A stretch of 64,000 nucleotides of DNA, taken from the IMG/VR virus record IMGVR_UViG_3300025759_000075, positions 1 through 64,000 of that record, one strand, 5' to 3'. The DNA comes from an uncultured virus (IMG/VR IMGVR_UViG_3300025759_000075) (Duplodnaviria > Heunggongvirae > Uroviricota > Caudoviricetes). Below, piece after piece: positions 1 through 64,000 of this stretch. The position numbers and the translations under genes are program-made. Numbering within the stretch: the first letter of the stretch is position 1; each line of letters starts with the position of its first letter. The notes below the pieces were generated by a model, which saw nothing but the letters and a program-made list of their open reading frames with translations, searched no databases and was not told the origin of the DNA.

Positions 1-388
1 TATTGCCGGAAAGACCCGCGTGTCGCCAGCACATACGAAAAGTATAAGGACCGCTAATGATCCTGCTACCTTACCCTGCGCCGCCCCTGTGGCCGAACAA
101 GCGCGCCCATTGGGCCAAGAAAGCCCGAGAGACAAAGAAGCATCGTGCATGGGCGCATGGGGCCGCACTGGCGGCAAAGCCCTCCGCTGACGGGGAGCCC
201 ATTCCGGTGCGAATCACGCTTTACCCAAAACCCAAAGGGCCAGCACCGGACAAAGACAACGTTGTTGCCAGCGCAAAGGCTTATCTCGATGGGATAGCTG
301 AAGCGATGGGAGTCAATGATCGTGCGTTCGCCTCGCCAATTGTTCGCATATCGGGAGAGCGCCTTAGCCAGATGGGGATTGAAATTGG
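1..388 (+). repeat. Direct repeat of 40124-40511 (first 127 bp identical, scattered substitutions after that)
   Basis: Base-by-base comparison: 1-127 = 40124-40250; first mismatch is a128 vs c40251. Confidence 0.97.
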
Positions 389-395
389 CAAATAA
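57..395 (+). CDS. rusA: RusA-family Holliday junction resolvase
   Basis: LPYP..PN N-terminus and PDKDN...AYLDGIA..MGVND catalytic pattern. Confidence 0.75.
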   Translation: MILLPYPAPPLWPNKRAHWAKKARETKKHRAWAHGAALAAKPSADGEPIPVRITLYPKPKGPAPDKDNVVASAKAYLDGIAEAMGVNDRAFASPIVRISGERLSQMGIEIGK

Positions 396-535
396 CCCTA
401 AATTATGCGCGCACCATCAAACTCGGCGTCATGGGTTCTTTCACTCTGCCTGTACGAATTGCGGGGCGCTGTTTGTTGTGGTTCGCAAAGATCAGGTTGA
501 CGCTGCTTTTAGGCGCGTATTGTTGGGGAAATGAG

Positions 536-1141
536 ATGCAGCCCTACGATCCAGTTTTGACAGTGATAGCCAACGAGGCCCGCGTGCGTACTCCGCATGT
601 CTTTCACCTGATACACGCCATGAAGGCCGGTAAGTTCCACCAGGCTGCGTTCGCGCAATTCACAGGGCTAGAGGAACGCCATGTCGAACGGATGCTAGAG
701 GCAATCGAAAAACACGGCGTGGAGATTAAGGCGAAGCGTCAGCAGACGACACGGGGGCACCGCCTGCCCGATGACTGGACCTTGCCACAGGAATGGCGCG
801 ACTGGGCAATCAAGGAACGCAAGTGGGAGCCTTCTGTGGTATTGGAAGAAGCCGCGAACTTTGCCGATTACTGGCATGGCGTATCCGGCACGAAAGGCAC
901 GAAACTGGACTGGCAGGCAACGTGGCGCAATTGGGTTCGCAATTCCCGGCGCGCCACTGGCGATTATGTGCCAGTAGAGCAGCGCCAGACAGCGGAGGGC
1001 TGGGTAGCGTATTGCGAGCAGCAGCTACAGCGGTGCAAGGAAAAGAACTATCGTCAGGGCATCGAGGAATGGACTGCGAAGCTGAACGCGGCGCGCGATA
1101 AGGTAGCTGCCAATGTTCTGCCATTCCGGCGCGAAGCCTAA
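536..1141 (+). CDS. Replication-associated protein with DnaT-like C-terminal domain
   Basis: RLPDDW..P, FADYW and KLDWQATWRNWVRN motifs typical of phage replication initiator C-termini; same domain type in 41027-41764. Confidence 0.6.
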   Translation: MQPYDPVLTVIANEARVRTPHVFHLIHAMKAGKFHQAAFAQFTGLEERHVERMLEAIEKHGVEIKAKRQQTTRGHRLPDDWTLPQEWRDWAIKERKWEPSVVLEEAANFADYWHGVSGTKGTKLDWQATWRNWVRNSRRATGDYVPVEQRQTAEGWVAYCEQQLQRCKEKNYRQGIEEWTAKLNAARDKVAANVLPFRREA

Positions 1142-1162
1142 ATTATTTTTTCTCCTGTCATT

Positions 1163-1197
1163 TTCCACTTTACAAGGTGGAATATCCACTACATAAA
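1163..1197 (+). promoter_or_regulatory. Sigma70-like promoter with palindromic operator
   Basis: TTTACA 1169-1174, 17-bp spacer, CATAAA; perfect GTGGA-ATA-TCCAC at 1177-1189. Confidence 0.6.
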
Positions 1198-1222
1198 GGG
1201 GACATAGACAAGGAGATACGAA

Positions 1223-1378
1223 ATGACGGTTCAGTTTCAGATCAACGGCCAGACCCGCATCGGCAAAGTCATTGCGCGTGGGTATGGGAAAGTTGATTCG
1301 CCAGAGTCGTTTGAGGTTGAAGTCAACAAATACGGCTTCACCAAGTGGATCCCCGTCAAGGACTGCAAGGTCATCTAA
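1223..1378 (+). CDS. Small hypothetical protein (51 aa, MTVQFQINGQ...)
   Basis: AAGGAG SD upstream; TAATG coupling to next gene; below ORF-track size cutoff. Confidence 0.7.
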   Translation: MTVQFQINGQTRIGKVIARGYGKVDSPESFEVEVNKYGFTKWIPVKDCKVI

Positions 1379-1560
1379 TGGATAGGGAATTCTGGGCCGC
1401 TCCCATTGGTGACAACCGATTGAGCGGCCTGCTCTCCGAACTTTGGGAGGCAATCGAGGACTGCGACGATCCCGACCGCCTTTATCGATTTCATCGCCGC
1501 TTAACGATGGGAATTGTGAACCATGCCAAACGCCGAGAAAATGAACTGCGAGACGTGTAG
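1378..1560 (+). CDS. Hypothetical protein
   Basis: Translational coupling with upstream stop. Confidence 0.55.
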   Translation: MDREFWAAPIGDNRLSGLLSELWEAIEDCDDPDRLYRFHRRLTMGIVNHAKRRENELRDV

Positions 1561-1957
1561 GGGTTGGGGTGTCAACGATATGACAGGACAAACTTGTCAG
1601 CACTGCAATGGAAAAGGAACTATTGAGCAATCCTCAAAGGTTGCCGTTGCTTCGTCACACTGGCGCAGCGGCAAAAGCCTTGATAGCCTCGGAGCCGATG
1701 GGCAGGAGGTCGCAACTGTCAATAATTCCTTGACGGTTCAAGTGCAAGACCGCCTTGAAGGCTTGCGGGAGTGGGTAGACGATAACTGCCCCGAAGGCGT
1801 GGCTGGTATTCCCGACGATGTGCGCTGGCTCTTGTCCTATGCCGAATCTGTAGCAGCCGCAGATCTGAAACAACGCCTAAGCGATGCGGTCACGCTGCTT
1901 TATACGCATGGCGTGATTACCGAAAAGATGCGCGCCCATGCTCGGCGCAACCTGTAA
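1523..1957 (+). CDS. Hypothetical protein with N-terminal CxxCxGxG zinc finger
   Basis: CETCRGWG...CQHCNGKG. Confidence 0.55.
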   Translation: MPNAEKMNCETCRGWGVNDMTGQTCQHCNGKGTIEQSSKVAVASSHWRSGKSLDSLGADGQEVATVNNSLTVQVQDRLEGLREWVDDNCPEGVAGIPDDVRWLLSYAESVAAADLKQRLSDAVTLLYTHGVITEKMRAHARRNL

Positions 1958-1980
1958 GCAATCGTTACAAGTTGGAAACT

Positions 1981-2133
1981 ATGACCGATTGGCGTGAACA
2001 CCTAACCCCCGAAGAGGCCAAGCGCCTCGACGATATCGAAACGGAAAAGCTGACCCTGCGCCGTGAACATCGCCGCATCTTTGATCGTGCGCGCAAGCGA
2101 GCAGTAAGGGGCTTGCAATCCAAATCAGGATAG
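1981..2133 (+). CDS. Small basic protein (50 aa, MTDWREHLTPEE...RRIFDRARKR), paralog of 3296-3460
   Basis: Hand translation; clear similarity to 3296-3460. Confidence 0.7.
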   Translation: MTDWREHLTPEEAKRLDDIETEKLTLRREHRRIFDRARKRAVRGLQSKSG

Positions 2134-2145
2134 CGCATAAAGTTT

Positions 2146-2610
2146 GGGCCGGAACGCTGGTGGAAGCGCCCGGCCCGATTGCTTTGAACAAGCCCCTTAT
2201 AGGCCCCGCAATCGGACAATGCAAGGTTCGAATTGGCGCTTGGCCTAATCCACCCAAAAAGCTGCCTTGATCGACCACGTGCGCCGAGTTTTTCCGGCAA
2301 AGTGCAATCGGTCACAACGTGTTGAGTGCCACGTAAAAGCGGCTCCAGGGGTTCTTTTGCCTGTGACAAGGGATGCCTCGGGTGTTTACCCCCGCACCGC
2401 CGATGCGTGAACCGCGCTAAGGCATGGCCGAACCACGTAATGCCGCTCGCAAGAGTGAAATCGAGGACGACGCTCTAAACGGTCGAGACTATCGCTGGCC
2501 ACGATCCCGGAAGGGCAAAAGGCAGGTTCGGAATAAACGAGGCTAAAGGTTCAGGTGATCCGTCGCTATCGGTAAGGTAGCACCTCGACGGGGGTATGGG
2601 CTATGTCCAA
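2146..2610 (+). ncRNA. Candidate large structured non-coding RNA or origin element
   Basis: No credible ORF; upstream TTGCAA-17-CATAAA; many nested helices and GNRA tetraloops. Confidence 0.5.
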
Positions 2611-2622
2611 AGGAGACGCAGA

Positions 2623-2844
2623 ATGGAAAAGAGACCAGTGCCGGCCCCCGGATACACAAAGATAAGCGGGCATCGATCACCTCCGAAAAGCATGGGCACA
2701 AACCTGTACGTGCAAATACGCGCTGGCCACTGCGACCCTACGCCATGGCCTGTAGCAACCACGCGGTGGAAATGGCAGAGAGATGAAGCAGGCAACGTGA
2801 TCGAACACGCGGGCGATGTGGTCGCGATTCGCCGGGCGGAATAA
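2623..2844 (+). CDS. Hypothetical protein (homolog of 42869-43135)
   Basis: AAGGAG SD; PAPG...QIR.G...HAGD(V/I)VA shared with the phage B copy. Confidence 0.7.
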   Translation: MEKRPVPAPGYTKISGHRSPPKSMGTNLYVQIRAGHCDPTPWPVATTRWKWQRDEAGNVIEHAGDVVAIRRAE

Positions 2845-2880
2845 TTGTCCGCTTGACATAGGTGGAAATCCGCTTATTGT
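2836..2880 (+). promoter_or_regulatory. Sigma70-like promoter with TCCRC/GYGGA operator half-sites
   Basis: TTGACA 2853-2858, TATTGT 2875-2880; GTGGAAATCCGC in the spacer, similar to 1177-1189. Confidence 0.65.
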
Positions 2881-2901
2881 GGCGGACAAGGAGAAAAAAA
2901 T

Positions 2902-3303
2902 ATGTCTTGGAATCTTTGGGATAAGGAAGCTGAGATTTCCACCATGCTCGGATGCGTGTTCGATAAAATCGAAGGTGCGGAAGATGGCTCGGATGAAATC
3001 AAGTTCTACGAAAATGGCGTAGAGCGCTTCCGTATGTATCACACACAGGATTGCTGCGAGCATGTCAGGCTTGAGGATACCGCTGGCGACATAGCGGATC
3101 TGATTGGCTCACCTATCCTCGAGGCGGAATGTGTCACAAACAGCGAAGACGATCCGCCTGAATATGCCGATAGCTGGACGTGGACGTTCTACAAGCTTGG
3201 CACCATCAAGGGCCATGTGACCTTGCGCTGGCTAGGTGAGAGTAACGGATACTACAGCGAAAGCGTAGATCTTGCGGACATGCAGAAGATCGGCAATGCC
3301 TGA
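2902..3303 (+). CDS. Conserved acidic phage protein of unknown function
   Basis: YH.QDCCE and WTFYKL.T.KG...RW.GESNGYYSESV motifs; strong SD. Confidence 0.75.
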   Translation: MSWNLWDKEAEISTMLGCVFDKIEGAEDGSDEIKFYENGVERFRMYHTQDCCEHVRLEDTAGDIADLIGSPILEAECVTNSEDDPPEYADSWTWTFYKLGTIKGHVTLRWLGESNGYYSESVDLADMQKIGNA

Positions 3304-3460
3304 TTGGCGCGACACATTGACCGAAGATGAGGCGCAAAGGCTGGAAGAGATACCAGCCGAACGGTATGCGCTTTCGGCGGAATATCGCAGGATATTTGAT
3401 CGGGCTCGCAAGCGGGCAGATCGCGGCAGAGTACGCAAGCACAGGGCGGAGAAGCAGTGA
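3296..3460 (+). CDS. Small basic protein, paralog of 1981-2133
   Basis: MPDWRDTLTEDEAQRL...RRIFDRARKR. Confidence 0.7.
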   Translation: MPDWRDTLTEDEAQRLEEIPAERYALSAEYRRIFDRARKRADRGRVRKHRAEKQ

Positions 3461-3462
3461 TG
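3424..3462 (+). repeat. 39-bp direct repeat, copy 1 (copy 2 at 4503-4541)
   Basis: CGGCAGAGTACGCAAGCACAGGGCGGAGAAGCAGTGATG identical at both sites. Confidence 0.95.
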
Positions 3463-3639
3463 GATGATGAAAAACTATGGACCCTGCGCGGTATATGGTC
3501 GCAGATGACCGCCGCTGAGCAAGACGTTGTTTTCATGCTCGCAGACCGCAAGTTCACTAAGTCTCGCAAGCGCGACCTGATTGCGCGCCTTGAACATCTG
3601 ATTGAGCAAATCGAATACGTGCAGGAGGGTGGGACATGA
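3457..3639 (+). CDS. Hypothetical protein
   Basis: Coupled start with GGAG SD in the linker repeat. Confidence 0.6.
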   Translation: MMDDEKLWTLRGIWSQMTAAEQDVVFMLADRKFTKSRKRDLIARLEHLIEQIEYVQEGGT

Positions 3640-3797
3640 GCCTCTACAGCGAACTTTCGTGGGCCGGCCCTAACTTCTACGGCCAGACGTTCACAGCCCA
3701 CCACTTCTACCACTGCGCAGCCCGTGACGAGCATATGCGCCTTGAACGCGCCAGAAGGATGGCGAGAGCGGCAGTCAGGAGTGTTAGGCATGGGTGA
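3636..3797 (+). CDS. Small hypothetical protein (MSLYSELSW...), near-identical to 45431-45592
   Basis: GGAGG SD, ATGA overlap, conserved in phage B. Confidence 0.65.
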   Translation: MSLYSELSWAGPNFYGQTFTAHHFYHCAARDEHMRLERARRMARAAVRSVRHG

Positions 3798-3843
3798 GCA
3801 ATTCAAGCGCGTCGAATAATTTTCGGGATGGTGCATTTTCCTC

Positions 3844-3903
3844 TTTACAAGGCGGAACAATGGCCCTAGAACGGACTTAACGAAACGGGGCACTGCCCCA
3901 CCA
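3844..3903 (+). promoter_or_regulatory. Promoter plus leader hairpin of HTH-terminated small-gene operon
   Basis: TTTACA-17-TAGAAC; GGGGCACTGCCCC hairpin at 3887-3899, matched at 44024-44036. Confidence 0.65.
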
Positions 3904-3920
3904 GACAAGGGAAATTGAAA

Positions 3921-4112
3921 ATGACTTACGGATGGACCACTACGAAGAACGAAGCAGGCTTCACTTGGGCCGTTACCGCAACCGAATGGAGTGAAGAACT
4001 CGGTCGCGGTGTTAGCAAAGTTCTCAAGTCTGGCACAGTCGCAACCCGTGCCAAGGCAGCAGGCGCCGCAAAGCGTTGGGTTCTCTTTTTTCGTCGCGGG
4101 GGCTCGATCTGA
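3921..4112 (+). CDS. Small hypothetical protein (candidate anti-defence)
   Basis: First gene after promoter; AAGGG SD. Confidence 0.65.
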   Translation: MTYGWTTTKNEAGFTWAVTATEWSEELGRGVSKVLKSGTVATRAKAAGAAKRWVLFFRRGGSI

Positions 4113-4327
4113 TGGCCACCTACAAGAACCCTTGGCACAAAGATGGGCGCCCAGAGTATGGGCCGCTTGATTATGTGACAGACGTAGAGCCCAAAGAATA
4201 CCGCGGGTATTTGATATATAATCGCAATCCAGTCGTCTGGGATGTGGTAAAAGACGGCGTGTGCGTAACGCAACTTGCAGGTTCTCGTGGCGCTCGTGAC
4301 GCAATCGACAGGATTTTAAGGAAATGA
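4112..4327 (+). CDS. Small hypothetical protein (candidate anti-defence)
   Basis: TGATG coupling; lies directly upstream of the HTH gene. Confidence 0.65.
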   Translation: MATYKNPWHKDGRPEYGPLDYVTDVEPKEYRGYLIYNRNPVVWDVVKDGVCVTQLAGSRGARDAIDRILRK

Positions 4328-4539
4328 CTCCCACAGAGTTCAAAGCAATCCGAAACGGTGCAGGGTATTCTCAAAATGCCCTCGCTGACCTCCTGCGCAT
4401 ATCTGATGGCAGAACCGTGCGCAGATGGGAGGATGGGTCCAGACCCGTCACAGGGCCTATTTCGATCCTCATGGAGGGCTTGAGGGATGGCTGGTTCCAT
4501 GACGGCAGAGTACGCAAGCACAGGGCGGAGAAGCAGTGA
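4324..4539 (+). CDS. XRE/Cro-family HTH regulator
   Basis: MTPTEFKAIR..AGYSQ..LA..L.ISD.RTVRRWEDG. Confidence 0.85.
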   Translation: MTPTEFKAIRNGAGYSQNALADLLRISDGRTVRRWEDGSRPVTGPISILMEGLRDGWFHDGRVRKHRAEKQ

Positions 4540-4724
4540 TGAGCAAGTCACCATTAGAGCACCTTCTTTCAGAGTTTACCGAATGGCCCGACAGCGAGCT
4601 TGTCCAGCTTTGTCTCGCACCGCCTCCCGGAGAGCACAAGGGCGGACCCGTTGTAGCTGCAACACTTGGCCAACTTCGCAGGAGCGTCTTGAAGGAGCAG
4701 CCCAGCATTGGAACTCACCCATGA
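4536..4724 (+). CDS. Hypothetical protein
   Basis: Starts in linker repeat copy 2; coupled to next gene. Confidence 0.5.
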   Translation: MMSKSPLEHLLSEFTEWPDSELVQLCLAPPPGEHKGGPVVAATLGQLRRSVLKEQPSIGTHP

Positions 4725-5014
4725 CTAAAACAATCGACCAAGAGGTGATCCAGGCGGATCGTGAGTTGGTTGATTGCATCATGTGCGATGATCCAGCCGC
4801 GCCTGACTTTGAGTACGCATACCGCGAGGTTGCAGCCCACCGCATGACAGAGCGCGCGGCAATCGTGGCGTGGTTGATAAGGCAGGCGGTCTATTACACC
4901 GAGATAGACGAAGGTTATCACGCTAACGCCGTTTCAGATGCCGCAGACGCTATCGAACGCGGCGGCCACATGGAGACAATCAAGCGCGTTCGAGCAGAAG
5001 GGGCGCAGGGATGA
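4721..5014 (+). CDS. Hypothetical protein (mosaic homolog of 45790-46125)
   Basis: Shared N-terminal half and DAIERG.H.ET with phage B. Confidence 0.65.
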   Translation: MTKTIDQEVIQADRELVDCIMCDDPAAPDFEYAYREVAAHRMTERAAIVAWLIRQAVYYTEIDEGYHANAVSDAADAIERGGHMETIKRVRAEGAQG

Positions 5015-5381
5015 GTGGCCTAATCTTGGGGAGTGGTATTGGAACGCGCGTCGTGGTTCGCGCGTCATAGGCTACAAACCCAAAGCCACCACCGAAGCAA
5101 AGCCCGACGACACCCGCCTCATGGCAATCATCGAACGCATAGCCTCTAACGGCGTAGCATCCATAACCGATGTCAGGGAGTGTGAGGCAATCGTGGCAGA
5201 GCGGAGGCCGGTTGATCCGTTGGTTGAGAGCGTAGCGGAACTGGTTCACGATGCCATGATGTGGGGCGTTGGATGCGGCGGGGAGCCTAGTAATTGGGCA
5301 GGCAAGAAAAGTCTCGGTGAGGAAATGGCGCGCGAATACGCCAAGGAAATTATCAAGAAACTCAAGATCGTAGAGGCATAA
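4938..5381 (+). CDS. Hypothetical protein, start uncertain; C-terminal part shared with 46122-46391
   Basis: ERIASNGVASITDVRECEAIVAERR...KIVEA conserved in phage B. Confidence 0.45.
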   Translation: MPQTLSNAAATWRQSSAFEQKGRRDEWPNLGEWYWNARRGSRVIGYKPKATTEAKPDDTRLMAIIERIASNGVASITDVRECEAIVAERRPVDPLVESVAELVHDAMMWGVGCGGEPSNWAGKKSLGEEMAREYAKEIIKKLKIVEA

Positions 5382-5383
5382 CA

Positions 5384-5878
5384 ATGACCGAGATAGACTG
5401 GAACGCACCGCTTGAGGCCGTGCATGATGATGGCAGGGTTGTTAGTGTAACTAAAAGTCGCGGTTGGGAGTGTGCCGATGCCGATGGTGAGTATCGTTTA
5501 GACGGAATCCCTGAAAGCATGTATGCTCCGTATTTCAGCAGTACCGGGCGCGGTGACGATCCTTCGTGGCAAATCCGCAACCGCACCACAAAGCCCGCCA
5601 ATGCGCCTTCGCCGGAGTTCATGCAGTCGGTAAAGGCATTGGCCAAAGGTGCGCTAATGCAGTGGTCGAGCGGAGTGTATCACGATCACGCAAAAGCCAT
5701 CCTCGCAGAACTAGAGCCTAAGCCCGATGCTTTGGATGAAGAGTTCGATAAGTGGATTGAAGGCTACTGCGGCAAGTTCGATCCAGAAGAAACAAACATA
5801 CGCTTTACGGCAAACGAAATGCGTAAAGCATTCAAGGGCGGTTCCGCAATCAAGCGCGTTAGAGCGGAGAAGGGGTGA
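5384..5878 (+). CDS. Segmentally mosaic hypothetical protein (homolog of 46394-46888)
   Basis: Four conserved islands separated by unrelated segments. Confidence 0.7.
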   Translation: MTEIDWNAPLEAVHDDGRVVSVTKSRGWECADADGEYRLDGIPESMYAPYFSSTGRGDDPSWQIRNRTTKPANAPSPEFMQSVKALAKGALMQWSSGVYHDHAKAILAELEPKPDALDEEFDKWIEGYCGKFDPEETNIRFTANEMRKAFKGGSAIKRVRAEKG

Positions 5879-6081
5879 TGGGTGACTATGAAGCCGTACC
5901 GTGCCAGAGACCTGCGGGCCTTAGCGATAGCGATGTTATCATAACCCACGAATACACGCGAGGATGGGGAAGCTGTTGCTACAAGCGCAAGGTGGCCGAC
6001 ATTGATTGGTCTTTGGTGTTTGGCATTCATCGCGCACCCATAACCCAAACCCCACTTGCCCACAAAGGCAATACAGGCTAG
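5875..6081 (+). CDS. Hypothetical protein
   Basis: Coupled start in linker sequence. Confidence 0.45.
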   Translation: MMGDYEAVPCQRPAGLSDSDVIITHEYTRGWGSCCYKRKVADIDWSLVFGIHRAPITQTPLAHKGNTG

Positions 6082-6084
6082 ATA
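6056..6084 (+). promoter_or_regulatory. Putative late promoter upstream of terS
   Basis: TTGCCC-17-TAGATA, identical boxes at 47103-47131 in phage B. Confidence 0.65.
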
Positions 6085-6143
6085 GGGCAGTATGGCTTCG
6101 ACCCCTAAAATCCTGCACATGATTTTTTTCAAAGGAAATCAAG

Positions 6144-6449
6144 ATGGCGCACGGGGGTAAGCGTCCCGGTGCCGGTAGGCCTAAAGGGGCTAAGGACAAG
6201 CTGACACGCGAAGCGGGTGCTAGCCTTGCTGAGATAGCGCGGGAACACACGGAATCCGCCATAGAGACACTTGTGCAGATTGCGGTTTCTGGTGAGAGCG
6301 AGGCTGCTAGGGTGAGTGCAGCAAACGCGCTGCTTGATCGTGGTTACGGTAGGGCTCCACAGTCAATCGAACACACGGGCGAGGTCGCATTCAGCAAAGC
6401 CACTGAACTGTCAGACGACGAACTGGCAAAGCTGGCAACCGGGCGGTGA
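6144..6449 (+). CDS. terS: Terminase small subunit
   Basis: GGKRPGAGRPKG motif; ARVSAANALLDRGYG; directly before terL. Confidence 0.85.
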   Translation: MAHGGKRPGAGRPKGAKDKLTREAGASLAEIAREHTESAIETLVQIAVSGESEAARVSAANALLDRGYGRAPQSIEHTGEVAFSKATELSDDELAKLATGR

Positions 6450-7996
6450 CGATAACTCAGCAGGAGGCTGCAACGGAACTCCTGCGCCGCCGCCGCGCCA
6501 GATCCAGCCTTGTTGATTATGCCCGCTATATCGATGTTCCCGGCGCACCTGTCACTGAAGACGATCCCGACTGCGAGACATTCAAACCGGTCGAAACTGT
6601 TCTAGCCGAGCATCACGAAATCATCCTGAACGCCACACAGCGGTGCATAGAGCGCCACCGTGGGCGAACGATGCTGTTCCTGCCCCCTGGTAGTGCGAAG
6701 TCGACATACGCAACGGTCGTGTCATCAACATGGGCGCTGGGTAGGCAAGAGGGGTACAAGGTTATCAATGTCAGCTATGCCAGCGACATAGCTAAGAAGT
6801 TTGGCCGCCGAATGAGGGCGATAACCAAGCAGAAGAAGTTCGAAAATCTATTCTCCACCAGTTTATCGAAAGAGAGTAGCGCCGCTGATGAGTGGGCCTT
6901 GTTGAATGAATCTGAATTCATGGCTGGCGGCATTCTTTCTGGCATAACCGGGAACCGTGCAGATTTCGTATGTATTGACGATCCCATTCGCGGGCGACGT
7001 GACGCGGATTCGGAAACAATTCGGAAGAACACCCGCGATGCATACGATGATGATGTTCTAACCCGCTTGAAGCCCGGTGGGAGCGTGATGATTACGCAAA
7101 CGCGCTGGCATGAAATGGACCTTGCTGGCTCTATCCTGCCTGAAGGATGGAATGGCGAAAGCGGCATGATTGAGTGCCGTGATGGCGAGACGTGGGAAGT
7201 TATCTGCATTCCTGCCAAGGCTGAGCGTCACGACGACATGCTTGGGCGTTTGCCGGGTGAGTATATCTGGCCAGAATGGTTCGGTCCTGAGCATTGGGCT
7301 CCGTTCGAGCGGATGCCCCGTACATGGAATGCCCTCTACCAACAGCGACCAGCCCCCGACACAGGCGACTACTTCAAGCGCGAATGGATTATCGAGGAAG
7401 ATGCTGTTCCACCTCTCCAGACCATGCAGATATTCGGTGCATCCGATTATGCCGTGACCGCAAACGGCGGCGATTACACGGTGCATGTCGTCATGGGGAT
7501 AGATCACACGGGCCGCTTGTGGCTGCTTGACCTATGGCGGCAACAGGCATCGTCCGATGTATGGGTGGATAGCCTGTGTGCGTTGGTGAAGCAGTGGAAG
7601 CCGATAGGATGGGCAGAGGAAACCGGGCAGATCAAGTCGGGCGTTGGCCCGTTCCTGGTGAAGCGGATGCTTGAGACTGAGGCTTACGTGGCCCGCGAGC
7701 AGTTCCCGACACGCGGCGACAAAGCGGTGCGAGCCCAGTCCATTCGTGGGCGCATGGCAATGCAGGGGCTGCACGTTCCCCGTGGTGCGCCATGGTTGCC
7801 AACACTCATTTCCGAGATGATGTCTTTCCCCGTCGGCAGTCACGACGATCAGGTCGATGCGCTGGGTTTGGCAGGACAGTTGATTGCGAAGATGGATTTC
7901 GGTAAGACACCTGAAGACGAGAAACCTAAACCGGGGGCACCGCCGCGCGTCGTGGCGGATGGTGTTATCGCCCCGCCATTGAGGATGAGGCGGTAA
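6446..7996 (+). CDS. terL: Terminase large subunit
   Basis: PPGSAKST Walker A, CIDDP Walker B, QTRWH, FP.GSHDDQVDA nuclease motif. Confidence 0.95.
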   Translation: MTITQQEAATELLRRRRARSSLVDYARYIDVPGAPVTEDDPDCETFKPVETVLAEHHEIILNATQRCIERHRGRTMLFLPPGSAKSTYATVVSSTWALGRQEGYKVINVSYASDIAKKFGRRMRAITKQKKFENLFSTSLSKESSAADEWALLNESEFMAGGILSGITGNRADFVCIDDPIRGRRDADSETIRKNTRDAYDDDVLTRLKPGGSVMITQTRWHEMDLAGSILPEGWNGESGMIECRDGETWEVICIPAKAERHDDMLGRLPGEYIWPEWFGPEHWAPFERMPRTWNALYQQRPAPDTGDYFKREWIIEEDAVPPLQTMQIFGASDYAVTANGGDYTVHVVMGIDHTGRLWLLDLWRQQASSDVWVDSLCALVKQWKPIGWAEETGQIKSGVGPFLVKRMLETEAYVAREQFPTRGDKAVRAQSIRGRMAMQGLHVPRGAPWLPTLISEMMSFPVGSHDDQVDALGLAGQLIAKMDFGKTPEDEKPKPGAPPRVVADGVIAPPLRMRR

Positions 7997-8002
7997 GGCA
8001 TA

Positions 8003-10318
8003 GTGATGGACAGCACCCAAGACTTCACCGGCACGCCTGAGCAGACGCGCGAGAAAGCCTCCGCGCCTATCCTGCAGGCCCTCAAGCGCTCGCAGGACGC
8101 GTTCAAGGAATGGGACGCCACCTGCCACGGTATCGATGACATCTACTCGCGCCACGGATCGTCCTATGAAACCCTGATGACCGATTATGGCGGATCCAGC
8201 TGGAAAGATGCACAGATGGACCTGTTCTGGTCATCGTCGGAAGTGCTGAAACCTGCAGTGTATGCGCGCCCGCCTGTTCCTGCGATTGCGCCGATCTTCA
8301 AGGATGGTGGCCGTCTGAAGTCAACCACGGCTGAATTGCTTGAGCGTGCGGCGGTATCGACCTTCAAGAAGACTGGCATTGACGATGTGATGCAGTCGGT
8401 GCGCGATGACCTGCTGTTCTCCGGCCGCGGTGTCATGTGGCTGCGGTATGAGAGCGACGATGGAAAGCGCGTCTGTGTAGAACACCTCGATCGCGATGAC
8501 TTCCTGCATGACGTGGCCCGCAAGTGGTCTGCCGTCGGCTGGGTGGCTGGCGGTTTCTGGATGTCTCGTGAAGAGATCAAGGAGCGGTTCAAGGGTCTGA
8601 CTGAAGACCAGATGGACACCATCAAGTTCCTTGAGCGCCGCGACGTGGACAACCGCGACGAAAAGGCAATGACTGCCAAGGCGCGTGTGTGGGAGGTCTG
8701 GCACAAGGCCAACAACCGCGTTTACTGGGTTACTGAGGGTCTGGATGTCTATCTGGACGATGGTGAGCCCCACCTGAAGCTTGATGAGTTCTTCCCCTGC
8801 CCACGGCCAGCCTATGGCACGCTGCAGCGGCGTAGCCTTATTCCTGTGCCCGACTTCGAACGCTATTCAGGCATGTTCGCCAAGATCAACACGCTGACGG
8901 CGCGCATTTACCTGCTGCTTGATCAGGTCAAGATGAAGGGCCTTATCCCTGCAGGAGGGGACATTGCAGACGCCATCCACCAGGTTATGCGCTCGGATGA
9001 CGACAGCATCGTTATCGGTGTTCCTGGCGCTGCCATGATGGAGGGCGCCGCAGTAGTGCAATGGTTGCCACTCGACCAGATCGCCGCCGCCATTACGGGC
9101 CTGATCGAAGCCCGCCGCCAGCTGATCGAAGACTTCTACCAGCTTTCCGGAATATCGGACATCATGCGCGGTGCGACACAGGCGGAAGAAACGCTTGGCG
9201 CCCAGCAGTTGAAGGCGCAGTTCGGTTCTGTGCGTGTGCGCCAAAAGATCGACGAGATGCAGCGGATTGCGGCTGAAGCGGTCAAGATCGCATCGGAGAT
9301 ACTGGCCGAAAAGTTCGACGGTGACACGCTGCTTGCCATGTCGCAGATGGAATTGCCGACACGCAAGGACATCGAAAAGCGGCTTAAGGAGATTGAAAGC
9401 GCCGCCGAAAAGGAAATGAAGGCGCTGGCTGACAAGGCCATGGAAGGCGGGCAGGACATGGATCCTGCACAGGCCCAGCAGATGCTTCAACAGGCGCAAC
9501 AGGAGATTGTCTCCCGCTATGCGCCGATGTTCGAAGAAGCCGAGAACCTTGTGCCGATCGATGACGTGGTGGACCTGCTGCGCGATGACCGGGCGCGCTC
9601 GTTTGCCTTCGAGATCGAGACCGATTCCACTATCATGGTGGATGAGATTGCCGAGAAACAGGCCCGCAACGAGTTCATGGGGGCGTTCAACAGCGCCACG
9701 CAGGGGCTTATGGGGCTGGCTGGCATGGGTGAGCCCGGGGCCAAGCTTGCGGGTGAGTTGATGAAGTTCGTGCTGGCGCCCTATCGCGTCGGCCGGCAGA
9801 TGGACACGGCGATTGACGACTTCGTGAAGCAGGCGCCTGCGATGATGGCAGGACAGGGTGAAGGTGAAGATCAGCAGGGCGTTGCGGCACTGGCTGAAGC
9901 CGAGATGGAAAAGGCCAAGGCTCAGATGGCCAAGGTCGAGGCCGATAGCGCGCTCAAGCAGGCTGAAAACCAACGCAAGTTCGCTGAATTGCAGGTAAAG
10001 GCGCAGAAGGATCAGGCGGACGCTCAGGCCAAGATGGTCAAACTGCAGCAGGATGCGGATGCAATGGGAATCAAGGCGCAGGAAGCGTTGGCCAATGTCG
10101 ATCTGCTGCGGGCACAGACCATGAAGGCCATGTCCGAGGCTGGAATAGCTATCGACACCGCGCAGCTTGACGAGTTCCGTTCGCTGTCGGACATTGAGAT
10201 CAAGCGCAGCCAGGAACAGCGCGCCATCGCCAATGACGCAAGGCAGGCTGCACGGGCCGATCGCCAAGAGGTGCGGGAGGTTATGGAGCCGCCCGAAACC
10301 GAGATGGAGGACGATTGA
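8003..10318 (+). CDS. Portal protein (P22-like, long helical C-terminus)
   Basis: Size, position after terL, coiled-coil C-terminal barrel. Confidence 0.8.
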   Translation: MMDSTQDFTGTPEQTREKASAPILQALKRSQDAFKEWDATCHGIDDIYSRHGSSYETLMTDYGGSSWKDAQMDLFWSSSEVLKPAVYARPPVPAIAPIFKDGGRLKSTTAELLERAAVSTFKKTGIDDVMQSVRDDLLFSGRGVMWLRYESDDGKRVCVEHLDRDDFLHDVARKWSAVGWVAGGFWMSREEIKERFKGLTEDQMDTIKFLERRDVDNRDEKAMTAKARVWEVWHKANNRVYWVTEGLDVYLDDGEPHLKLDEFFPCPRPAYGTLQRRSLIPVPDFERYSGMFAKINTLTARIYLLLDQVKMKGLIPAGGDIADAIHQVMRSDDDSIVIGVPGAAMMEGAAVVQWLPLDQIAAAITGLIEARRQLIEDFYQLSGISDIMRGATQAEETLGAQQLKAQFGSVRVRQKIDEMQRIAAEAVKIASEILAEKFDGDTLLAMSQMELPTRKDIEKRLKEIESAAEKEMKALADKAMEGGQDMDPAQAQQMLQQAQQEIVSRYAPMFEEAENLVPIDDVVDLLRDDRARSFAFEIETDSTIMVDEIAEKQARNEFMGAFNSATQGLMGLAGMGEPGAKLAGELMKFVLAPYRVGRQMDTAIDDFVKQAPAMMAGQGEGEDQQGVAALAEAEMEKAKAQMAKVEADSALKQAENQRKFAELQVKAQKDQADAQAKMVKLQQDADAMGIKAQEALANVDLLRAQTMKAMSEAGIAIDTAQLDEFRSLSDIEIKRSQEQRAIANDARQAARADRQEVREVMEPPETEMEDD

Positions 10319-10473
10319 TGAACGTCACCATAGTTGAAAGCGGGGGCTATCCCGTTACGCCTGTAGATGACGGCGCACCTCCTGCCGAAGTGGTCGATGA
10401 AGGCGGTTATCCCATTACCATCGTGGAAAGCGGCGGCGTTCCGTTCGTTCTCAATAATTACACACCCGCATAA
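10318..10473 (+). CDS. Small protein with (V/I)V(E/D)(S/E)GGYP repeats
   Basis: GGAGG SD, TGATG coupling; homolog at 51389-51568. Confidence 0.7.
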   Translation: MNVTIVESGGYPVTPVDDGAPPAEVVDEGGYPITIVESGGVPFVLNNYTPA

Positions 10474-10485
10474 GGACTGAGTGAC

Positions 10486-10743
10486 ATGGCGAATGCAGAA
10501 AGATTGATGGCTCTGGGCGTAACAGGCCCGATGGCTGTGGAAATGGCGGCACAGATCGAAGCGCAGGAAGGCAATGCCGACCGTCTTCGTGAACTGGGCA
10601 TGGTCCCTTCGCTTGCCGCGGAACTGGCTGGCCAGATCGACGCTGAAGGCGCGACCGACGCGCCGAAGCTTGCCGCGCATAGCATGGTGCCCGATGTCGC
10701 GGTGGAAACCGTGGCGCAGATCGAGGCTGACAGGGCTGAATAA
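10486..10743 (+). CDS. Small acidic protein with three internal repeats
   Basis: Conserved at 51574-51828. Confidence 0.75.
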   Translation: MANAERLMALGVTGPMAVEMAAQIEAQEGNADRLRELGMVPSLAAELAGQIDAEGATDAPKLAAHSMVPDVAVETVAQIEADRAE

Positions 10744-10875
10744 TGCCGGGGCTTGTCCGTCGTCTGGTCGATACTGGCATGTCCTATCAGCAGGCCCAGC
10801 AGTTCAGCGACCTGTCTGGAAGCGACATTGCGACACCAGTTACATAACTTGCGACGGAAAATGAAAGGAACTGAC

Positions 10876-11025
10876 ATGACTACGAAGAAAGAACAGGAAA
10901 AGATCGACAACGACGACAACGGCCTTGCCGATCGCATGAAGACGATGGACCCGCGCTTCGATGAGAAGGGTAAGCCCGTCGAAGAGGAAAAGAAGGAAGG
11001 TCAGACCAAGACCGCCAGCAAATAG
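10876..11025 (+). CDS. Small charged protein (MTTKKEQEKID...)
   Basis: AAGGA SD; conserved at 51862-52017. Confidence 0.7.
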   Translation: MTTKKEQEKIDNDDNGLADRMKTMDPRFDEKGKPVEEEKKEGQTKTASK

Positions 11026-11034
11026 GAGGCTGTC

Positions 11035-11418
11035 ATTCCGTTGTACGATTTTTTGTGCGAGAACTATCATCGTTTCGAACGGTTCGTTCCGCTTGCGTCC
11101 TTTGAAGATCGTCAGGAATGCGAATGCGGGGCCGGTGCTTCGCGTCTTATCAGTGCGCCAAGGATCATATCGGACAGCATAGAGCCGACCATGGGGCCAG
11201 ACGGTAAGATGCACACCAGTCTCGCATCGTATCGCCACAGCTGCACGCCAGAGGGTAATTCCCGCGGCGAAAAGTTCGAAGAGTTGGGGCGGGATGAATT
11301 GCCCGCTTTCAAGGCGCCGGAATTCGACCGACGCAAACGGCGTGACGACATCCGCGCCGGGATCCAGGATGTCAAAGAGGGCCGCGTTCCGCCCGTTGTT
11401 ACCGGGGATACACCATGA
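11035..11418 (+). CDS. FmdB-like zinc-ribbon protein (ATT or TTG start)
   Basis: PLYDF.C...H.FE...CECG...RLISAP; homolog at 52017-52400. Confidence 0.75.
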   Translation: MPLYDFLCENYHRFERFVPLASFEDRQECECGAGASRLISAPRIISDSIEPTMGPDGKMHTSLASYRHSCTPEGNSRGEKFEELGRDELPAFKAPEFDRRKRRDDIRAGIQDVKEGRVPPVVTGDTP

Positions 11419-12626
11419 CCGATCTAGCCGATATTGAGACTGTTTCGACCAACCTTGAGGAAACCACGCCTTCCAGCCCGTCCGGTGGGGGCGTTGTTAA
11501 TCCGCCTGCCGAAGATGGCAAGGAGGAAACCTCTCTGCGCGATACGCTGGCCGACGAACTGAAGAAGGACGAAGGCCGCAACAAAACTGAAAAGCCGGAG
11601 AAGCCTGAGAAAGCTGAAAAGCCCGCAAAGGAGCCTGCCAAAGATGACGCCGACGCCGCCAAGGGAACCGATGGGGACGAAGATGGCGAGACCGAAGGAA
11701 AGGCGCAGCAGGGCGATAAAGACAACGCCGAACACAAGGAAAAGGCAGCGGCCAAGCCCGACGATGTAGAGGGTGACAAGGGGCGTGCTGAAGGCAAGAC
11801 TGAAGACAAGCCCGGGCATTATCAGCCGCCGAAGAACTTCCTGCCCGATGCGCGCGAAAAGTGGCTCAATGTTCCGCGCCCTGTGCAGCGCGACATCGAC
11901 AACATGGCTCGCGAATACGAAACGCAGGTGCAGCAGTATCAGAAGGCTACGGAACGCTACGAATCCCTGCGCGAGTTCGATGAACTGGCACAGACGAACG
12001 GGCGCGATCTGACCGAGAGCCTGACGAAGCTCAACGAGATTGAGAATCTGATGCAATCCAACCCGATTGCGGGCTTGAACGCTATCCTGCAGGAGATTGG
12101 CCCCCGTCGCGCTGACGGAACGGCGCCCTCTCTGCGCGAAGTGGCTGCATTCATCGCTCAGCAGCCGGATGACAAGTATCAACAGATGGTAGCACAACGT
12201 CCGCAGCAGCAAGAGCAGCAGGCTGACCCTCAGGTTGAGGCACTGCAGCGCCAGATTTACGAGATGCAGATTCAGCAGACGGCCCAGAATGTCATCGAAC
12301 CATTCAAGGCCGAGCATCCGCGCTACAATGAATTGCAAGGGGCTATTGATAAAATACTTCGTTCTGGTATGGTGCCTTCTAGCTTGAGTGCGCCTGACCG
12401 ACTGGCAGCGGCTTACGACATGGCTGAGAGGCTTAACCCTCCTTCGAATGTCGAACAGCCCGCCTCACAGGCAAACCCTGACGCAGATGCCCGCGTTGAT
12501 GACCTCAGCGGCACGAAATCCATCAAATCTGCGCCGGGGTCAGCATCACCCGATCTCGAACCCGACCGCAGCGGCCCAACACGCGACATCCTACGCGAGG
12601 AAATGCGCAGGCGTCGTGCAAGCTAA
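11415..12626 (+). CDS. Capsid scaffolding protein
   Basis: Acidic/low-complexity and coiled-coil; immediately upstream of capsid gene. Confidence 0.7.
   Translation: MTDLADIETVSTNLEETTPSSPSGGGVVNPPAEDGKEETSLRDTLADELKKDEGRNKTEKPEKPEKAEKPAKEPAKDDADAAKGTDGDEDGETEGKAQQGDKDNAEHKEKAAAKPDDVEGDKGRAEGKTEDKPGHYQPPKNFLPDAREKWLNVPRPVQRDIDNMAREYETQVQQYQKATERYESLREFDELAQTNGRDLTESLTKLNEIENLMQSNPIAGLNAILQEIGPRRADGTAPSLREVAAFIAQQPDDKYQQMVAQRPQQQEQQADPQVEALQRQIYEMQIQQTAQNVIEPFKAEHPRYNELQGAIDKILRSGMVPSSLSAPDRLAAAYDMAERLNPPSNVEQPASQANPDADARVDDLSGTKSIKSAPGSASPDLEPDRSGPTRDILREEMRRRRAS
12346..12373 (+). promoter_or_regulatory. Putative internal promoter for capsid gene inside scaffold CDS
   Basis: TTGATA-16-TATGGT with extended -10 TG; equivalent TTGCAA-16-TAGGAT at 53313-53340. 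Confidence 0.5.
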
Positions 12627-12639
12627 GAGGGGATAGGAC

Positions 12640-13650
12640 ATGCCTATCGTTTCAGATCGTAACTACGGGCAGATTCTGACTGCCTCGGTTGCACGTCGTT
12701 CGCGCGATGTGCAGAATATCGTCTACAACTCCACTCCACTGACTCGCATCCTGCGGGACCAGAATCGCATCAAGATGAAAACTGCCGGCGGGCCGGAACT
12801 TCGTGTTCCGATCATGTTCGACAAGCTGGATGCACAGTGGTTCACCGGCTATGACAAGCTGCAGATCACGCCCAAGGAGCTGCTGAACTCGGCAGTCTTC
12901 AACTGGTCGCGGTGTGTCGGCATGTTCTCGCTTACTGGCACCGAACTGCTTTACAACAGCGGCGAAGATGAAGTCATCGATCTCATGGAAACCTACATGG
13001 ATGCTGCAGAGCAGTCCGTGAAGGAAGCCTTCGAAGAAGGTATCGTGGGCGATGGCACTGCCGACGGCGGTCGCCAGATGATCGGCTGGGGTGCTGCTAT
13101 CCCGACCGTGACCAACACGGGCGTTTATGGCGGAATCGATCGTGCAACAGTTCCTAACTGGCGTACCTCGACCTTCGACATCCCGGCAGGCGATGTCTCG
13201 GGCTTCACCACGTTCGACAGCACCACGGCTCGCCAGATCATCGAACGGATTACCCTGCAGCGCTCGCGCGGCGGTCGTTATCCCGACTTGATCATCGCGG
13301 ATGCCAAGTCCTACGAAGTCATCTCTTCGGCCTTTGTCGCTCATCAGCGGCTGGCTTCGGAACGCCTCGCGCGTCTCGGCTTCCAGGGCATGTCGATCGT
13401 CACTGGCGCAGGCATCGTCGATGTCGTGGCAGCTGGCGGTATCGGCAACGTCATGCCGGAGAATACCTTCTTCGGTATCGATACCAAGGGCATGTCGATC
13501 TACACCTTCCCGGGTCAGGAATTCGTTCCTTTCCATCCGGGCAACGGTATGCGTCCGATCAACCAGGATGCGGTGGCTCAGGGTGTGGTATGGACGGGAC
13601 AGCTTGTCCTCGAAAACCCGCTCTTCACCTATCGCGCCATCACGGCCTAA
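12640..13650 (+). CDS. Major capsid protein
   Basis: 336 aa, strong codon bias, position, highly conserved in phage B. Confidence 0.85.
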   Translation: MPIVSDRNYGQILTASVARRSRDVQNIVYNSTPLTRILRDQNRIKMKTAGGPELRVPIMFDKLDAQWFTGYDKLQITPKELLNSAVFNWSRCVGMFSLTGTELLYNSGEDEVIDLMETYMDAAEQSVKEAFEEGIVGDGTADGGRQMIGWGAAIPTVTNTGVYGGIDRATVPNWRTSTFDIPAGDVSGFTTFDSTTARQIIERITLQRSRGGRYPDLIIADAKSYEVISSAFVAHQRLASERLARLGFQGMSIVTGAGIVDVVAAGGIGNVMPENTFFGIDTKGMSIYTFPGQEFVPFHPGNGMRPINQDAVAQGVVWTGQLVLENPLFTYRAITA

Positions 13651-13666
13651 CCGAGAGGATTGAAAA

Positions 13667-13984
13667 ATGGTTACTTCACCTTTCCGCACCACTGGCCAGC
13701 TTGGCCCCGATCTGCACCAACAGGTCACTCCGGGCGAAGTCTGGTACGATAACCCGGATCTCGTCAGCCCCGTCGTGGGCACGCGGGAAACCGGCGATGA
13801 TGGCTTCGATTATGTCTGGGTTCGCGCCTCGGCAAACGTCGCAGCAGCATCGGCTCCGGGCACGCAGGTATCGATCACGGTTCCTGCCTACACTGCGGCT
13901 GCAGGCGCGGGCGGTTTCTACGCTCCGATTGCAGGCGTAACGTCCGGCGATTACTTTTGGGCCAAGAAGGGCTCAACACTTTGA
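13667..13984 (+). CDS. Putative capsid decoration/minor virion protein
   Basis: Follows capsid, precedes terminator; near-identical in phage B. Confidence 0.6.
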   Translation: MVTSPFRTTGQLGPDLHQQVTPGEVWYDNPDLVSPVVGTRETGDDGFDYVWVRASANVAAASAPGTQVSITVPAYTAAAGAGGFYAPIAGVTSGDYFWAKKGSTL

Positions 13985-13992
13985 TCGTCACG

Positions 13993-14023
13993 CGGGGGAG
14001 GTTTCGGCTTCCCCCGTTATTTT
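13993..14023 (+). terminator. Rho-independent terminator after capsid genes
   Basis: CGGGGGAGGT-TTCG-GCTTCCCCCG followed by TTATTTT. Confidence 0.8.
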
Positions 14024-14044
14024 CTCTAATTGGAGCGTCCATCC

Positions 14045-14779
14045 ATGACTGAAGCCGTACTTATCGACGAACGTGACCTTCAGGTCACTCCCATGTTCAA
14101 GGTCATCCAGGTCGAAGACATCAACGCCTCGGAACGCGAAGGCCACCTCGTGATGAAAACTCGCGAAGTGGTCGAAGTCCGCATTGCCGGCGCGCGCGAT
14201 GTGAAGGTGTTTCCCTCGGATGAAGTCTGGCGCCGCGAAGGCAATAGGGCGATTACCTATGCCGAACGCTGGCCTGAACAATACGCCACCTATCACAACG
14301 GCGACACGCAGCAGGCGCTAGGCACGCCGCTGGAAATGCTGCGCCCCTATGGCATCTCGGAATCGATGGTTTCGGTCTGCCGCGCGCTCAAGATTTATTC
14401 GGTTGAGGCCCTGTATGCTCTAGAGGGTGCGGGTCTCAAGGCGCTCGGTATGAACGGCAATCGGCTAAAGGACGCGGCCCGTCAGTTCATGGCCGAGCGC
14501 CAATCTTCTGTCAGCGCCATGTCGGAAGTCGAAGCCCTGAAGGCTCGCATTGCCGAACTGGAAGCCAATGGTTCGAAGGTGGACATTCCCGCCGAATTGC
14601 CTACTGATGCAGAGATGGATGCGGCGGTGGCTGCTTCCGATGCGGAGTTTGCGGATATGAGCGACGAGGCAATCAAGGAAGAGATCGGGAAGCTTGCCGG
14701 ATCCAAACCCCGCGGAACTCCTTCGCGCTCGACACTTGAAAACTCCTTGCGCGAACTTCGCGCTGCAAAGGCTGCTTAA
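14045..14779 (+). CDS. Conserved phage protein of unknown function
   Basis: Homolog at 55006-55740; typical position after capsid genes. Confidence 0.75.
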   Translation: MTEAVLIDERDLQVTPMFKVIQVEDINASEREGHLVMKTREVVEVRIAGARDVKVFPSDEVWRREGNRAITYAERWPEQYATYHNGDTQQALGTPLEMLRPYGISESMVSVCRALKIYSVEALYALEGAGLKALGMNGNRLKDAARQFMAERQSSVSAMSEVEALKARIAELEANGSKVDIPAELPTDAEMDAAVAASDAEFADMSDEAIKEEIGKLAGSKPRGTPSRSTLENSLRELRAAKAA

Positions 14780-15502
14780 ATGACGGTGCTTGCGGCCCTC
14801 CAAAAGGCTAGTATCAGGCTAGTGGGTCGCAAGCCCAATACGTTCTTTGGCGCCAAGGGTCAGTTCGAACTTGAATTGACCGACCTTGTTAACGAGGTGG
14901 CGCAGGACATTGCCCAGTATCAGGATTGGCAGGAACTTGTCCGCATAGGCACGGTGACGGGCGATGGCGTGGCAACCGATTTCGATCTGCCGACCGATTA
15001 CAGTCGCTTTCCCGTCAAGGGTGCCATTCAGGACTATACGAATTGGGCTTGGGGATATTTCCACTATCAGGACCTCGACACGTTCTTGTATGATGAAGCG
15101 CGCAACTTCAATGCACTGCCGGGTGGCTGGATCATCTACGGCAATTTGATGCGTTTCTCGCCTGCTCCTGCAACGGATGCGCAGGCCAAATTCCCTTACA
15201 TCACGAAGAACATCGTGCGGGATTTCTCAACCAACACGAAAGAGGAATTCACCGATGACCGCGATGAGTTCCTGCTGCCCGAACGCCTGCTGACGCTGGG
15301 CCTCGTGTGGAGGTGGAGGGAGAATAAGAAACTTGATTCCACTGGCGACCAAGAGGCATTCATCAAGGCTCTGGACGAATACGCTGCCAAGTCGGGCGGC
15401 CCTGTGGTTATCCGTCGCAATGGCGCCCGCGGTATCCCCGGTACGCATCCGGCCTATCCTTGGGAACTTGGACAGGGCGCTAACTACTGGCCCGTCGGCT
15501 GA
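14780..15502 (+). CDS. Head-tail adaptor protein
   Basis: Size and position; F.LP.DY...FSPAP pattern. Confidence 0.7.
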   Translation: MTVLAALQKASIRLVGRKPNTFFGAKGQFELELTDLVNEVAQDIAQYQDWQELVRIGTVTGDGVATDFDLPTDYSRFPVKGAIQDYTNWAWGYFHYQDLDTFLYDEARNFNALPGGWIIYGNLMRFSPAPATDAQAKFPYITKNIVRDFSTNTKEEFTDDRDEFLLPERLLTLGLVWRWRENKKLDSTGDQEAFIKALDEYAAKSGGPVVIRRNGARGIPGTHPAYPWELGQGANYWPVG

Positions 15503-17415
15503 TGGTGTACGCACGCCGCCAGTCGCGGCCTAAGCCCCGCCAAGCCCAAACCCGTAAATGGCCCGCCCCTGTGGCCGGCTGGGTTTCCAACAGGATGCTT
15601 TCTGATCCCAAGTCGATCGAAGGCCCTGGCGCTGCGGTGTTGGACAACTTCTTCCCCCGTGCAACTGGTGTGGCCTTTCGCCGCGGGAAAGCACGTTACG
15701 CCACGCTTGAGAATGACACGCTGGATGTGCAGGCGCTGTTTACCTATGACAATGGCACAAATGAAAGCCTGTTTGCTGCCAATGCAAGCACGATCTATGA
15801 CATTTCGGATGTGATATTCCCTGAAGCGCTCGACATTACCGACGGCGATGGCGATGCACTGGTTGACGATCTGGGCAATATAATCGGATGGAGTTCGACC
15901 GAAGGACTGGACCGCGCCACTGGCTACACGTCGGGCGATTGGTCCGTTATCCAGTTTGCCACCACGGGCGGGATATTCCTTGTTGGCGTAAATGGATCGG
16001 ACATCGGCTTCATCTATGACGGGACCAACTTCTACCCGAACGTCGTGGGCGGCACGACACAGGTCAATTATGACGGCCTGACCGATGATTTCACGCCGGG
16101 CGAGGTTATTACGGGCGGCACAAGCGGGGCCACAGGCACGCTATGGCAGCAGAAGTCTGCGACCGATACGACGGGCCAACTGTTCCTGATCGATGTCACA
16201 GGCACATTTGAAGACGATGAAGAACTGACCGGCGCGACCACTGGCGTTGCTGATGTTATCGGTGATCCGGTAATTGCGGCTCCGGGCATGGATTTTGGCG
16301 CTTACACGTCTGCCGATATGTCTTTCGTGTGGTCCTACAAGAACCGCCTGTATTTCACCCAGAACGATAGCCTGACGGCTTGGTATCTGCCTGTCGATCA
16401 GATTGGCGGCACGGCAAGCGCGTTCCCTATGGGCGGCATTTTCGCCAATGGCGGCTATCTCATGTTCGGACAACGCTGGTCGCTTGAAGCGGGCGGGTCC
16501 GGCGGCCTTTCCGAACAGAACATCTTCGTGTCGTCTGAAGGCGAGGTCGCAATTTATCAGGGCACGTCACCCGATGAACCTTCAACGTGGTCGCTGGTGG
16601 GGGTCTATCGGATTGGAAACCCGCTCGGGAAACGCGCCTACCTTCGCGGCGGCGGTGACTTGGCCATCGCCACGTCTGTCGGTCTTGTTCCCTTGTCGAA
16701 GGCTATTTCGCTGGATGTGACTGCGCTCAACGTGGGCACGATCAGTTACAAGATCGCCGATGCATGGACTGAAGCCGTGCAACTGCGTGGACAGCAGAAC
16801 TGGCAGTGCATGATCTGGCCCGAAAAGAAATTGGCCGCGATTGCTTTGCCCGACATGATCGGCTCCAGCGATCCCGTCATGTTCATTTCGAACACTGAAA
16901 CAGGCGCATGGGCACGCTATACCAACTGGCAGGGACTTTCTCTGGCAGTGTTCCGCGGGCAACTTTATTTCGGATCCACGGGCGGCAAGGTATATCAGGC
17001 CGAGGTTGGCGGGCAGGACGACGGGGAAACCTATTCCGGTGCCGTTGTGCCGCTGTTCGATGACCTTGAGTTTTCGGCCGGTGCCAAGGTTGGCAAGATG
17101 GCCCGGGCTCGCGTGCGTGCCTCGACCGAGATCGTGGACAATGTTTCCCTGCTGGCCGATTACAACGTGGACCTTCCTCCCGCTCCCGATGCGACGGGCG
17201 TGTTCGCTTCCAACACTTGGGGCGCAGCCGTTTGGGGTGAGGCGACGTGGGGTGCTGCGGTGCCGAGCGTTATTAATCAGGAATGGCGATCGGCAGGGGC
17301 AGTGGGATATTCGATTGCGCCCTGCTACCAGGTGACCAGCGGAGCCCCTGCGCCTCTGGACGTAGAATTGATCGACATCGATATTCTCTACAACACGGCA
17401 GAGGCGGTGACTTGA
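15502..17415 (+). CDS. Tail nozzle / packaged-DNA stabilisation protein
   Basis: Beta-rich 637 aa after adaptor; YKNRLYF propeller-like motifs. Confidence 0.7.
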   Translation: MVYARRQSRPKPRQAQTRKWPAPVAGWVSNRMLSDPKSIEGPGAAVLDNFFPRATGVAFRRGKARYATLENDTLDVQALFTYDNGTNESLFAANASTIYDISDVIFPEALDITDGDGDALVDDLGNIIGWSSTEGLDRATGYTSGDWSVIQFATTGGIFLVGVNGSDIGFIYDGTNFYPNVVGGTTQVNYDGLTDDFTPGEVITGGTSGATGTLWQQKSATDTTGQLFLIDVTGTFEDDEELTGATTGVADVIGDPVIAAPGMDFGAYTSADMSFVWSYKNRLYFTQNDSLTAWYLPVDQIGGTASAFPMGGIFANGGYLMFGQRWSLEAGGSGGLSEQNIFVSSEGEVAIYQGTSPDEPSTWSLVGVYRIGNPLGKRAYLRGGGDLAIATSVGLVPLSKAISLDVTALNVGTISYKIADAWTEAVQLRGQQNWQCMIWPEKKLAAIALPDMIGSSDPVMFISNTETGAWARYTNWQGLSLAVFRGQLYFGSTGGKVYQAEVGGQDDGETYSGAVVPLFDDLEFSAGAKVGKMARARVRASTEIVDNVSLLADYNVDLPPAPDATGVFASNTWGAAVWGEATWGAAVPSVINQEWRSAGAVGYSIAPCYQVTSGAPAPLDVELIDIDILYNTAEAVT

Positions 17416-17816
17416 TCGTAACAGGCGACCACGTTGCCCAGTTCGTATCTCAACGGCTAGGCTTTGCTCTCTGTCCTCCCTTTACTGCACTCGGCCTTGA
17501 GCGCGATGGCGCATTGGTCGGCGGGGTCATTTTCAACCAGTTCGAAGGCGCGGACGTGCATGTCTCGGCAGCAGGGTCTTGCTGGACACGCGGCTTTTTG
17601 CGGGCGGTGGGGTCTTATGTGTTCGACCAGATGGGGTGCCTGCGCATGACATTCACGACCGAGCAACCCGATGTAGCGGAGTATGCCAAGCGGCTTGGCG
17701 GTGATGTGGAAGGCGTGCTTCGGGACCATTACGGGGAAGGCCGGGATGGCGTGATTATCGGGGTATTGCGAAAAGATTGGAAATTCGGTAACAAGAGGGC
17801 AACCGAGCGCGGCTGA
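17412..17816 (+). CDS. GNAT-fold acetyltransferase-like protein (TTG start)
   Basis: Y.FDQ.GC.R...RLGG..EG.LRDHYGEGRD; homolog at 58376-58780. Confidence 0.7.
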   Translation: MIVTGDHVAQFVSQRLGFALCPPFTALGLERDGALVGGVIFNQFEGADVHVSAAGSCWTRGFLRAVGSYVFDQMGCLRMTFTTEQPDVAEYAKRLGGDVEGVLRDHYGEGRDGVIIGVLRKDWKFGNKRATERG

Positions 17817-17851
17817 ACCTTACTTCACGCGCTTTCCGTGAATGGAAAGCG
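17766..17851 (+). promoter_or_regulatory. Promoter plus bulged two-hairpin leader, copy 1
   Basis: TTGCGA-17-TAACAA; AGCGCG-GC-TGAA...TTCA-CGCGCT; CGCTTTCC...GGAAAGCG. Confidence 0.55.
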
Positions 17852-17856
17852 AGCAA

Positions 17857-18675
17857 GTGAAGACACCTAAAGCGCCCCCTCCCCCGGATCCAGTAGCGAC
17901 AGCGCAGGCCCAAGCGGGCCTCAATCTGTCAACTGCCATCACGCAGCAGAACCTCAACATGACCGATCAGGTCAATCCTTGGGGAACGACAAGCTACACG
18001 CAGAACGGCAACACGCGATTCCAGGATAGCTTCGGGAATTGGGTGGAGGTTCCACGCTACACCCAGACAACCGAGTTTTCTCCCGAACAGCAGGCGATCT
18101 TCGACAAGTCGCAGGCTGCACAGACGAACCTTGCCGGTATCGCACAGGAACAGTCTGGCCGCGTGTCGGAAGCCTTGGCTGATCCGTTCTCTTTCAACAA
18201 TCAGGACGCAGCAGATTGGGCCTATGACCTTAGCCAGTCTCGCATTGCCCCGCAACAGGCGCAGCAGGAAGCGGCTCTCCGCGACAGGCTGATCAATCAG
18301 GGTATCCGCCCGGGCACAACTGCTTGGGATGCGGAGATGGGCCGTCAGACGCAGGGCTTCAACGACCAGAACAACCAGCTTGCCCTTACGGGTCGCAATC
18401 AGGCATTTTCGGAAGCCCTCGCAACGCGCAATCAGCCGCTTAATGAGTTGTCCGCGCTGCTCTCCGGGTCGCAAGTGTCGAACCCCGCCCAGATGTCTGG
18501 CGCCACTCCACAGGTCGGCGTCGGCGGTGTGGACTATTCCGGTATGGTCCAGAACAACTACAACAACCAGATGCAGCAGTATAATGCGCAGATGCAGAAC
18601 CGCGGCGGTATGCTGGGAGGACTGTTCGGGCTTGCAGGTTCCTTGGGTGGGGCCGCTATTCGAGGAGGTTTCTGA
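17857..18675 (+). CDS. DNA ejection (pilot) protein (GTG start)
   Basis: Q/N/A-rich with glycine-rich hydrophobic C-terminus; position. Confidence 0.65.
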   Translation: MKTPKAPPPPDPVATAQAQAGLNLSTAITQQNLNMTDQVNPWGTTSYTQNGNTRFQDSFGNWVEVPRYTQTTEFSPEQQAIFDKSQAAQTNLAGIAQEQSGRVSEALADPFSFNNQDAADWAYDLSQSRIAPQQAQQEAALRDRLINQGIRPGTTAWDAEMGRQTQGFNDQNNQLALTGRNQAFSEALATRNQPLNELSALLSGSQVSNPAQMSGATPQVGVGGVDYSGMVQNNYNNQMQQYNAQMQNRGGMLGGLFGLAGSLGGAAIRGGF

Positions 18676-19376
18676 TGATCCTCCCCCAAGCAGCAATGGC
18701 CGCAGTCGATCCGGTTGCACAGGCTCTTGCGCCGCCTGAAGCCTTCGTCTGGGGGCACGGCGGGCTCAAGATGACCCCGCAACAGGCCATGATGCAGCGG
18801 GAGCGCGGTATCGCCCGATCGCAAGGTGACTTTTCGCCTATCCAGAATTGGACGCAGGGCTTGGGCCGTGTGGCCGAGAATGTGCTTGGCGCCCTTGAGG
18901 CACGCAAGGCGGATAAGGCTCTTGCTGCAGGTGCGGAAGCCGATCGAGGGCTTGCAGAGGCTATCGCTGCTGGAGGTGTGGATGATGCCACCATTGCCCG
19001 GGCGCTGATGGATCCGAATGTGGGTCAGGGCGTGCGCGAATTCGCGGGCATGGAATATGCGGCACGTAGGCCAAAGGCGGCGGCTCCTACCAACATCGAA
19101 AAGCTTATGATCTCGCGCGGCATTCAGCCCGGTTCGCCGGAATGGAATCGCACGCTTGACGCGGCCCTGCAGAACGAAACCGATCCGTTCGTGACGTTCC
19201 AGGGTCCGACCTATGGTTATACCGGCAGGCAATCTGGTCTTGCCGCTGCAATGCAGGGAGGAGGTGGTCCGGTATCTGGAGCGCAGCCGGGTGGTGAGCC
19301 CCCGGCAGTGCTTCCCCCTGACTTTGACTTCGGGGAAGGAGGTCAGGCGTCCGCGCCTGATCCCTTTCGGCGCTAG
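18675..19376 (+). CDS. Internal virion / ejection protein
   Basis: Position in ejection cluster; homolog at 59636-60400. Confidence 0.65.
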   Translation: MILPQAAMAAVDPVAQALAPPEAFVWGHGGLKMTPQQAMMQRERGIARSQGDFSPIQNWTQGLGRVAENVLGALEARKADKALAAGAEADRGLAEAIAAGGVDDATIARALMDPNVGQGVREFAGMEYAARRPKAAAPTNIEKLMISRGIQPGSPEWNRTLDAALQNETDPFVTFQGPTYGYTGRQSGLAAAMQGGGGPVSGAQPGGEPPAVLPPDFDFGEGGQASAPDPFRR

Positions 19377-19383
19377 CGGCTCA

Positions 19384-19755
19384 ATGCTTGATAACATCAC
19401 CGCTCAGACCGAGAGCAACAACCGCAACTATGCCAACGGCCGGCCTGTGACCTCGCCTGCGGGGGCTATGTTCGCCATGCAGGTTATGCCTGCGACTGCG
19501 CGTGACCCCGGGTTTGGGTTGCGCCCCGCCAATCCGAGTGATGCAAACGACATGAACCGCCTTGGCCGTGAATATCGCGCCAAGATGGAGCAGCGCTACG
19601 GCGGCGATCTTAGCAAGATGTGGGGAGCCTATAACGCAGGGCCGGGGCGTGTAGACGATCTCATTCGCCAATACGGCAATGATTGGCTAAGGTATGCCCC
19701 CGCTGAAACTCGCAATTATGTGTCCAAAAACATTCGCGCTCTAAGGGGCAAGTAA
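19384..19755 (+). CDS. Lytic transglycosylase (SLT) domain, probably expressed as a +1 frameshift fusion
   Basis: ES catalytic motif, SP.GA...MQVMPATA, AYNAGPGRV, ETRNYV. Confidence 0.85.
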   Translation: MLDNITAQTESNNRNYANGRPVTSPAGAMFAMQVMPATARDPGFGLRPANPSDANDMNRLGREYRAKMEQRYGGDLSKMWGAYNAGPGRVDDLIRQYGNDWLRYAPAETRNYVSKNIRALRGK

Positions 19756-22556
19756 TGCCGACAAAGACTTATCAGGGCTACACCTACGAACAGCAGGCAG
19801 ACGGCAGCTGGGCGCGCATTGGTTCCGCTTCCGCACAGGGCGCGGTGTTCCAGACCAATCCGAACGCCTCTGCCGAACAGGCGCGCGAAGATGAGCGCCT
19901 GCGCAATGAGCGTCGGCGTCTGCAGATCACCGAAGACAATGCAATGCGCCAAGCGGAAAAGGACCGTATTGCGTTAGACAAGGATTCGGCTGAAGTCGCT
20001 CAGAAGGATAAAGAATCGGCAGCCTTGGAGGCTGCGCAGCGCGCACAGGTTCGCGAGACTGCGGCCACCATGCGCACGGTCATCGAGAAAGCCAAGCAGG
20101 CTAAGGCGCGGTCTAACGACTGGTTTGCCACAGGGTTTGGCGCAGAGACGGCTTTGGGGATAGGTGGTAGCGCAGCGCAGGATGTGCGTGAACTTCTGGC
20201 GCCGATAAAAGCCAATCAGGCATTCACGACTTTGCAGAAGATGCGTGAGGCTTCGCCTACTGGCGGTGCTTTGGGTGCGGTTTCCGAACGTGAACTGGCA
20301 TTGCTACAAAGCACGATCACAGGTCTTGAGCAGACGCAATCTGATGCGCAATTCCAATATGCGATGGATGAAGTTGTCCAGCGCTACACCCGCGCGCTTG
20401 CTGCGCTTGAAGATTCGGACAGGTATTACCGCGAGAACGGCTCGCTTGAAGGATATGTCGGGCCTTCGGAAGAATACCTTAACAGCTACAACCCGAGCGA
20501 TCCCAAGCCCGCCACTGCAGCAGGACAGGGTGCTACACAGACAAGCCTAGAACTGCCGCAGGAATACCAGGATCGGCACGCGGCCTATCTGCGCGAGAAC
20601 TGGGGCAACATCACGCCCGACGGCTATGCGCAATTCCGTGCGGGGCTCGATAACCAATTCTCAGACGTGGCATCGCCTAATATCGAAGCCTATCGCGACA
20701 TTGTTCCTGCCCTCAACCAGATGGCGGCGGAAGGCCAACCTCCTGAAGCGGCCGGACAAGTTCCGCCTGCGGTGCGCGATCTCTCGGGCAGCGAACAAGC
20801 GGTAAACGATTTCGTCACAAGCCCGTTCGGCACCGGCGCCACATCAGCGATCAACAGCGCCACGTTCGGCATTCCTGATGCTTTGGCTGGCCGGCGCCTT
20901 CAGGCTGCGCAGGAACTCAACCCCAAATCTGCCTTTGCCGGTGACTTCTTGGGTGGCGCTGTAGGCTCCGCTCTAGGGGGCACAGGACTTGCGGCAGCTG
21001 GTGTAGGGCGTGCGGCACCTTTCCTTGGCGATGCGCTCTACGGGACCACATACGGCGCTCTGAGTGATGAAGACCCTGTAACGGGCGCCCTGATCGGTCT
21101 GGGTTCGTCTATCGTGGGCGATCAGGTGGGCAAGTATGCGGGGCGCGGCATCAATTCGCTTCGCGCTCCTGAAAATGCACTGAGTGAAGGCCAGCAGGCT
21201 ATCACGCAGACTGTTCGCCAAGCGGATAATCAGGACGTCATTGCGCAGGCTTTAATGCAGGCGCGCGATCTTGGTGTGCCGATGACGCTGGCCGATGCTT
21301 CGCCGGAACTGCAGTCTCTTGCCGGTTCCGCTGCTCGTTTCTCGCCTACCACGGCCGGCACGGCGCGCTCGGTCATGGCAACCCGCAATCAAGGGCAAAT
21401 CGATCGACTGGCTGAAGCGGTGGCGCGCGACCTTGGCCCTGTCGAGAACATCCCGCAGCGCAGCGCCGACCTGATGCAGCAGGCTCGCACGAATGCAGGG
21501 CCGTTGTATGACGCGGCCTATTCAGCCCCGGGCGCTGAGATGGTGGACCTTGGCGACCTTGCTGACCGTCCGACCTTTGAAGCGGCCTTGCGTGAGGCAT
21601 ATAACGAGGTCCTTGATGAAGGTCTGGATCCGTCTGCAGTTGGATTGCAGGGTGTTGGCGATAGTGTAGTGCTGGCTCAACCGTCATGGCAGGCCCTCGA
21701 CTATGCCAAGCGTGGGCTCGACAATATCATTGAATCGAACACTGATATTTCAGGCAAGGTTTCTCCTGCGGGCCGCCGTGCGTTGCAGATGAAGAATGAC
21801 CTTCTTTCCCGCATGGATGCCGCAAACCCGGATTATGCTGCTGCCCGTCAGGCTTTCGCAGGACCAGCGCAAGAGCGCGCGTTTATGCAGCGCGGGACAG
21901 AGGCCTACAACACCCGCCCTGATCAGCTTGGCGTCGATACTGCTAACCTGACGCCCGAACAGCGCCAGCAGATGCAGCTTGGCTTTCAATCGGAAGTAAT
22001 GGGCCGTGCGGGCAACCTTCGCGGAAACACAAATCCATGGGGGCAATTGAACACGCCAAACATGGAAGGGCGCATGGGGGCACTCTATGGCGAAGATGCA
22101 GACATTGCCCGTTTACTGACGCAGCGCGACCTTGAATTGCAACTGGCCGGCAGCGCCAATCGTCTGATTGGTAATAGCGCCACGGCCGAGCGCGAGATTG
22201 CCGACGAGTTCTTCAAGAAACGGAACGGCATGGGAGGCGATGTCGCTATGGGTATTGTCGAGACAGGCGCTCTAGGTGGTCCTTGGCTGACTGTCGGCAA
22301 GGGCATTGCTGACCGTGTATTCAAGGACAAGCGCGAAGCCGCGGCTGCTGCTGCCAATCGTTCGCTTGCCGATGACCTTGGCCCGCTCTTGCTCGATCAG
22401 AACCCGCAAGGGGCGGTTGATTCCCTGTCGTCCATGATGGCACAGGATGCTGAGTATCGCGCTATCGTGGAAGCGCTGACCAATCAGGGCGATAAGTGGG
22501 GCCGCCGGGCTGGAATGGGCCTTAGCACTGCAACTACGGACAGGATTGCTTACTAA
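19755..22556 (+). CDS. Large DNA ejection / transfer protein
   Basis: 933 aa alanine-rich helical; SPTGGALGAVSERE motif; position. Confidence 0.7.
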   Translation: MPTKTYQGYTYEQQADGSWARIGSASAQGAVFQTNPNASAEQAREDERLRNERRRLQITEDNAMRQAEKDRIALDKDSAEVAQKDKESAALEAAQRAQVRETAATMRTVIEKAKQAKARSNDWFATGFGAETALGIGGSAAQDVRELLAPIKANQAFTTLQKMREASPTGGALGAVSERELALLQSTITGLEQTQSDAQFQYAMDEVVQRYTRALAALEDSDRYYRENGSLEGYVGPSEEYLNSYNPSDPKPATAAGQGATQTSLELPQEYQDRHAAYLRENWGNITPDGYAQFRAGLDNQFSDVASPNIEAYRDIVPALNQMAAEGQPPEAAGQVPPAVRDLSGSEQAVNDFVTSPFGTGATSAINSATFGIPDALAGRRLQAAQELNPKSAFAGDFLGGAVGSALGGTGLAAAGVGRAAPFLGDALYGTTYGALSDEDPVTGALIGLGSSIVGDQVGKYAGRGINSLRAPENALSEGQQAITQTVRQADNQDVIAQALMQARDLGVPMTLADASPELQSLAGSAARFSPTTAGTARSVMATRNQGQIDRLAEAVARDLGPVENIPQRSADLMQQARTNAGPLYDAAYSAPGAEMVDLGDLADRPTFEAALREAYNEVLDEGLDPSAVGLQGVGDSVVLAQPSWQALDYAKRGLDNIIESNTDISGKVSPAGRRALQMKNDLLSRMDAANPDYAAARQAFAGPAQERAFMQRGTEAYNTRPDQLGVDTANLTPEQRQQMQLGFQSEVMGRAGNLRGNTNPWGQLNTPNMEGRMGALYGEDADIARLLTQRDLELQLAGSANRLIGNSATAEREIADEFFKKRNGMGGDVAMGIVETGALGGPWLTVGKGIADRVFKDKREAAAAAANRSLADDLGPLLLDQNPQGAVDSLSSMMAQDAEYRAIVEALTNQGDKWGRRAGMGLSTATTDRIAY

Positions 22557-22819
22557 GCGAAGGCGTTAAGAACGGCGACAATTCCAAGCGCCGCCACCGC
22601 CCAAGGCACAAGCATGAATTCCATTCGATCGGATGCCGCCCGATAGCCTGCGAGAAACGCTAGCTGGCGATCCTTCTGGCGGTATGTCTTGGAGGCTTGC
22701 TCAAGGGCTTTGCGCTCATGGCGTGACCTTAGATATTTCTCGGAATCCAGTTCGCTGAACCGTGCGCGCTGCAGTTCCTGCTCAATCTGCGCAATGGTGT
22801 GTTTCGGAGCCGGTTCCAT
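22553..22819 (-). CDS. Small antisense protein with C-terminal transmembrane helix
   Basis: Homolog at 63515-63778 (IE.E..RARF.E...AFLAGY.A). Confidence 0.65.
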   Translation of the reverse strand: MEPAPKHTIAQIEQELQRARFSELDSEKYLRSRHERKALEQASKTYRQKDRQLAFLAGYRAASDRMEFMLVPWAVAALGIVAVLNAFA

Positions 22820-22826
22820 GCCCCTA

Positions 22827-22916
22827 TTGCTAGCACACCGCCTTTGATGTAACAAGCACATGAGAAATTGCGCGGTTGAATTTACCTCACGCGCTTGTGT
22901 TCCAACGCAAGCGGAG
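22827..22916 (+). promoter_or_regulatory. Promoter plus bulged two-hairpin leader, copy 2
   Basis: TTGCTA-17-TAACAA; GCGCG-GT-TGA...TCA-CGCGC; CGCTTGTGTT...AACGCAAGCG. Confidence 0.55.
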
Positions 22917-22924
22917 TTTGGCCT

Positions 22925-23707
22925 GTGCCAAGAGATTCAAACGGCGACTATGATCTTCCCCCGGGTAGTATAGTCAATACTGGGGATGACGTTCTTCCCA
23001 GCCAGCACAATCCACCCCTGCAAGACCTGGCGCAAGCCATGGGCAATTCCCTCGACCGCGACGGTAAGGGCGGGATGCGTGCCGATCTACCGATGAATGG
23101 CAACAAGATCACCGACGTTGCACCGGGGACCAATCCCACGGACGTGGCGACGGTAAGCCAGATCGTAGGTGGTTCGAATATTCCTATCGGCGTGGTGGTG
23201 GACTTTTGGGGCTCAACTCCCCCTGAAAACTATCTGTTCGCCGCGGGGCAAGAGGTCAGCCGTTCGACGTATGCTGCCCTGTTTGCCGTTATCGGAACAA
23301 ATGCAGGCGCAGGGGACGGTTCCACGACATTCAATCTTCCCGATTACCGCGGCAGGATCGGTGCTGGACGTGAAAGCATGGCTACACCTGCCACGACGCG
23401 CCTCAACACACTGTCATCGTCTACCTTGGGGGCGGCAGGTGGTGCCCAGACGCACACTCTGACTGAAGCGCAGATGCCAGCGCACAATCACTCGGTTACA
23501 GATCCCGGCCACACGCATTCCTATCAGCGCGCCACGGTACAGGGCAATGTCGGCGCGGAAGGGGGTATCACTTCTTCGACCACTGTCACTTCTGCCAGCA
23601 CGGTCAGCGCCACAACCGGCATTACCATCGCCAGCAAGGGCGGCGGCGAAGCGCACAACAACGTGCAGCCTACTATCATTTGCAATAAAATTATCAGGAT
23701 AGCATAG
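22925..23707 (+). CDS. Tail fibre protein with tail-collar domain (GTG start)
   Basis: P.G........P..YL...GQ.VSR..YA.LFAVIG...GDGSTTFNLPD.RGR and AHNNVQP motifs. Confidence 0.85.
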   Translation: MPRDSNGDYDLPPGSIVNTGDDVLPSQHNPPLQDLAQAMGNSLDRDGKGGMRADLPMNGNKITDVAPGTNPTDVATVSQIVGGSNIPIGVVVDFWGSTPPENYLFAAGQEVSRSTYAALFAVIGTNAGAGDGSTTFNLPDYRGRIGAGRESMATPATTRLNTLSSSTLGAAGGAQTHTLTEAQMPAHNHSVTDPGHTHSYQRATVQGNVGAEGGITSSTTVTSASTVSATTGITIASKGGGEAHNNVQPTIICNKIIRIA

Positions 23708-23708
23708 C

Positions 23709-25787
23709 ATGGCGACCATTCGACCAGACGACCTTCCTGCCGCCTCTACGGTAAGCAACACCGACGCGTTTGTAGTAGACCGGGGTAGTGCAGTCCAAAA
23801 GGCTACGCCTTCGCAGATCGTCGATGCAGCAACCCCTCTCGCTTCACAAGCTGAGGCTGAGGCTGGAACAGACAATGCCAAGCGCGTCACCCCTTTGCGG
23901 GTTAAGCAGGCTATCGATGCGATTGGTATCTCTGCGGATTCGCTGGCAGCTGGATTAGCCACCAAGGCTGACGCAGCCGCGACCACTGCCGCCCTTTCGG
24001 TAAAAGTCACCGCAACAGCGGCAAAAAGCGACGTTGCCAACCTCGGCGCATCCGGCCCTCGCACGGTCACGCTTGGCGGCGATAACTTCGACCGTTCATC
24101 CAGCGACCTTTCTGCATGGGTCGATCGAGATCCTACGAACAGCGTAATCATCCCCTTTGCCAGCGACACCACGGGCGCATCGGGCGGTTATGTTCGCAGG
24201 GGTCCGTGGGCGCTTGGGACCGTCTATGCAACATGGTTCGGGTTTGTGGCCGACAGCACGGGCGCGGCAGGCAACGGAACGGATAACACTGCTGCACTTC
24301 AGGCCGCCATTGATTTTGTGTGTCCTTTTATCTGGCAGGGCGGAACCCGCGCAACCGAATTGCAGGGAAGCTTTTCGGGTGAGGTAATCCTGCCCAAAGG
24401 CATCGGGCGCATCACCGACAAGATCAAGCTTGCTCCAAACCTTTCCCTTCGCGGGCAGGGATGTGCAAACGACTGGACAGTCCGCACGGGTATTGCAGGG
24501 GTAGCATCTGGCACCGAGCGCATGGGTAGCGCACTGTTCTGCGATATCAACGATTTTACCACATACGCTCTCGACACATGCCCTTACGATAATACAGGCG
24601 TTCGCCTCGACGACACTACGGTAGAGGGTGGAGACAGCTCAAGCGGACTCAAGACGCAGGTTTCGAACGTCCAGATTTCCGCCCTGACGATTTACGGCAA
24701 CTGGACGTGCAAGGGCGTGAACCTCGCGGGCGCGGAAAGCTGCAAGATCGCAAGCGACGTGCTTATTCGCGGATTTACAGTAGGCGTGCGATGTTCTGCG
24801 ACATGGTACGCTAAAATCTACTGCCGCATCCTTCACAATTGGCGCGGTCTCATCGGCTATCTGTCGGGCACGGATATTGATATTTCCGGCGCTTCGTTCT
24901 GGAAGCCTGTCGAGGCTCCTGTCTACGATCCTGCGGTTAGTGGGTATGACGGCACCGAACCGACGATCGATGCTTGGTGGACGGCAGCGGCCCTGAAGCG
25001 CACCGCGCATATCTTCAACTTCTACTGCAACATTACGGGCACGAATGTCGGCGCCGAGCTTGGCGATGTGATGTTCATGTCGAAGAACGGCGTTGCCAAC
25101 CTCACCGGGATTTACACCGAAGGCGCAACCTTCACGACCATATTCACCGAAGGCCCGGACCAGCAGAACGAGTTCTACCAGTTCGATACGACAGTTTCGG
25201 CCAGTGTGCCGCTGCTCTATTCGAAGAATGCGCGCATTCAGGTCGATGTAGCCCACCACAACAACCAGAACGGATATTCTGCGGTTATCGGCGATCTGGT
25301 CAACTCGATCGGCTACGAAGGCTTGCCCGTCCTTAATGGGGTCAAGCTGACCGGCTCGGACGTGTTTACCGATCCGAGCATCGCTTATGGCGGGTTGCGT
25401 CAGTATCAAGGGCCATGGTCGCCCGTTCCCAAGTTCGGCGGCACGGCAGGGGATAGCGGGAGCGGCACGAAAACAGGCCGCTGGGTGCGCATCGGCAACA
25501 CGGTGACTGTGTGGGGCTACGTCACGATCCAGACGCTCAACGGCGCTGCATCGGGCGCGTTCACCATCGATGGCCTGCCCTTTGTAATCCGCAACGTTTT
25601 TGGTCTCGACTCCTGTGCCGATGTTGCTTTCTCTTTCGGCACGCCGGCTCTCACAAAAGGACGCGGGGAAGCTGGCGGATATGCTATCAAGTTCGATGGC
25701 ATCACGAAAACCGGCTTTTCCAGCGGTGCTGACATTCGTTTCCAGATGACCTATGAAACGACAGAACTAGGCCCATGGGGATGGTAA
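23709..25787 (+). CDS. Tailspike / receptor-binding protein with pectate-lyase-like beta-helix
   Basis: WFG..AD...TDNTAALQAAID...V.LP.G motif; ASQAEAEAGTDN.K.VTPL fibre repeat. Confidence 0.75.
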   Translation: MATIRPDDLPAASTVSNTDAFVVDRGSAVQKATPSQIVDAATPLASQAEAEAGTDNAKRVTPLRVKQAIDAIGISADSLAAGLATKADAAATTAALSVKVTATAAKSDVANLGASGPRTVTLGGDNFDRSSSDLSAWVDRDPTNSVIIPFASDTTGASGGYVRRGPWALGTVYATWFGFVADSTGAAGNGTDNTAALQAAIDFVCPFIWQGGTRATELQGSFSGEVILPKGIGRITDKIKLAPNLSLRGQGCANDWTVRTGIAGVASGTERMGSALFCDINDFTTYALDTCPYDNTGVRLDDTTVEGGDSSSGLKTQVSNVQISALTIYGNWTCKGVNLAGAESCKIASDVLIRGFTVGVRCSATWYAKIYCRILHNWRGLIGYLSGTDIDISGASFWKPVEAPVYDPAVSGYDGTEPTIDAWWTAAALKRTAHIFNFYCNITGTNVGAELGDVMFMSKNGVANLTGIYTEGATFTTIFTEGPDQQNEFYQFDTTVSASVPLLYSKNARIQVDVAHHNNQNGYSAVIGDLVNSIGYEGLPVLNGVKLTGSDVFTDPSIAYGGLRQYQGPWSPVPKFGGTAGDSGSGTKTGRWVRIGNTVTVWGYVTIQTLNGAASGAFTIDGLPFVIRNVFGLDSCADVAFSFGTPALTKGRGEAGGYAIKFDGITKTGFSSGADIRFQMTYETTELGPWGW

Positions 25788-25998
25788 TGCAGAAGCCCAA
25801 ACCTACGACGCATAATTACATGGAGTGCGGTGGTCCGCCTCCTGAAGAACGGTATTGGGAAAAGGACAAGCCCAAACCGCGTAAGGCACGCAAGTGAAAA
25901 CTGTTCTCGCCGCTATCGGTCTGCTATGGATCGTGAGTAGCCTGGAGCGTCACCGACGTTTCTGGGCTGCGGCAAGACTTTGGTAAAGGAAACACATT

Positions 25999-26115
25999 AT
26001 GGCCCTGCCACCGCCTCCACCGCCACCCGCTCCCCCGAGCCCGCCAGATATCCCCGAGGGTCGCAGCGTGAAGAACCCGAAAACCAAAAAGACCAAGAAG
26101 TCCAAGAAGGACTGA
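25999..26115 (+). CDS. Proline- and lysine-rich 38-aa peptide
   Basis: AAGGA SD; MALPPPPPPPAPPSPP...KKTKKSKKD. Confidence 0.45.
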   Translation: MALPPPPPPPAPPSPPDIPEGRSVKNPKTKKTKKSKKD

Positions 26116-26116
26116 C

Positions 26117-26560
26117 ATGATCGAGGCGCTGACATACGCGTCTTACGTTGCCTTAGCCCTTGCTGCATGGACCGCTTTCCAAGGTGGACCGTCAGCAGGG
26201 GCTTTGGTTGCGAGTAACGTTGTGGCGCGCCTTGTCTACACGATTGGCCTGCCGGTGACGTACGACCTCCTTTTCATCTTAGACATTCTAGTGATCGTTT
26301 TCATCTACGCAGGCATGGTGCGCAGAGGGCGCCCGCTACTGAGGGAGGCGGCAATCATCCTGCTGTTCCCGATAGCATGGCGGTTTTACTGGTTGCCGGC
26401 TGAAGAACAGTACGTTGCTTTTTGCGTGATAACGTCTGTCGTGATAGTACAACTTATGCTGACGCTTCCTTTGATGACAATACGTTACCGGGCATTAAAG
26501 GCGTTGGGTCGCAATGGGCCGATGATCGAACCGTCACGGCTGGAGAAAACGCATGCCTGA
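26117..26560 (+). CDS. Multi-pass membrane protein in lysis region
   Basis: Several hydrophobic segments; AAGGA SD. Confidence 0.65.
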   Translation: MIEALTYASYVALALAAWTAFQGGPSAGALVASNVVARLVYTIGLPVTYDLLFILDILVIVFIYAGMVRRGRPLLREAAIILLFPIAWRFYWLPAEEQYVAFCVITSVVIVQLMLTLPLMTIRYRALKALGRNGPMIEPSRLEKTHA

Positions 26561-26873
26561 CGGGAATGATCTACAAAGGGAAATAGTATTTCGCGGGATG
26601 GCCGAGCAGCTTCTTGAGCAATGGGAAGCGAAGCAGTCAGCCAAGAAAAGCCCTTTCAACCTTACCAATCTAACAAGCATCATGGCCCTGCTGATTTCGG
26701 TGGGGACGTTGATCTGGCAATCGGCCATTACGACCGATCGGGTGGAGCGCAACACATCGCGGCTGGAAAAGCTTGAACAAAGCAATCTGACGGCAGACTT
26801 TGCGCGCTTGGAGGCAAAGGTGGATCTGCTGCTTGAGGACAGGGCTCGCAACATAAACACGGGAGTAAGGTGA
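26553..26873 (+). CDS. Holin/antiholin-like single-TM protein
   Basis: One TM plus coiled coil, directly before endolysin. Confidence 0.5.
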   Translation: MPDGNDLQREIVFRGMAEQLLEQWEAKQSAKKSPFNLTNLTSIMALLISVGTLIWQSAITTDRVERNTSRLEKLEQSNLTADFARLEAKVDLLLEDRARNINTGVR

Positions 26874-26874
26874 C

Positions 26875-27444
26875 GTGGACAGAAAGCCGATATTTGATGA
26901 ATTACGCGCCATTCTTGGACGTGGTCTGACGCAAGCCGAAGTCGATAGCATGGACACTGCTATAGACGCCGCTGAAGGCATTATCGTGGTTCGGCCACCC
27001 AAACCCAAGGGCCGCCAGATAAACGCAGCAGGCGAGCGTCTGATCAAGTCCTTTGAGGGATTGGAGTTGGAAGCCTATCCAGACCCCGGGACAGGCGGTG
27101 AGCCGTGGACTATCGGATGGGGGCATACGGGCGGCGTGAGCCGTGGAGATCGCGTCACGGAAGAAGAAGCCGATGATCTGTTCGACAACGACACCGATCG
27201 CTTTGAAGCTGCTGTAGAACGCTTGGCACCCAAGGCCACTGACAACCAGTTCGCGGCGCTTGTCTCGTTTGCCTACAATCTGGGTGAAGGCAATCTGGAA
27301 AAGTCCACGCTGCTGAAGAAGCACAACGCGGGTGACTATGCAGGTGCGGCCAAAGAATTTCCCAGATGGAACCGCGCAAATGGCAAGGTTATGCGCGGCC
27401 TGACCCGCCGTCGTGAAGCCGAGCGCAAGCTGTATCTGTCATGA
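26875..27444 (+). CDS. Endolysin, phage lysozyme (GH24)
   Basis: IKSFEG..L.AY.D.....WTIGWGHT, NQF.ALVSF.YNLG, GLTRRR.AE. Confidence 0.92.
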   Translation: MDRKPIFDELRAILGRGLTQAEVDSMDTAIDAAEGIIVVRPPKPKGRQINAAGERLIKSFEGLELEAYPDPGTGGEPWTIGWGHTGGVSRGDRVTEEEADDLFDNDTDRFEAAVERLAPKATDNQFAALVSFAYNLGEGNLEKSTLLKKHNAGDYAGAAKEFPRWNRANGKVMRGLTRRREAERKLYLS

Positions 27445-27851
27445 CGATCCGCAACTCGATCCGCACATGGGCACTGGTCGCCGTATTTGTGAGCAGCCTT
27501 TTCACAATCGGCGCGGCGCTATGGATTATCAAGATCCTGTCGGCGCGGAATTGGTGTGCGGATATGCTTGGCGCATCGAAGTACGTGGACGGTCGGCCTG
27601 ACTTCGCGGTCATGGCATGCAAGGAACTGGCGCTTCAGAACGCCGACAAGCTTGGCGATGCCCTGACAATCGCGATGGGCGTCCAGGCTGTCGCGCTGCT
27701 TGTGCTGGTGGTAATCGTGCTTGCAGGCGGTCGCTTGTCATTCAAGGCGGGCAAAGAAGGCGTATCAGCCAACATGTCACGTGAAGAAGCGGCGCAACAG
27801 GTGGCGGATGCCGCCGAGAATGAGGCGCGCGAGATTTCAGGTGATCGCTAA
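27441..27851 (+). CDS. Two-TM membrane protein (holin candidate)
   Basis: Two hydrophobic helices; coupled to endolysin. Confidence 0.55.
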   Translation: MTIRNSIRTWALVAVFVSSLFTIGAALWIIKILSARNWCADMLGASKYVDGRPDFAVMACKELALQNADKLGDALTIAMGVQAVALLVLVVIVLAGGRLSFKAGKEGVSANMSREEAAQQVADAAENEAREISGDR

Positions 27852-27953
27852 AACCATTTCGCGCCGGATACGAACTAGGCTATGGTACGCCGCCCCAGTG
27901 ATAGGGCTGGCCTTGGGCTGTCTTGGGTATGCGATTTATATAGGAGTGACGGG

Positions 27954-28325
27954 ATGATTAAGGCTTTCTTCGGTCCCATCGTGAACCGTATCTTCGCAGG
28001 CGTCGTTTTCGCGCTGCTTGCCGCTCTCGGCATTGCCCTGTGGTCGAATGCGGCCAAGGATCGCGAGAATGACCGCCTCCGCAACACTCTCGCAGTCTCG
28101 GAAGCACAGCACAGCGTAACAGCAGCGTCTCTGGATGCCCTGACGCGCCGGATGCAGCAGCTTGTCGATGAAGGCAAGCTACGCCAGAGCCTTTTGGAAG
28201 ACGCCATGAAGGACGCGGAAGCGGAAGCGGAAGACTTGCAGGACGAAGCCGATGCACTGCGCAAGGAAGGCGTGGTCGATCAGTGTGTGACGCCAGCTGG
28301 GGTGCTGCGCTCGAAAGGGCTTTAG
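27954..28325 (+). CDS. Inner-membrane spanin (Rz-like)
   Basis: N-terminal TM, coiled coil, C-terminal Cys. Confidence 0.65.
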   Translation: MIKAFFGPIVNRIFAGVVFALLAALGIALWSNAAKDRENDRLRNTLAVSEAQHSVTAASLDALTRRMQQLVDEGKLRQSLLEDAMKDAEAEAEDLQDEADALRKEGVVDQCVTPAGVLRSKGL

Positions 28326-28329
28326 GGGT

Positions 28330-28424
28330 GCTGCGGTTCTTGGTGGGATTCGAACCCACGGCGGGGGCTTCTAACCCCTGCGGAATCAAACCTGCCTTAG
28401 ACCACTCAGCCACAAGGCCGCAGC
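28330..28424 (-). ncRNA. tRNA-like RNA (Ser/Leu-type D and T arms, non-canonical anticodon arm)
   Basis: Minus strand has TGGCTGAGTGGTCTAAGGC D arm, perfect GTGGG-TTCGAAT-CCCAC T arm, extended acceptor-like stem, no encoded CCA. Confidence 0.65.
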
Positions 28425-28437
28425 AAGGAGAAACTAG

Positions 28438-28707
28438 ATGAAACGCATTGCCATCGCAAGCCTGTTATTGCTTTCCGCCTGCAACCATCCGCAGCCGGGG
28501 ATTTCCGTGCGTACTGTGGAGGTCCCGGTTCCTCAGCCTTGTTTAAAATCAGCGGATATTCCTCCCGAACCAGCCCAAGTAGGCGACCAGCTAACCGGCA
28601 ATGCCGCGTCCGACCTGCTTATCGTGGCTGCATCTGCTCTGGAATTGCGGGCTGCGGTGATCACCATGCGTGCAGCCCTTATGGCTTGTGCGAGTGATGG
28701 GGGTTAG
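28438..28707 (+). CDS. Outer-membrane spanin lipoprotein (Rz1-like)
   Basis: Signal peptide with LSAC lipobox; proline-rich VPVPQPC; AAGGAG SD. Confidence 0.75.
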   Translation: MKRIAIASLLLLSACNHPQPGISVRTVEVPVPQPCLKSADIPPEPAQVGDQLTGNAASDLLIVAASALELRAAVITMRAALMACASDGG

Positions 28708-28966
28708 GGGCAATATCGTAACCTTGCTCCACCAGCGCCCTAAGCACCGCCGACGCAGCAGCTTCGGAAGCCGCCTTGAACACATTGTCTGCCTGATCTT
28801 CAATATGTGTGCGGCTCAAGTATTCCTCTAGTGTGCTTGGACGGAAATCATCAGGCCCGTTATTGGCCCAATCCGTATGATCGGTATATTCTGAATTTGG
28901 CCAAGGAAAACTCTTGCGCGCGCCTTCTTCGATTGCCTTCGTGATTATCTCTTTCGGTGTCATCAT
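28679..28966 (-). CDS. Hypothetical protein
   Basis: GGAGAGG SD; last gene of leftward operon. Confidence 0.6.
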   Translation of the reverse strand: MMTPKEIITKAIEEGARKSFPWPNSEYTDHTDWANNGPDDFRPSTLEEYLSRTHIEDQADNVFKAASEAAASAVLRALVEQGYDIAPNPHHSHKP

Positions 28967-29358
28967 ACCCTCTCCCTACCATGCTTCAGAGATACCAGGA
29001 GCATGTCTATAACGTGCCGTGATGTGCCAAGGCCAAGCTGCTCGGCAATGCGGTGGGGGAGAGGGCGATTGCCACCTCGTCGGCAACGAATTTACTCACA
29101 GCCTTGGCTAAGGCGGCGTGGCTAGCGTCTTCCTTCGACTGCTCCCGAATTATCCGGAATGCGTCGATGTAGTGGTACTCTGGATTAAGCGCCTCCACGG
29201 CCTCGGAGTTGGCCTTGGTCATACTCTCGATCCTTTGAATATCCGCGCAAACAGTCCGGGCCTCTCCATGGGCAGGATGCGCGCGTTGTAGTGGTAGCCG
29301 CCGCCAAAGTTCTGGCGAGGTGCGCACCTGTGGCTGCGTTCGTATGTGTGCGAGCGGG

Positions 29359-29766
29359 TCATTCGATCACCACCTTGACCGCGCCAGACTTTACGATGTC
29401 CACGATTTCGCGCTTAGTCAGGTTGTGGATGGCAGAGCGAATAGCCGCCGAAAGCGCATCTGCCTCCTTGCGGACGGCGCTGTTCAGTATCTGACGGGCT
29501 TCACTTGGGGGCCTTCCGTATCCGCCGAGATCGAACATGGTGAACGTGGATAGGTCGTCCAGAAGGCTCACTGCCTTGTCGTAGATTTTCTGGCCTGCGT
29601 CGTCGTCCAGTTTGGCGTTGGCGATGTCGGTGGCGAGAGAATAGCCTGCGTTCGTAATGATCCGCTCAGCGTTCTCTCTGGCATATCCACTTAGCCCAGA
29701 AAGGATGGCGTCCTTGATCTCGGCCTCATTGACATACTCCATGATGTCGATATCCATCTCAAACAC
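29359..29766 (-). CDS. Hypothetical protein
   Basis: Protein-like acidic composition, GGAG SD, operon context. Confidence 0.65.
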   Translation of the reverse strand: MFEMDIDIMEYVNEAEIKDAILSGLSGYARENAERIITNAGYSLATDIANAKLDDDAGQKIYDKAVSLLDDLSTFTMFDLGGYGRPPSEARQILNSAVRKEADALSAAIRSAIHNLTKREIVDIVKSGAVKVVIE

Positions 29767-29943
29767 TCCCTGCCATTGATTGTGCGTCGTCCCATTCGGC
29801 GTTGAGATCCGCCCACCTCGCCTCGCCCATCCTGTCGCGTGCGTGGGCTATGTGCCGATCCAGGCTGTAGTTCGCCTCCCATTCGCGGGTGAGAACATCA
29901 CGCGCGGCATGGTCTTGCTGGCGGCTGAGTTGTGCTGTGCGGC

Positions 29944-30285
29944 TCATGCGGGCACCGTGATAGCGAGGACAAGCCAAGCCCCTTTGCAGGCAAGATGAAT
30001 GGCCTGATCCTGATTGAAGGTAATCTTGCCGCGACACTTTGCGTCGTCAGTGAACCAGTGGATCGCCGCTTCAGCAAAGAACAGCCACCAGATGCCAGTA
30101 ATGAAGGCGACAAAAGCGCCATGGATCGCAACGTGTGCGCCAAGGGCTTGCCACCACGGAACACCGGGTATTGGCGTAGTGCGGTTCTTCGCTTTCGAAA
30201 GAAAATCACCTTGCAGCGGGTAGTCCGCTAAGGCGTGACCTGCGACAAGCGCGATTGCCATCATAGGTATGGTTTCAACTAGCAT
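29944..30285 (-). CDS. DUF3307-like membrane protein
   Basis: GH.LADYPLQ, H..IHG, H...D..K, DQ..H motifs. Confidence 0.75.
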   Translation of the reverse strand: MLVETIPMMAIALVAGHALADYPLQGDFLSKAKNRTTPIPGVPWWQALGAHVAIHGAFVAFITGIWWLFFAEAAIHWFTDDAKCRGKITFNQDQAIHLACKGAWLVLAITVPA

Positions 30286-30730
30286 ATTCAGCCTCCAAGG
30301 CTTCTGCCGCCAAATCCCATACGCTGGCCGCTTTAGGGCAATACGCGTCGGGATTGCTCCGGCATTGATCGGCTCGCCAGCGGAAATCTTTAATCAGGCG
30401 CTTGCCCGCCTCCATCGCCTCATCCAGTTGAGCACGTAGGTCTGCTATCTCTGCCGTGAGGGTATCAACTTCATCCCGAGCCTCCCTCAGTACCGACCAA
30501 TGAACAGCTACGAATGTTTCGCTGGCTGAGAGGCCGTACATTCGACATTCCAAGGCGGGGACGATTTCTTGTCCGTTGAGGGCTGAAGTGAAGAACGGTA
30601 TAGGATGCTTGTAAGTCGGAGATTTCAGATATTCATCTGCCTCCCATGGCTCCGCCTTTGCCTCCACAACCTCCGGCACGTCCTTGGTCCTATCCATTAT
30701 GGGTTTCTCCTGTTCTACGGTTTTATCCAT
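30275..30730 (-). CDS. Hypothetical protein
   Basis: Operon context; AAGGA SD before MDKTVE. Confidence 0.55.
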   Translation of the reverse strand: MDKTVEQEKPIMDRTKDVPEVVEAKAEPWEADEYLKSPTYKHPIPFFTSALNGQEIVPALECRMYGLSASETFVAVHWSVLREARDEVDTLTAEIADLRAQLDEAMEAGKRLIKDFRWRADQCRSNPDAYCPKAASVWDLAAEALEAEYAS

Positions 30731-31028
30731 GGTTGCTTCCTTTGGGTTGGCGGGGGCGAAGCGCATCTTCTGCCGCTCGCATTCCGGCGATTTTGTCCTT
30801 CGCGAGCGCGGTCGCCATAATGTCCCGTAGGGCCTTGCGTTCAGCGATCTCTTCAGCGGTTAGAGGATTGCACCACTCACAACGGCGGGTGCAGAGACAC
30901 GTCCCCTCCCCCTCGTCATAGGTGTCGCACTGCCATTCCCACGAACAGCCATAGGTGAACCCTTCGCCGCCGCAGTTCGCGCAAGCGGGACCGTCGTAGT
31001 CCAGATCATCTAGGTCATGCTTGCTCAC
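30723..31028 (-). CDS. Cysteine-rich zinc-finger hypothetical protein
   Basis: CANCGGEG...C...C..C.CEWC. Confidence 0.6.
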   Translation of the reverse strand: MSKHDLDDLDYDGPACANCGGEGFTYGCSWEWQCDTYDEGEGTCLCTRRCEWCNPLTAEEIAERKALRDIMATALAKDKIAGMRAAEDALRPRQPKGSNHG

Positions 31029-31059
31029 GACTTCTCCCCCTCCCCGCGCTCAGGCGGGT
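31023..31059. repeat. 37-bp direct repeat, copy 1 (copy 2 at 31556-31592), flanking the DUF1643 gene
   Basis: GCTCACGACTT(C/A)TCCCCCTCCCC(G/A)CGCTCAGGCGGGT, 2 mismatches. Confidence 0.9.
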
Positions 31060-31561
31060 CCGTGCGATCGGGGGCGTCCCACGTTACCAACGGTGTTGCG
31101 TAGGGAAGCATGAGAGTATGACGGGGCTGGCCATCCTTGGCCGTGCCGAAGCACATTACAGGCTTGCCTGTTTCGAACATCATGGCGGCGACTTCCCGCC
31201 ACCGATTGCGAAGGCTCTTCGGCAACTTCGAGAGAGGCCCCCAGCACGGTATGAGAATATCCGCCTCGGCAAATATCTGGCGCAAATACTCGTCGTTTTC
31301 CGGCCCTACAGGATCCGCCGCAGTGCGCAGTTCACGAACGTCTTTTGCTCGGTAGGCGAACTTGTTAGCCTTGATGATGCGTGACCATCCCAGCACCTCG
31401 CCAAAGCCTAAGTCCTTGCGAATTGTCTGGTCATTCTCGACTGCATCGGCAGTGGATGGGTTCACGCCAACCAACGCAGCTACCGCCCCCCCACAAAGGG
31501 GGCGAACATCGCGATCAAGGCGAAGGCGGAACGTGCCGCACTCTGAAATAACTGCGCTCAC
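31025..31561 (-). CDS. DUF1643-family protein
   Basis: SA.ISECG..R..L.R, NPSTADA...D.T, N.FAYRA, G..K.G.PRH.L motifs. Confidence 0.85.
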   Translation of the reverse strand: MSAVISECGTFRLRLDRDVRPLCGGAVAALVGVNPSTADAVENDQTIRKDLGFGEVLGWSRIIKANKFAYRAKDVRELRTAADPVGPENDEYLRQIFAEADILIPCWGPLSKLPKSLRNRWREVAAMMFETGKPVMCFGTAKDGQPRHTLMLPYATPLVTWDAPDRTDPPERGEGEKS

Positions 31562-32238
31562 GACTTATCCCCCTCCCCACGCTCAGGCGGGTTGGCTAAC
31601 GCGCAAACACCATCGTAAAGATCCCATGCGACCTTCTTGACGGGCTCCAGCGACATGGCTTTTTCCGCTCTCGTGCCCTCAGGGCATCGGTAATCGGATA
31701 TGGCGTCGTTTATGTCCTTAAAGTCTTGCAGGAAGCCGCGTGCATGCCGGTTGGCGATGGCGACCATATACAGTGCGCCAAGCGAGCGAATTGTGGCCTT
31801 GCCCGTCGCAATGTCTGCGCGGATCATCATCAGGTTGTAATCGCCACCCATCATCCCTCTCCCATCCAATGCTTGCGTTGTGGCGGAACACGATGGGCAC
31901 GGCAATCCCAAATCTGACGGAAGCATGGTGCGGTGGCCGACAGGTGGGTCTATCGCGTATACGCGCGCAGCTTCGCTTGCTGCCGCAACTTTATCCGGGT
32001 CGGTTTCGCAGTAGTCCTTGTCCCACGCTAGCTTCGCCAGTAGGCCCGTCGCCGCTTCTACGTTCTGGACCCAATCGGCGAATTCGTCGCGATAACGATC
32101 ATCATCCCAATCGTAGGGGCCGCGCCCTTCAAGTAACCAACGGTGGCCATTCAGGGCGCTTTTGATATGGCCGAGTGCAATCGCCACCACATACCGGTCG
32201 CGGTCAAGCATGTGGCGCATAGTCGCTATATCGATCAC
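31558..32238 (-). CDS. Hypothetical protein (GTG start)
   Basis: AAGGAGAGG SD; C-terminus PPERGEGDKS from the linker repeat. Confidence 0.6.
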   Translation of the reverse strand: MIDIATMRHMLDRDRYVVAIALGHIKSALNGHRWLLEGRGPYDWDDDRYRDEFADWVQNVEAATGLLAKLAWDKDYCETDPDKVAAASEAARVYAIDPPVGHRTMLPSDLGLPCPSCSATTQALDGRGMMGGDYNLMMIRADIATGKATIRSLGALYMVAIANRHARGFLQDFKDINDAISDYRCPEGTRAEKAMSLEPVKKVAWDLYDGVCALANPPERGEGDKS

Positions 32239-32597
32239 AGCACCCTCTCCTTCATCCAGTGTTGCTTTTGCGGGTCCGTGCGCCCGTCCGAAGTCTGGCG
32301 GGCGAACATGTCGATCCACTCTTTCCAGGTAGCCAACGTCGCCCACACATCGCTGCCCTGCGGATAGCTGCCGAAGATCAGGTGCGTGTCGTGCGGTGCG
32401 CAAAGCTGGCGCTGGATCGTATCGGCCAGCTTGCGAGCCTTGGCCGCGTCACAATGGCCTGTATCGGCACCATGGCGCAGAACCGTGATGGCTGCGTTGG
32501 CGCGGGCAATAAGGCGATCAGCGGAGATCTGCGATGTGTTGCGCGTATGCTGGTTGTAGGAGGTTAGGGCGCGGGTGAGATTGGAGGGGGCGTTCAT
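32235..32597 (-). CDS. Hypothetical protein
   Basis: GAGGAGG SD; coupled starts and stops. Confidence 0.6.
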   Translation of the reverse strand: MNAPSNLTRALTSYNQHTRNTSQISADRLIARANAAITVLRHGADTGHCDAAKARKLADTIQRQLCAPHDTHLIFGSYPQGSDVWATLATWKEWIDMFARQTSDGRTDPQKQHWMKERVL

Positions 32598-32995
32598 GCG
32601 AAGTCCTCCTCGCGAAAGCCTGTGCGCATTTCCCATTCGGGCCGGTCGTCATATCCCTGCGGTTCCGGCTGCGGGCGCGATCCACCTCCGGTTTTAGCTT
32701 TGGCGATTACTGCCTCCATCGCTTGGACCTGTGCGCTGTGGCCAAACGGGCGCAGCAGCTTAACGGCAAACTCAAGGTGGGCGAGCAACTCCGGTGACGC
32801 TGCGATTAAGCGGGCATTGGCTTCAGTCTCATTTGGGTAATTGAAGGCGTTTATGCCTTTGGCTTGCACAGCAGCAAGGGTTGGCAATTTACCTAAAGGC
32901 GCGACGTAGTAGCCCTCGTAATTAGAGGCATATCCGAATCCCCAAGGCCCCGGCGTATGCCCACCCTCGGCGCGTTCGATCTTGGAGGGGGTCAT
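32594..32995 (-). CDS. Phage early protein with HTPGPW...ANARLIAASPELL motif
   Basis: Widespread phage motif of unknown function. Confidence 0.75.
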   Translation of the reverse strand: MTPSKIERAEGGHTPGPWGFGYASNYEGYYVAPLGKLPTLAAVQAKGINAFNYPNETEANARLIAASPELLAHLEFAVKLLRPFGHSAQVQAMEAVIAKAKTGGGSRPQPEPQGYDDRPEWEMRTGFREEDFA

Positions 32996-33246
32996 GCTGC
33001 GATCCTGATGCGTTCGGCAATGCGCTTGCGTTCATCGGCGCGAATTTCATCTTCACTCTTTCGAACGGACGAAGGCGAAAGAACGGCTGAAAGATGGTCA
33101 GCGTCTTCTGTGGCAAGGCCGAAAAGGGTTATGTCAAAGCAACCCTGCGCGGTGTCGATCATGATTGATACGGCGTTGCTATTATTGTGGGCGACAGAAG
33201 TGCTGCGGACTCCGCTAACTTCGTGGATCATTATGGAAGTAGCCAT
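32992..33246 (-). CDS. Hypothetical protein, first gene of leftward operon
   Basis: AAGGAG SD; downstream of leftward promoter. Confidence 0.7.
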   Translation of the reverse strand: MATSIMIHEVSGVRSTSVAHNNSNAVSIMIDTAQGCFDITLFGLATEDADHLSAVLSPSSVRKSEDEIRADERKRIAERIRIAA

Positions 33247-33295
33247 GCTCTTAACTCCTTTGCCAATCGTCGGATTGGTCTGTGTTGGTGATGGG

Positions 33296-33377
33296 GTTAT
33301 GGATGAGGCAATCTAGCCTGTCAAGCATTAGTTTTGCAAAATAAGTGCTGGACGTGCGTGAAATTAGCATATATAGT
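33296..33377. promoter_or_regulatory. Divergent promoter pair
   Basis: Minus: TTGACA (33324-33319)-17-CATAAC; plus: TGGACG-17-TATAGT (33372-33377), ATG 7 nt later (leaderless). Confidence 0.65.
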
Positions 33378-33384
33378 ATTCGGC

Positions 33385-33579
33385 ATGGACAAGAAAGCCG
33401 AACTCGATAAGCTTCACTCACGGGTCTTTGCGCTTCGCAAAACTATGGGCCAGGTGTGCAATGAAGCAGGTGTCGCGCACTCAACAGTGTCGCGATGGAA
33501 TAACAACCCAGACAGCATGACGGCTGGCACGCTCCGAAGGATGGAGATTGCATTAGAGCGTATGGAGGCAGGACAATGA
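33385..33579 (+). CDS. Cro-like HTH regulator
   Basis: VCNEAGVAHSTVSRW HTH; position at the divergence point. Confidence 0.75.
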   Translation: MDKKAELDKLHSRVFALRKTMGQVCNEAGVAHSTVSRWNNNPDSMTAGTLRRMEIALERMEAGQ

Positions 33580-33860
33580 GTGATTGGAAGGAAGGCGATC
33601 TGGCTTTGTGTGTCCGGACTCGCCTTGGACGTTGGCGTCAGGATCCGCATCCTTGCGAGGTCGGCAGAATTTATGAAGTCGAACGCATTGTGCCTACGAA
33701 GAATGAAGGGTTGGGGCTAGGTCTGGTCAATATCGTATTCCCGAACTGTTTTCTGAACGCAGACACTGAGAAAAACTACCGCAAAGTAACACCTGAGAAA
33801 GCCGACGAGTTCGACCGCGAAGTTATCTTCCACATGCAGAACCAAAGGATAACCCAATGA
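33576..33860 (+). CDS. Hypothetical protein (MSDWKEGDLALCV)
   Basis: Coupled start, SD; recurrent phage N-terminal motif. Confidence 0.7.
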   Translation: MSDWKEGDLALCVRTRLGRWRQDPHPCEVGRIYEVERIVPTKNEGLGLGLVNIVFPNCFLNADTEKNYRKVTPEKADEFDREVIFHMQNQRITQ

Positions 33861-33987
33861 CACACAAAGACTACAGCCCCCACCCTTTCTCGATAGCGCT
33901 GTTCGCGTTTATCGCGGGATGCACGTTCGGCGGGTTTCTCTGGTTCCTCACGCAAGCGATTGCGGGCGTTGTTGGGGAGATGGTGGG

Positions 33988-35325
33988 GTGAGATACGGTT
34001 CGGTGTGTTCGGGTATCGAGGCTGCTACAGTAGCGTGGCATCCGATCGGCTGGACGCCTGCATTCTTCTCGGAGATCGAGAAATTCCCCCGCGCTGTTCT
34101 GGCGCACCACTACGCCGACACACCGTGTCATGGCGACTTTACCACAATCGGAGCATATGAATATGGGCCAATTGACCTTCTTGTCGGAGGAACTCCATGT
34201 CAATCATTCAGCATCGCAGGACTCAGAGGCGGCTTGGCAGACGACCGTGGGAACCTGGCCCTCGAATATCTTAGACTTGCTCAACGAACACGGCCCCAGT
34301 GGTTGGTTTGGGAGAACGTCCCCGGCGTCCTGTCAAGCAACGGAGGAAGGGACTTTGGTTCCATTCTCGGGGGCATGGTCGAACTCGGGTATGGCATCGC
34401 CTACCGAGTGCTTGACGCTCAGTACTTTGGAATTCCACAGCGGCGCCGCCGCGTGTTCGTTGTCGGATGTCTTGGAGACTGGCGACGTGCCGCAGCGGTT
34501 CTTTTTGAGCGCCACAGCCTGTCGGGGCATCCTGCGCCGCGCAGAGAAAAGGGGCAAGTCGCTCCCACCGTCCCTAGCCGCGGCTCTGCAGGCGGTGGCC
34601 TCGGAACCGACTTCGACTGCGATGGCGGATTGACAGTAATGGCGCACGGCCAAGGCGGTGCGGAAATAACCACAGGCAAGGCGCCCACACTTTCCTGCAA
34701 TCATGAAGCGCCGATTCTTGCTCATTCGCTTCGGGCTGAAGGTTTCGACGCAAGCGAAGACGGCACGGGGAGAGGGACGCCGCTTGTACCGGTGGCCATC
34801 CAAGAGCGCGCCACTTCGGAAAACGAAGCTGCCGGTCCGGACGGCAAAGGCTTCCGCACCGATGGCATGGCCTACACGCTTGAAGCCCGGGCGACGGTGC
34901 AGGCGGTAGCGTTCGGACTAGCCACGCAGCAAGAACCGAAATGGGCAGAGGAACTTTGCCCAACACTTCAGGTGCCGAGTAGGTGCGGTGGTGGTCAGCC
35001 TGATGCAGTCGCGTTCGATATGCGGGGGCGTGACGGTGGTGCGCAGTTCGAAGGCCCCCACGACACCGCGAATATCCGCGCTGCGTCTGGCGGTTCGTCC
35101 CGCTCCTATGTCGCCAGTTCCGCAGTCCGCCGCCTTACCCCCATGGAATGCGAACGCCTGCAAGGCTTTCCTGACGGCTACACGCAAATACCGTGGCGCG
35201 GGAAAGATGCAGACCAATGCCCAGACGGGCCGCGGTACAAAGCGCTAGGAAACTCGATGGCTGTTCCGGTGATGAACTGGATTGGCCGGCGCATCGAACA
35301 AGTAAACCAAAAGGAACCCACATGA
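33988..35325 (+). CDS. C5-cytosine DNA methyltransferase
   Basis: Motif I SVCSGIEA, IV GGTPCQSFS, VI ENVPG, VIII QRRRR, IX RRLTPMECERLQGFP, X YKALGNS. Confidence 0.93.
   Translation: MRYGSVCSGIEAATVAWHPIGWTPAFFSEIEKFPRAVLAHHYADTPCHGDFTTIGAYEYGPIDLLVGGTPCQSFSIAGLRGGLADDRGNLALEYLRLAQRTRPQWLVWENVPGVLSSNGGRDFGSILGGMVELGYGIAYRVLDAQYFGIPQRRRRVFVVGCLGDWRRAAAVLFERHSLSGHPAPRREKGQVAPTVPSRGSAGGGLGTDFDCDGGLTVMAHGQGGAEITTGKAPTLSCNHEAPILAHSLRAEGFDASEDGTGRGTPLVPVAIQERATSENEAAGPDGKGFRTDGMAYTLEARATVQAVAFGLATQQEPKWAEELCPTLQVPSRCGGGQPDAVAFDMRGRDGGAQFEGPHDTANIRAASGGSSRSYVASSAVRRLTPMECERLQGFPDGYTQIPWRGKDADQCPDGPRYKALGNSMAVPVMNWIGRRIEQVNQKEPT
34163..34633 (+). CDS. Overlapping +1-frame ORF nested in the methyltransferase (possible second subunit)
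   Basis: GGAG SD at 34150; ends in SLSDVLE...FLS..AC.GILRRAEKRGK.LP..L..AL, a pattern associated with C5-MTases. Confidence 0.6.
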   Translation: MGQLTFLSEELHVNHSASQDSEAAWQTTVGTWPSNILDLLNEHGPSGWFGRTSPASCQATEEGTLVPFSGAWSNSGMASPTECLTLSTLEFHSGAAACSLSDVLETGDVPQRFFLSATACRGILRRAEKRGKSLPPSLAAALQAVASEPTSTAMAD

Positions 35326-35534
35326 CCATAGACATAGGCCCTGGATACGATCGGCCAGCCTTCAACGCATACGCCGCTTACCAGAGCGAGCGTGAATATA
35401 GCCACAAGCTTGAAGAAGCCCTGTCTGCTGCCCTTTCCCTGCTCGACATGGAAAATGGCCGCCGTGCCCTTCGAGGCGAGGATGTGGGCCACCTTCAGGC
35501 ATTCGTTAAACAGACCCGGGAGATTTGGGCATGA
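35322..35534 (+). CDS. Hypothetical protein
   Basis: AAGGA SD; ATGA coupling on both sides. Confidence 0.6.
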   Translation: MTIDIGPGYDRPAFNAYAAYQSEREYSHKLEEALSAALSLLDMENGRRALRGEDVGHLQAFVKQTREIWA

Positions 35535-36196
35535 ACGTAATTTTTCTCGACATAGAATCTTTGCCAAGCCAATCGGCTGAATACCGCGCAGAGGTCCGCA
35601 ACACCATCACCGCACCGGCACAATACAAGAAGCCCGACAGCATTGCACAATGGATCGCAGACAACGGCGATGCGGCTGCTGACGAGATTGTTGCCAAGAC
35701 CAGCTTTAATCCCGCGCACGGCCATATCTGCACGATAGGTTTTGCGATTGGTGATGAGCCAGTAGAAACTCTCAGTATTGGGTCAAATATTGATCTTGAG
35801 TGGGATATCCTACACGAGTTCTTCGAAGCACTCCCCACGCAAGGGCTTAACCGCTTCATCGGCCACTATATCAGCGGCTTTGATCTGCGCTTTATCCTGA
35901 ACCGCGCAATCGTGCTTGGCGTCCAATTGCCGCCTAGCGTCATGTTCCCCCGCGACATTAAGCCGTGGTCGGATAATGTGTTCGACACGATGGTAGCATG
36001 GGCGGGGCCGCGCGATAAGATCAGCCTAGACGATCTGTGCAAGGCTCTCGGCATTCCCGGCAAGGATGGCTTTGACGGATCGATGGTGGCTGAAGCATGG
36101 GCGAACGGCGAGCATGACAAGATCGCCAGCTATGCAAAGGATGATGTCGAGCGCGTGCGTTCGGTGTTCCGCAAGTTCGCAGAAGTGGGCTACTGA
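35531..36196 (+). CDS. DnaQ/PolB-like 3'-5' exonuclease (RNase H-like fold)
   Basis: FLDIES, GHYISGFDL, FDTM, SLD.LC.ALGI..K, Y...DV motifs. Confidence 0.8.
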   Translation: MNVIFLDIESLPSQSAEYRAEVRNTITAPAQYKKPDSIAQWIADNGDAAADEIVAKTSFNPAHGHICTIGFAIGDEPVETLSIGSNIDLEWDILHEFFEALPTQGLNRFIGHYISGFDLRFILNRAIVLGVQLPPSVMFPRDIKPWSDNVFDTMVAWAGPRDKISLDDLCKALGIPGKDGFDGSMVAEAWANGEHDKIASYAKDDVERVRSVFRKFAEVGY

Positions 36197-36197
36197 T

Positions 36198-36782
36198 ATG
36201 AGCAAAGCAATCATTACCGCACTGGCGAAGGTTTTGCCGACGCTTGAGAACGCCAAGAAGAACGCGGCTAACCCGCACTTCAAAAGCAAGTATGCCAACC
36301 TGTCGGCGGTCATGGAAGCCGTCGAGCCGATCAAGGCACACGGTCTATGGTATCGCCAGCAGCCCCACGACAAGCCTGATGGTGCATGTATCGAAACCAT
36401 ATATCTGCACGAAAGCGGCGAGGAAATGAGCGCGGGTTTGACGTTCGTAAAGGCCGACAAGCAGAACGCACAGGGCTTTGGATCTGCAATGACCTATGCG
36501 CGGCGCTATAGCCTGCAAACGGCGTTCGGTCTGGATGCCGAGGATGACGATGGCAATGCGGCCTGCCCGCCCAAGCAACAGCCTGCACCCAAGGTCGAGA
36601 CAATCACCGACGCCCAGCGCGAAGAACTCATGCTGCTGTGTGACCGGCTTAACGTCCCTGTTGACCGCTTCCTGAGCGTTGGCGGGGTCAAGGATTTAAG
36701 AGAAGTTCCCGCATCACAGTTTGGACAAGCCAAGCAGTGGATCGAAGCGGAAGGCAAGAAACTGGAGAACAACAATGCTTAA
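36198..36782 (+). CDS. erf: ERF-family single-strand annealing protein
   Basis: [26 protein letters not shown]...EDDDGN. Confidence 0.9.
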
Positions 36783-37176
36783 TCGTGCAATGATCATTGG
36801 CCACCTTGGCGCTGATCCTGAAATTCGCTCCTTCCAATCGGGAGGTAAGGTCGCAAACCTGCGCATTGCCACTACGGAAAAATGGAAAAAAGACGGCGAG
36901 CAGCAAGAGCGCACCGAATGGCACAGCGTTGCGATTATGAATGATGGGCTTGTCGGTGTGGTTGAACGCTTCCTGCGCAAAGGCAGTAAGGTCTACATTG
37001 AAGGCCAGCTTCAGACGCGCAAGTGGCAGGACCAGTCTGGCAATGACCGCTACAGCACCGAGATTGTTTTACGCGGCTTCGGTGGATCGCTTGTGATGCT
37101 CGATGGCGCGCAAGGCCAGAGCAACAACGACAGCTACAATCAGGACGCTGGCGATAGCGGCGGCGGTTGGGGTTAA
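36775..37176 (+). CDS. ssb: Single-stranded DNA-binding protein
   Basis: N...[37 protein letters not shown]. Confidence 0.95.
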
Positions 37177-37269
37177 GTTACGGTCAGGCAATATCGAATA
37201 CGGTTGCCTGAGGAAGCCACGCGGCGGGCCGTGGCCGTTAGAGCCCGCCAATCAATTCAGGAGAAACAC

Positions 37270-37611
37270 ATGCTCCCCCGTAAAATCGCCAAGAAGGGAA
37301 ACCGCACCGCGCGCTGGAAAAGCCAAGCCCATTGCACCTTCGTTCGTGGACATCATTGTTCCGTTCCAGGATGCGAGGAAATGCCTATCGAGGTGGCTCA
37401 TGTCCGCTGCGGTTCGGATGCAGGAATGGGTCGCAAGCCGTCAGACTGGCACACGATAAGCCTTTGTCGCGAGCATCACTCCCAGCAGCACGCTATCGGG
37501 GAAGGTTCGTTCGAAGACCTGTATAGCATCGACATGTCCGAACTGGCAGAAGAGTTTGCCAAGGCCTCGCCCAAGTGGCGGGAGATACAAGAGGCGCGGC
37601 GCAATGGGTAG
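37270..37611 (+). CDS. DUF968 / HNH-like nuclease
   Basis: C...GC....AHVR....GMG.KP.D.....LC..HH..QH..GE. Confidence 0.75.
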   Translation: MLPRKIAKKGNRTARWKSQAHCTFVRGHHCSVPGCEEMPIEVAHVRCGSDAGMGRKPSDWHTISLCREHHSQQHAIGEGSFEDLYSIDMSELAEEFAKASPKWREIQEARRNG

Positions 37612-37996
37612 CCGCACGATATTCCTGATAGGTGAAAGCCAGCGCGACTATGCCAAGCGGTCCATTGATGAAGCCCCTGCGGACTATGTTTGCAAGATCA
37701 CGAAGGTAACACGTAGCGATAAGCAGAACCGCAAGCTTTGGGCCATGATTCGAGACATCCAGGAACAGGTGCCCGAAACCGCGACACGTTCGGCTGACGA
37801 TGTGAAGTGTCAATTCCTGAATACGCTCGGTGTAGAGATGCGCTATTTACCAACGCTTGATGGGGGCGGCGTCTTCCCAACCGGAATGCGCTCGTCACAA
37901 CTCAACAAAGAGCAATTCGCAGCGCTGATTGAATTGATCTTCGCTTGGGGCGCGCGTCACGAAATCAGGTGGAGTAAGGAGAGTTTAGAGCCATGA
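37604..37996 (+). CDS. ninB: NinB-family recombination protein
   Basis: RS..QN.KLWAM..DI..QV and SS.L.K..FA.LIELI.AWGA...IRW. Confidence 0.85.
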   Translation: MGSRTIFLIGESQRDYAKRSIDEAPADYVCKITKVTRSDKQNRKLWAMIRDIQEQVPETATRSADDVKCQFLNTLGVEMRYLPTLDGGGVFPTGMRSSQLNKEQFAALIELIFAWGARHEIRWSKESLEP

Positions 37997-38562
37997 GAGT
38001 TCTGGTAGCATGTGAATATAGCGCGGTTGTGCGTGATGCCTTCCGTGCCCGCGGCTTCGATGCCCGTGATATAGAGGGCTTTCCCGGTTATGTTGTCACG
38101 GCCTGCGGGCAGGTGTTCAGCCGTAACCACCCGACCGGACCGCTCCGTTGGTTCAAGCCGCTAAAAGGCCACATTGATAAGAAGGGCTATCATGGTCTGA
38201 CGCTGTGCAACTCTGACGGGCACTTCCCCCGCCGTGTGCATCGCTTGATTGCAGATGCTTTTCATCCGAACCCGGACGACCTTCCCTGCGTCCGCCACAT
38301 CAATGGCAATCCTGGAGATAACCGGGCTGAAAATCTCGCGTGGTCCACTTACGCAGAAAATGAGGCTGATAAATGGGCGCACGGGACCTGGAATACCCGT
38401 CGCAACGGGAAGCTTTCCATCCCCCAAGTAAAGGCTATCAAGCGCCAGATTGCTGCTGGCGAGGTGCACCAAGAGATTGCCGACAAATACGGTGTCAGCA
38501 GAATCACCGTGACCCGTATAGCCAAAGGCACGACGTGGGGAGATGTCCCATGCGTGTCCTGA
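37993..38562 (+). CDS. HNH homing endonuclease fused to a methyltransferase-like N-terminus
   Basis: I.GFPGY.V...G.V.S, VHRLIA.AF, V.HINGN..DNR.ENL.W; first 24 aa resemble start of 38550 gene. Confidence 0.85.
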   Translation: MRVLVACEYSAVVRDAFRARGFDARDIEGFPGYVVTACGQVFSRNHPTGPLRWFKPLKGHIDKKGYHGLTLCNSDGHFPRRVHRLIADAFHPNPDDLPCVRHINGNPGDNRAENLAWSTYAENEADKWAHGTWNTRRNGKLSIPQVKAIKRQIAAGEVHQEIADKYGVSRITVTRIAKGTTWGDVPCVS

Positions 38563-39143
38563 TTGGTTGCGAGTTTTCCGGCTCTGTCCGTGAAGCGTTT
38601 CGCACAAAGGGATTTGAAGCATACTCATGCGACATTCTCCCTGCTGAAGATGCCAGCCCGTTCCACATCGAGGGCGACGTCCTCGACGTTCTGAATGACG
38701 GTTGGGCACTTGGAATTTTCCATCCGCCATGCACTCACTTGGCAGTAAGCGGCGCACGCTGGTTCAAGGACAAGCGGCAAGAACAGGCGGAGGCGTTGGA
38801 GTTCGTCCGCACCCTGCTTGAGGCGCCAATCCCACATATTGCTCTGGAGAACCCCGTCAGCATCATATCAAGCCGCATCCGCAAGCCAGACTGCACCTAT
38901 CAGCCGTAGGAGCACGGGCACGGCGAGATCAAGCGAAGCTGCCTGTGGCTCAAGAACCTGCCGCCGATTAAGCCATCTAAAGTGGTCGATGGACGGGAAG
39001 CGAGGGTTCATAAGATGGCTCCTGGACCTGACCGTTGGAAAGAACGATCCCGAACTCTTGAGGGTGTAGCCAAAGCTATGGCCGATCAGTGGGGCGACTA
39101 CCTTTTATCACTTCCGAAATACAAGGAGGCAATCAATGCTTGA
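38550..39143 (+). pseudogene. Short phage cytosine-methyltransferase-like gene with in-frame TAG at 38907-38909
   Basis: VLIGCEFSG, HPPCTHL, ENPV; frame continues after TAG as EHGHGEIKRSCLWLKNLPP...RSRTLEGVAKAMADQWG. Confidence 0.7.
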
Positions 39144-39460
39144 AGACCCTACCGTTACCTACGCCCGCGCCTGCAATGACGCTCAATGGGCGGCTAAACT
39201 CGAATCCCGTCTGGCATCACGCAAGCAAGCCCGACAGTCTGGCGAGACACAGGTATCAGCCCACCGTCGCACTCTCAGCCCACGTTACGCAAAATGAGCG
39301 CCGCTGAATACCTACGCCACAAAGCCACCATTCTGCGCAAAGCCGCTGACAATCCCCGCAAGGGCTACAGCGAAGAGACACGCGGGAACATGATCTACGC
39401 GGCAACGCAGCTTAATGTTGCTGCCGACGAATTGCAGAACGAATTTAACGAGGAAGACTG

Positions 39461-40180
39461 ATGTTAGCCATCGACTTTGCAGAGCCCGAACCATCGGAAG
39501 ACTTTGCGGACTATCGCGATTCCATGCGCCGTAGCAGCCAAACGTTCCTGACTGCGATCCAGACAGCGAAAGGGACACATTGGCTTTGTGGCCATCATCG
39601 CGGGCCGGATAACACGCATACCATAGCCGGAAAGACGCAATGCAAGAAGTGTCGCCGAAATAAAATTAACAGCGTTCTAAAGGTGATTGCGCAGCGCCAA
39701 GCTGTAGAGCGCGCCCTTGCTGTTCATGCGGCGGAGATGGAAGAACGTAGGATTGAAAGGCGTAAAGGCGAAAAGCAACGCGAGGCCGAGCGCTACAGGC
39801 GCGAGCGAGAGGAAAAGCGCCGGTTGCGCGATCAGGCCAACCGAAGGGCCAATGAAATACGTGCTGCTATTGTAGAGCGCACGATCATACACCCTGCGAA
39901 TGGCCGCATTCCTTTGCATGATTTAATCCAGGCTGTTGCCACTGCGTTCGGCATTGACCCTGAGGGTGTGCGCAGCAAGGCGAGGGGTAAGAATTTCCTA
40001 TATGCCCGATGCGTGCTTGTGAAAATCCTGCAAGAGCGAGGCGCGTCATATCCCGTCATTGGAAGGCTGTTAGGCGGTCGCGATCATAGCACCACGATCA
40101 ACGCCTATCACATGTTCCCGACATATTGCCGGAAAGACCCGCGTGTCGCCAGCACATACGAAAAGTATAAGGACCGCTAA
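39461..40180 (+). CDS. Protein with DnaA C-terminal-like HTH domain
   Basis: SYPVIGRLLGGRDHSTTI motif; GAGGA SD. Confidence 0.75.
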   Translation: MLAIDFAEPEPSEDFADYRDSMRRSSQTFLTAIQTAKGTHWLCGHHRGPDNTHTIAGKTQCKKCRRNKINSVLKVIAQRQAVERALAVHAAEMEERRIERRKGEKQREAERYRREREEKRRLRDQANRRANEIRAAIVERTIIHPANGRIPLHDLIQAVATAFGIDPEGVRSKARGKNFLYARCVLVKILQERGASYPVIGRLLGGRDHSTTINAYHMFPTYCRKDPRVASTYEKYKDR

Positions 40181-40521
40181 TGATCCTGCTACCTTACCCT
40201 GCGCCGCCCCTGTGGCCGAACAAGCGCGCCCATTGGGCCAAGAAAGCCCGCGAGACAAAGAAGCATCGTGCATGGGCGCATGGGGCCGCACTGGCGGCAA
40301 AGCCCTCTGCTGACGGGGAGCCTATTCCGGTGCGAATCACGCTTTACCCAAAACCCAAAGGGCCAGCCCCGGACAAAGACAACGTTGTTGCCAGCGCAAA
40401 GGCGTATCTCGATGGAATAGCTGAAGCGATGGGAATCAATGATCGTGCGTTCGCCTCGCCAATTGTTCGCATATCGGGAGAGCGACTTAGCCAGATGGGG
40501 ATTGAAATTGGAAAAGCCTAA
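40180..40521 (+). CDS. rusA: RusA-family resolvase (phage B copy)
   Basis: Near-identical to 57-395. Confidence 0.75.
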   Translation: MILLPYPAPPLWPNKRAHWAKKARETKKHRAWAHGAALAAKPSADGEPIPVRITLYPKPKGPAPDKDNVVASAKAYLDGIAEAMGINDRAFASPIVRISGERLSQMGIEIGKA

Positions 40522-40739
40522 AGCAGCACCGCCGTACTTTCCCTATCGCGACCACAGAACGATTGAGCAAATCGCGCGCGGTGAGCCACGGCCAGAGTTT
40601 ATGCGCTCGGTTGTGGTGCATCCACTAGGACGTACACTAGCTGACTTGCTATAGATATGAGCTTGTGGCAATAAGGCGGCGGGGAGCGTTAGCGCGCTCG
40701 ACCCGCCTATTTTCTAAACGCCTGAAACGGAGGCGATGA

Positions 40740-41027
40740 ATGACAGAGTATCTAGACAAGCCAGTTCGTAAGCGCAAGGTTCTTACTCTAAAACTGGAAA
40801 CCCCCAAAGAAGCGCTTGAACAAGTCTCCGCTGATCCTACCAGGTTCACGCGGCGCGAAGACTGTTTCTTCATGGTGTTCAATGAACAAGGCCATATGCC
40901 TAAGAGGGTATACGGTCCGGACGAGATACACACGGCATATAAGCATGCTAGCCAATTGGCGCGCGAGACAGGCTATACTTTCCATGTCATGCGTAGCTGG
41001 CGGGTAGTGAAGCCGAGGGATGAATAA
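40740..41027 (+). CDS. Hypothetical protein
   Basis: GGAGG SD; preceded by hairpin 40678-40707. Confidence 0.65.
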   Translation: MTEYLDKPVRKRKVLTLKLETPKEALEQVSADPTRFTRREDCFFMVFNEQGHMPKRVYGPDEIHTAYKHASQLARETGYTFHVMRSWRVVKPRDE

Positions 41028-41764
41028 TGGCCGTTCCATTCATGCCCCTCTATGTTGCCGATTATATGGCCGATACGGCTCACCTGACCACAGTCGAACA
41101 CGGTGCCTACCTTCTGCTGATAATGACCTATTGGCAGAGGGGGGAAGCGTTGCCAGACGATGATAAAAAGTTGGCCAGAATTGTTGGCTTACAGGGCCGA
41201 AACTGGAAGCGCGTCAGGCAGGAAATTGAGCCCTTTTTTGAGTTCCGAGACAACAAATGGGTGCATCAGAGGATCGAGCATCAATTGACTGTGATGAGGT
41301 CTCAGAGCCGCGCTAACTCATTGAATGGAAAGAAAGGAGGTTTAGCGAAGGCTAAAGGTTCGCCTAGCGAAAATCTAGCGAAACATAAGCGAACGCTAAG
41401 CCATACAGATATAGATATAGATACAGTAGAACCTAAAGGTTCTATTTCCGCTAGCGCGAAAAAGCCGAGCAAGAAGACCCTGCCTAAAGACTGGTTTCCA
41501 GAGGCTTTTAGCCCGTCCAGCAAATGCGCCAAGATAATCGGAACGTGGTCGCCTAGCGATATGTCGGATCACCTTGAACACTTCAGGGCGCATCATGAAG
41601 CGAGGGGCACGAAATTTGAGAACTGGCAATCTGCTTGGCAGACTTGGGTGATAAACAGCGACAAGTTCAAGCCCCGCCAGCAAGTAGATAGCGCACGTGG
41701 TGGGTCGCTTGCAGATATTGGTGATGAAGTAAGAGGATTGCTGAATTATGGACAAGGTAACTGA
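41027..41764 (+). CDS. YdaU/DUF1376-family replication initiator
   Basis: PFMPLYVADY.ADT.HL...EHGAYLLL...YW...LP.DD..LARI; C-terminal LP.DW.P...W..AW.TW. Confidence 0.85.
   Translation: MAVPFMPLYVADYMADTAHLTTVEHGAYLLLIMTYWQRGEALPDDDKKLARIVGLQGRNWKRVRQEIEPFFEFRDNKWVHQRIEHQLTVMRSQSRANSLNGKKGGLAKAKGSPSENLAKHKRTLSHTDIDIDTVEPKGSISASAKKPSKKTLPKDWFPEAFSPSSKCAKIIGTWSPSDMSDHLEHFRAHHEARGTKFENWQSAWQTWVINSDKFKPRQQVDSARGGSLADIGDEVRGLLNYGQGN
41341..41400 (+). repeat. Iteron-like AGCGAA repeats (candidate origin of phage B)
   Basis: Four AGCGAA copies within 60 bp in the initiator's inter-domain linker, followed by AGATAT repeats. Confidence 0.5.
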
Positions 41765-42107
41765 ATTACAGCGCTGTTTTGCGCTGGTGAGGCCTGTTGG
41801 AATGTCTGACTCGGCTGCCAGGGATTGGCTTTTGGCAGCCGCTGCGGAGGTCGATGAGTTTGCTACATATCGGCCTGACCAGTTTCGTTTTGCCTGTGCG
41901 GCCATCAGGAAGACGGCCACGCATCACGGCCAGATAGTTCCTGGCATTTTGGCAAAGCAATTCTACGAGTGGGAAACCGTTTCAGGACACCATCGGAAAG
42001 GACTGGCTGCGCTATGTGGGGGCAAGAAGCCTGACACTGCGCAGATTGAAAATCGCGGAGGCGTAAAGCGCATAGGCGATCTCACTAAGGATTTTGGCAA
42101 TGAATGA
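41748..42107 (+). CDS. Hypothetical replication-associated protein
   Basis: Overlaps initiator stop; GAGGA SD. Confidence 0.6.
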   Translation: MDKVTELQRCFALVRPVGMSDSAARDWLLAAAAEVDEFATYRPDQFRFACAAIRKTATHHGQIVPGILAKQFYEWETVSGHHRKGLAALCGGKKPDTAQIENRGGVKRIGDLTKDFGNE

Positions 42108-42276
42108 GCGCGAGCACCGCCAAGCCGATTTCAGGGCATGGGTGGCGAGCCTGAATGCGCAGCGCGACAGGGCCAACGTCACCCGCAGACGGTATCGTAT
42201 CATTGAGAAAGACGGGCTTATGTCGATGGAAGACTGCTGGCCTGCCCGCTAACACACATTACCCAAGGAGATAGGA

Positions 42277-42876
42277 ATGGAAGCTGTAACGATAGGGCGG
42301 GCCACGCTGTATTGTGGGGACTGCCTCGACATTATCCCGGCGCTTGGAAAGGTGGACGCGGTGGTGACCGATCCGCCGTATCCAAACAACGCTGGCCATT
42401 TTGTCGAGGACATTCCCGCAGCCGTTCAAATGATGGCACAGGTTGAAGCGCCCCATTGGCTGGTCTTCTGGACGGAAATGGAGTTCCCGCCAGTTGTTCA
42501 GCCGATGGTTGCCGCTCACATTTGGCACCGGACCAACACGAACCGGCCCGACAATTACGAACCTATTTTTGAGTTCCACGAAGACGGCAAGAAACGCGCA
42601 AGCCGCGTCTTTCCTTATTGCGTCATCTTCCCCGGCCTGACCGGAATAGAGGCTACCGGGCACCCGACCGAAAAGAACGTTGATCTGATGGCCGCGCTAA
42701 TCAAGCGCACCACGGGCACCATTCTTGATCCGTTCCTTGGCAGTGGTGCGACGGGCGTGGCCGCAATGAAGCAGGGCCGCGACTTCATCGGGATTGAAAG
42801 GGAAGAGCGTTACTTCGACATCGCCTGCAAGCGTATTGAAGACGCCCAGAGGCAAGGAGATATGTTCATTGCCTAA
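42277..42876 (+). CDS. DNA amino-methyltransferase (N6-A/N4-C, beta-type order)
   Basis: GDC, TDPPY, HPTEK, LDPFLGSG.TG motifs. Confidence 0.9.
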   Translation: MEAVTIGRATLYCGDCLDIIPALGKVDAVVTDPPYPNNAGHFVEDIPAAVQMMAQVEAPHWLVFWTEMEFPPVVQPMVAAHIWHRTNTNRPDNYEPIFEFHEDGKKRASRVFPYCVIFPGLTGIEATGHPTEKNVDLMAALIKRTTGTILDPFLGSGATGVAAMKQGRDFIGIEREERYFDIACKRIEDAQRQGDMFIA

Positions 42877-43135
42877 AGCCCAAATCCCCGCGCCTGGATT
42901 TACAGAATGTCATGGCAGACGGCCACCCGGCTGGGCATCACTTCCGCAATCGACAAAGTTCTACGCACAGATACGCGGGGGAAGCCCTGAGACTGCGGGA
43001 TTCGTCGATTCGGTTCCGTGGGTTTTGGAAAGAGCGAATTTCCGCCACGGCGACCACGCAGGCGACATTGTGGCTGCTAGATTGGTTGAGCAGATAAAAA
43101 CTGAAGGCAGACAGGATAACGGGAGTTACGAATGA
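42869..43135 (+). CDS. Hypothetical protein (homolog of 2623-2844; TTG start)
   Basis: AAGGAG SD; shared motifs. Confidence 0.65.
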   Translation: MPKAQIPAPGFTECHGRRPPGWASLPQSTKFYAQIRGGSPETAGFVDSVPWVLERANFRHGDHAGDIVAARLVEQIKTEGRQDNGSYE

Positions 43136-43902
43136 GAGTTGAGCGAATAGGATTGGCCACGATGTATCTCGGAGACTGCCGGGAAGTGGTTAGCGTTCTT
43201 TCGGGTGTGTCATGTGTGGTTACTAGTCCGCCATATAATCAGATGGAGGGAATCAAAGATCGTAAGCCTAGCGGGATTTGGGCGCAAAAAGGTGGTGGTG
43301 CTGGGTTTGTAGATGCATGGAAAACGAGCGGTTATTCCGATGACACCCCAGAATCAGAGTATCAGACAGAACAATCCGATTTATTCTCAGCAATCGCTAA
43401 CGCGTGCACTGCTGATGCATCGCTTTTCTACAATCACCAGTTGAGATGGCGGGATGGAGAATGTTTACACCCTGTCCAATGGTTCACGCCGGATGGCTGG
43501 GCGCTACGTTCAGAAATAATCTGGGATCGGGCGGGAGGCATGATGTTTAACGCCCGAATGTTTTGCCGTTTTGATGAGCGAGTGCTTTGGTTTGTGCGTG
43601 GAAAAAAATGGAAGTGGAACCAAGATCAAGTAGGTATGGGGACCGTCTGGCGGATTCCAAGAGCGCAAAACAAAGACCACCCTGTTGCCTACCCCGTTGA
43701 ACTTCCAAAGCGATGCATTCTAGCCACGACCGACCCTGATGATATTGTTTTGGACCCCTATTCAGGTTCAGCTTCGACCGGCGTGGCAGCTGTTCAAAAC
43801 GGGCGGCGCTATATCGGGATAGAGCGCGAAGAAAAGTATTTCGATGCAGCTTGCAAACGCATTGAAGATGCACAGCGACAGGCTGACCTGTTCATTCCAT
43901 GA
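43132..43902 (+). CDS. DNA amino-methyltransferase (SPPY type, likely N4-C)
   Basis: VTSPPYN, HPVAYP.EL, LDPYSGSASTG. Confidence 0.9.
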   Translation: MRVERIGLATMYLGDCREVVSVLSGVSCVVTSPPYNQMEGIKDRKPSGIWAQKGGGAGFVDAWKTSGYSDDTPESEYQTEQSDLFSAIANACTADASLFYNHQLRWRDGECLHPVQWFTPDGWALRSEIIWDRAGGMMFNARMFCRFDERVLWFVRGKKWKWNQDQVGMGTVWRIPRAQNKDHPVAYPVELPKRCILATTDPDDIVLDPYSGSASTGVAAVQNGRRYIGIEREEKYFDAACKRIEDAQRQADLFIP

Positions 43903-43981
43903 CAAGCAACACCGGCCACCCCGGCGACATCGTAGGGGCAAGGTTGGTGGAATAAATGCGACGAGTTGAGTGTGATTGTGG

Positions 43982-44040
43982 TTGACCGATGGTCACAGGC
44001 GGGCTAGAAGGTTTTCATCGAAAGGGGCAATGCTCCACCA
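43982..44040 (+). promoter_or_regulatory. Promoter, palindromic operator and leader hairpin
   Basis: TTGACC-17-TAGAAG; TGACC-GAT-GGTCA at 43983-43995; GGGGCAATGCTCC hairpin. Confidence 0.65.
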
Positions 44041-44057
44041 ACGAAAGGGAAAATGAA

Positions 44058-44261
44058 ATGGCTACTTTTCAGAAAAACGGTCGGACCTACACCATTACCG
44101 GAACGCAGGATAATTCGGCAACTGCCGCACACCTGCGCGGGCGCGGATTTGATGGGGTGGTTTATTTTGCTGAATCGCAGCCGGTAGGTCGCCAGCGTAA
44201 ACCTTTCGTTGGTATGTTTTACCGCTCGGTTAAGACCGGCCAGTTCCACAGCGCAATCTAA
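44058..44261 (+). CDS. Small hypothetical protein (candidate anti-defence)
   Basis: AAGGG SD; first gene after promoter. Confidence 0.65.
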   Translation: MATFQKNGRTYTITGTQDNSATAAHLRGRGFDGVVYFAESQPVGRQRKPFVGMFYRSVKTGQFHSAI

Positions 44262-44271
44262 GGATCAGGCA

Positions 44272-44445
44272 ATGAATAAACTCGACTTTCTTACATCCCT
44301 CCGCGGCAAAGCCCTCAGCGAGGGAAATGCTGACGCATGGCGCGATTACGACATGCAAATCCGCGCCGAACTGGCTTATCTTCGTGCAGAGGTTAAGCTT
44401 GGCCGTCGCGATGCAGAAACATTCCGAATGGTCGCTCGCGCATGA
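44272..44445 (+). CDS. Small hypothetical protein (candidate anti-defence)
   Basis: AAGGA SD; coupled to HTH gene. Confidence 0.65.
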   Translation: MNKLDFLTSLRGKALSEGNADAWRDYDMQIRAELAYLRAEVKLGRRDAETFRMVARA

Positions 44446-44642
44446 CCCCCAAACAATTCCGTAAAATCCGCGAGCGGGCTGGTTATAGTGTTGACCAGCT
44501 TGCCGCAGTTCTCCGCATTAGCGACGGTCGATCCGTAAGGCGTTGGGAAGATGGAAGCCGCAAGGTATCCGGCCCCGTGTCTCTGATAATGTCGGCTTTG
44601 GAGCAGGGCTTACTTACTGGCGAAGATCTTCTAAATCTTTAA
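44442..44642 (+). CDS. XRE/Cro-family HTH regulator (homolog of 4324-4539)
   Basis: LRISDGR.VRRWEDGSR.V.GP shared. Confidence 0.85.
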   Translation: MTPKQFRKIRERAGYSVDQLAAVLRISDGRSVRRWEDGSRKVSGPVSLIMSALEQGLLTGEDLLNL

Positions 44643-44696
44643 TGGGCCTGTCGCTATTTTATAGACATTCTTTTGAGTTTGGTTTAGGTGTTTCCA

Positions 44697-45434
44697 ATGG
44701 AAAAATTCAAAACCATTCCAATAGCGGAACTTAAAAAGTCTTTGGATTATAATCCTGAAACGGGAATATTCCTAAGAAAGATTGACCCGTCCGTTAGGGG
44801 GTCGCTTAGGGCAAGGTGGGGCAATAAGCCGACATCACCAAACCCAAACAAGCACGGGTATCTTCTGGTTAGTGTAGGTGCGGTGCAGTTTCTCGCCCAT
44901 CGCGTGGCGTGGGCAATCCATTACGGAGAATGGCCCCAAGGGCAGATAGATCACATAAATCACTGCCGAAGCGATAACAGGATTTCCAATCTTAGGGTTG
45001 TGAATGACGCGGGAAACAAGAAGAACATGTCACTCAGGACCGATAACAAAAGTGGATGTGCTGGCGTTTCATGGCGTGAAAATAGGCAGAAGTGGCGCGC
45101 CAGAATTCATGTTGATGGCAAGGAAGTCTGCTTAGGTCATTTCGAAAATAAGGAATCCGCAATCGCAGTCAGAGCGAAGGCGTTAAAGGAATATCAATTT
45201 CACAAAAACCACGGAAACCCAAGCCATGATAACCCGCGTAACAACCGAGAACGGCCAGGATCTAGGCGAGTGGGAAACGCAGCACCCTATCCGCGCTGGC
45301 GAGGTAATCACCGATGGCGGGCAGGAATACGAAGCCATGTTCTATCAGGGCGGTGGCTTGATTGTGAGGGAAGTATGAGCAAAGGTCTCGTGGTTTTAGC
45401 GATGCTCGCATTCCGCAAGGAACAGCAACCATGA
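44697..45434 (+). CDS. HNH homing endonuclease with AP2-like domain
   Basis: Y.PETG.F, AHRVAW..HYG.WP...IDHIN..R.DNR..NLR, N.SG..GVSW.....KW.A.I...G....LG.F. Confidence 0.9.
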   Translation: MEKFKTIPIAELKKSLDYNPETGIFLRKIDPSVRGSLRARWGNKPTSPNPNKHGYLLVSVGAVQFLAHRVAWAIHYGEWPQGQIDHINHCRSDNRISNLRVVNDAGNKKNMSLRTDNKSGCAGVSWRENRQKWRARIHVDGKEVCLGHFENKESAIAVRAKALKEYQFHKNHGNPSHDNPRNNRERPGSRRVGNAAPYPRWRGNHRWRAGIRSHVLSGRWLDCEGSMSKGLVVLAMLAFRKEQQP

Positions 45435-45592
45435 GCCTCTACAGCGAACTTTCGTGGGCCGGCCCTAACTTCTACGGCCAGACATTCACCGCCCACCACT
45501 TCCACCACTGCGCAGCCCGTGACGAGCATATGCGCCTAGAACGCGCCCGAAGGATGGCGAGAGCAGCAGTCAGGAGTGTTAGGCATGGGTGA
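45431..45592 (+). CDS. Small hypothetical protein (homolog of 3636-3797)
   Basis: Near-identical sequence. Confidence 0.65.
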   Translation: MSLYSELSWAGPNFYGQTFTAHHFHHCAARDEHMRLERARRMARAAVRSVRHG

Positions 45593-45797
45593 TAGAGTAG
45601 AACGAAAGCTAACCCTTTATCGCGATGATAGCACCGCGCAGGTTGTCTACGATCGCGTGAAGACATGGTTCTGGACGGCAGGGAATACCGTGCTGGTCGT
45701 GAGTCGTTATGACACCGATACGGGAGGCGAGCATCATTACATTCATTGGCCACGCGAACGTTTCTGCTGGTTTAAGGACGAACCCCGCCATGACTAA
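45585..45797 (+). CDS. Hypothetical protein
   Basis: AGGAG SD; overlaps flanking genes. Confidence 0.6.
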   Translation: MGDRVERKLTLYRDDSTAQVVYDRVKTWFWTAGNTVLVVSRYDTDTGGEHHYIHWPRERFCWFKDEPRHD

Positions 45798-46125
45798 AAC
45801 AAGCGACCAAGAGGTGATCCAGGCGGATCGTGAGGTAGTGGATCGCATCATGTGCGATGACCCCGACGCGCCCGACTTCGACTACGCATATCGCGAGGTT
45901 GCAGCCCACCGCATGACAGAGCGCGCGGCAATTGTGGCGTGGTTGAGGGCGGAGGCTCGTTCGAACTACAACACCGCATTTGAGTGCTGGAAGGAATCGC
46001 GACAGACCGGGGACGCCGGCACTGGTTCAATCGGTGATAGCGCTTTCCACGAATATCAGATCAAGGATCGCATCATAGACGCCATCGAACGCGGTGACCA
46101 CACGGAGACAAGCCATGAGCAATGA
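45790..46125 (+). CDS. Hypothetical protein (mosaic homolog of 4721-5014)
   Basis: Shared N-terminal half. Confidence 0.65.
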   Translation: MTKTSDQEVIQADREVVDRIMCDDPDAPDFDYAYREVAAHRMTERAAIVAWLRAEARSNYNTAFECWKESRQTGDAGTGSIGDSAFHEYQIKDRIIDAIERGDHTETSHEQ

Positions 46126-46391
46126 GATCGACTGGACTAAGCCGCGAACGCATAGCCTCTAACGGTGTAGCATCCATAACCGATGTCAGGGAGTGTGAGG
46201 CAATCGTGGCAGAGCGGAGGCAGGACCCGTTGGTGGAAGCTATAGCGGAACTGGTTCACGATGCCATGATGTGGGCCGTTGGCTGTGGTGGCGAGCCTAG
46301 AAATTGGGCGGGTGGCAAAAGCTTGGGTGAGGAAATGGCGCGGGAATACGCCATGGAGATCATCAAGAAACCGAAGATCGTAGAGGCATAA
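46122..46391 (+). CDS. Hypothetical protein (homolog of the C-terminus of 4938-5381)
   Basis: Sequence similarity. Confidence 0.55.
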   Translation: MRSTGLSRERIASNGVASITDVRECEAIVAERRQDPLVEAIAELVHDAMMWAVGCGGEPRNWAGGKSLGEEMAREYAMEIIKKPKIVEA

Positions 46392-46393
46392 CA

Positions 46394-46888
46394 ATGACCG
46401 AGATAGAGTGGAGCGCACCGCTTGATTTGAGTGAATTGCGAGAAATACTTAATGACTTTTTCCCTAACGATTTGCGCGTTTACGATTCTTGCCGAGGTCG
46501 CGGCGAGAGAGTGTTCGCGGATAGTATGCGGTATAGAGGTTATGAAATCCGCAACCGCACCACAAAGCCCGCCAATGCGCCTTCGCCGGAGTTGGTGGAG
46601 AGCCTTAAATCCATGCGCGATCATTTAGATTTAGCGCGCAACAGGATTAGGGCCACCGCAATCAATTTCTCAGGCCTTGATGAACCGCGCTCCTATGAAG
46701 CATCGTATTGGGCGAATGAGGCAGACGAGCATGTGAAACAGTTTGACGCCATCCTCGCAGAACTAGAGCCGGTCGATCCTGACGAAGCATTGATTGACCA
46801 AGTTCTAGGCGACCACGGCGGATTCGATGCTCGCACGGAAGCCATGCTTCGAGACGCAATCAAGCGCGTTAGAGCGGAGAAGGGGTGA
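46394..46888 (+). CDS. Segmentally mosaic hypothetical protein (homolog of 5384-5878)
   Basis: Shared islands IRNRTTKPANAPSPE, AILAELEP, AIKRVRAEKG. Confidence 0.7.
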   Translation: MTEIEWSAPLDLSELREILNDFFPNDLRVYDSCRGRGERVFADSMRYRGYEIRNRTTKPANAPSPELVESLKSMRDHLDLARNRIRATAINFSGLDEPRSYEASYWANEADEHVKQFDAILAELEPVDPDEALIDQVLGDHGGFDARTEAMLRDAIKRVRAEKG

Positions 46889-47073
46889 TGGAGACTTATT
46901 CAAACCAAGGTCCGCAGTGCCCTTATTGCGATAGGCAATATACGGCAGATGATTCGTTCTATTACGATGAAAGCGGATATACCGAAGAAACGTGCGACGA
47001 ATGCGGCAAGACATTTGACGTAGAGGTTTGCCATACTGTTGCATGGTCATGTGTGCAGCGTGATGAGGAATAA
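46885..47073 (+). CDS. Small zinc-ribbon protein
   Basis: CPYC...CDECGK.F. Confidence 0.7.
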   Translation: MMETYSNQGPQCPYCDRQYTADDSFYYDESGYTEETCDECGKTFDVEVCHTVAWSCVQRDEE

Positions 47074-47239
47074 CCGCCGCACTACCCCTAACCACTCCCC
47101 ACTTGCCCAGACAGACAATAAAGGCTAGATAGAAACCATGAACATCGAACGCGCAATCGGTCTGGTGATACTTGTCCTGCTGGTGATCTTCCTGGCGCGG
47201 CTGGTTGTATGACTTTGAATTTTTTCAATGGAAATCAAG

Positions 47240-47545
47240 ATGGCGCACGGGGGTAAGCGGCCCGGTGCCGGTAGGCCTAAAGGGGCTAAGGACAAGCTGA
47301 CACGCGAAGCGGGTGCCAGTCTTGCTGAGATAGCACGCGAGCACACTGAGTCTGCCATTGAGACACTTGTGCAGATTGCGGTATCTGGAGAGAGTGAAGC
47401 AGCTAGAGTAAGTGCGGCCAACGCGCTGCTTGATCGTGGCTATGGCAGGGCTCCGCAGTCAATCGAACACACAGGCGAGGTCACATTCAGCAAAGCCACT
47501 GAACTGTCAGACGACGATCTAGCCAAGCTGGCAACAGGTCAGTGA
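47240..47545 (+). CDS. terS: Terminase small subunit (phage B)
   Basis: Near-identical to 6144-6449. Confidence 0.85.
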   Translation: MAHGGKRPGAGRPKGAKDKLTREAGASLAEIAREHTESAIETLVQIAVSGESEAARVSAANALLDRGYGRAPQSIEHTGEVTFSKATELSDDDLAKLATGQ

Positions 47546-49095
47546 CCACGATCACGCCGCAGGAGGCCGCAACAGAACTCCTGCGCAGACGACGCGCCAG
47601 AACCAACCTTGTCGATTACGCCCGCTACATCGACGTTCCCGGCGCGCCAGTTACAGAAGACGATCCCGACTGCGAGACGTTCAAGCCCGTCGAGACTGTT
47701 CTAGCCGAGCATCACGAAATTATCCTCAACGCCACGCAGCGCTGCATAGAGCGTCATCGCGGGCGCACGATGCTGTTCCTGCCCCCTGGTAGCGCCAAGT
47801 CGACGTATGCCACTGTTGTGTCGTCCACATGGGCTTTAGGTAGGCAGCCCGGGTACAAGGTTATCAATGTCAGTTATGCCAGCGATATAGCAAAGAAGTT
47901 TGGCCGCCGAATGAGGGCGATAACCAAGCAGAAGAAGTTCGAGAACCTTTTTGCCACTAGCCTTTCAAAAGAAAGTAGCGCTGCTGACGAATGGGCCTTG
48001 TTGAATGAATCTGAATTCATGGCTGGCGGTATTCTGTCTGGCATAACCGGGAACCGTGCAGATTTCGTATGTATTGACGACCCCATTCGCGGGCGACGTG
48101 ACGCGGATTCGGAAACAATTCGGAAGAACACCCGAGATGCATACGATGAGGATGTTCTAACCCGCTTGAAGCCTGGGGGTAGCGTAATGATAACGCAAAC
48201 CAGATGGCACATGGATGACCTTGCTGGTTCAATATTACCTGATGATTGGAAGGGTGAAAGCGGCATGATTGAATGCCGTGATGGCGAGACGTGGGAAGTT
48301 ATCTGCATTCCTGCCAAGGCTGAGCGGCACGATGACATGCTTGGCCGATTGCCCGGGGAATACATCTGGCCAGAATGGTTCGGCCCTGAGCATTGGGCAC
48401 CTTTCGAGCGCATGCCAAGGACGTGGAATGCCCTCTACCAGCAACGCCCTGCCCCAGACACAGGCGATTACTTCAAGCGTGAATGGATCATCGAGACGGA
48501 CAACGCGCCTCCGCGCGAAACCATGCAGATATTCGGCGCGTCCGATTATGCCGTGACCGCTGACGGCGGCGACTACACCGTTCATGTCGTGATGGGCATC
48601 GATCACACTGGCCGCTTGTGGCTGCTGGACCTATGGCGGCAACAGGCATCGTCCGATGTATGGGTGGATAGCCTGTGTTCGCTGGTAAAGCAATGGCGAC
48701 CGATAGGCTGGGCTGAGGAAACGGGTCAGATCAAGTCCGGCGTCGGCCCGTTCCTGGTCAAGCGCATGCTTGAAACGGAAGCTTACGTGGCGCGCGAGCA
48801 ATTCCCGACGCGAGGGGATAAGGCGGTGCGCGCACAGTCTATCCGTGGCCGCATGGCAATGCAGGGGCTGCATGTGCCAAGAGGTGCGCCATGGCTACCT
48901 GCGCTGATCAGTGAAATGATGTCTTTCCCGGTCGGTTCGCATGACGATCAGGTCGATGCGCTTGGATTGGCGGGCCAGCTCATTGCAAAAATGGATTTTG
49001 GTGCTACACCTGAAGACGCTAAACCGAAACCGGGAGCGCCGCCGCGTGTTGTTGCGGATGGTGTCATTGCTCCACCACTTAGGGCGCGTAGATGA
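47542..49095 (+). CDS. terL: Terminase large subunit (phage B)
   Basis: Same motifs as 6446-7996. Confidence 0.95.
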   Translation: MTTITPQEAATELLRRRRARTNLVDYARYIDVPGAPVTEDDPDCETFKPVETVLAEHHEIILNATQRCIERHRGRTMLFLPPGSAKSTYATVVSSTWALGRQPGYKVINVSYASDIAKKFGRRMRAITKQKKFENLFATSLSKESSAADEWALLNESEFMAGGILSGITGNRADFVCIDDPIRGRRDADSETIRKNTRDAYDEDVLTRLKPGGSVMITQTRWHMDDLAGSILPDDWKGESGMIECRDGETWEVICIPAKAERHDDMLGRLPGEYIWPEWFGPEHWAPFERMPRTWNALYQQRPAPDTGDYFKREWIIETDNAPPRETMQIFGASDYAVTADGGDYTVHVVMGIDHTGRLWLLDLWRQQASSDVWVDSLCSLVKQWRPIGWAEETGQIKSGVGPFLVKRMLETEAYVAREQFPTRGDKAVRAQSIRGRMAMQGLHVPRGAPWLPALISEMMSFPVGSHDDQVDALGLAGQLIAKMDFGATPEDAKPKPGAPPRVVADGVIAPPLRARR

Positions 49096-51392
49096 ACGAA
49101 TCCCGCAACTTTACCGGAACGACCGAAGAAGCGCGCGAGAAAGCATCTGCGCCAATCCTTCAGGCGCTCAAGCGTTCACAGGATGCGTTTCGGGAGTGGG
49201 ACGCCACCTGCCACGGTATCGATGACCTCTATTCGCGCCACGGCTCAAGCTACGAGCGCCTGCTTGATATGGCCGCTTATGGCGACGGCGAGATGGATCT
49301 GTTCTGGTCCTCGTCCGAAGTTCTCAAGCCTGCTGTTTATGCCCGCCCGCCTGTCCCGGCCATTGCGCCGATCTTCAAGGATGGTGGCCCGGTAAAGTCC
49401 ACTACTGCCGAATTGCTGGAGCGTGCGGCTGTATCGACGTTCAAGCAGACCGGCATCGATGATGTCATGCAGTCGGTGCGTGATGATCTGTTGTTCTCTG
49501 GGCGCGGCGTCATGTGGCTGCGTTACGAAAGCGAAGGCGGCAAGAAGGTCTGTGTCGAACACCTGGACCGTGATGACTTCCTGCATGATGTGGCACGCAA
49601 GTGGTCTGGTGTTGGCTGGGCTGCTGGCGGCTTCTGGATGTCCGAAGACGAGATCAAGGAGCGGTTCAAAGGCATTACGCAGGAGCAGATCGATCAGATC
49701 GAGTTCATGGAATGCCGCGACGAAGCGAACCGGCAAGAAAAGGGTATGTCCCCCAAGGCGCGCGTGTGGGAAGTCTGGCACCGCGCGAACAACCGCGTCT
49801 ATTGGGTAACGGAAGGGCTGGACGTTTATCTTGACGACAGCGAACCGCACCTGAAGCTTGAGGGCTTCTTTCCTTGCCCGCGTCCGGCTTATGGCACCTT
49901 GCAGCGTCGTTCGCTTATTCCTGTGCCTGACTTCGAACGCTACGGCGGCATGTTCGCCAAGATCAACACGCTGACGGCCCGCATTTACCTGTTGCTCGAT
50001 CAGGTGAAGATGAAGGGTATTATCCCTGGCGGTGGGGATATAGCATCGGCCATTGAATCGCTGATGAAGTCCGAGGACGACAGCATCCTCATTGCGGTTC
50101 CCGGCGCTGCACTGATGGAAGGCGCGGCTGCGGTTGTGTGGATGCCATTGCAGGAACTTGCAGCGGCTATCACCGCGCTGATCGATGCTCGCCGTCAGCT
50201 TATCGAAGACTTCTATCAGCTTTCCGGCATATCCGACATCATGCGCGGTGCTACCGAGGCAGAGGAAACCCTTGGCGCGCAGCAGTTGAAGGCGCAGTTC
50301 GGTTCGGTGCGTGTTCGCCAGAAGATCGACGAGATGCAGCGGATCGCGGCAGAGGCGGTTAAGATTGCCTCCGAGATACTGGCTGAGAAATTCGACGGCA
50401 AGACGTTGCTGGAGATGTCGCAGATGGATTTGCCGACGCGGGCTGACATCAAGAAGCGCATCAAGGAAATCGAAGACGCGGCTGAGAAAGAACTCAAGGC
50501 GCTTGAAAAGAACGTCATGCAGGCCGGGGGCAATATGGACCCTGAACAAGCGCAGCAGATGTTCCAGCAACAACAGCAGGCCATAGTCGGCAAATATGGT
50601 CCGATGCTGGAGGAAGCTGAAAACCTCGTTCCGATCGACGACGTGGTTGACCTGTTGCGGGATGATCGTGCGCGTTCGTTTGCTTTCGAGATTGAAACCG
50701 ACAGCACAATCATGGTCGACGAGATTGCGGAAAAGAGCGCCCGCAATGAGTTCATGGGTGTATTCAACAACGCCACGCAGGGCCTTATGGGTCTGGCCGG
50801 TATGGGTGAACCGGGGGCAAAGCTTGCCGGTGAACTGATGAAGTTCGTTCTGGCTCCCTATCGTGTCGGCAGACAGCTTGACGGGGCGATTGATGACTTT
50901 GTGAAGCAGGCCCCTGCTATGCTGGCCTCTCAGCAAGGTGAGGGTGACGAGCAAGGTGTTGCGGCACTGGCTGAGGCTGAGATGGAAAAGGCCAAGGCCC
51001 AGATGGCCAAGGTCGAAGCCGATAGCGCGCTCAAACAGGCTGAAAACCAGCGCAAGTTTGCCGAATTGCAGGTTAAGGCGCAGAAGGATCAATCCGACGC
51101 ACAAGCAAAGATGGCCAAGCTGGAGCAGGATGCCAACGCCAACGCAATCAAGGCGCAGGAAGCTTTGGCCAAGGTGGATCTACTGCGCGCCCAGACCATG
51201 AAGGCGATGGCCGAAGCAGGTATAGCCATAGACACGGCGCAATTGGACGAGTTCAAGTCCCTTGCAGACATCGACATCAAGCAAAGCCAGGAGCAGCGCG
51301 CTATCGTGAACGATCAGCGCCAAGCAGAGCGTGCCGACCGGCAGGAAGCGCGCGAAGTGATGCAGCCTGCCGAACGGGAGTTCCCGCAATGA
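49092..51392 (+). CDS. Portal protein (phage B)
   Basis: Homolog of 8003-10318. Confidence 0.8.
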   Translation: MNESRNFTGTTEEAREKASAPILQALKRSQDAFREWDATCHGIDDLYSRHGSSYERLLDMAAYGDGEMDLFWSSSEVLKPAVYARPPVPAIAPIFKDGGPVKSTTAELLERAAVSTFKQTGIDDVMQSVRDDLLFSGRGVMWLRYESEGGKKVCVEHLDRDDFLHDVARKWSGVGWAAGGFWMSEDEIKERFKGITQEQIDQIEFMECRDEANRQEKGMSPKARVWEVWHRANNRVYWVTEGLDVYLDDSEPHLKLEGFFPCPRPAYGTLQRRSLIPVPDFERYGGMFAKINTLTARIYLLLDQVKMKGIIPGGGDIASAIESLMKSEDDSILIAVPGAALMEGAAAVVWMPLQELAAAITALIDARRQLIEDFYQLSGISDIMRGATEAEETLGAQQLKAQFGSVRVRQKIDEMQRIAAEAVKIASEILAEKFDGKTLLEMSQMDLPTRADIKKRIKEIEDAAEKELKALEKNVMQAGGNMDPEQAQQMFQQQQQAIVGKYGPMLEEAENLVPIDDVVDLLRDDRARSFAFEIETDSTIMVDEIAEKSARNEFMGVFNNATQGLMGLAGMGEPGAKLAGELMKFVLAPYRVGRQLDGAIDDFVKQAPAMLASQQGEGDEQGVAALAEAEMEKAKAQMAKVEADSALKQAENQRKFAELQVKAQKDQSDAQAKMAKLEQDANANAIKAQEALAKVDLLRAQTMKAMAEAGIAIDTAQLDEFKSLADIDIKQSQEQRAIVNDQRQAERADRQEAREVMQPAEREFPQ

Positions 51393-51568
51393 GCGGCTTC
51401 CCTGTAACCATAGTCGACAGCGGTGGTTATCCAGTCACCCATGTTCCTGCTGACACAACGCCTGTCGCGGCTGCGCCCGCTAACGTGGTTGATGAAGGCG
51501 GCTATCCGATCACGATTGTTGAAAGCGGCGGCCTACCGCTGACCCTTATTGGCTACACACCGGAGTAA
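51389..51568 (+). CDS. Small GGYP-repeat protein (phage B)
   Basis: Homolog of 10318-10473. Confidence 0.7.
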   Translation: MSGFPVTIVDSGGYPVTHVPADTTPVAAAPANVVDEGGYPITIVESGGLPLTLIGYTPE

Positions 51569-51573
51569 ATGAA

Positions 51574-51828
51574 ATGGCAGATGCAAACAGATTGATTGGC
51601 TTGGGCGTCCCCGAACCAACCGCCGTGGAAATGGCCGCGCAGATCGAAGCGCAGGAAGGCAATGCCGACCGTTTGAAGGAATTGGGCGTTGTGCCTGAAC
51701 TGGCAACAGAACTGGCCGGTCAGATTGACGCTGAGGGCACTACCAACGCGCCGAAGCTGGTCGACTACAGCATGATACCCGACATTGCGGTGGAGGTCGT
51801 GGCGCAGATCGAGGCGGATAGGGCTTAG
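51574..51828 (+). CDS. Small three-repeat protein (phage B)
   Basis: Homolog of 10486-10743. Confidence 0.75.
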   Translation: MADANRLIGLGVPEPTAVEMAAQIEAQEGNADRLKELGVVPELATELAGQIDAEGTTNAPKLVDYSMIPDIAVEVVAQIEADRA

Positions 51829-51861
51829 CAAGCTTGTGACGGGGAAACGAAAGGAACTGAC

Positions 51862-52017
51862 ATGACTACGAAGAAAGAGCAGGAAAAGATCGACAAGGAC
51901 GACAACGGCCTGTCGGATCGTCTGAAGACCATGGACCCGCGCTTCGATGAGAAGGGCAAGGATGTCGAAACCGAGAAGAAAGAGGGCCAGACCTCGACTG
52001 CGAGCAAGTCGAAGTAA
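51862..52017 (+). CDS. Small charged protein (phage B)
   Basis: Homolog of 10876-11025. Confidence 0.7.
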   Translation: MTTKKEQEKIDKDDNGLSDRLKTMDPRFDEKGKDVETEKKEGQTSTASKSK

Positions 52018-52400
52018 TGCCTCTTTACGATTTCCGATGCGAGAATGAACACCGCTTTGAGCGGTTCGTCTCGCTTGCGTCCTTCGGGGATCGTCAGACA
52101 TGCGAGTGCGGGGCTGGCGCCAAACGACTTATCAGCGCGCCTAGAGTGATTTCGGACAGCATGGAGCCGACACTTGGGCCTGATGGGAAGATGCATACCA
52201 GTCTCGCCTCGTATCGTCATTCCTGCACTGCCGAGGGCAACCCGCAGGGCGAAACATATCTAGAGCTTGGGCGGGAAGAATTGCCTGAGTTCAAAGCGCC
52301 GGAGTTCGACCGACGCAAGAGGCGTGAGGACATCCGCGCCGGGATCCAGGATGTCAAAGAGGGCCGCGTTCCGCCCGTTGTTGTAGGGGATCTACCATGA
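52017..52400 (+). CDS. FmdB-like zinc-ribbon protein (phage B)
   Basis: MPLYDFRC...CECG. Confidence 0.75.
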   Translation: MPLYDFRCENEHRFERFVSLASFGDRQTCECGAGAKRLISAPRVISDSMEPTLGPDGKMHTSLASYRHSCTAEGNPQGETYLELGREELPEFKAPEFDRRKRREDIRAGIQDVKEGRVPPVVVGDLP

Positions 52401-53593
52401 CTGAATTAGCCGAAGCAGAAAGCAACTCGACAGTCCTTGAGGAAAACGTGCCTGCGGGCGTGTCCGGTGGCGGTGAGCCTAAACTGGAGCCTGAAGAACC
52501 GACATCGTTGCGCGACACGCTTGCCGACGAACTCAAGAAGGATGCCGAAAGCCAGAAGGAGCCTGCCAAGGATGACGCCTACGCCGCCAAGGGAGCCGAT
52601 GGGGACGAAGATGGCGAGGCCGAAGGAAAGGCGGACAAGGCCGATAAAGACGACGCCAAACCCAAGGAAAAGGCAGAGGGCGACGTAAAGCCTGCCAAGG
52701 AGCGGGCTGAAGACGGCAAGTTCAAGGCGAAAGAAGCGAAAGAGGCAAAAGACGCCAAGGAAGCGGAAGGCGAAAAGCCGGGGCATTACCAGGCACCTGA
52801 GAAATTCCTGCCCGATGCGCGGGAAAAGTGGCTCAATGTGCCCAAGCCGGTGCAGCGCGACATCGACAACATGGCGCGCGAGCACGAAGCCGAGGTGACG
52901 CAGCTTCGTGAAGCAACGCAGCGGTATGAAAGCATCCGTCAATTCGATGAGTTGGCGCAAAGCAATGGCCGCGACCTGACAGAAAGCCTGACGAAGCTCA
53001 ACGAGATCGAGAACGTCATGCAGCAGAATCCCTATGCGGGTCTGAACATGATTCTGCAGGAAATCGGGCCGCGCAAGCCGGATGGCTCGCCTGTGTCGCT
53101 TTACGAAGTGGCGCAGTTCGTGGCGCAGCAGGGGCCGGACAAGTGGCAGCAGATGGTATCGGTGCAGCCGCAACAGCAGCAGCCGCAGGAAAACCCCGAG
53201 GTTGCGCAGTTGAAGCAGCAGATTGCGCAGATGCAGGTCCAGCAGACCGCGCAGAGCGTGATCGAACCATTCAAGGCAGAGCATCCCCGTTACGATGAAT
53301 TGAAGGGGGATATTGCAATGTTCCTGAAGTCTGGTAGGATACCAGCTAGCTTGAGCGCGGCAGACCGTTTGGAGGCTGCTTATTACATGGCTGAGAGGTT
53401 AAACCCTCCTTCCGATGTGCAGGACGCCCCGACGAAGCCAAGCCCTGACGCAGACCGCCGCGTTGACGACCTCAGCGGCACGAAATCCATCAAGTCCGCG
53501 CCGGGTTCTGCATCTCCTGATATGGCTCCTCAGCGCGGTGGTTCCATCGCCGACATTCTTCGCGAAGAAGCACGAAGATCACGTCGAGCATAA
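52397..53593 (+). CDS. Scaffolding protein (phage B)
   Basis: Homolog of 11415-12626. Confidence 0.7.
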   Translation: MTELAEAESNSTVLEENVPAGVSGGGEPKLEPEEPTSLRDTLADELKKDAESQKEPAKDDAYAAKGADGDEDGEAEGKADKADKDDAKPKEKAEGDVKPAKERAEDGKFKAKEAKEAKDAKEAEGEKPGHYQAPEKFLPDAREKWLNVPKPVQRDIDNMAREHEAEVTQLREATQRYESIRQFDELAQSNGRDLTESLTKLNEIENVMQQNPYAGLNMILQEIGPRKPDGSPVSLYEVAQFVAQQGPDKWQQMVSVQPQQQQPQENPEVAQLKQQIAQMQVQQTAQSVIEPFKAEHPRYDELKGDIAMFLKSGRIPASLSAADRLEAAYYMAERLNPPSDVQDAPTKPSPDADRRVDDLSGTKSIKSAPGSASPDMAPQRGGSIADILREEARRSRRA

Positions 53594-53608
53594 TTGAGGG
53601 GTAGCGCA

Positions 53609-54619
53609 ATGGCTATCGTTTCAGATCGTAACTACGGGCAGATTCTGACTGCCTCCGTTGCTCGTCGTTCGTCCGACGTGCAAAATATCGTTTACAACTC
53701 CACTCCCCTGACAGCGATCCTTAAGGACATGGGGAAGATCAAGCAGAAGCGCGCGGGCGGGCCGGAACTTCGTGTCCCGATCATGTTCGACAAGCTCGAA
53801 GCACAGTGGTTCACTGGCTACGACAAGCTGCAGATCACTCCCAAGGAACTGCTGAACAGCGCGGTCTACAACTGGTCGCGTTGCGTTGGTATGTTCTCGC
53901 TCACCGGCACTGAACTGCTTTACAACAGCGGTGAAGACGAAGTTATCGACCTCATGGAAACCTACATGGATGCTGCTGAGCAGTCCGTGAAGGAAGCCTT
54001 CGAGGAAGGTCTCGTCGGTGATGGTACGGCAGACGGTGGTCGCCAGATGACGGGCCTTGGTTCGGCGGTTCCCATCGTCACCAATACCGGCGTATATGGC
54101 GGAATCGACCGTGCAACGGTTCCTAACTGGCGCACGTCCACCTTCGACATCCCGGCTGGCGATGTTGCGGGCTACACCACTTGGGACAGCACCACGGCAC
54201 GGGCGATCATCGAAAAGATCACCCTGCAGCGTTCGCGCGGTGGCCGTTATCCTGACCTGATCATTGCCGACGCCAATTCGTATGCTGCCATCTCGGCTGC
54301 ATTCGTGGCACACCAGCGTCTCGCATCGGAACGTCTGGCACGCCTTGGCTTCACCGGCATGACGATCATCACCCCGGCAGGCCCGGTCGACGTGATCGCA
54401 GCAGGCGGTATCGGCAATGTCATGCCCGCAGATACGTTCTTCGGCATCGATACGCAGGGTATGGCGATCTACACGTTCCCCGGTCAGGAATTCGTTCCTT
54501 TCCATCCGGGCAACGGCATGCGTCCTATCAATCAGGATGCGGTGGCTCAGGGTGTGGTCTGGACAGGGCAGCTTGTCCTTGAAAACCCGCTCTTCACCTA
54601 TCGCGCCATCACGGCCTAA
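53609..54619 (+). CDS. Major capsid protein (phage B)
   Basis: Homolog of 12640-13650. Confidence 0.85.
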   Translation: MAIVSDRNYGQILTASVARRSSDVQNIVYNSTPLTAILKDMGKIKQKRAGGPELRVPIMFDKLEAQWFTGYDKLQITPKELLNSAVYNWSRCVGMFSLTGTELLYNSGEDEVIDLMETYMDAAEQSVKEAFEEGLVGDGTADGGRQMTGLGSAVPIVTNTGVYGGIDRATVPNWRTSTFDIPAGDVAGYTTWDSTTARAIIEKITLQRSRGGRYPDLIIADANSYAAISAAFVAHQRLASERLARLGFTGMTIITPAGPVDVIAAGGIGNVMPADTFFGIDTQGMAIYTFPGQEFVPFHPGNGMRPINQDAVAQGVVWTGQLVLENPLFTYRAITA

Positions 54620-54634
54620 AGAGAGGACTGAAAC

Positions 54635-54952
54635 ATGGTTACTTCACCTTTCCGCACCACTGGCCAGCTTGGCCCGGATCTGCACCAGCAGGTTACTCCG
54701 GGCGAAGTCTGGTACGACAATCCCGATCTTGTCAGCCCCGTCGTGGGGACTCGCGAGACCGGCGACGACGGTTTCGACTATGTCTGGGTTCGCGCTTCTG
54801 CGACCATCTCGGCAGCATCGGCACCGGGCACGCAGGTTTCGATCACGGTTCCTGCTTACACGGCAGCGGCTGGCGCAGGCGGGTTTTATGCCCCGATTGC
54901 CGGTGTAACATCCGGCGATTACTTCTGGGCCAAGAAGGGTTCGACCCTTTAA
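54635..54952 (+). CDS. Putative decoration/minor virion protein (phage B)
   Basis: Near-identical to 13667-13984. Confidence 0.6.
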   Translation: MVTSPFRTTGQLGPDLHQQVTPGEVWYDNPDLVSPVVGTRETGDDGFDYVWVRASATISAASAPGTQVSITVPAYTAAAGAGGFYAPIAGVTSGDYFWAKKGSTL

Positions 54953-54958
54953 TTCGGT

Positions 54959-54988
54959 GGGGGGCCTTTGTGCCCCCTTCCTTCCTCT
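54959..54988 (+). terminator. Probable terminator after capsid genes (phage B)
   Basis: GGGGGC...GCCCCC hairpin with pyrimidine tail, syntenic with 13993-14023. Confidence 0.5.
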
Positions 54989-55005
54989 AGTTGGAGCGTC
55001 CATCC

Positions 55006-55740
55006 ATGACACAGTTAGCAGTTATCGACGAACGGGACCTTTCGGTTACGCCCGTATTCAAAGTTATCCAGGTTGAAGACATCAACGCCTCCGAGCGCGC
55101 GGGCCATCTTGTGATGAAGACGCGCGAAGTCGTAGAGGTGCGCATTGCGGGTTATCGCGATGTGAAGGTTTTCCCCTCTGACGCTGTATGGCGGCGCGAA
55201 GGCAACAGGGCGATCACCTATGCCGAACGCTGGCCTGAACAGTACGCATCCTATCACAATGGCGACGACCAGATGGCAGTGGGCACGCCGCTTGAAATGC
55301 TGCGTCCGTATGGCATTTCGGAATCGATGATTTCGGTCTGCCGCGCGCTGAAGGTGTATTCGATTGAAGCCCTGTATTCTCTTGAGGATCGGGGCCTCAA
55401 GGCGCTCGGCATGAACGGCAATCGGCTAAAGGACGCGGCCCGCCAGTTTATGTCCGAGCGCCAAACCACTGCATCGGCACTGTCCGAGGTTGAAGCCCTT
55501 AAGCAGCGCATTGCCGAGCTTGAGGCATCTGGTTCCAAGGTCGAGGTTCCCAAGGAACTGCCGACTGATGACGATGTGGAGGCTGCGCTGGCTGCATCCG
55601 ATAGCGAGTTTGAGGGTATGAGCGACGACAATATCAAGGAAGAGATCGCGTTGCTTGCAGGTTCCAAGCCGCGCGGGAACCCCTCTCGCGCCACATTAGT
55701 CAACTCCCTGCGCGAATTGCGCGAAGCAAAGGCGGCATAA
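55006..55740 (+). CDS. Conserved phage protein (phage B)
   Basis: Homolog of 14045-14779. Confidence 0.75.
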   Translation: MTQLAVIDERDLSVTPVFKVIQVEDINASERAGHLVMKTREVVEVRIAGYRDVKVFPSDAVWRREGNRAITYAERWPEQYASYHNGDDQMAVGTPLEMLRPYGISESMISVCRALKVYSIEALYSLEDRGLKALGMNGNRLKDAARQFMSERQTTASALSEVEALKQRIAELEASGSKVEVPKELPTDDDVEAALAASDSEFEGMSDDNIKEEIALLAGSKPRGNPSRATLVNSLRELREAKAA

Positions 55741-56463
55741 ATGACGGTTCTTGCGGCTCTCCAATCGGCGGCTCTGCGGCTTGCAGGTCGGAGGCCGCAG
55801 ACCTTCTTCGATGCGTCTGGCCAGCTTGAGCAGGAACTGTGTGATCTTGTAAACGAGGTTGCACAGGACATCGCGCAATACACCGATTGGCAACAGCTTA
55901 TCCGCCTGCATACGATTGTGGGTGACGGGGCGACTTCGGAATTTCCTCTGCCCGACGATTATGGCAGCTTTCCTATCAAGGGAGACGTGCAGGACTATAC
56001 GACGTGGGCGTGGGGGTATCACCACTACACCGACCTCGATACGTTCCTGTTCGATCAGGCGCGCAACTTCAACGCACTACCGGGCGGCTGGATTATCTAC
56101 GGCGACCTGATGCGGTTCTCGCCTGTTCCGGGTGAGACTGTGCAGGCGCGCTTCCCGTATCTGACAAAGAACATCGTCCGTGCGTTTTCCACAGTTCCGA
56201 AAGAAGAGTTCACGGCAGACGACGATACGTTTCTTCTGCCCGAACGCCTTCTGACGCTTGGACTCGTATGGCGCTGGCGCGAGAATAAAGGTCTTGCTAG
56301 CACTGGCGACCAGGAAGCGTATATCAAGGCTCTCGACGATTACGCAGCAAAGAGTAAGGGGCCGGTTGTGATCAGACGTAACGGCGCAAGGCACTTTCCA
56401 GGAACGCACGCCGCCTTTCCATGGCCCCTCGGTGAGGGTGCCAATTACTGGCCCGCTGGCTGA
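55741..56463 (+). CDS. Head-tail adaptor (phage B)
   Basis: Homolog of 14780-15502. Confidence 0.7.
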   Translation: MTVLAALQSAALRLAGRRPQTFFDASGQLEQELCDLVNEVAQDIAQYTDWQQLIRLHTIVGDGATSEFPLPDDYGSFPIKGDVQDYTTWAWGYHHYTDLDTFLFDQARNFNALPGGWIIYGDLMRFSPVPGETVQARFPYLTKNIVRAFSTVPKEEFTADDDTFLLPERLLTLGLVWRWRENKGLASTGDQEAYIKALDDYAAKSKGPVVIRRNGARHFPGTHAAFPWPLGEGANYWPAG

Positions 56464-58379
56464 TGGTTTATCCTCGCCGCCGAATGCAACCCAAGCCAAG
56501 GCGCTCGCAGACGCGTAAGTGGCCTGCGCCTGTCTCCGGCTGGGTATCCAATCGCATGCTGTCTGATCCCAAGTCCATTGAGGGGCCGGGCGCTGCGGTC
56601 ATGGATAACTTCTTTCCCCGCTCGACGGGTGTTGCGCTGCGCAGGGGCAAAGCGCGCTATGCCACGCTTGAAGATGAGGCGTTGGATGTCGAGGCTTTGT
56701 TCACCTATCACGATGGCACAAGCGAGCAGATGTTTGCGGCAAATGAAACGACCATTTATGACGTAACCAACGTGGTATTCCCTGAGCCGCAAGACCTGGG
56801 CGATGGTGACGGCGATTCCTTCGGGGACGGTGAAGGCAATATCATTGGCTGGAACTCGACGGCGGGCCTTGATGTGGCAGGCGGTTATACCTCCGGCGAC
56901 TGGTCGGTTATCCAGTTTGCCACAACAGGCGGGATTTACCTTGTCGGGGTCAATGGTTCGGATCTGGGCTTTATCTTCGACGGTGAGCGGTTTTATCCGG
57001 CTGTCGATGGCGGCACGACGCAGCTTAATTATGACGGGCTGACAGAAGACTTCGTAACCGGCGAAACGATCACGGGCGGCACAAGCGGGGCGACAGCTAC
57101 GCTATGGCGGCAAGAAGTGGCAACCGATACAACCGGACAGCTATTCCTCTACAACGTGACAGGCACGTTCGTGGATGACGATGTTCTGACGGGTGAAACG
57201 GCAGGGGAGGCAGATGCGATTGGCGCGCCTATTCCTGACGTAGCGCCGGGGATGGACTTCGGATCGCTGACTAGCGCAGACATGTCGTTCGTGTGGTCCT
57301 ACAAGAACAGGCTCTATTTCGCGCAGAAGAACAGCCTTTCGGCATGGTATCTCGACGTTGATAGCATCGGCGGCACGGCAACCGAATTTCCGATGGGGGG
57401 CATTTTCGCCAACGGCGGTTCGCTGATGTTCGGGCAGCGGTGGTCGCTGGAATCGGGCGGTTCTGGCGGTCTGTCGGAGCAGAACATATTCGTGTCGACC
57501 GAAGGCGAGGTGGCTATCTATCAGGGCACGTCGCCTAACGAAGCCTCTACATGGTCGCTGGTCGGGGTTTATCGCATTGGTGCGCCGCTTGGGAAACGCG
57601 CTTACATTCGCGGAGGTGGCGACTTGGCCATTGCCACGTCGGTCGGGCTGGTGCCGCTTTCCAAGGCTATTTCGCTGGATGTCACGGCCATGAACGTAGC
57701 ATCGATCAGCTACAAGATTGCCGACGCTTGGACGGAGGCTGTCAATCTGCGCGGAGAGCAGAACTGGCAGTGCATGATATGGCCGGAAAAGAAGATGGCC
57801 GTTATCGCGTTGCCAGACATGGTGGGGGGCAGCGATCCGGTGATGTTCGTTTCCAATACCGAAACGGGCGCATGGGGGCGTTATACGAACTGGCAGGGCC
57901 TTTCGATGGCGGTCTATCAGGGACAGCTTTATTTCGGCTCGCCTGAGGGGCGTATCTATCAGGCAGAAACAGGCGGGCTGGATGATGGGGAAACCTATTC
58001 GGGCGCAGTTGTGCCGCTGTTCGATGACATGGCGTTCTCTGCCGGCTCCAAGGTTGGCAAGATGGCGCGTGCGCGCGTGCGTGCCTCGACTACGATTGTC
58101 GATAATGTATCCCTGTTGGCCGATTATGACGTGACGCTTCCGCCTGCTCCCGATGCGACTGCCGTGTTCGCGTCCAACACATGGGGCGCAGGCGTATGGG
58201 GGCAATCGACATGGGATTCCGCAACGCCGAACGTGCTTAATCAGGAATGGCGATCTGCGGGCGCTATCGGGTATTCGCTTGCACCGTGTTACCAAGTAAG
58301 TAGCGGAAGTCCTGCGTCGATACAGGTCGAATTGATCGATATTGAAATGCTCTACGATGTCGCTGAGGCGGTGACTTGA
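56463..58379 (+). CDS. Tail nozzle protein (phage B)
   Basis: Homolog of 15502-17415. Confidence 0.7.
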   Translation: MVYPRRRMQPKPRRSQTRKWPAPVSGWVSNRMLSDPKSIEGPGAAVMDNFFPRSTGVALRRGKARYATLEDEALDVEALFTYHDGTSEQMFAANETTIYDVTNVVFPEPQDLGDGDGDSFGDGEGNIIGWNSTAGLDVAGGYTSGDWSVIQFATTGGIYLVGVNGSDLGFIFDGERFYPAVDGGTTQLNYDGLTEDFVTGETITGGTSGATATLWRQEVATDTTGQLFLYNVTGTFVDDDVLTGETAGEADAIGAPIPDVAPGMDFGSLTSADMSFVWSYKNRLYFAQKNSLSAWYLDVDSIGGTATEFPMGGIFANGGSLMFGQRWSLESGGSGGLSEQNIFVSTEGEVAIYQGTSPNEASTWSLVGVYRIGAPLGKRAYIRGGGDLAIATSVGLVPLSKAISLDVTAMNVASISYKIADAWTEAVNLRGEQNWQCMIWPEKKMAVIALPDMVGGSDPVMFVSNTETGAWGRYTNWQGLSMAVYQGQLYFGSPEGRIYQAETGGLDDGETYSGAVVPLFDDMAFSAGSKVGKMARARVRASTTIVDNVSLLADYDVTLPPAPDATAVFASNTWGAGVWGQSTWDSATPNVLNQEWRSAGAIGYSLAPCYQVSSGSPASIQVELIDIEMLYDVAEAVT

Positions 58380-58780
58380 TCGTAACCGGCGAACACGTCG
58401 CGCAATTCGTTTCCCAAAAGATAGGCGTGGGGTTGTGCCCACCTTACACGACGCTTGGGCTAGAGCGCGATGGTGTGCTTGTCGGCGGTGTCGTGCTGAA
58501 TTGCTGGGAGGGTGCAGACATACATCTAACGGCAGCGGGGGCGCATTGGACGCCGGGTTTTATGCGTGCTGTAGGACGGTATGTTTTTGATCAGCTTGGA
58601 TGCCTGCGTTTCACGATGGAAACGGAAAAGCCTGCAGTGGCGGAATATGCCAAGAGGCTCGGCGGTGTGGTTGAGGGGAGATTAAGGGACCACTTTGGCG
58701 AGGGCCGCGATGCGATCATTATCGGGGTCTTGAAAAAGGATTACGCTTACTATAGACATGGCGAAACCGAGCGCCGCTGA
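58376..58780 (+). CDS. GNAT-fold protein (phage B)
   Basis: Homolog of 17412-17816. Confidence 0.7.
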   Translation: MIVTGEHVAQFVSQKIGVGLCPPYTTLGLERDGVLVGGVVLNCWEGADIHLTAAGAHWTPGFMRAVGRYVFDQLGCLRFTMETEKPAVAEYAKRLGGVVEGRLRDHFGEGRDAIIIGVLKKDYAYYRHGETERR

Positions 58781-58817
58781 ATTCCTTCAGGTGCTTCCAC
58801 TAAACAGGAAGCATGCC

Positions 58818-59636
58818 TTGAAATCTCCTAAGCAGCCAACTCCGCCAGATCCTAACGTGGTCGCGCAAGCCCAAGCCGGGATGAACATCGACACGGCTCT
58901 TGCTCAGCAGAGCCTCAACATGGTTGATACGGTGAACCCGTGGGGCACGACCAGCTATGCGCAAAACGGCCAGACAAGCTTTGTCGATAGCAACGGTCAG
59001 CGCGTTACGCTGCCGCGCTATACCCAAACCACTAACTTATCGCCAGAACAACAGGCGATTTTCGACGCCTCGCAGGGCGCGCAGACGAACCTTGCCAATA
59101 TCGCGCAGGAACAGTCTGGCCGTGTGCAGGAAACTCTTTCCGACCCGTTCCAGTTTACCAATCAGGATGCAGCCGATTGGGCCTATGATCTGGGCCAGTC
59201 ACGCATTGCTCCCCAGCAGCAGCAGACCGAAGCCGCGCTTCGTGATCGGCTGATCAATTCCGGCATTCGCCCCGGCACACAGGCTTGGGATTCGGAGATG
59301 GCCCGCATGACGCAGGGCTTTAACGATCAGAACAACCAGTTAGCTTTGCAGGGCCGTGGACAGGCGTTTTCCGAGAACCTTGCCACGCGGAATCAGTCGC
59401 TTAATGAGTTGTCCGCGCTACTCTCCGGCTCGCAGGTATCGAACCCTGCGCAGATGTCGTCTGCCACGCCTCAAGTAGGGGTCGGTGGGGTCGATTATTC
59501 CGGCATGGTCCAGAACAATTACAACAACCAGATGCAGCAGTATAACGCCCAGATGCAAAATCGCGGCGGTATGCTCGGTGGCTTATTTGGCTTGGCAGGC
59601 TCGCTTGGCGGCGCTGCTATTCGAAGGGGTTTCTGA
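58818..59636 (+). CDS. DNA ejection (pilot) protein (phage B; TTG start)
   Basis: Homolog of 17857-18675. Confidence 0.65.
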   Translation: MKSPKQPTPPDPNVVAQAQAGMNIDTALAQQSLNMVDTVNPWGTTSYAQNGQTSFVDSNGQRVTLPRYTQTTNLSPEQQAIFDASQGAQTNLANIAQEQSGRVQETLSDPFQFTNQDAADWAYDLGQSRIAPQQQQTEAALRDRLINSGIRPGTQAWDSEMARMTQGFNDQNNQLALQGRGQAFSENLATRNQSLNELSALLSGSQVSNPAQMSSATPQVGVGGVDYSGMVQNNYNNQMQQYNAQMQNRGGMLGGLFGLAGSLGGAAIRRGF

Positions 59637-60400
59637 TGATCCTCCCACAGTCTGCAATGGCCGCAGTCGATCCCGTAGCGCAGGCTTTGACGCCTGAAGC
59701 CGCGTTCACTTGGGCGCATGGTGGCTTGAAGATGACGCCGGAACAAGCGGCAATGCAGCGTCAACAGGGTATGGCGCGTAGCCGGGGTGATTACTCGCCT
59801 ATCCAGCATTGGACACAGGGCCTTGCGCGTGTGGCGGATAACGTCATGGGTGCACTAGAGGCACGTAAAGCCGACAAGCAGATTGCAGCGGGTGCAGATG
59901 CAGACCGCGCGCTGATGGAAGCGATTGCGGGCGGTGGTGTGGATGACACCATGATCGCCCGCGCACTAATGGACCCTAATGTAGGGCAGGGCGTGAAAGA
60001 GTTTGCGGGCATGGAGTATGCCGCGCGTAGGCCCAAGCAACAGGCTCCGCTAGAGGTTGAGCGGCTAGCTATGCTGGCGAACGATCCCAGCGCAGCGCCT
60101 TACGTGCGCGAGGCAGCAGCGGCCAAGCTTCGCAATCAAAACGATCCGCTTATCACAACGACCTTGCCGGGTGACAGGTTCTATTCGGGGCCGCAATCCG
60201 GTCTGGCAGCAGCATTGGGAGGAGGTGGTCAAGAATCTGGGGCACAGTCTACGGCGGTGCCTCCCGAGGCGGTGGCGGACCTAATGGCCGATCCGTCACC
60301 GCAGGCTATGGCAGAGTTTGATGACGCATTCGGACAGGGTGCGGCAGAGCGCGCTCTAGGAGGTCAGGCGTCCGCGCCTGATCCCTTTCCCGCAAGTTAG
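59636..60400 (+). CDS. Internal virion / ejection protein (phage B)
   Basis: Homolog of 18675-19376. Confidence 0.65.
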   Translation: MILPQSAMAAVDPVAQALTPEAAFTWAHGGLKMTPEQAAMQRQQGMARSRGDYSPIQHWTQGLARVADNVMGALEARKADKQIAAGADADRALMEAIAGGGVDDTMIARALMDPNVGQGVKEFAGMEYAARRPKQQAPLEVERLAMLANDPSAAPYVREAAAAKLRNQNDPLITTTLPGDRFYSGPQSGLAAALGGGGQESGAQSTAVPPEAVADLMADPSPQAMAEFDDAFGQGAAERALGGQASAPDPFPAS

Positions 60401-60407
60401 CGGAAAC

Positions 60408-60782
60408 ATGCTCGACAACATCACTATGCAGGCCGAAAGTAATGGCAGGCGTTATGGTGCAGGCGGTGGACTGCTGCGCTCACCTAAGGGAGCGATGGGG
60501 GAAATGCAGGTAATGCCAGCGACAGCCCGAGATCCCGGCTATGGCGTGCGCCCTTGGGACGGTTCGTCGCCGGATGATCTAGCCCGCGTTGGCCGCGATT
60601 ATCGCAGGGCCATGGAGCGGGAGTTCGGCGGGGACTATGCGGCGATGTTCGGGGCTTATAACGCTGGGCCTGGCCGCGTAAGGCAATTGCTGGATCGTTA
60701 CGGCGGCGACTGGTTGCGCTATGCTCCTGCTGAAACCCGTAACTATGTAAACAAAAACATGCGCGCTCTGAGGGGCAGATAA
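60408..60782 (+). CDS. Lytic transglycosylase (SLT) domain (phage B)
   Basis: AES.G, SPKGAMG.MQVMPATA, AYNAGPGRV, ETRNYV. Confidence 0.85.
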   Translation: MLDNITMQAESNGRRYGAGGGLLRSPKGAMGEMQVMPATARDPGYGVRPWDGSSPDDLARVGRDYRRAMEREFGGDYAAMFGAYNAGPGRVRQLLDRYGGDWLRYAPAETRNYVNKNMRALRGR

Positions 60783-63538
60783 TGGCTGAAAATCGTTTCC
60801 AGAAATATGTCCAGCCACAGCAGGGCGTAGTGTTCACCGATCCGAACGCGGCGGCGGAGCAGCAGCGCGAAGAAGATCGCCTTGCGATGGATCGCGAGCG
60901 CATTAGGTTAGCTCGCGAAGCTGCCGACAGAGCAGCGGCTAACGACGCCATCACGCGCGAAGAAAAGGCTGCTGAAAAAGCGCAAGCTGACAAGGAGGCT
61001 GCGGCACTAGAGGCCGCGCAGCGTAGCCAAGTGCGCGAAACTGCCGCTACTATGAGCACGGTTATCGAGAAAGCAAAGGAGGCGAAGCGTAGATCGAACG
61101 ATTGGTTCGCTACTGGCTTTGGCGCGGAAACTGCTCTTGATTGGGGCGGCTCGGCAGCGGCAGACGTTCGAGAACTGCTTGCGCCGATTAAGGCTAATCA
61201 GGCTTTCACCACGCTTCAGAAAATGCGCGAGGCTTCGCCAACTGGTGGCGCGCTTGGTGCGGTATCCGAACGCGAACTTGCCCTGCTTCAAAGCACGATC
61301 ACCGGCCTTGAGCAGTCGCAGTCTGATGCGCAATTCCAGTATGCAATGGACGAGATTGTCCAGCGTTACACGCGCGCCCTTGCCGCGCTGGAAGATGGCG
61401 ACCGCTATTACCGTGAAAACGGCTCGATGGAAGGCTATGTCGGCCCTTCAGATGAATATCTGAACAGCTACAATCCTGACAATCCAGAGCCTAGAGGAGC
61501 CGCGGGTTCCGGCGCTACGCAAACCAGCCTTGAACTGCCGCAGGAATACCAGGATCGTCACGCGGCCTATCTGCGCCAGAATTGGGGCAATATCACGCCT
61601 GATGGTTATGCGCAGTTCCGTGCTGGGCTTGATAACGAGTTCCCAGAGTACGGCTCGCCTAACCTTGAGGCATACCGCGATATTGTTCCCTCCTTCAACC
61701 AGATGGCGGCAGAGGGGCAACCTCCTGAAGCCGCAGGGCAGGTTCCTGCTGCAACGCGCGAACTGTCTGGATTCGATCAGTTCCGTAATAATATTATCTC
61801 AGACCCTTTAGGTACAGGGGTAACGTCCGCGATCAATAGTGCCACAGGCGGCCTTCCTGATTTGCTCGCGGGTCGCAGGTTGCAGGCGGCGGAAGAGCTT
61901 AACCCTAAAGCAGCCTTTGTGGGCGACCTTGTTGGCAGTACGGCAGGATCTGCACTTTTTGGTAGCGGCCTGACTGTTGCGGGGGCGGGCAAGTTCGCTC
62001 CGTTTCTCGGTGATGCGCTTTACGGGACAATGTACGGCGCAACCAGCGATGAAGACCCTGTAACTGGCGCATTGCTTGGCTTAGGTTCGTCTATAGTGGG
62101 CGACCAGGCTGGTAAATACGCGGGCCGTGCAATCAACTCGATCCGTCTGCCTGATATGAACCTTTCCGAAGGGCAGCGGGTCATTACCCAGACGGTGCGC
62201 GAAGCGGGTAATCAGGATGAAATCGCACGCGCGCTAATGAGCGCCGATGAACTTGGCGTGCCGATGACGCTGGCCGACGCATCTCCTGAATTACAGTCTC
62301 TTGCCGGTTCGGCAGTTCGCTTCTCTCCGACCACGGCGGGCGTAGCGCGGCAGACCATGGCGCGCAGGAACGAAGGCCAGTTTGACCGGCTTGCCGAGGC
62401 AGTGGCGCGTGATCTTGGCCCGGTTGAGAATATCCCTCAGCGCAGCGCCGATCTATTGCAGCAGGCACGCACTAATGCAGGGCCGTTGTATGAGCAGGCT
62501 TATGCGGCTCCAGGTGCGGATATGGTGGACCTTACCGACCTTGCCGACCGTCCGACATTCGAAAAGGCATTGCGCGAAGCCTATAACGAGGTGCTTGACG
62601 AAGGTCTTGACCCGTCTGCCGCTGGCATTGTCCAGACTGAAGGTGGCATGGTCATGGCCTCGCCGTCATGGCAGTCCTTGGACTATGCGAAGCGCGGTCT
62701 GGACAACATTATTGAACGCGGTATTCGGCAAGGCGATATGCCGGAAGTACGCCGTGCACAGGCTATGAAATCAACCCTATTGCAGCGCATGGATGAAGCC
62801 AATCCCGCCTATGCGGAGGCTCGTCGCGCTTATGCAGGGCCAGCGCAGGAGCGTTCGTTTATGGAGCGTGGACGCAACGTGTTCAAAGAAGATTCCGAAC
62901 AGTTGGGCGTGGATATAGCCAATCTGACGCCGGAACAAATCGGCCAAACGAGGCTCGGCGTTCAAAGCGGCACGATGCGCGAGGCGCGCAAGGTGCGGAA
63001 CAACGGCAACCCGTGGGGTAGAATGGACAACCCTGAACGGGAAGCCATCTATAAAAATGTCTATGCCAGCGCCGAAGATGCCGACATCGCGCGGCTGCTG
63101 TCTCAGCGGGACCTGGAACTTCAGCTTGCAGGAAGCGCCAATCGTCTCATTGGCAACAGCGCCACGGCGGAACGCGAGATTCAAGACGAGTTCTTCAAGC
63201 ATCGCACCGGCATGGGCGGCGATGTCGCAATGGGTATTGTTGAAACCGGCGCGCTCGGTGGGCCGTGGCTGACCGTAGGCAAAGGTATTGCAGATCGCGT
63301 GTTCAAGGATCGTCGCGAAAAAGCTGCAGCAACCGCAAACCGCGCACTAGCCGACGATCTTGGCCCGCTGTTGCTCAATCAGTCGCCTACAAGCTCGGTT
63401 GATGCCTTGTCGCAGATGATGGCTGAGGATGAAGCCTATCGCGCTATTGCGGAAAGCCTGACGCAGCAGGGTGACATGTGGGGCCGCCGTATCGGAACAG
63501 GGGCAGCTACGGCGCTAACCGATTACCTGGCTTACTAA
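60782..63538 (+). CDS. Large DNA ejection / transfer protein (phage B)
   Basis: Homolog of 19755-22556. Confidence 0.7.
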   Translation: MAENRFQKYVQPQQGVVFTDPNAAAEQQREEDRLAMDRERIRLAREAADRAAANDAITREEKAAEKAQADKEAAALEAAQRSQVRETAATMSTVIEKAKEAKRRSNDWFATGFGAETALDWGGSAAADVRELLAPIKANQAFTTLQKMREASPTGGALGAVSERELALLQSTITGLEQSQSDAQFQYAMDEIVQRYTRALAALEDGDRYYRENGSMEGYVGPSDEYLNSYNPDNPEPRGAAGSGATQTSLELPQEYQDRHAAYLRQNWGNITPDGYAQFRAGLDNEFPEYGSPNLEAYRDIVPSFNQMAAEGQPPEAAGQVPAATRELSGFDQFRNNIISDPLGTGVTSAINSATGGLPDLLAGRRLQAAEELNPKAAFVGDLVGSTAGSALFGSGLTVAGAGKFAPFLGDALYGTMYGATSDEDPVTGALLGLGSSIVGDQAGKYAGRAINSIRLPDMNLSEGQRVITQTVREAGNQDEIARALMSADELGVPMTLADASPELQSLAGSAVRFSPTTAGVARQTMARRNEGQFDRLAEAVARDLGPVENIPQRSADLLQQARTNAGPLYEQAYAAPGADMVDLTDLADRPTFEKALREAYNEVLDEGLDPSAAGIVQTEGGMVMASPSWQSLDYAKRGLDNIIERGIRQGDMPEVRRAQAMKSTLLQRMDEANPAYAEARRAYAGPAQERSFMERGRNVFKEDSEQLGVDIANLTPEQIGQTRLGVQSGTMREARKVRNNGNPWGRMDNPEREAIYKNVYASAEDADIARLLSQRDLELQLAGSANRLIGNSATAEREIQDEFFKHRTGMGGDVAMGIVETGALGGPWLTVGKGIADRVFKDRREKAAATANRALADDLGPLLLNQSPTSSVDALSQMMAEDEAYRAIAESLTQQGDMWGRRIGTGAATALTDYLAY

Positions 63539-63778
63539 GAGGCAGACCGAGAGAACCCCGCCGATTGCATATAGCGGCCAGCGGGGTTTCGGTTCTTCAT
63601 AACCTGCTTTGAATCCGGCCAGATAGGCTTGGCGCACCATGCGGTCTTTGATGCCCTGCAATGACGCTTCGTTAAGCCTGCGACGTGAACGGCGCGCAAG
63701 AAAGCCTTCTGCCTCGCTTTCCTTGAAACGGGCGCGGTGTATTTCCCGCTCAATAGCCTCGATATTCGCGTCTGCCAT
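63515..63778 (-). CDS. Small antisense membrane-anchored protein (phage B)
   Basis: Homolog of 22553-22819. Confidence 0.65.
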   Translation of the reverse strand: MADANIEAIEREIHRARFKESEAEGFLARRSRRRLNEASLQGIKDRMVRQAYLAGFKAGYEEPKPRWPLYAIGGVLSVCLLVSQVIG

Positions 63779-63875
63779 GCCGGTCTTGATAGCATTCGCC
63801 CTATCGTGTAACAAGGGACAACGCGGTTGAATCCACCTCACGCGATTGCCTTGAAACGCAAGCGGAGTTCAACCT

Positions 63876-64000
63876 GTGCCACGAAATTCATCTGGCGATT
63901 ATTCTCTACCGGCTGGCACCACTGTCAACACAGGGGATACGCTGCTGGTTAGCCAGCACAATCCACCATTCCAGGATGTCGCACAGGCGCTTTCATCGTC
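63876..64000 (+). CDS. Tail fibre protein, 5' fragment (phage B)
   Basis: GTG start, MPRNSSGDYSLPAG...SQHNPP.QD.AQA matches the 22925 gene. Confidence 0.8.
   Translation, partial: MPRNSSGDYSLPAGTTVNTGDTLLVSQHNPPFQDVAQALSS

What the first reader, a model, noticed from the sequence alone, without database searches (positions are those of the whole stretch)
2113..2610. Promoter-led ~450-nt structured non-coding element in the slot of the replication initiator
Seen: this is the longest stretch without a credible gene in an otherwise gene-dense genome. It starts just after TTGCAA-17-CATAAA (2113-2141). It contains GGGCCGG/CCGGCCC (2146-2176) and CCGATTGC/GCAATCGG (2175-2215, with a second GCAATCGG at 2304). 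Nested long-range pairs are CTTTTGCC(2354)/GGCAAAAG(2514), GGGAT(2370)/ATCCC(2504) and TGGCC(2425)/GGCCA(2497). There are GNRA-capped hairpins CGCTC-GCAA-GAGTG (2444-2457) and CCC-GGAA-GGG, three CCACGT copies, and a 3' domain CCGTCG/CGACGG enclosing GCTATC/GGTAGC and ending in a G-run. In phage B the equivalent slot (a similar hairpin at 40678-40707 through to the homolog of the next gene at 42869) carries the DUF1376 initiator with iteron-like repeats; no such initiator was recognised in phage A. Inference: a large phage ncRNA, possibly an RNA-primer origin analogous to ColE1 RNA II or a ribozyme-like RNA, exchanged as a module against a protein-initiator system.
Basis: partly seen in the sequence, partly recalled or inferred. 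Interest (0 to 1): 0.8.

Follow-up and report, generated by a model that had tools for sequence, protein, structure and literature searches.

The report
Conserved large structured phage RNA
The gene-free stretch is a real, conserved, folded RNA region of about 510 bases that travels with a small upstream gene in a few aquatic phages; what it does is unknown, and it does not replace a replication protein.

Summary
Window 2134-2622 has no conserved reading frame. Homologues turned up late: four IMG/VR contigs, L059-L062, giving two to three sequence types 81-83% identical over window 1981-2602. They show that 2096-2603 is a conserved structured RNA on the + strand.

- RNAalifold gives 155 pairs, 17 with compensatory changes.
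- Against 270 column-shuffled alignments the consensus energy is -167.4 versus about -131 +/- 6.5, and compensatory pairs are 20 versus about 5.6, maximum 16.
- The minus strand looks like the null.
- A 168-nt core (2258-2425) is 94-95% identical, while peripheral helices are 59-77% identical and covary.
- No Rfam family matches.

Single-sequence folding is unremarkable: z = -1.0 overall, and only 2100-2205 stands out at z = -4.9.

The replication part of the reading fails. Phage A has an initiator-like gene (431-1141) in the slot that corresponds to phage B's DUF1376 gene. The RNA co-occurs with such a gene in L061/L062. It is linked to the 50-aa ORF 1981-2133, whose last codons form its first helix.

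Function is not shown. My best guess is a cis-acting intergenic RNA of the early operon. An earlier scan note on an identical copy called this an orphan spacer without relatives; the relatives found here contradict that.

The parts
1981..2133 (+). 50-aa ORF, Arg/Lys-rich at the C-terminus. It is the left part of the mobile module, and its last ~10 codons form the 5' strand of helix P1.
   Evidence: Homologues with 90% aa identity in L059-L062, 61-77% in L063-L067, and also in L041 and L045. Nucleotide identity is 82-88%. No Pfam or PHROG family.
2096..2241 (+). Domain 1 of the RNA, holding helices P1, P1a, P2, P3 and a small invariant hairpin.
   Evidence: RNAalifold; covariance model R1 finds it only in the window and L059-L062. 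2111-2269 has 1 difference in 159 nt on a marine contig whose flanks are far more diverged.
2104..2200 (+). P1 (2104-2117 with 2186-2200) enclosing P1a (2118-2121/2128-2131) and P2; a three-way junction that contains the ORF's stop codon at 2131-2133.
   Evidence: z = -4.93, 0 of 200 shuffles. P1 has 2 pairs changed on both sides plus G.U intermediates in L059.
2113..2141 (+). Promoter-like hexamers TTGCAA-17-CATAAA.
   Evidence: 8 of 12 matches, not called by the scan. Invariant in all 4 distinct sequences, but it overlaps the ORF end and P1/P1a. Function not shown.
2145..2187 (+). P2: a G+C-rich hairpin (2145-2152/2170-2177 and 2155-2158/2165-2168) followed by a U-rich tract; intrinsic-terminator-like. 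It starts 12 nt after the stop codon.
   Evidence: 4 pairs changed on both sides and 100% of cells paired. The tract after the stem is more U-rich in L059 than in the window. The terminator scan did not call it.
2175..2215 (+). P3: 2175-2182 pairs with 2208-2215. It crosses P1, so it is either a pseudoknot or an alternative fold.
   Evidence: 8 bp kept in all 4 distinct sequences, 3 pairs changed on both sides, each lineage different.
2242..2603 (+). Domain 2, closed by a long-range helix (2242-2251 with 2593-2603).
   Evidence: RNAalifold helix 7: 9 pairs, 1 changed on both sides, 3 on one side, 100% paired.
2258..2425 (+). Conserved core of domain 2.
   Evidence: 94-95% identity between the window and L059/L061, against 59-77% in neighbouring parts and 82-88% in the ORF. 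Two 1-nt indels (2340, 2366) exclude a reading frame.
2428..2531 (+). Variable sub-domain closed by helix 2428-2434/2525-2531. It holds the GCAA hairpin 2444-2457 and the GGAA hairpin 2506-2515.
   Evidence: Closing helix: 7 bp with 3 pairs changed on both sides. GCAA hairpin: 1. Predicted independently in each sequence.
2559..2592 (+). 3' two-step hairpin, followed by a G run.
   Evidence: Same shape in the window and in L059 with different stem letters and a different loop.
2623..2844 (+). Next gene (73 aa, ribosome-binding site at 2610-2617). It marks the right limit of the element but is not part of the module.
   Evidence: 21 relatives in the representative library, all starting at the equivalent Met. 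In L059/L061 and L060 other genes follow the RNA.
431..1141 (+). Initiator-like (primosomal / replication-initiation type) gene of phage A. Context only, not part of the element.
   Evidence: PHROG 3992 (5e-18) and PHROG 1408 (1e-12); similar to the C-terminal part of B's DUF1376 protein.

Best explanation
Window 2096-2603 is a conserved, + strand structured RNA region of about 510 nt, in two domains. It is carried together with the 50-aa ORF 1981-2133 as one roughly 620-nt mosaic module in a small group of aquatic phages.

Shown:
- It is non-coding.
- At least 12 helices are kept, 9 of them through compensatory changes.
- The pairing works only on the + strand.
- It has a highly conserved core flanked by variable, covarying helices.
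- Its first helix includes the ORF's last codons.
- No terminator-like site separates it from the next gene.
- The gene that follows differs between relatives.

Inferred:
- It is made as part of the early polycistronic transcript and acts in cis at the border between the replication cassette and the next cassette.
- Domain 1 holds a terminator-like hairpin (P2 plus a U-rich tract) starting 12 nt after the ORF's stop codon. It also holds two covarying helices that cannot both be nested (P1, P3) and that use the ORF end and the U tract.
- A ribosome finishing the ORF could therefore decide which fold forms, and so how much transcription or translation continues downstream.
- Domain 2 would be a folded platform for an unknown protein or ligand.

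The cis mechanism is a guess at roughly 40%. That this is a functional structured RNA I hold at roughly 80%.
For: Homologues: L059-L062 align with window 1981-2602 at 81-83% identity.

Structure:
- RNAalifold: 155 pairs, 17 compensatory.
- Pair counts: 17 pairs changed on both sides versus 4.4 +/- 1.9 in 500 shuffles (0 of 500 reach it) and 0-4 when partners are slid.
- Column-shuffled alignments refolded, 45 + 225 shuffles: energy -167.4 versus means of -128.9 and -131.2 (sd 6.5), minimum -150.6; compensatory pairs 20 versus means of 5.2 and 5.6, maximum 16.
- Each sequence folded on its own: 52 shared pairs, 11 compensatory.
- Hand-picked 12-helix structure: 75 pairs, 97.7% of cells paired, 17 changed on both sides versus 5.6 +/- 1.8.

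Strand: the minus-strand alifold energy is -135.4, inside the null. The + structure mirrored onto the minus strand pairs only 81% of cells, because 99 G.U cells are lost.

Non-coding: 1-nt indels at 2160, 2188, 2224, 2340, 2366 and 2439, and no shared open frame. No family for any of 19 stop-free fragments.

Conservation profile.

Module borders and varying neighbours.

P2's U tract and P1/P3.
Against: - Only 4 distinct sequences in three lineages. From about 2258 on, L059-L062 are nearly identical to each other, so domain 2 rests on essentially one pairwise comparison.
- The structures were partly derived from the same alignment on which the pairs were counted.
- Single-sequence folding of 2200-2622 is no better than shuffles (z = -0.30; sliding windows).
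- No expression data: no RNA run was listed.
- The terminator scan did not call P2. P3's 3' strand lies downstream of the U tract, so it cannot act before a termination decision.
- The high identity of the core could partly reflect recent recombination, since this region is mosaic.
- ORF homologues exist without the RNA in 7 loci: L041, L045/L067 (one contig), L063-L066. The ORF therefore does not need the RNA.
Confidence: 0.5

Rival explanations
1. A stable, trans-acting large non-coding RNA, of the same kind as the large ornate RNAs found in phages and prophages. It would be cut out of the operon transcript and might work with the Arg-rich 50-aa protein, for instance in host takeover or counter-defence.
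For: Size of about 510 nt, many helices, a conserved core and no ORF. It moves as a module with the small ORF whatever gene follows. Domains 1 and 2 recombine separately.
Against: No promoter or terminator of its own was found. No match to the GOLLD, ROOL or OLE models or to any other Rfam family. No complementary target in the window above chance. No expression data.
Confidence: 0.25
2. One reading: an RNA II-like primer or R-loop origin of replication.
For: Length similar to ColE1 RNA II (recalled, not from a call). It lies about 1 kb downstream of a primosomal-type gene in the window and in L061. G run at the 3' end. Weak promoter-like sites face each other across P2.
Against: An initiator-like protein gene is present in the window and in L061/L062, so the RNA does not replace one. 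An AT-rich stretch with DnaA-box-like words right after that gene (1142-1222), conserved in L061, is a better origin candidate. The antisense promoter is only 8 of 12. P1 covaries although it lies upstream of the proposed start.
Confidence: 0.07
3. Not one functional RNA: an intrinsic terminator and DNA-level sites at the start, followed by leftover spacer. The conservation would come from recent exchange and the compensatory changes from chance or from palindrome maintenance.
For: Only 2100-2205 folds better than shuffles. The region lies at a mosaic junction. 13 of 13 relatives of the 73-aa gene have no gap upstream. An earlier scan note reached this view.
Against: Long-range helices about 100 nt apart keep pairing through three double changes (2428-2434/2525-2531). 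0 of 270 shuffled alignments reach the native energy or covariation. The pairing is specific to the + strand.
Confidence: 0.12
4. Unrecognised small protein genes fill the gap.
For: The stop-free piece 2421-2543 has the best codon score of the gap fragments (0.014, just above the 95th percentile of the null) and a faint PHROG hit at E = 0.04.
Against: Its ATG is ATA in L059-L062 and a 1-nt indel follows at 2439. No homologue in the 5.8-billion-protein search. No shared frame anywhere in the gap.
Confidence: 0.02
5. A self-cleaving or otherwise catalytic RNA.
For: Conserved core with variable periphery.
Against: No match to any ribozyme family in Rfam. Nothing else points to it.
Confidence: 0.03

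Closest known systems
Large ornate bacterial and phage RNAs (GOLLD, ROOL, OLE; Rfam families; paper PMC12286853, of which I saw only the search listing and the start of the abstract)
   Same: More than 500 nt, many helices supported by covariation, no reading frame, carried by phages, function unknown.
   Different: No sequence or structure match to their Rfam models. It is embedded in an operon and overlaps the end of an ORF. No promoter or terminator of its own was seen. Only three lineages are known.
Intrinsic terminators and ribosome-coupled attenuators (trp-leader type; recalled knowledge)
   Same: A G+C-rich covarying hairpin with a U-rich tail, starting 12 nt after a small ORF's stop codon. 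Alternative helices involve the ORF end and the tail.
   Different: The competing strand lies downstream of the tail. About 400 further conserved structured nucleotides are not explained. The ORF is a conserved 50-aa protein, not a short leader peptide.
ColE1 RNA II primer (recalled knowledge)
   Same: Similar length, folded, near replication genes.
   Different: An initiator-like protein gene co-occurs with it. No antisense RNA gene, origin or hybrid was shown.
Candidate structured RNAs predicted from IMG/VR (Fremin et al. 2023, PMC10690425; abstract and outline read)
   Same: The same kind of object from the same data source: covarying intergenic regions of viral contigs.
   Different: I could not establish whether this element is among their 10,006 candidates. 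The six contig numbers are absent from the 6 supplement files that could be searched; 3 files could not be searched.

Membership tests
Any Rfam 15 family | Covariance-model match at or near the family's gathering score | tested here: not met
   0 matches at gathering score in the whole window. 0 at E <= 10 in 1800-3000 and in 2260-2630. One chance hairpin hit in 2090-2280: mir-3200, 17.4 bits against a gathering score of 79, E = 1.3.
tRNA / tmRNA | Cloverleaf or tmRNA detected by ARAGORN | tested here: not met
   0 genes in the window. The two GGTTCG words are strands of helices, not T loops.
Conserved structured RNA (generic) | Base pairs kept by compensatory changes more often than in controls | tested here: met
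   17 pairs versus 4.4 +/- 1.9 (0 of 500 shuffles) and 0-4 when slid. 20 versus a maximum of 16 in 270 refolded column shuffles. Only 4 distinct sequences.
Conserved structured RNA (generic) | No conserved reading frame | tested here: met
   Six 1-nt indels, and stops in every frame.
Conserved structured RNA (generic) | A transcript exists | not testable with these tools
   No RNA run was listed for the stretch.
ColE1-type RNA-primed origin | Replication without an element-encoded initiator protein | tested here: not met
   Initiator-like gene at 431-1141 in the window and at 424-1029 in L061.
ColE1-type RNA-primed origin | Antisense regulator RNA gene over the 5' part of the primer | tested here: inconclusive
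   Only an 8-of-12 promoter-like site on the minus strand at 2224-2196.
ColE1-type RNA-primed origin | Persistent RNA-DNA hybrid and RNase H-made primer end | not testable with these tools
   Needs experiments.
Intrinsic terminator (P2 only) | G+C-rich hairpin directly followed by a U tract | tested here: inconclusive
   The hairpin is strongly supported (4 compensatory pairs). The tail is U-rich but interrupted. The consensus scan did not call it.
Riboswitch / gene-specific leader | Always upstream of the same kind of gene | tested here: not met
   Three different downstream genes: the 73-aa family, a PHROG 4786 protein, and a PAPS-reductase-like protein.
GOLLD / ROOL / OLE class | Match to the family models | tested here: not met
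   No Rfam match.

The most novel reading that the evidence does not exclude
A new class of large (about 510 nt) phage RNA with a conserved core and a possible pseudoknot. It would be mobile together with a 50-aa Arg-rich protein as a two-part RNA-protein module and would act beyond simple cis control, for example as a ribonucleoprotein, a self-assembling RNA or a catalytic RNA used in host takeover.
Probability: 0.25. Interest if true: 0.8.

Novelty: new variant of a known kind. Interest (0 to 1): 0.6.

Why it matters
Bacterial and phage RNAs longer than 400-500 nt with complex conserved folds are few, and several have turned out to do unexpected things. This candidate comes from phages whose terminase is most like those of a Microcystis phage and Brucella phages. 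Homologues of its neighbouring Zn-finger gene include one in a Sphingomicrobium genome. That is a group from which no such RNA is filed in Rfam.

It has a clear architecture to test: two domains, a conserved core, crossing helices at the end of a small ORF, and a terminator-like hairpin.

It also shows that a folding-energy z-score near zero does not exclude a real structured RNA. The earlier scan note and my own first 90 calls pointed to 'orphan spacer' until relatives were found through the small ORF.

Tried and rejected
**Searches for relatives that found nothing**
- Relatives of the DUF7448 gene: 18 loci, of which 2 are copies of the same phage. None of the 16 others has the element in its locus, and 0 of 16 whole records at E <= 0.01.
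- The Zn-finger gene and the 82-aa ORF as single queries returned only copies of the same phage.
- The genome-contig scan gave 3 spurious loci.
- Three exact DNA patterns returned only records of the same phage.
- blastn of the region against phages found 4 records, all matching only 1677-1770. Plasmids gave nothing. tblastn of the Zn-finger protein against phages gave nothing.
- The profile of Zn-finger homologues added only L041, which has the ORF but no element.
- 13 relatives of the 73-aa gene have no gap upstream and no similarity to the element.

**Decayed-gene idea**
- tblastn of 1,723 and then 997 stop-free pieces from relatives against the gap gave only chance-level hits.
- 19 stop-free fragments of the gap have no Pfam or PHROG family.
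- The minus-strand 134-aa ORF and the 40-aa ORF have no homologues.
- The codon score could not separate small real genes from noise.

**Expression**
- No RNA holder was listed.

**Laid contigs of 4 runs**
- Three freshwater runs hold short identical pieces.
- One marine contig holds 2111-2269 with 1 difference, then continues for 18 nt unlike the window and ends.

**Other checks**
- nhmmer with the element profile over the window and all 67 loci held then, and covariance model R1 over 40 sources, found no further copies.
- Long-range pairings of the ORF body with the element (2015-2026/2235-2246 and 1982-1991/2305-2314) are perfect in the window, and raised z in flank-shuffle tests, but they are not cleanly kept in L059/L061 (read). 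I dropped them.
- An 11-nt tetraloop-receptor-like pair of words in the helix that closes domain 2 is not conserved. The motif itself is recalled.
- The GGTGGAA cluster: 6 of 11 window copies lie in 635-2943. The copy in the P2 loop is not kept in relatives.
- The ESM Atlas gave nothing for the ORF.
- Relatives of a virus record cannot be drawn in the genome search, so bacterial genomes, including the Sphingomicrobium genome that holds a Zn-finger homologue, were not searched.

Full report
**What the window is**

The window is the first 64 kb of a 75.9-kb IMG/VR virus record. It holds two related phage genomes or variants in tandem. Phage A positions 1-392 equal phage B positions 40124-40515 at 97.7% (RusA-like resolvase). 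The two then differ until A 3635 = B 45430, after which the structural genes are 68-81% identical. The large terminase is most like those of a Microcystis phage and Brucella phages. Homologues of a neighbouring gene include one in a Sphingomicrobium genome. All genes around the finding lie on the + strand.

**The observation**

The left neighbour is a 50-aa ORF (1981-2133). The right neighbour is a 73-aa gene that starts at ATG 2623 behind a good ribosome-binding site. This is a real family, with 21 relatives in the representative library, all starting at the same Met. Between them, 2134-2622 has stops in all frames.

**First phase: everything pointed to 'nothing special'**

- No Rfam family at E <= 10 and no tRNA or tmRNA.
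- Folding energy of 2134-2610: z = -1.01 on the + strand and -0.81 on the minus strand.
2200-2622: z = -0.30.
- Only 2100-2205 stood out: z = -4.93 as RNA, -3.9 as DNA, -4.4 on the other strand (sliding windows).
- Searches through the DUF7448 gene, the Zn-finger gene, the 73-aa gene, three exact DNA patterns, and the phage and plasmid collections found only copies of the same phage or relatives without the element.
- No sign of a decayed gene and no support for small ORFs.
- One hint went the other way. A marine contig aligned with 1500-1983 with many differences, but with 2111-2269 with 1 difference in 159 nt. It then ran on for 18 nt unlike the window and ended.

**The turn**

An alignment of the 50-aa ORF with its homologues in L041 and L045 retrieved eight further contigs (nine new loci) from IMG/VR. 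In four of them (L059-L062) the similarity does not stop at the ORF. It runs from window 1981 to 2602 at 81-83% identity. In the others (L063-L067, and also L041 and L045) the ORF is followed at once by other genes.

Homology starts exactly at the ORF's start codon and ends just before the next gene's ribosome-binding site. The flanking genes differ:
- In the window: a Zn-finger protein upstream and the 73-aa gene downstream.
- In L061/L062: two small ORFs upstream, with a PHROG 4786 protein and a PAPS-reductase-like protein downstream.
- In L060: a PAPS-reductase-like gene directly downstream.

So ORF plus gap is one mosaic module of about 620 nt.

**It is non-coding but constrained**

There are 1-nt indels at 2160, 2188, 2224, 2340, 2366 and 2439, and no open frame is shared. 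The ATG of the best small-ORF candidate (2424) is ATA in the relatives.

Identity of the window to L059/L061, by segment:

| Segment | Identity |
|---|---|
| ORF | 82-88% |
| 2134-2257 | 70-77% |
| 2258-2425 | 94-95% |
| 2426-2540 | 59% |
| 2541-2560 | 95% |
| 2561-2609 | 61% |

This is a conserved core with variable surroundings.

**It is a structured RNA on the + strand**

- RNAalifold on alignment A6 (4 distinct rows) gives 155 pairs, 17 with both sides changed and pairing kept.
- Counted with controls: 17 versus 4.4 +/- 1.9 in 500 within-pair shuffles (0 reach it), and 0-4 when partners are slid by 1-3 columns; 96.4% of cells are paired.
- This structure came from the same alignment, so I refolded column-shuffled alignments (45 + 225). 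Native energy is -167.4 versus means of -128.9 and -131.2 (sd 6.5), minimum -150.6. Compensatory pairs are 20 versus means of 5.2 and 5.6, maximum 16.
- Folding each sequence on its own, with no covariation term, gives 52 pairs with probability >= 0.3 in all three. Eleven of them are compensatory.
- Counting every helix of >= 4 bp kept in all four sequences, 7 have >= 2 compensatory pairs, against a mean of 1.1 and a maximum of 4 in 30 shuffles.
- A hand-picked set of 12 helices has 75 pairs, 97.7% of cells paired, and 17 pairs changed on both sides versus 5.6 +/- 1.8.
- The reverse strand folds no better than the null (-135.4). The + structure mirrored onto it pairs only 81% of cells, because 99 G.U cells would become A.C.

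**Anatomy**

Domain 1 (2096-2241):
- P1 (2104-2117 with 2186-2200) has 2 double changes plus G.U intermediates. Its 5' strand is formed by the ORF's last codons.
- P1a (2118-2121/2128-2131) abuts the stop codon.
- P2 (2145-2177) is a G+C-rich two-step hairpin with 4 double changes, followed by a U-rich tract that is more U-rich in L059.
- P3 (2175-2182 with 2208-2215) has 3 double changes and differs in each lineage.
- P3 crosses P1. The two form either a pseudoknot or alternative folds.

Domain 2 (2242-2603):
- It is closed by 2242-2251/2593-2603.
- It holds the near-invariant core 2258-2425, whose helices cannot be tested for lack of variation.
- It holds a variable sub-domain closed by 2428-2434/2525-2531 (3 double changes), with a GCAA hairpin at 2444-2457 (1 double change) and a GGAA/GAAA hairpin at 2506-2515.
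- It ends with a two-step 3' hairpin at 2559-2592 that has the same shape in the window and in L059 with different letters.

The two domains recombine separately. L059 and L061 differ in the ORF and in domain 1 but are 99-100% identical from 2258 on. The marine contig has the window's domain 1 and then diverges at about 2270.

**The replication part of the reading does not hold**

- Directly after RusA, where phage B has its DUF1376 protein, phage A has a 236-aa protein (431-1141). It matches PHROG 3992 'primosomal protein' and PHROG 1408 'replication initiation protein'. It shares the C-terminal domain with B's protein: 26% identity over 116 aa, E = 6e-6.
- This gene is followed by an AT-rich stretch with DnaA-box-like words (1142-1222; the consensus is recalled). 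The stretch is conserved after the homologous gene of L061.
- L061 carries the same order: resolvase, Rep-like gene, small genes, ORF plus RNA. The RNA therefore accompanies an initiator-like gene rather than replacing one.
- The proposed promoter is 8 of 12 and overlaps P1/P1a. Its hexamers are invariant, but the ORF end and the helices would explain that too.

**What it does is not shown**

No terminator-like site lies between the RNA and the next gene and no strong promoter lies inside it. It starts inside an ORF. It is therefore most simply part of the early polycistronic transcript. The terminator-like P2 begins 12 nt after the stop codon, and the crossing helices P1/P3 use the ORF end and the U tract. 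Together these suggest control coupled to translation of the ORF, with domain 2 as a platform for an unknown partner. I put this at about 40%.

A processed, trans-acting RNA, perhaps working with the Arg-rich ORF product, is the main rival at about 25%. A non-functional composite is at about 12%, the primer-origin idea at about 7%, and a ribozyme or hidden genes at a few per cent each.

**Limits**

- There are three lineages and four distinct sequences.
- Domain 2 rests on essentially one pairwise comparison.
- There are no expression data.

**Prior print**

I found no description of this element in three full-text searches. A 2023 screen of IMG/VR predicted 10,006 unnamed candidate structured RNAs (PMC10690425; abstract and outline read). 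The six contig numbers are absent from the 6 supplement files that could be searched, and 3 files could not be searched, so the element may be among those candidates.

Noticed in passing
window 1-33000 versus 33000-64000: The record holds two related phage genomes or variants one after the other. A 1-392 equals B 40124-40515 at 97.7%, and the structural genes are 68-81% identical. A 35.9-kb IMG/VR contig of the same phage ends at about window position 5. The join may be a co-assembly of two strains through the shared segment.
   Followed up: partly
window 2844-2945: The best sigma-70-like promoter of the first 6.5 kb (TTGACA-16-TATTGT, 2853-2880, 10 of 12) is framed by an 8-bp inverted repeat (2845-2852 / 2882-2889). 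The word GGTGGAAAT occurs three times (2765, 2861, and 2937 on the minus strand). This is probably an operator-controlled promoter of the DUF7448 gene.
   Followed up: partly
window 1142-1222; L061 1030-1115: An AT-rich intergenic stretch with DnaA-box-like words follows directly after the initiator-like gene and is conserved in L061. It is a candidate replication origin or regulatory site.
   Followed up: partly
window 1677-1770: About 92 nt inside the Zn-finger gene are 76-82% identical at the DNA level to Ralstonia phages YO102_1 and YO106_1 and to Acidovorax phage ACP17, although nothing else matches. tblastn with the whole protein found nothing.
   Followed up: no
window 1523-1957 and proteins P0001-P0030: The protein family has a constant C-terminal domain. 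Its N-terminus is variable, with or without a CxxC zinc ribbon and with inserted segments.
   Followed up: no
window 2623-2844; proteins P0033, P0036, P0042: The 73-aa protein's sequence also occurs as 9-13 matched stretches inside giant proteins of 1,256-5,118 aa.
   Followed up: no
L045 3691-3858 and 4152-4304: One relative carries two diverged copies of the 50-aa ORF family. The second copy is followed by a long hairpin with a T run.
   Followed up: no
window 40678-40715: The 'similar hairpin' in phage B is an ordinary G+C-rich hairpin followed by TATTTTCT, that is, a canonical terminator-like site after RusA. It has no sequence likeness to the element.
   Followed up: partly

What the first reader, a model, noticed from the sequence alone, without database searches (positions are those of the whole stretch)
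19337..19386. Conserved +1 programmed frameshift fusing an ejection protein to a lytic transglycosylase
Seen: the 32-nt string AGGAGGTCAGGCGTCCGCGCCTGATCCCTTTC is identical at 19337-19368 and 60358-60389, although the flanks differ between the phages. It comprises an SD-like GGAGG, a hairpin TCAGGCG-TCCG-CGCCTGA and in-frame CCC_TTT_C two or three codons before the stop. In both phages the +1 frame (TTC...) runs without a stop into the SLT ORF (A: FGASGSMLDNIT; B: FPQVSGNMLDNIT), whose own ATG has no clear SD. Established: UUU_C is a known +1 slippage site for tRNA-Phe. Inference: a minority of the internal virion protein carries a peptidoglycan-cutting domain, with stoichiometry set by frameshifting.
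Basis: partly seen in the sequence, partly recalled or inferred. Interest (0 to 1): 0.72.

Follow-up and report, generated by a model that had tools for sequence, protein, structure and literature searches.

The report
Conserved +1 frameshift cassette in podophages
Two related phages, and at least 21 relatives, carry a conserved signal that most likely makes ribosomes slip forward one base at a TTT codon, so that an internal virion protein gains a cell-wall-cutting domain; no report of this was found.

Summary
The 32-mer is exact at 19337-19368 and 60358-60389, in two related ~40-kb podophage genomes that lie in tandem in one IMG/VR record.

In 188 related loci I found 23 distinct junctions with the same cassette:
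- GGAGG lies 22-28 nt upstream of the shift codon.
- A 7-9 bp GC-rich hairpin follows, with 15 different stem sequences. In a 10-sequence subset 70 of 70 positions pair and 5 of 7 pairs carry compensatory changes.
- A 3-6 nt spacer separates the hairpin from the Phe codon.
- The Phe codon is always TTT (23 of 23, against a 28-30% background) and is followed by C (21) or T (2).
- The 0-frame stop comes 0-4 codons later.

The +1 frame always runs into a wall-hydrolase domain: SLT (13), M15-type peptidase (9) or unknown (1). In 5 junctions no ATG, GTG or TTG precedes the catalytic motifs, so independent initiation cannot make the enzyme. Two relatives have the hydrolase in frame and still keep the cassette. 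None has it in the −1 phase.

Most likely this is a programmed +1 slip of tRNA-Phe (UUU to UUC) driven by a two-part 5′ stimulator. Efficiency, stoichiometry and the role of GGAGG remain inferred.

The parts
18675..19376 (+). Phage A upstream ORF (233 aa): helical internal-virion-type protein with a disordered Gly/Pro/Ala-rich C-terminal linker; 0 frame
   Evidence: ORF list and translation. No Pfam or PHROG hit. AlphaFold model: helices at 35-194, last ~40 residues without secondary structure. The family has 1486 representatives at E<=1e-3.
19338..19342 (+). GGAGG (Shine-Dalgarno-like), encodes Gly-Gly as GGA GGT
   Evidence: Present 22-28 nt upstream of TTT in 23 of 23 cassettes. GGA GGN makes up only 17 of 142 Gly-Gly dicodons in the window's ORFs.
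19343..19360 (+). 7-bp hairpin TCAGGCG-tccg-CGCCTGA; its 3' arm ends 4 nt before TTT
   Evidence: MFE -11.3 kcal/mol. Only 0.2% of 1000 synonymous recodings are as stable. There are 15 distinct stems among 23 relatives, with covariation.
19365..19368 (+). Shift site TTT_C (Phe231 of the 0 frame); proposed UUU to UUC re-pairing of tRNA-Phe
   Evidence: TTT in 23 of 23 cassettes, next base C (21) or T (2). It is the only in-frame TTTC across both ORFs.
19374..19376 (+). 0-frame stop TAG, two codons after the shift codon
   Evidence: Relatives stop 0-4 codons after TTT.
19366..19755 (+). +1 frame from TTC through the linker into the SLT lytic transglycosylase domain (own ATG at 19384; stop 19753-19755 overlaps the start of the next gene)
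   Evidence: PF01464 SLT 41.4 bits against a cut-off of 21.3. Matches Slt70-family chains at E 4e-6. PHROG hits.
59636..60400 (+). Phage B upstream ORF (254 aa), homologue of the phage A ORF (60% identity)
60359..60389 (+). Phage B cassette: GGAGG 60359-60363, hairpin 60364-60381, TTT_C 60386-60389
60398..60400 (+). Phage B 0-frame stop TAG, three codons after TTT
60387..60782 (+). Phage B +1 frame from TTC into the SLT domain (own ATG at 60408)
   Evidence: PF01464 37.2 bits. Frames.
19755..22556 (+). Context: next gene (933 aa), a large internal-virion-type protein whose ATG overlaps the SLT stop
   Evidence: phrog_5880 and phrog_24864. The phage B homologue 60782-63538 also hits phrog_2534 'released from the phage upon host infection'. 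Overlap seen.

Best explanation
This is a programmed +1 ribosomal frameshift cassette at the 3' end of an internal virion protein gene.

Proposed mechanism: while the UUU Phe codon is in the P site, tRNA-Phe (anticodon GAA) re-pairs one base forward on UUC (or UUU when the next base is U). Translation then continues in the +1 frame through a short Gly/Ala/Ser/Pro linker into a peptidoglycan hydrolase domain. In the window this gives a 359-aa fusion of the 233-aa protein, up to Phe231, with a lytic transglycosylase. Ribosomes that do not shift stop 0-4 codons later and make the short protein.

The shift is probably promoted by a two-part 5' element: a Shine-Dalgarno-like GGAGG followed at once by a 7-9 bp GC-rich hairpin whose 3' arm ends 3-6 nt before UUU, next to the E-site codon. 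Hairpin refolding behind the ribosome, possibly anchored by GGAGG pairing with 16S rRNA, would act like the internal SD duplex of prfB.

Shown here: the anatomy; the conservation and covariation of all cassette parts; the +1 phase; the lack of start codons in some relatives; and the in-frame natural fusions.

Inferred: that the shift really happens, its efficiency, how the two stimulators act, and that the fusion is packaged and cuts the wall during DNA ejection.
For: 1. All 188 fetched loci were classified: 24 distinct junctions matched a Gly-Gly...Phe C-terminus pattern, 30 were distinct junctions of other types, 84 had an ORF that ran off the locus, and 50 were duplicates. One of the 24 (L068) is a false match, which leaves 23.

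2. In 23 of 23 the Phe codon is TTT, followed by C (21) or T (2, TTT_TGA). The background TTT share is 124 of 450 Phe codons in the window's ORFs and 48 of 160 other Phe codons in the same 23 upstream ORFs.

3. GGAGG lies 22 nt (7 junctions), 25 nt (15) or 28 nt (1) before TTT in 23 of 23.

4. All 23 have a hairpin of 7-9 bp, starting 0-1 nt after GGAGG and ending 3-6 nt before TTT, with 15 distinct stems.
- For the 17 tested, synonymous recodings were as stable in only 0.1-8.3% of 1000 trials, and in <=5% for 14 of 17.
- In 10 cassettes of one geometry, 70 of 70 cells pair, 5 of 7 pairs changed on both sides, and 0 of 500 shuffles reach this.

5. The +1 frame is open from the shift site into a hydrolase in 23 of 23 (L081's ORF runs off its locus after 28 aa).
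- SLT in 13: 7 were scanned and score above the Pfam cut-off, 4 are assigned by 61-85% identity to the window's SLT, and 2 score just below the cut-off.
- M15_3-type in 9: 6 above the cut-off, 1 just below, 2 by motif only.
- Unknown in 1.

6. The first ATG, GTG or TTG in the +1 frame lies after the start of the domain in L031 (+35), L094 (+25), L102 (+34) and L095 (+67), and there is none in the 28 codons available for L081. L007 and L013 lack the ATG of the window's SLT ORF but keep the L-D-A-I-T residues before their first ATG.

7. Natural in-frame fusions exist at the same join. L014 (308 aa) has PF08291 at 24.2 bits. L131 and P0106 are also in frame, and P0088 has PF08291 at 23.6 bits. 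Both in-frame loci keep the SD-like motif, the hairpin and TTT_Y, and their +1 frame stops after 12 and 2 codons.

8. No locus has a detectable hydrolase in the −1 phase.

9. The Phe is invariant in 27 of 27 aligned homologues. 71 of 148 representative proteins (at 50% identity) end in GG-x5-10-F-x0-5.

10. Literature.
- UUU_Ynn is +1 shift-prone in bacteria; used examples are YopN-TyeA, FseA and influenza UCC_UUU_CGU (passages of PMC5009743).
- Engineered GC hairpins next to the E site stimulate +1 shifting in yeast and in E. coli lysate, and mimic an internal SD (PMC3639245 passages; PMC6321510 abstract and sections 2.1 and 3.1).
Against: - There is no protein, ribosome-profiling or reporter evidence.
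- In the window's own two phages an ATG lies 8 nt after the 0-frame stop, so a free SLT made by re-initiation is possible there and may coexist with the fusion.
- GGAGG is 22-28 nt from the shift codon, far outside the 3-nt spacing recalled for prfB. Its role therefore depends on the untested idea that the hairpin shortens the path.
- The hairpin would have to re-form very near the mRNA exit.
- The 0-frame codon after TTT is usually common (CGC in 8 of 23 junctions; CGC is 47% of Arg codons in the window). A hungry-codon pause is therefore unlikely, except in the 2 junctions with a stop there.
- The 23 junctions are related, so the counts are not independent events.
- The junction class was picked by a pattern that requires Gly-Gly and Phe, so only the codon choice, GGAGG, the hairpin and the +1 ORF are tests.
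- 84 loci could not be classified.
- DNA for most of the 71 protein clusters could not be fetched.
Confidence: 0.85

Rival explanations
1. There are two separate proteins. Ribosomes terminate at the 0-frame stop and re-initiate at the nearby start of the hydrolase ORF (translational coupling). The conserved GGAGG-hairpin element serves something else, such as ribosome retention for re-initiation or mRNA stability.
For: In the window an ATG lies 8 nt after the stop in both phages, with no SD of its own. 18 of 23 junctions have some ATG, GTG or TTG within 13 codons of the shift site. Relatives without a hydrolase couple to the next gene by TAATG or TGATG overlaps.
Against: In L031, L094, L095 and L102 the first start codon lies inside or beyond the catalytic region, and L081 has none in the sequence available. 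Re-initiation does not explain TTT_Y in 23 of 23 junctions, the exclusive +1 or 0 phase, or the in-frame fusions. Even with the hairpin folded, GGAGG would be more than 20 nt from the restart codon in phage A.
Confidence: 0.08
2. The hairpin and GGAGG are by-products of a conserved C-terminal peptide and of recombination between co-occurring phages. The hydrolase ORFs that lack starts are decaying genes.
For: Phages A and B co-occur in the same runs and share the exact 32-mer. The Gly-Gly and Phe residues are also conserved as amino acids.
Against: The peptide between Gly-Gly and Phe differs widely while pairing is kept, through 15 distinct stems. Synonymous recodings of the same peptides rarely fold as well. 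Codon choice is fixed at TTT and GGA GGN against the background usage. The start-less hydrolase ORFs are intact, 83-127 aa long, and retain their catalytic motifs.
Confidence: 0.04
3. The frame change is an assembly or sequencing error, or comes from transcriptional slippage rather than from the ribosome.
For: The record is a metagenome assembly in which two genomes are joined in tandem.
Against: The same phase is seen in 23 distinct junctions from many assemblies. Contigs of three runs show no indel (the runs are not independent of the record). The T run is only 3 bases long, too short for polymerase slippage by established knowledge.
Confidence: 0.01

Closest known systems
E. coli prfB (RF2) programmed +1 frameshift
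   Same: The P-site tRNA re-pairs one base forward on an overlapping codon, and a Shine-Dalgarno-like sequence upstream acts as stimulator (mentioned in PMC6321510).
   Different: prfB shifts at CUU_UGA with a stop in the A site and the SD 3 nt upstream (recalled). Here the site is UUU_Y, a stop follows directly in only 2 of 23 junctions, and GGAGG is 22-28 nt away with a hairpin in between. The purpose is a fusion protein, not autoregulation.
UUU_Y +1 sites: Yersinia YopN-TyeA, Mesorhizobium ICE FseA, influenza A PA-X (UCC_UUU_CGU)
   Same: The same shift-prone tetranucleotide, and the same outcome of fusing two adjacent ORFs (passages of PMC5009743). CCC_UUU_CGG/CGC in the window resembles the influenza cassette.
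   Different: In the passages read, none of these is described with a conserved 5' SD-plus-hairpin. None is a phage structural gene.
Engineered upstream refolding hairpins (Cho 2013 PMC3639245; Huang 2018 PMC6321510)
   Same: A GC-rich hairpin placed next to the E site stimulates +1 shifting in yeast and in E. coli lysate, and mimics an internal SD duplex.
   Different: Those are artificial constructs. In the E. coli lysate the effect was seen on CUUUGA and only without RF2. The present case would be a natural, evolutionarily conserved use, combined with an SD-like motif.
Structural-protein frameshifts of phages (Listeria phage PSA +1 at CCC_UGA; T3/T7 capsid −1; lambda G-GT −1)
   Same: Two virion or assembly products are made from one gene region by recoding (PMC5009743 passages; lambda and T7 details recalled).
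   Different: The gene class, the shift codon and the stimulators all differ. Here the extension is an enzyme domain that is swapped among relatives.
Internal virion proteins with an in-frame wall hydrolase (T7 gp16 type, phiKMV gp36 type, phiEcoM-GJ1-type large virion proteins)
   Same: A virion-borne peptidoglycan hydrolase is joined to an internal or ejected protein. The window's SLT hits phrog_342 'internal virion protein with endolysin domain' and positions 1073-1186 of the 1257-position phrog_19855. It also lies inside large virion proteins of other phages.
   Different: In those phages the domain is in frame. Here it is reached only by a +1 shift, except in L014 and L131. The T7 and phiKMV details are recalled.

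Membership tests
Programmed +1 ribosomal frameshift site | Two ORFs overlap in the 0/+1 phase, and the downstream one is not expressible on its own. | tested here: met
   The +1 phase holds in 23 of 23 junctions. No ATG, GTG or TTG precedes the catalytic region in L031, L081, L094, L095 and L102. The window's own two phages do have an ATG.
Programmed +1 ribosomal frameshift site | A shift-prone codon on which the P-site tRNA can re-pair in the +1 frame. | tested here: met
   TTT followed by C or T in 23 of 23 junctions. UUU_Y is named as +1-prone in PMC5009743.
Programmed +1 ribosomal frameshift site | Conserved cis stimulators under selection at the nucleotide level. | tested here: met
   GGAGG in 23 of 23 junctions. 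Hairpin with 15 distinct stems, 70 of 70 cells paired and 5 of 7 covarying pairs in one subset. Synonymous-recoding control.
Programmed +1 ribosomal frameshift site | The trans-frame protein is observed and its efficiency measured. | not testable with these tools
   No proteomic or reporter data. No RNA run is listed for the stretch.
Lytic transglycosylase, SLT domain (PF01464, Slt70-like) | A profile match above the curated cut-off, with the family motifs. | tested here: met
   41.4 bits (A) and 37.2 bits (B) against a cut-off of 21.3. Slt70-family chains match at E 4e-6, with the MQ(V)MP and AYNAGPG stretches aligned. An E-S pair precedes them; its catalytic role is recalled, not tested.
Peptidase M15 (PF08291), in relatives only | A profile match above the cut-off, with His/Asp/His-x-His metal motifs. 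| tested here: met
   L025 29.4, L031 28.7, L070 36.9, L132 26.2, L134 36.9 and L137 31.0 bits against a cut-off of 23.2. L128 at 22.8 is just below; L095 and L081 have no hit. The motifs were read by eye.
Podovirus internal virion / ejection protein (upstream ORF) | Homology or fold match to a characterised ejection protein. | tested here: not met
   No Pfam or PHROG hit. No tblastn hit in 50,697 phage records. No fold match at E<=0.001 in PDB or BFVD. Only the gene order supports the label: adaptor, nozzle-like protein, small proteins, this ORF, then a 933-aa protein.

The most novel reading that the evidence does not exclude
This is a natural, portable +1 recoding cassette. Its stimulator is a composite of an SD:anti-SD duplex and a co-translationally refolding hairpin that abuts the E site, and it works at an ordinary UUU_Y codon without a hungry codon or a stop.

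The cassette sets the ratio of a short internal virion protein to an enzyme-tipped long form. Evolution has plugged at least three kinds of hydrolase domain behind it. In two lineages the logic is inverted: the fusion is in frame and the shift gives the short form.
Probability: 0.45. Interest if true: 0.88.

Novelty: new variant of a known kind. Interest (0 to 1): 0.8.

Why it matters
Programmed +1 frameshifting is rare and its stimulators are poorly understood. A 5' hairpin as a +1 stimulator has so far been shown with engineered constructs. I found no natural case in the searches.

Here a large uncharacterised phage protein family shows a compact 31-37 nt cassette. The family has 1486 representatives at 50% identity, and about half of the top 148 carry the tell-tale C-terminus. 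The natural sequence variation already amounts to a mutational series: 15 stems, three spacings, and in-frame revertants.

- The cassette offers a direct test of how duplexes at the mRNA exit push the ribosome forward.
- Gene callers split these genes. The hydrolase ORFs, some without start codons, are mis-annotated or missed, and the real virion protein is a fusion.
- It suggests how podophages dose a wall-cutting enzyme onto an internal protein.

Tried and rejected
- **Upstream protein in phage records.** tblastn against 50,697 phage records gave no match.
- **Fold searches.** Searches with the AlphaFold model of the upstream protein (mean pLDDT 72.9) found nothing at E<=0.001 in PDB or BFVD.
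- **Closest isolates.** By the nozzle-like protein these are Brucella phages Pr and Tb (48% identity). In Pr the hydrolase sits inside a 729-aa protein and there is no cassette.
- **Sequencing runs.** No RNA holder is listed.
- **Earlier findings.** The search of earlier findings returned nothing.
- **Other copies in the window.** The pattern GGAGG-N20-30-TTTC gave 9 matches against 5.3 expected. Only the two known sites have the hairpin.
- **Ideas considered by eye and dropped:**
  - GGAGG pairing with the spacer to lengthen the stem. This is possible in phage A but not conserved in L025 or L031.
  - GGAGG as the SD for an internal start in the +1 frame. L031 has no NTG codon there.
  - Shift on CCC by tRNA-Pro as the general site. 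The codon before TTT varies.
  - Transcriptional slippage. The T run is only three bases.
  - A hungry A-site codon. CGC is the commonest Arg codon.
- **Literature.** The searches, and passages of PMC10386132 and PMC10885494, gave no report of this frameshift. PMC4283147 was seen only as a search listing.
- **Not run.** A structure of the fusion product, and complex prediction.
Full report
**What the window is.** Self-comparison shows two related genomes in tandem. Positions 1-392 repeat at 40124-40515 (97.7% identity), and the blocks 6120-19076 and 20028-22507 align to 47216-60037 and 61010-63489 at 72-81% identity. The window is part of a 75,939-base IMG/VR virus record.

The genes around the finding are, in order:
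- an SU10-type adaptor (14780-15502);
- a 637-aa protein of phrog_5107 (15502-17415) that is 48% identical to a structural protein of Brucella phages Pr and Tb;
- small internal proteins;
- the 233-aa ORF 18675-19376;
- the 123-aa SLT ORF 19384-19755;
- a 933-aa protein.

The homologue of that last protein in phage B hits a PHROG described as 'released from the phage upon host infection'. The upstream ORF itself matches no Pfam or PHROG family.

**Observation.** The 32-mer is exact at both sites and absent from shuffles. Immediately upstream the two phages do not align at all, and downstream they are 68% identical. The 0 frame reads ...CCC TTT and stops 2 codons later in A and 3 codons later in B. 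The +1 frame from TTC is open into the SLT domain. Contigs of three runs (possible sources, so not independent) show no indel here. They break at the 32-mer because both phages are present and share it.

**Relatives.** I collected 188 loci by protein-guided scans of viral, genome and metagenome contigs, counting the two of the window's own record. I classified all of them with one script.

| Class | Loci |
|---|---|
| Distinct junctions matching a Gly-Gly...Phe C-terminus pattern | 24 |
| Other distinct junctions | 30 |
| ORF runs off the locus, not analysable | 84 |
| Duplicates | 50 |

One of the 24 (L068) is a false match: it has no GGAGG, its TTT is followed by G, and its +1 ORF is only 21 codons. 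The remaining 23 all share one cassette.

**The cassette.**
- GGAGG comes first.
- After 0-1 nt there is a hairpin of 7-9 bp with a 3-5 nt loop.
- A spacer of 3-6 nt follows: 5 nt in 13 junctions, 4 nt in 8, and 3 or 6 nt in one each.
- Then comes TTT, followed by C (21) or T (2).
- The 0-frame stop lies 0-4 codons after TTT.

The distance from GGAGG to TTT is 22 nt (7 junctions), 25 nt (15) or 28 nt (1).

**Codon choice.** TTT is the minor Phe codon here. It accounts for 124 of 450 Phe codons in the window's 39 long ORFs and 48 of 160 other Phe codons in the same 23 upstream ORFs, yet it is used at this position in 23 of 23 junctions. Gly-Gly is written GGA GGN in only 17 of 142 dicodons in the window, against 23 of 23 here. 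These counts are not phylogenetically independent. The junctions do, however, differ in stem, linker, tail and enzyme type.

**The hairpin is selected as a structure.**
- There are 15 distinct stem sequences. Examples of 5'/3' arms are TCAGGCG/CGCCTGA, CAGAAGC/GCTTCTG, CCGACGC/GCGTCGG, CAGACGC/GCGTCTG and CGGCGCTG/CGGCGCCG.
- The encoded peptides differ accordingly.
- For the 17 junctions tested, 1000 synonymous recodings of the same peptide reached the observed stability in 0.1-8.3% of trials, and in <=5% for 14 of 17. The hairpin ranked among the 0-11 most stable of 216-385 equal-length windows of its own ORF.
- In the 10 cassettes that share one geometry, all 70 pair positions are standard pairs. 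Five of 7 pairs changed on both sides, 0 of 500 shuffles reach either value, and sliding the partner by 1-3 columns drops pairing to 29-40%.

**What the +1 frame encodes.**
- SLT lytic transglycosylase in 13 junctions. Pfam scores are above the cut-off for the window's A and B and for L007, L013, L033, L037 and L121. L005, L006, L008 and L009 are assigned by 61-85% identity to the window's SLT. L094 and L102 score 21.2 and 20.2 bits against a cut-off of 21.3.
- M15-type peptidase in 9 junctions. L025, L031, L070, L132, L134 and L137 are above the cut-off. L128 scores 22.8 against 23.2. L095 and the truncated L081 are assigned by motif only.
- One unknown 112-aa domain (L130).

The same cassette thus sits in front of different enzymes.

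**Start codons.** This is the strongest single argument. In the +1 frame after the shift site, the first ATG, GTG or TTG comes at codon +35 in L031 (Pfam match at 8-36), +25 in L094 and +34 in L102 (match at 14-53), and +67 in L095. There is none in the 28 codons available for L081. These enzymes cannot be made whole by ordinary initiation.

In L007 and L013 the ATG of the window's SLT ORF is replaced by Arg or Asp codons, yet the following L-D-A-I-T residues are kept. Conversely, A and L009 lack the second Met. No start codon is therefore universal, while the shift site is.

**Phase.** Wherever a recognisable hydrolase follows the homologue, it is in the +1 phase with the cassette (23 junctions) or in frame (2). 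It is never in the −1 phase. Linker lengths between the shift site and the conserved enzyme core vary by whole codons, for example 3 to 6 codons among the SLT group.

**In-frame variants.**
- L014 encodes a 308-aa protein in which the homologue continues, right after the Gly-Gly...Phe motif, into an M15 domain.
- L131 (and protein P0106) continues into another peptidase-like domain. That domain has no Pfam hit, and its motif was read by eye.
- P0088 is a further in-frame M15 form.
- L014 keeps GGAGG, the CCGACGC/GCGTCGG hairpin and TTT_T. L131 keeps GGGAG, a 9-bp hairpin and TTT_C.
- In both loci the +1 frame now stops, after 12 and 2 codons.

Either the cassette is a recent relic, or in these phages the shift makes the short form and standard decoding makes the long one.

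**The carrier protein.** With the 27-sequence alignment, AlphaFold gives a helical body (residues 35-194). The last ~40 residues have no secondary structure and a pLDDT of about 50, as expected for a flexible linker. Phe231 is invariant in 27 of 27 homologues. A profile search finds 1486 representatives at E<=1e-3. Of the 148 best, 71 end in GG-x5-10-F-x0-5, including a few likely false matches such as P0142 and P0155. Other members end in unrelated C-terminal domains, and their stop overlaps the next gene's ATG.

**Mechanism.** Reading the window with TTTC as a single four-base step gives one shift only, at F231, and a 359-aa product.

[quoted passage not shown] It lists YopN-TyeA, the Mesorhizobium ICE activator FseA and influenza UCC_UUU_CGU as used cases. 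That tRNA-Phe pairs better with UUC is established knowledge.

The 0-frame codon after TTT is mostly a common one: CGN in 12 junctions, CCN in 7, CTC and CAG in one each, and a stop in 2. CGC is 47% of Arg codons in the window. A hungry-codon pause is therefore not the driver, and the 5' element probably is.

Cho et al. 2013 (PMC3639245, passages) and Huang et al. 2018 (PMC6321510, abstract and sections 2.1 and 3.1) showed that an engineered GC hairpin next to the E site stimulates +1 shifting in yeast and in E. coli lysate. They describe it as a mimic of the internal SD duplex. In the lysate the effect was measured on the CUUUGA site without RF2.

The natural hairpin here ends 3-6 nt before the shift codon, which is 0-3 nt from the E-site codon. 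How GGAGG contributes is inference. Folded, the hairpin brings GGAGG close to the exit of the mRNA channel, so an SD:anti-SD duplex could anchor or stack on it.

**Novelty.** Five literature searches and passages of a study of related alphaproteobacterial podophages (PMC10386132) and of a phage frameshift predictor (PMC10885494) gave no report of a frameshift joining an internal virion protein to a wall hydrolase, nor of a natural SD-plus-hairpin +1 stimulator. The library lacks most subscription journals, so this is not proof of absence. The paper on UUU-pyrimidine sites was not read; it was seen only as a cited title and its content is recalled.

**Verdict.** Three things remain untested: that the trans-frame protein exists, what fraction of ribosomes shift, and what each stimulator does.

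Noticed in passing
window 1-392 and 40124-40515; whole window: The record holds two related ~40-kb phage genomes head to tail, joined at a 392-bp repeat (97.7% identical). Another public record (80,572 bases) holds the same two phages about 39 kb apart, and a third holds two copies of the L009-type phage. These are likely assembly concatemers through terminal repeats of co-occurring strains.
   Followed up: partly
L014 3640-3760; L131 2299-2390: Two relatives have the hydrolase in frame but keep the SD-like motif, the hairpin and TTT_Y. Their +1 frame stops after 12 and 2 codons, so the roles of the two frames may be inverted.
   Followed up: partly
L130 2336-2671: Behind a standard cassette lies a 112-aa +1 ORF with no Pfam hit. 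It may be a third kind of wall-acting domain.
   Followed up: no
proteins P0120, P0123, P0144, P0163: Some homologues continue 10-13 residues past the conserved Phe, with a shared P-S-G-N-P-L-like tail in the 0 frame.
   Followed up: no
window 3424-3462 / 4503-4541 and 31023-31059 / 31556-31592: Short direct repeats within phage A: 39 nt at 100% identity and 37 nt at 94.6%. Their function is unknown.
   Followed up: no
window 19337-19368 in runs X1, X2, X4: Public de Bruijn contigs end exactly at the 32-mer, because phages A and B share it. The loose ends carry phage B's flanks. The element therefore fragments assemblies of mixed populations.
   Followed up: yes
L070 (Qipengyuania sp. MTN3-11 contig, 22110-25703): A cassette-bearing relative lies inside a 730-kb bacterial contig. 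This suggests a prophage and an alphaproteobacterial (Sphingomonadales) host for part of the family.
   Followed up: no
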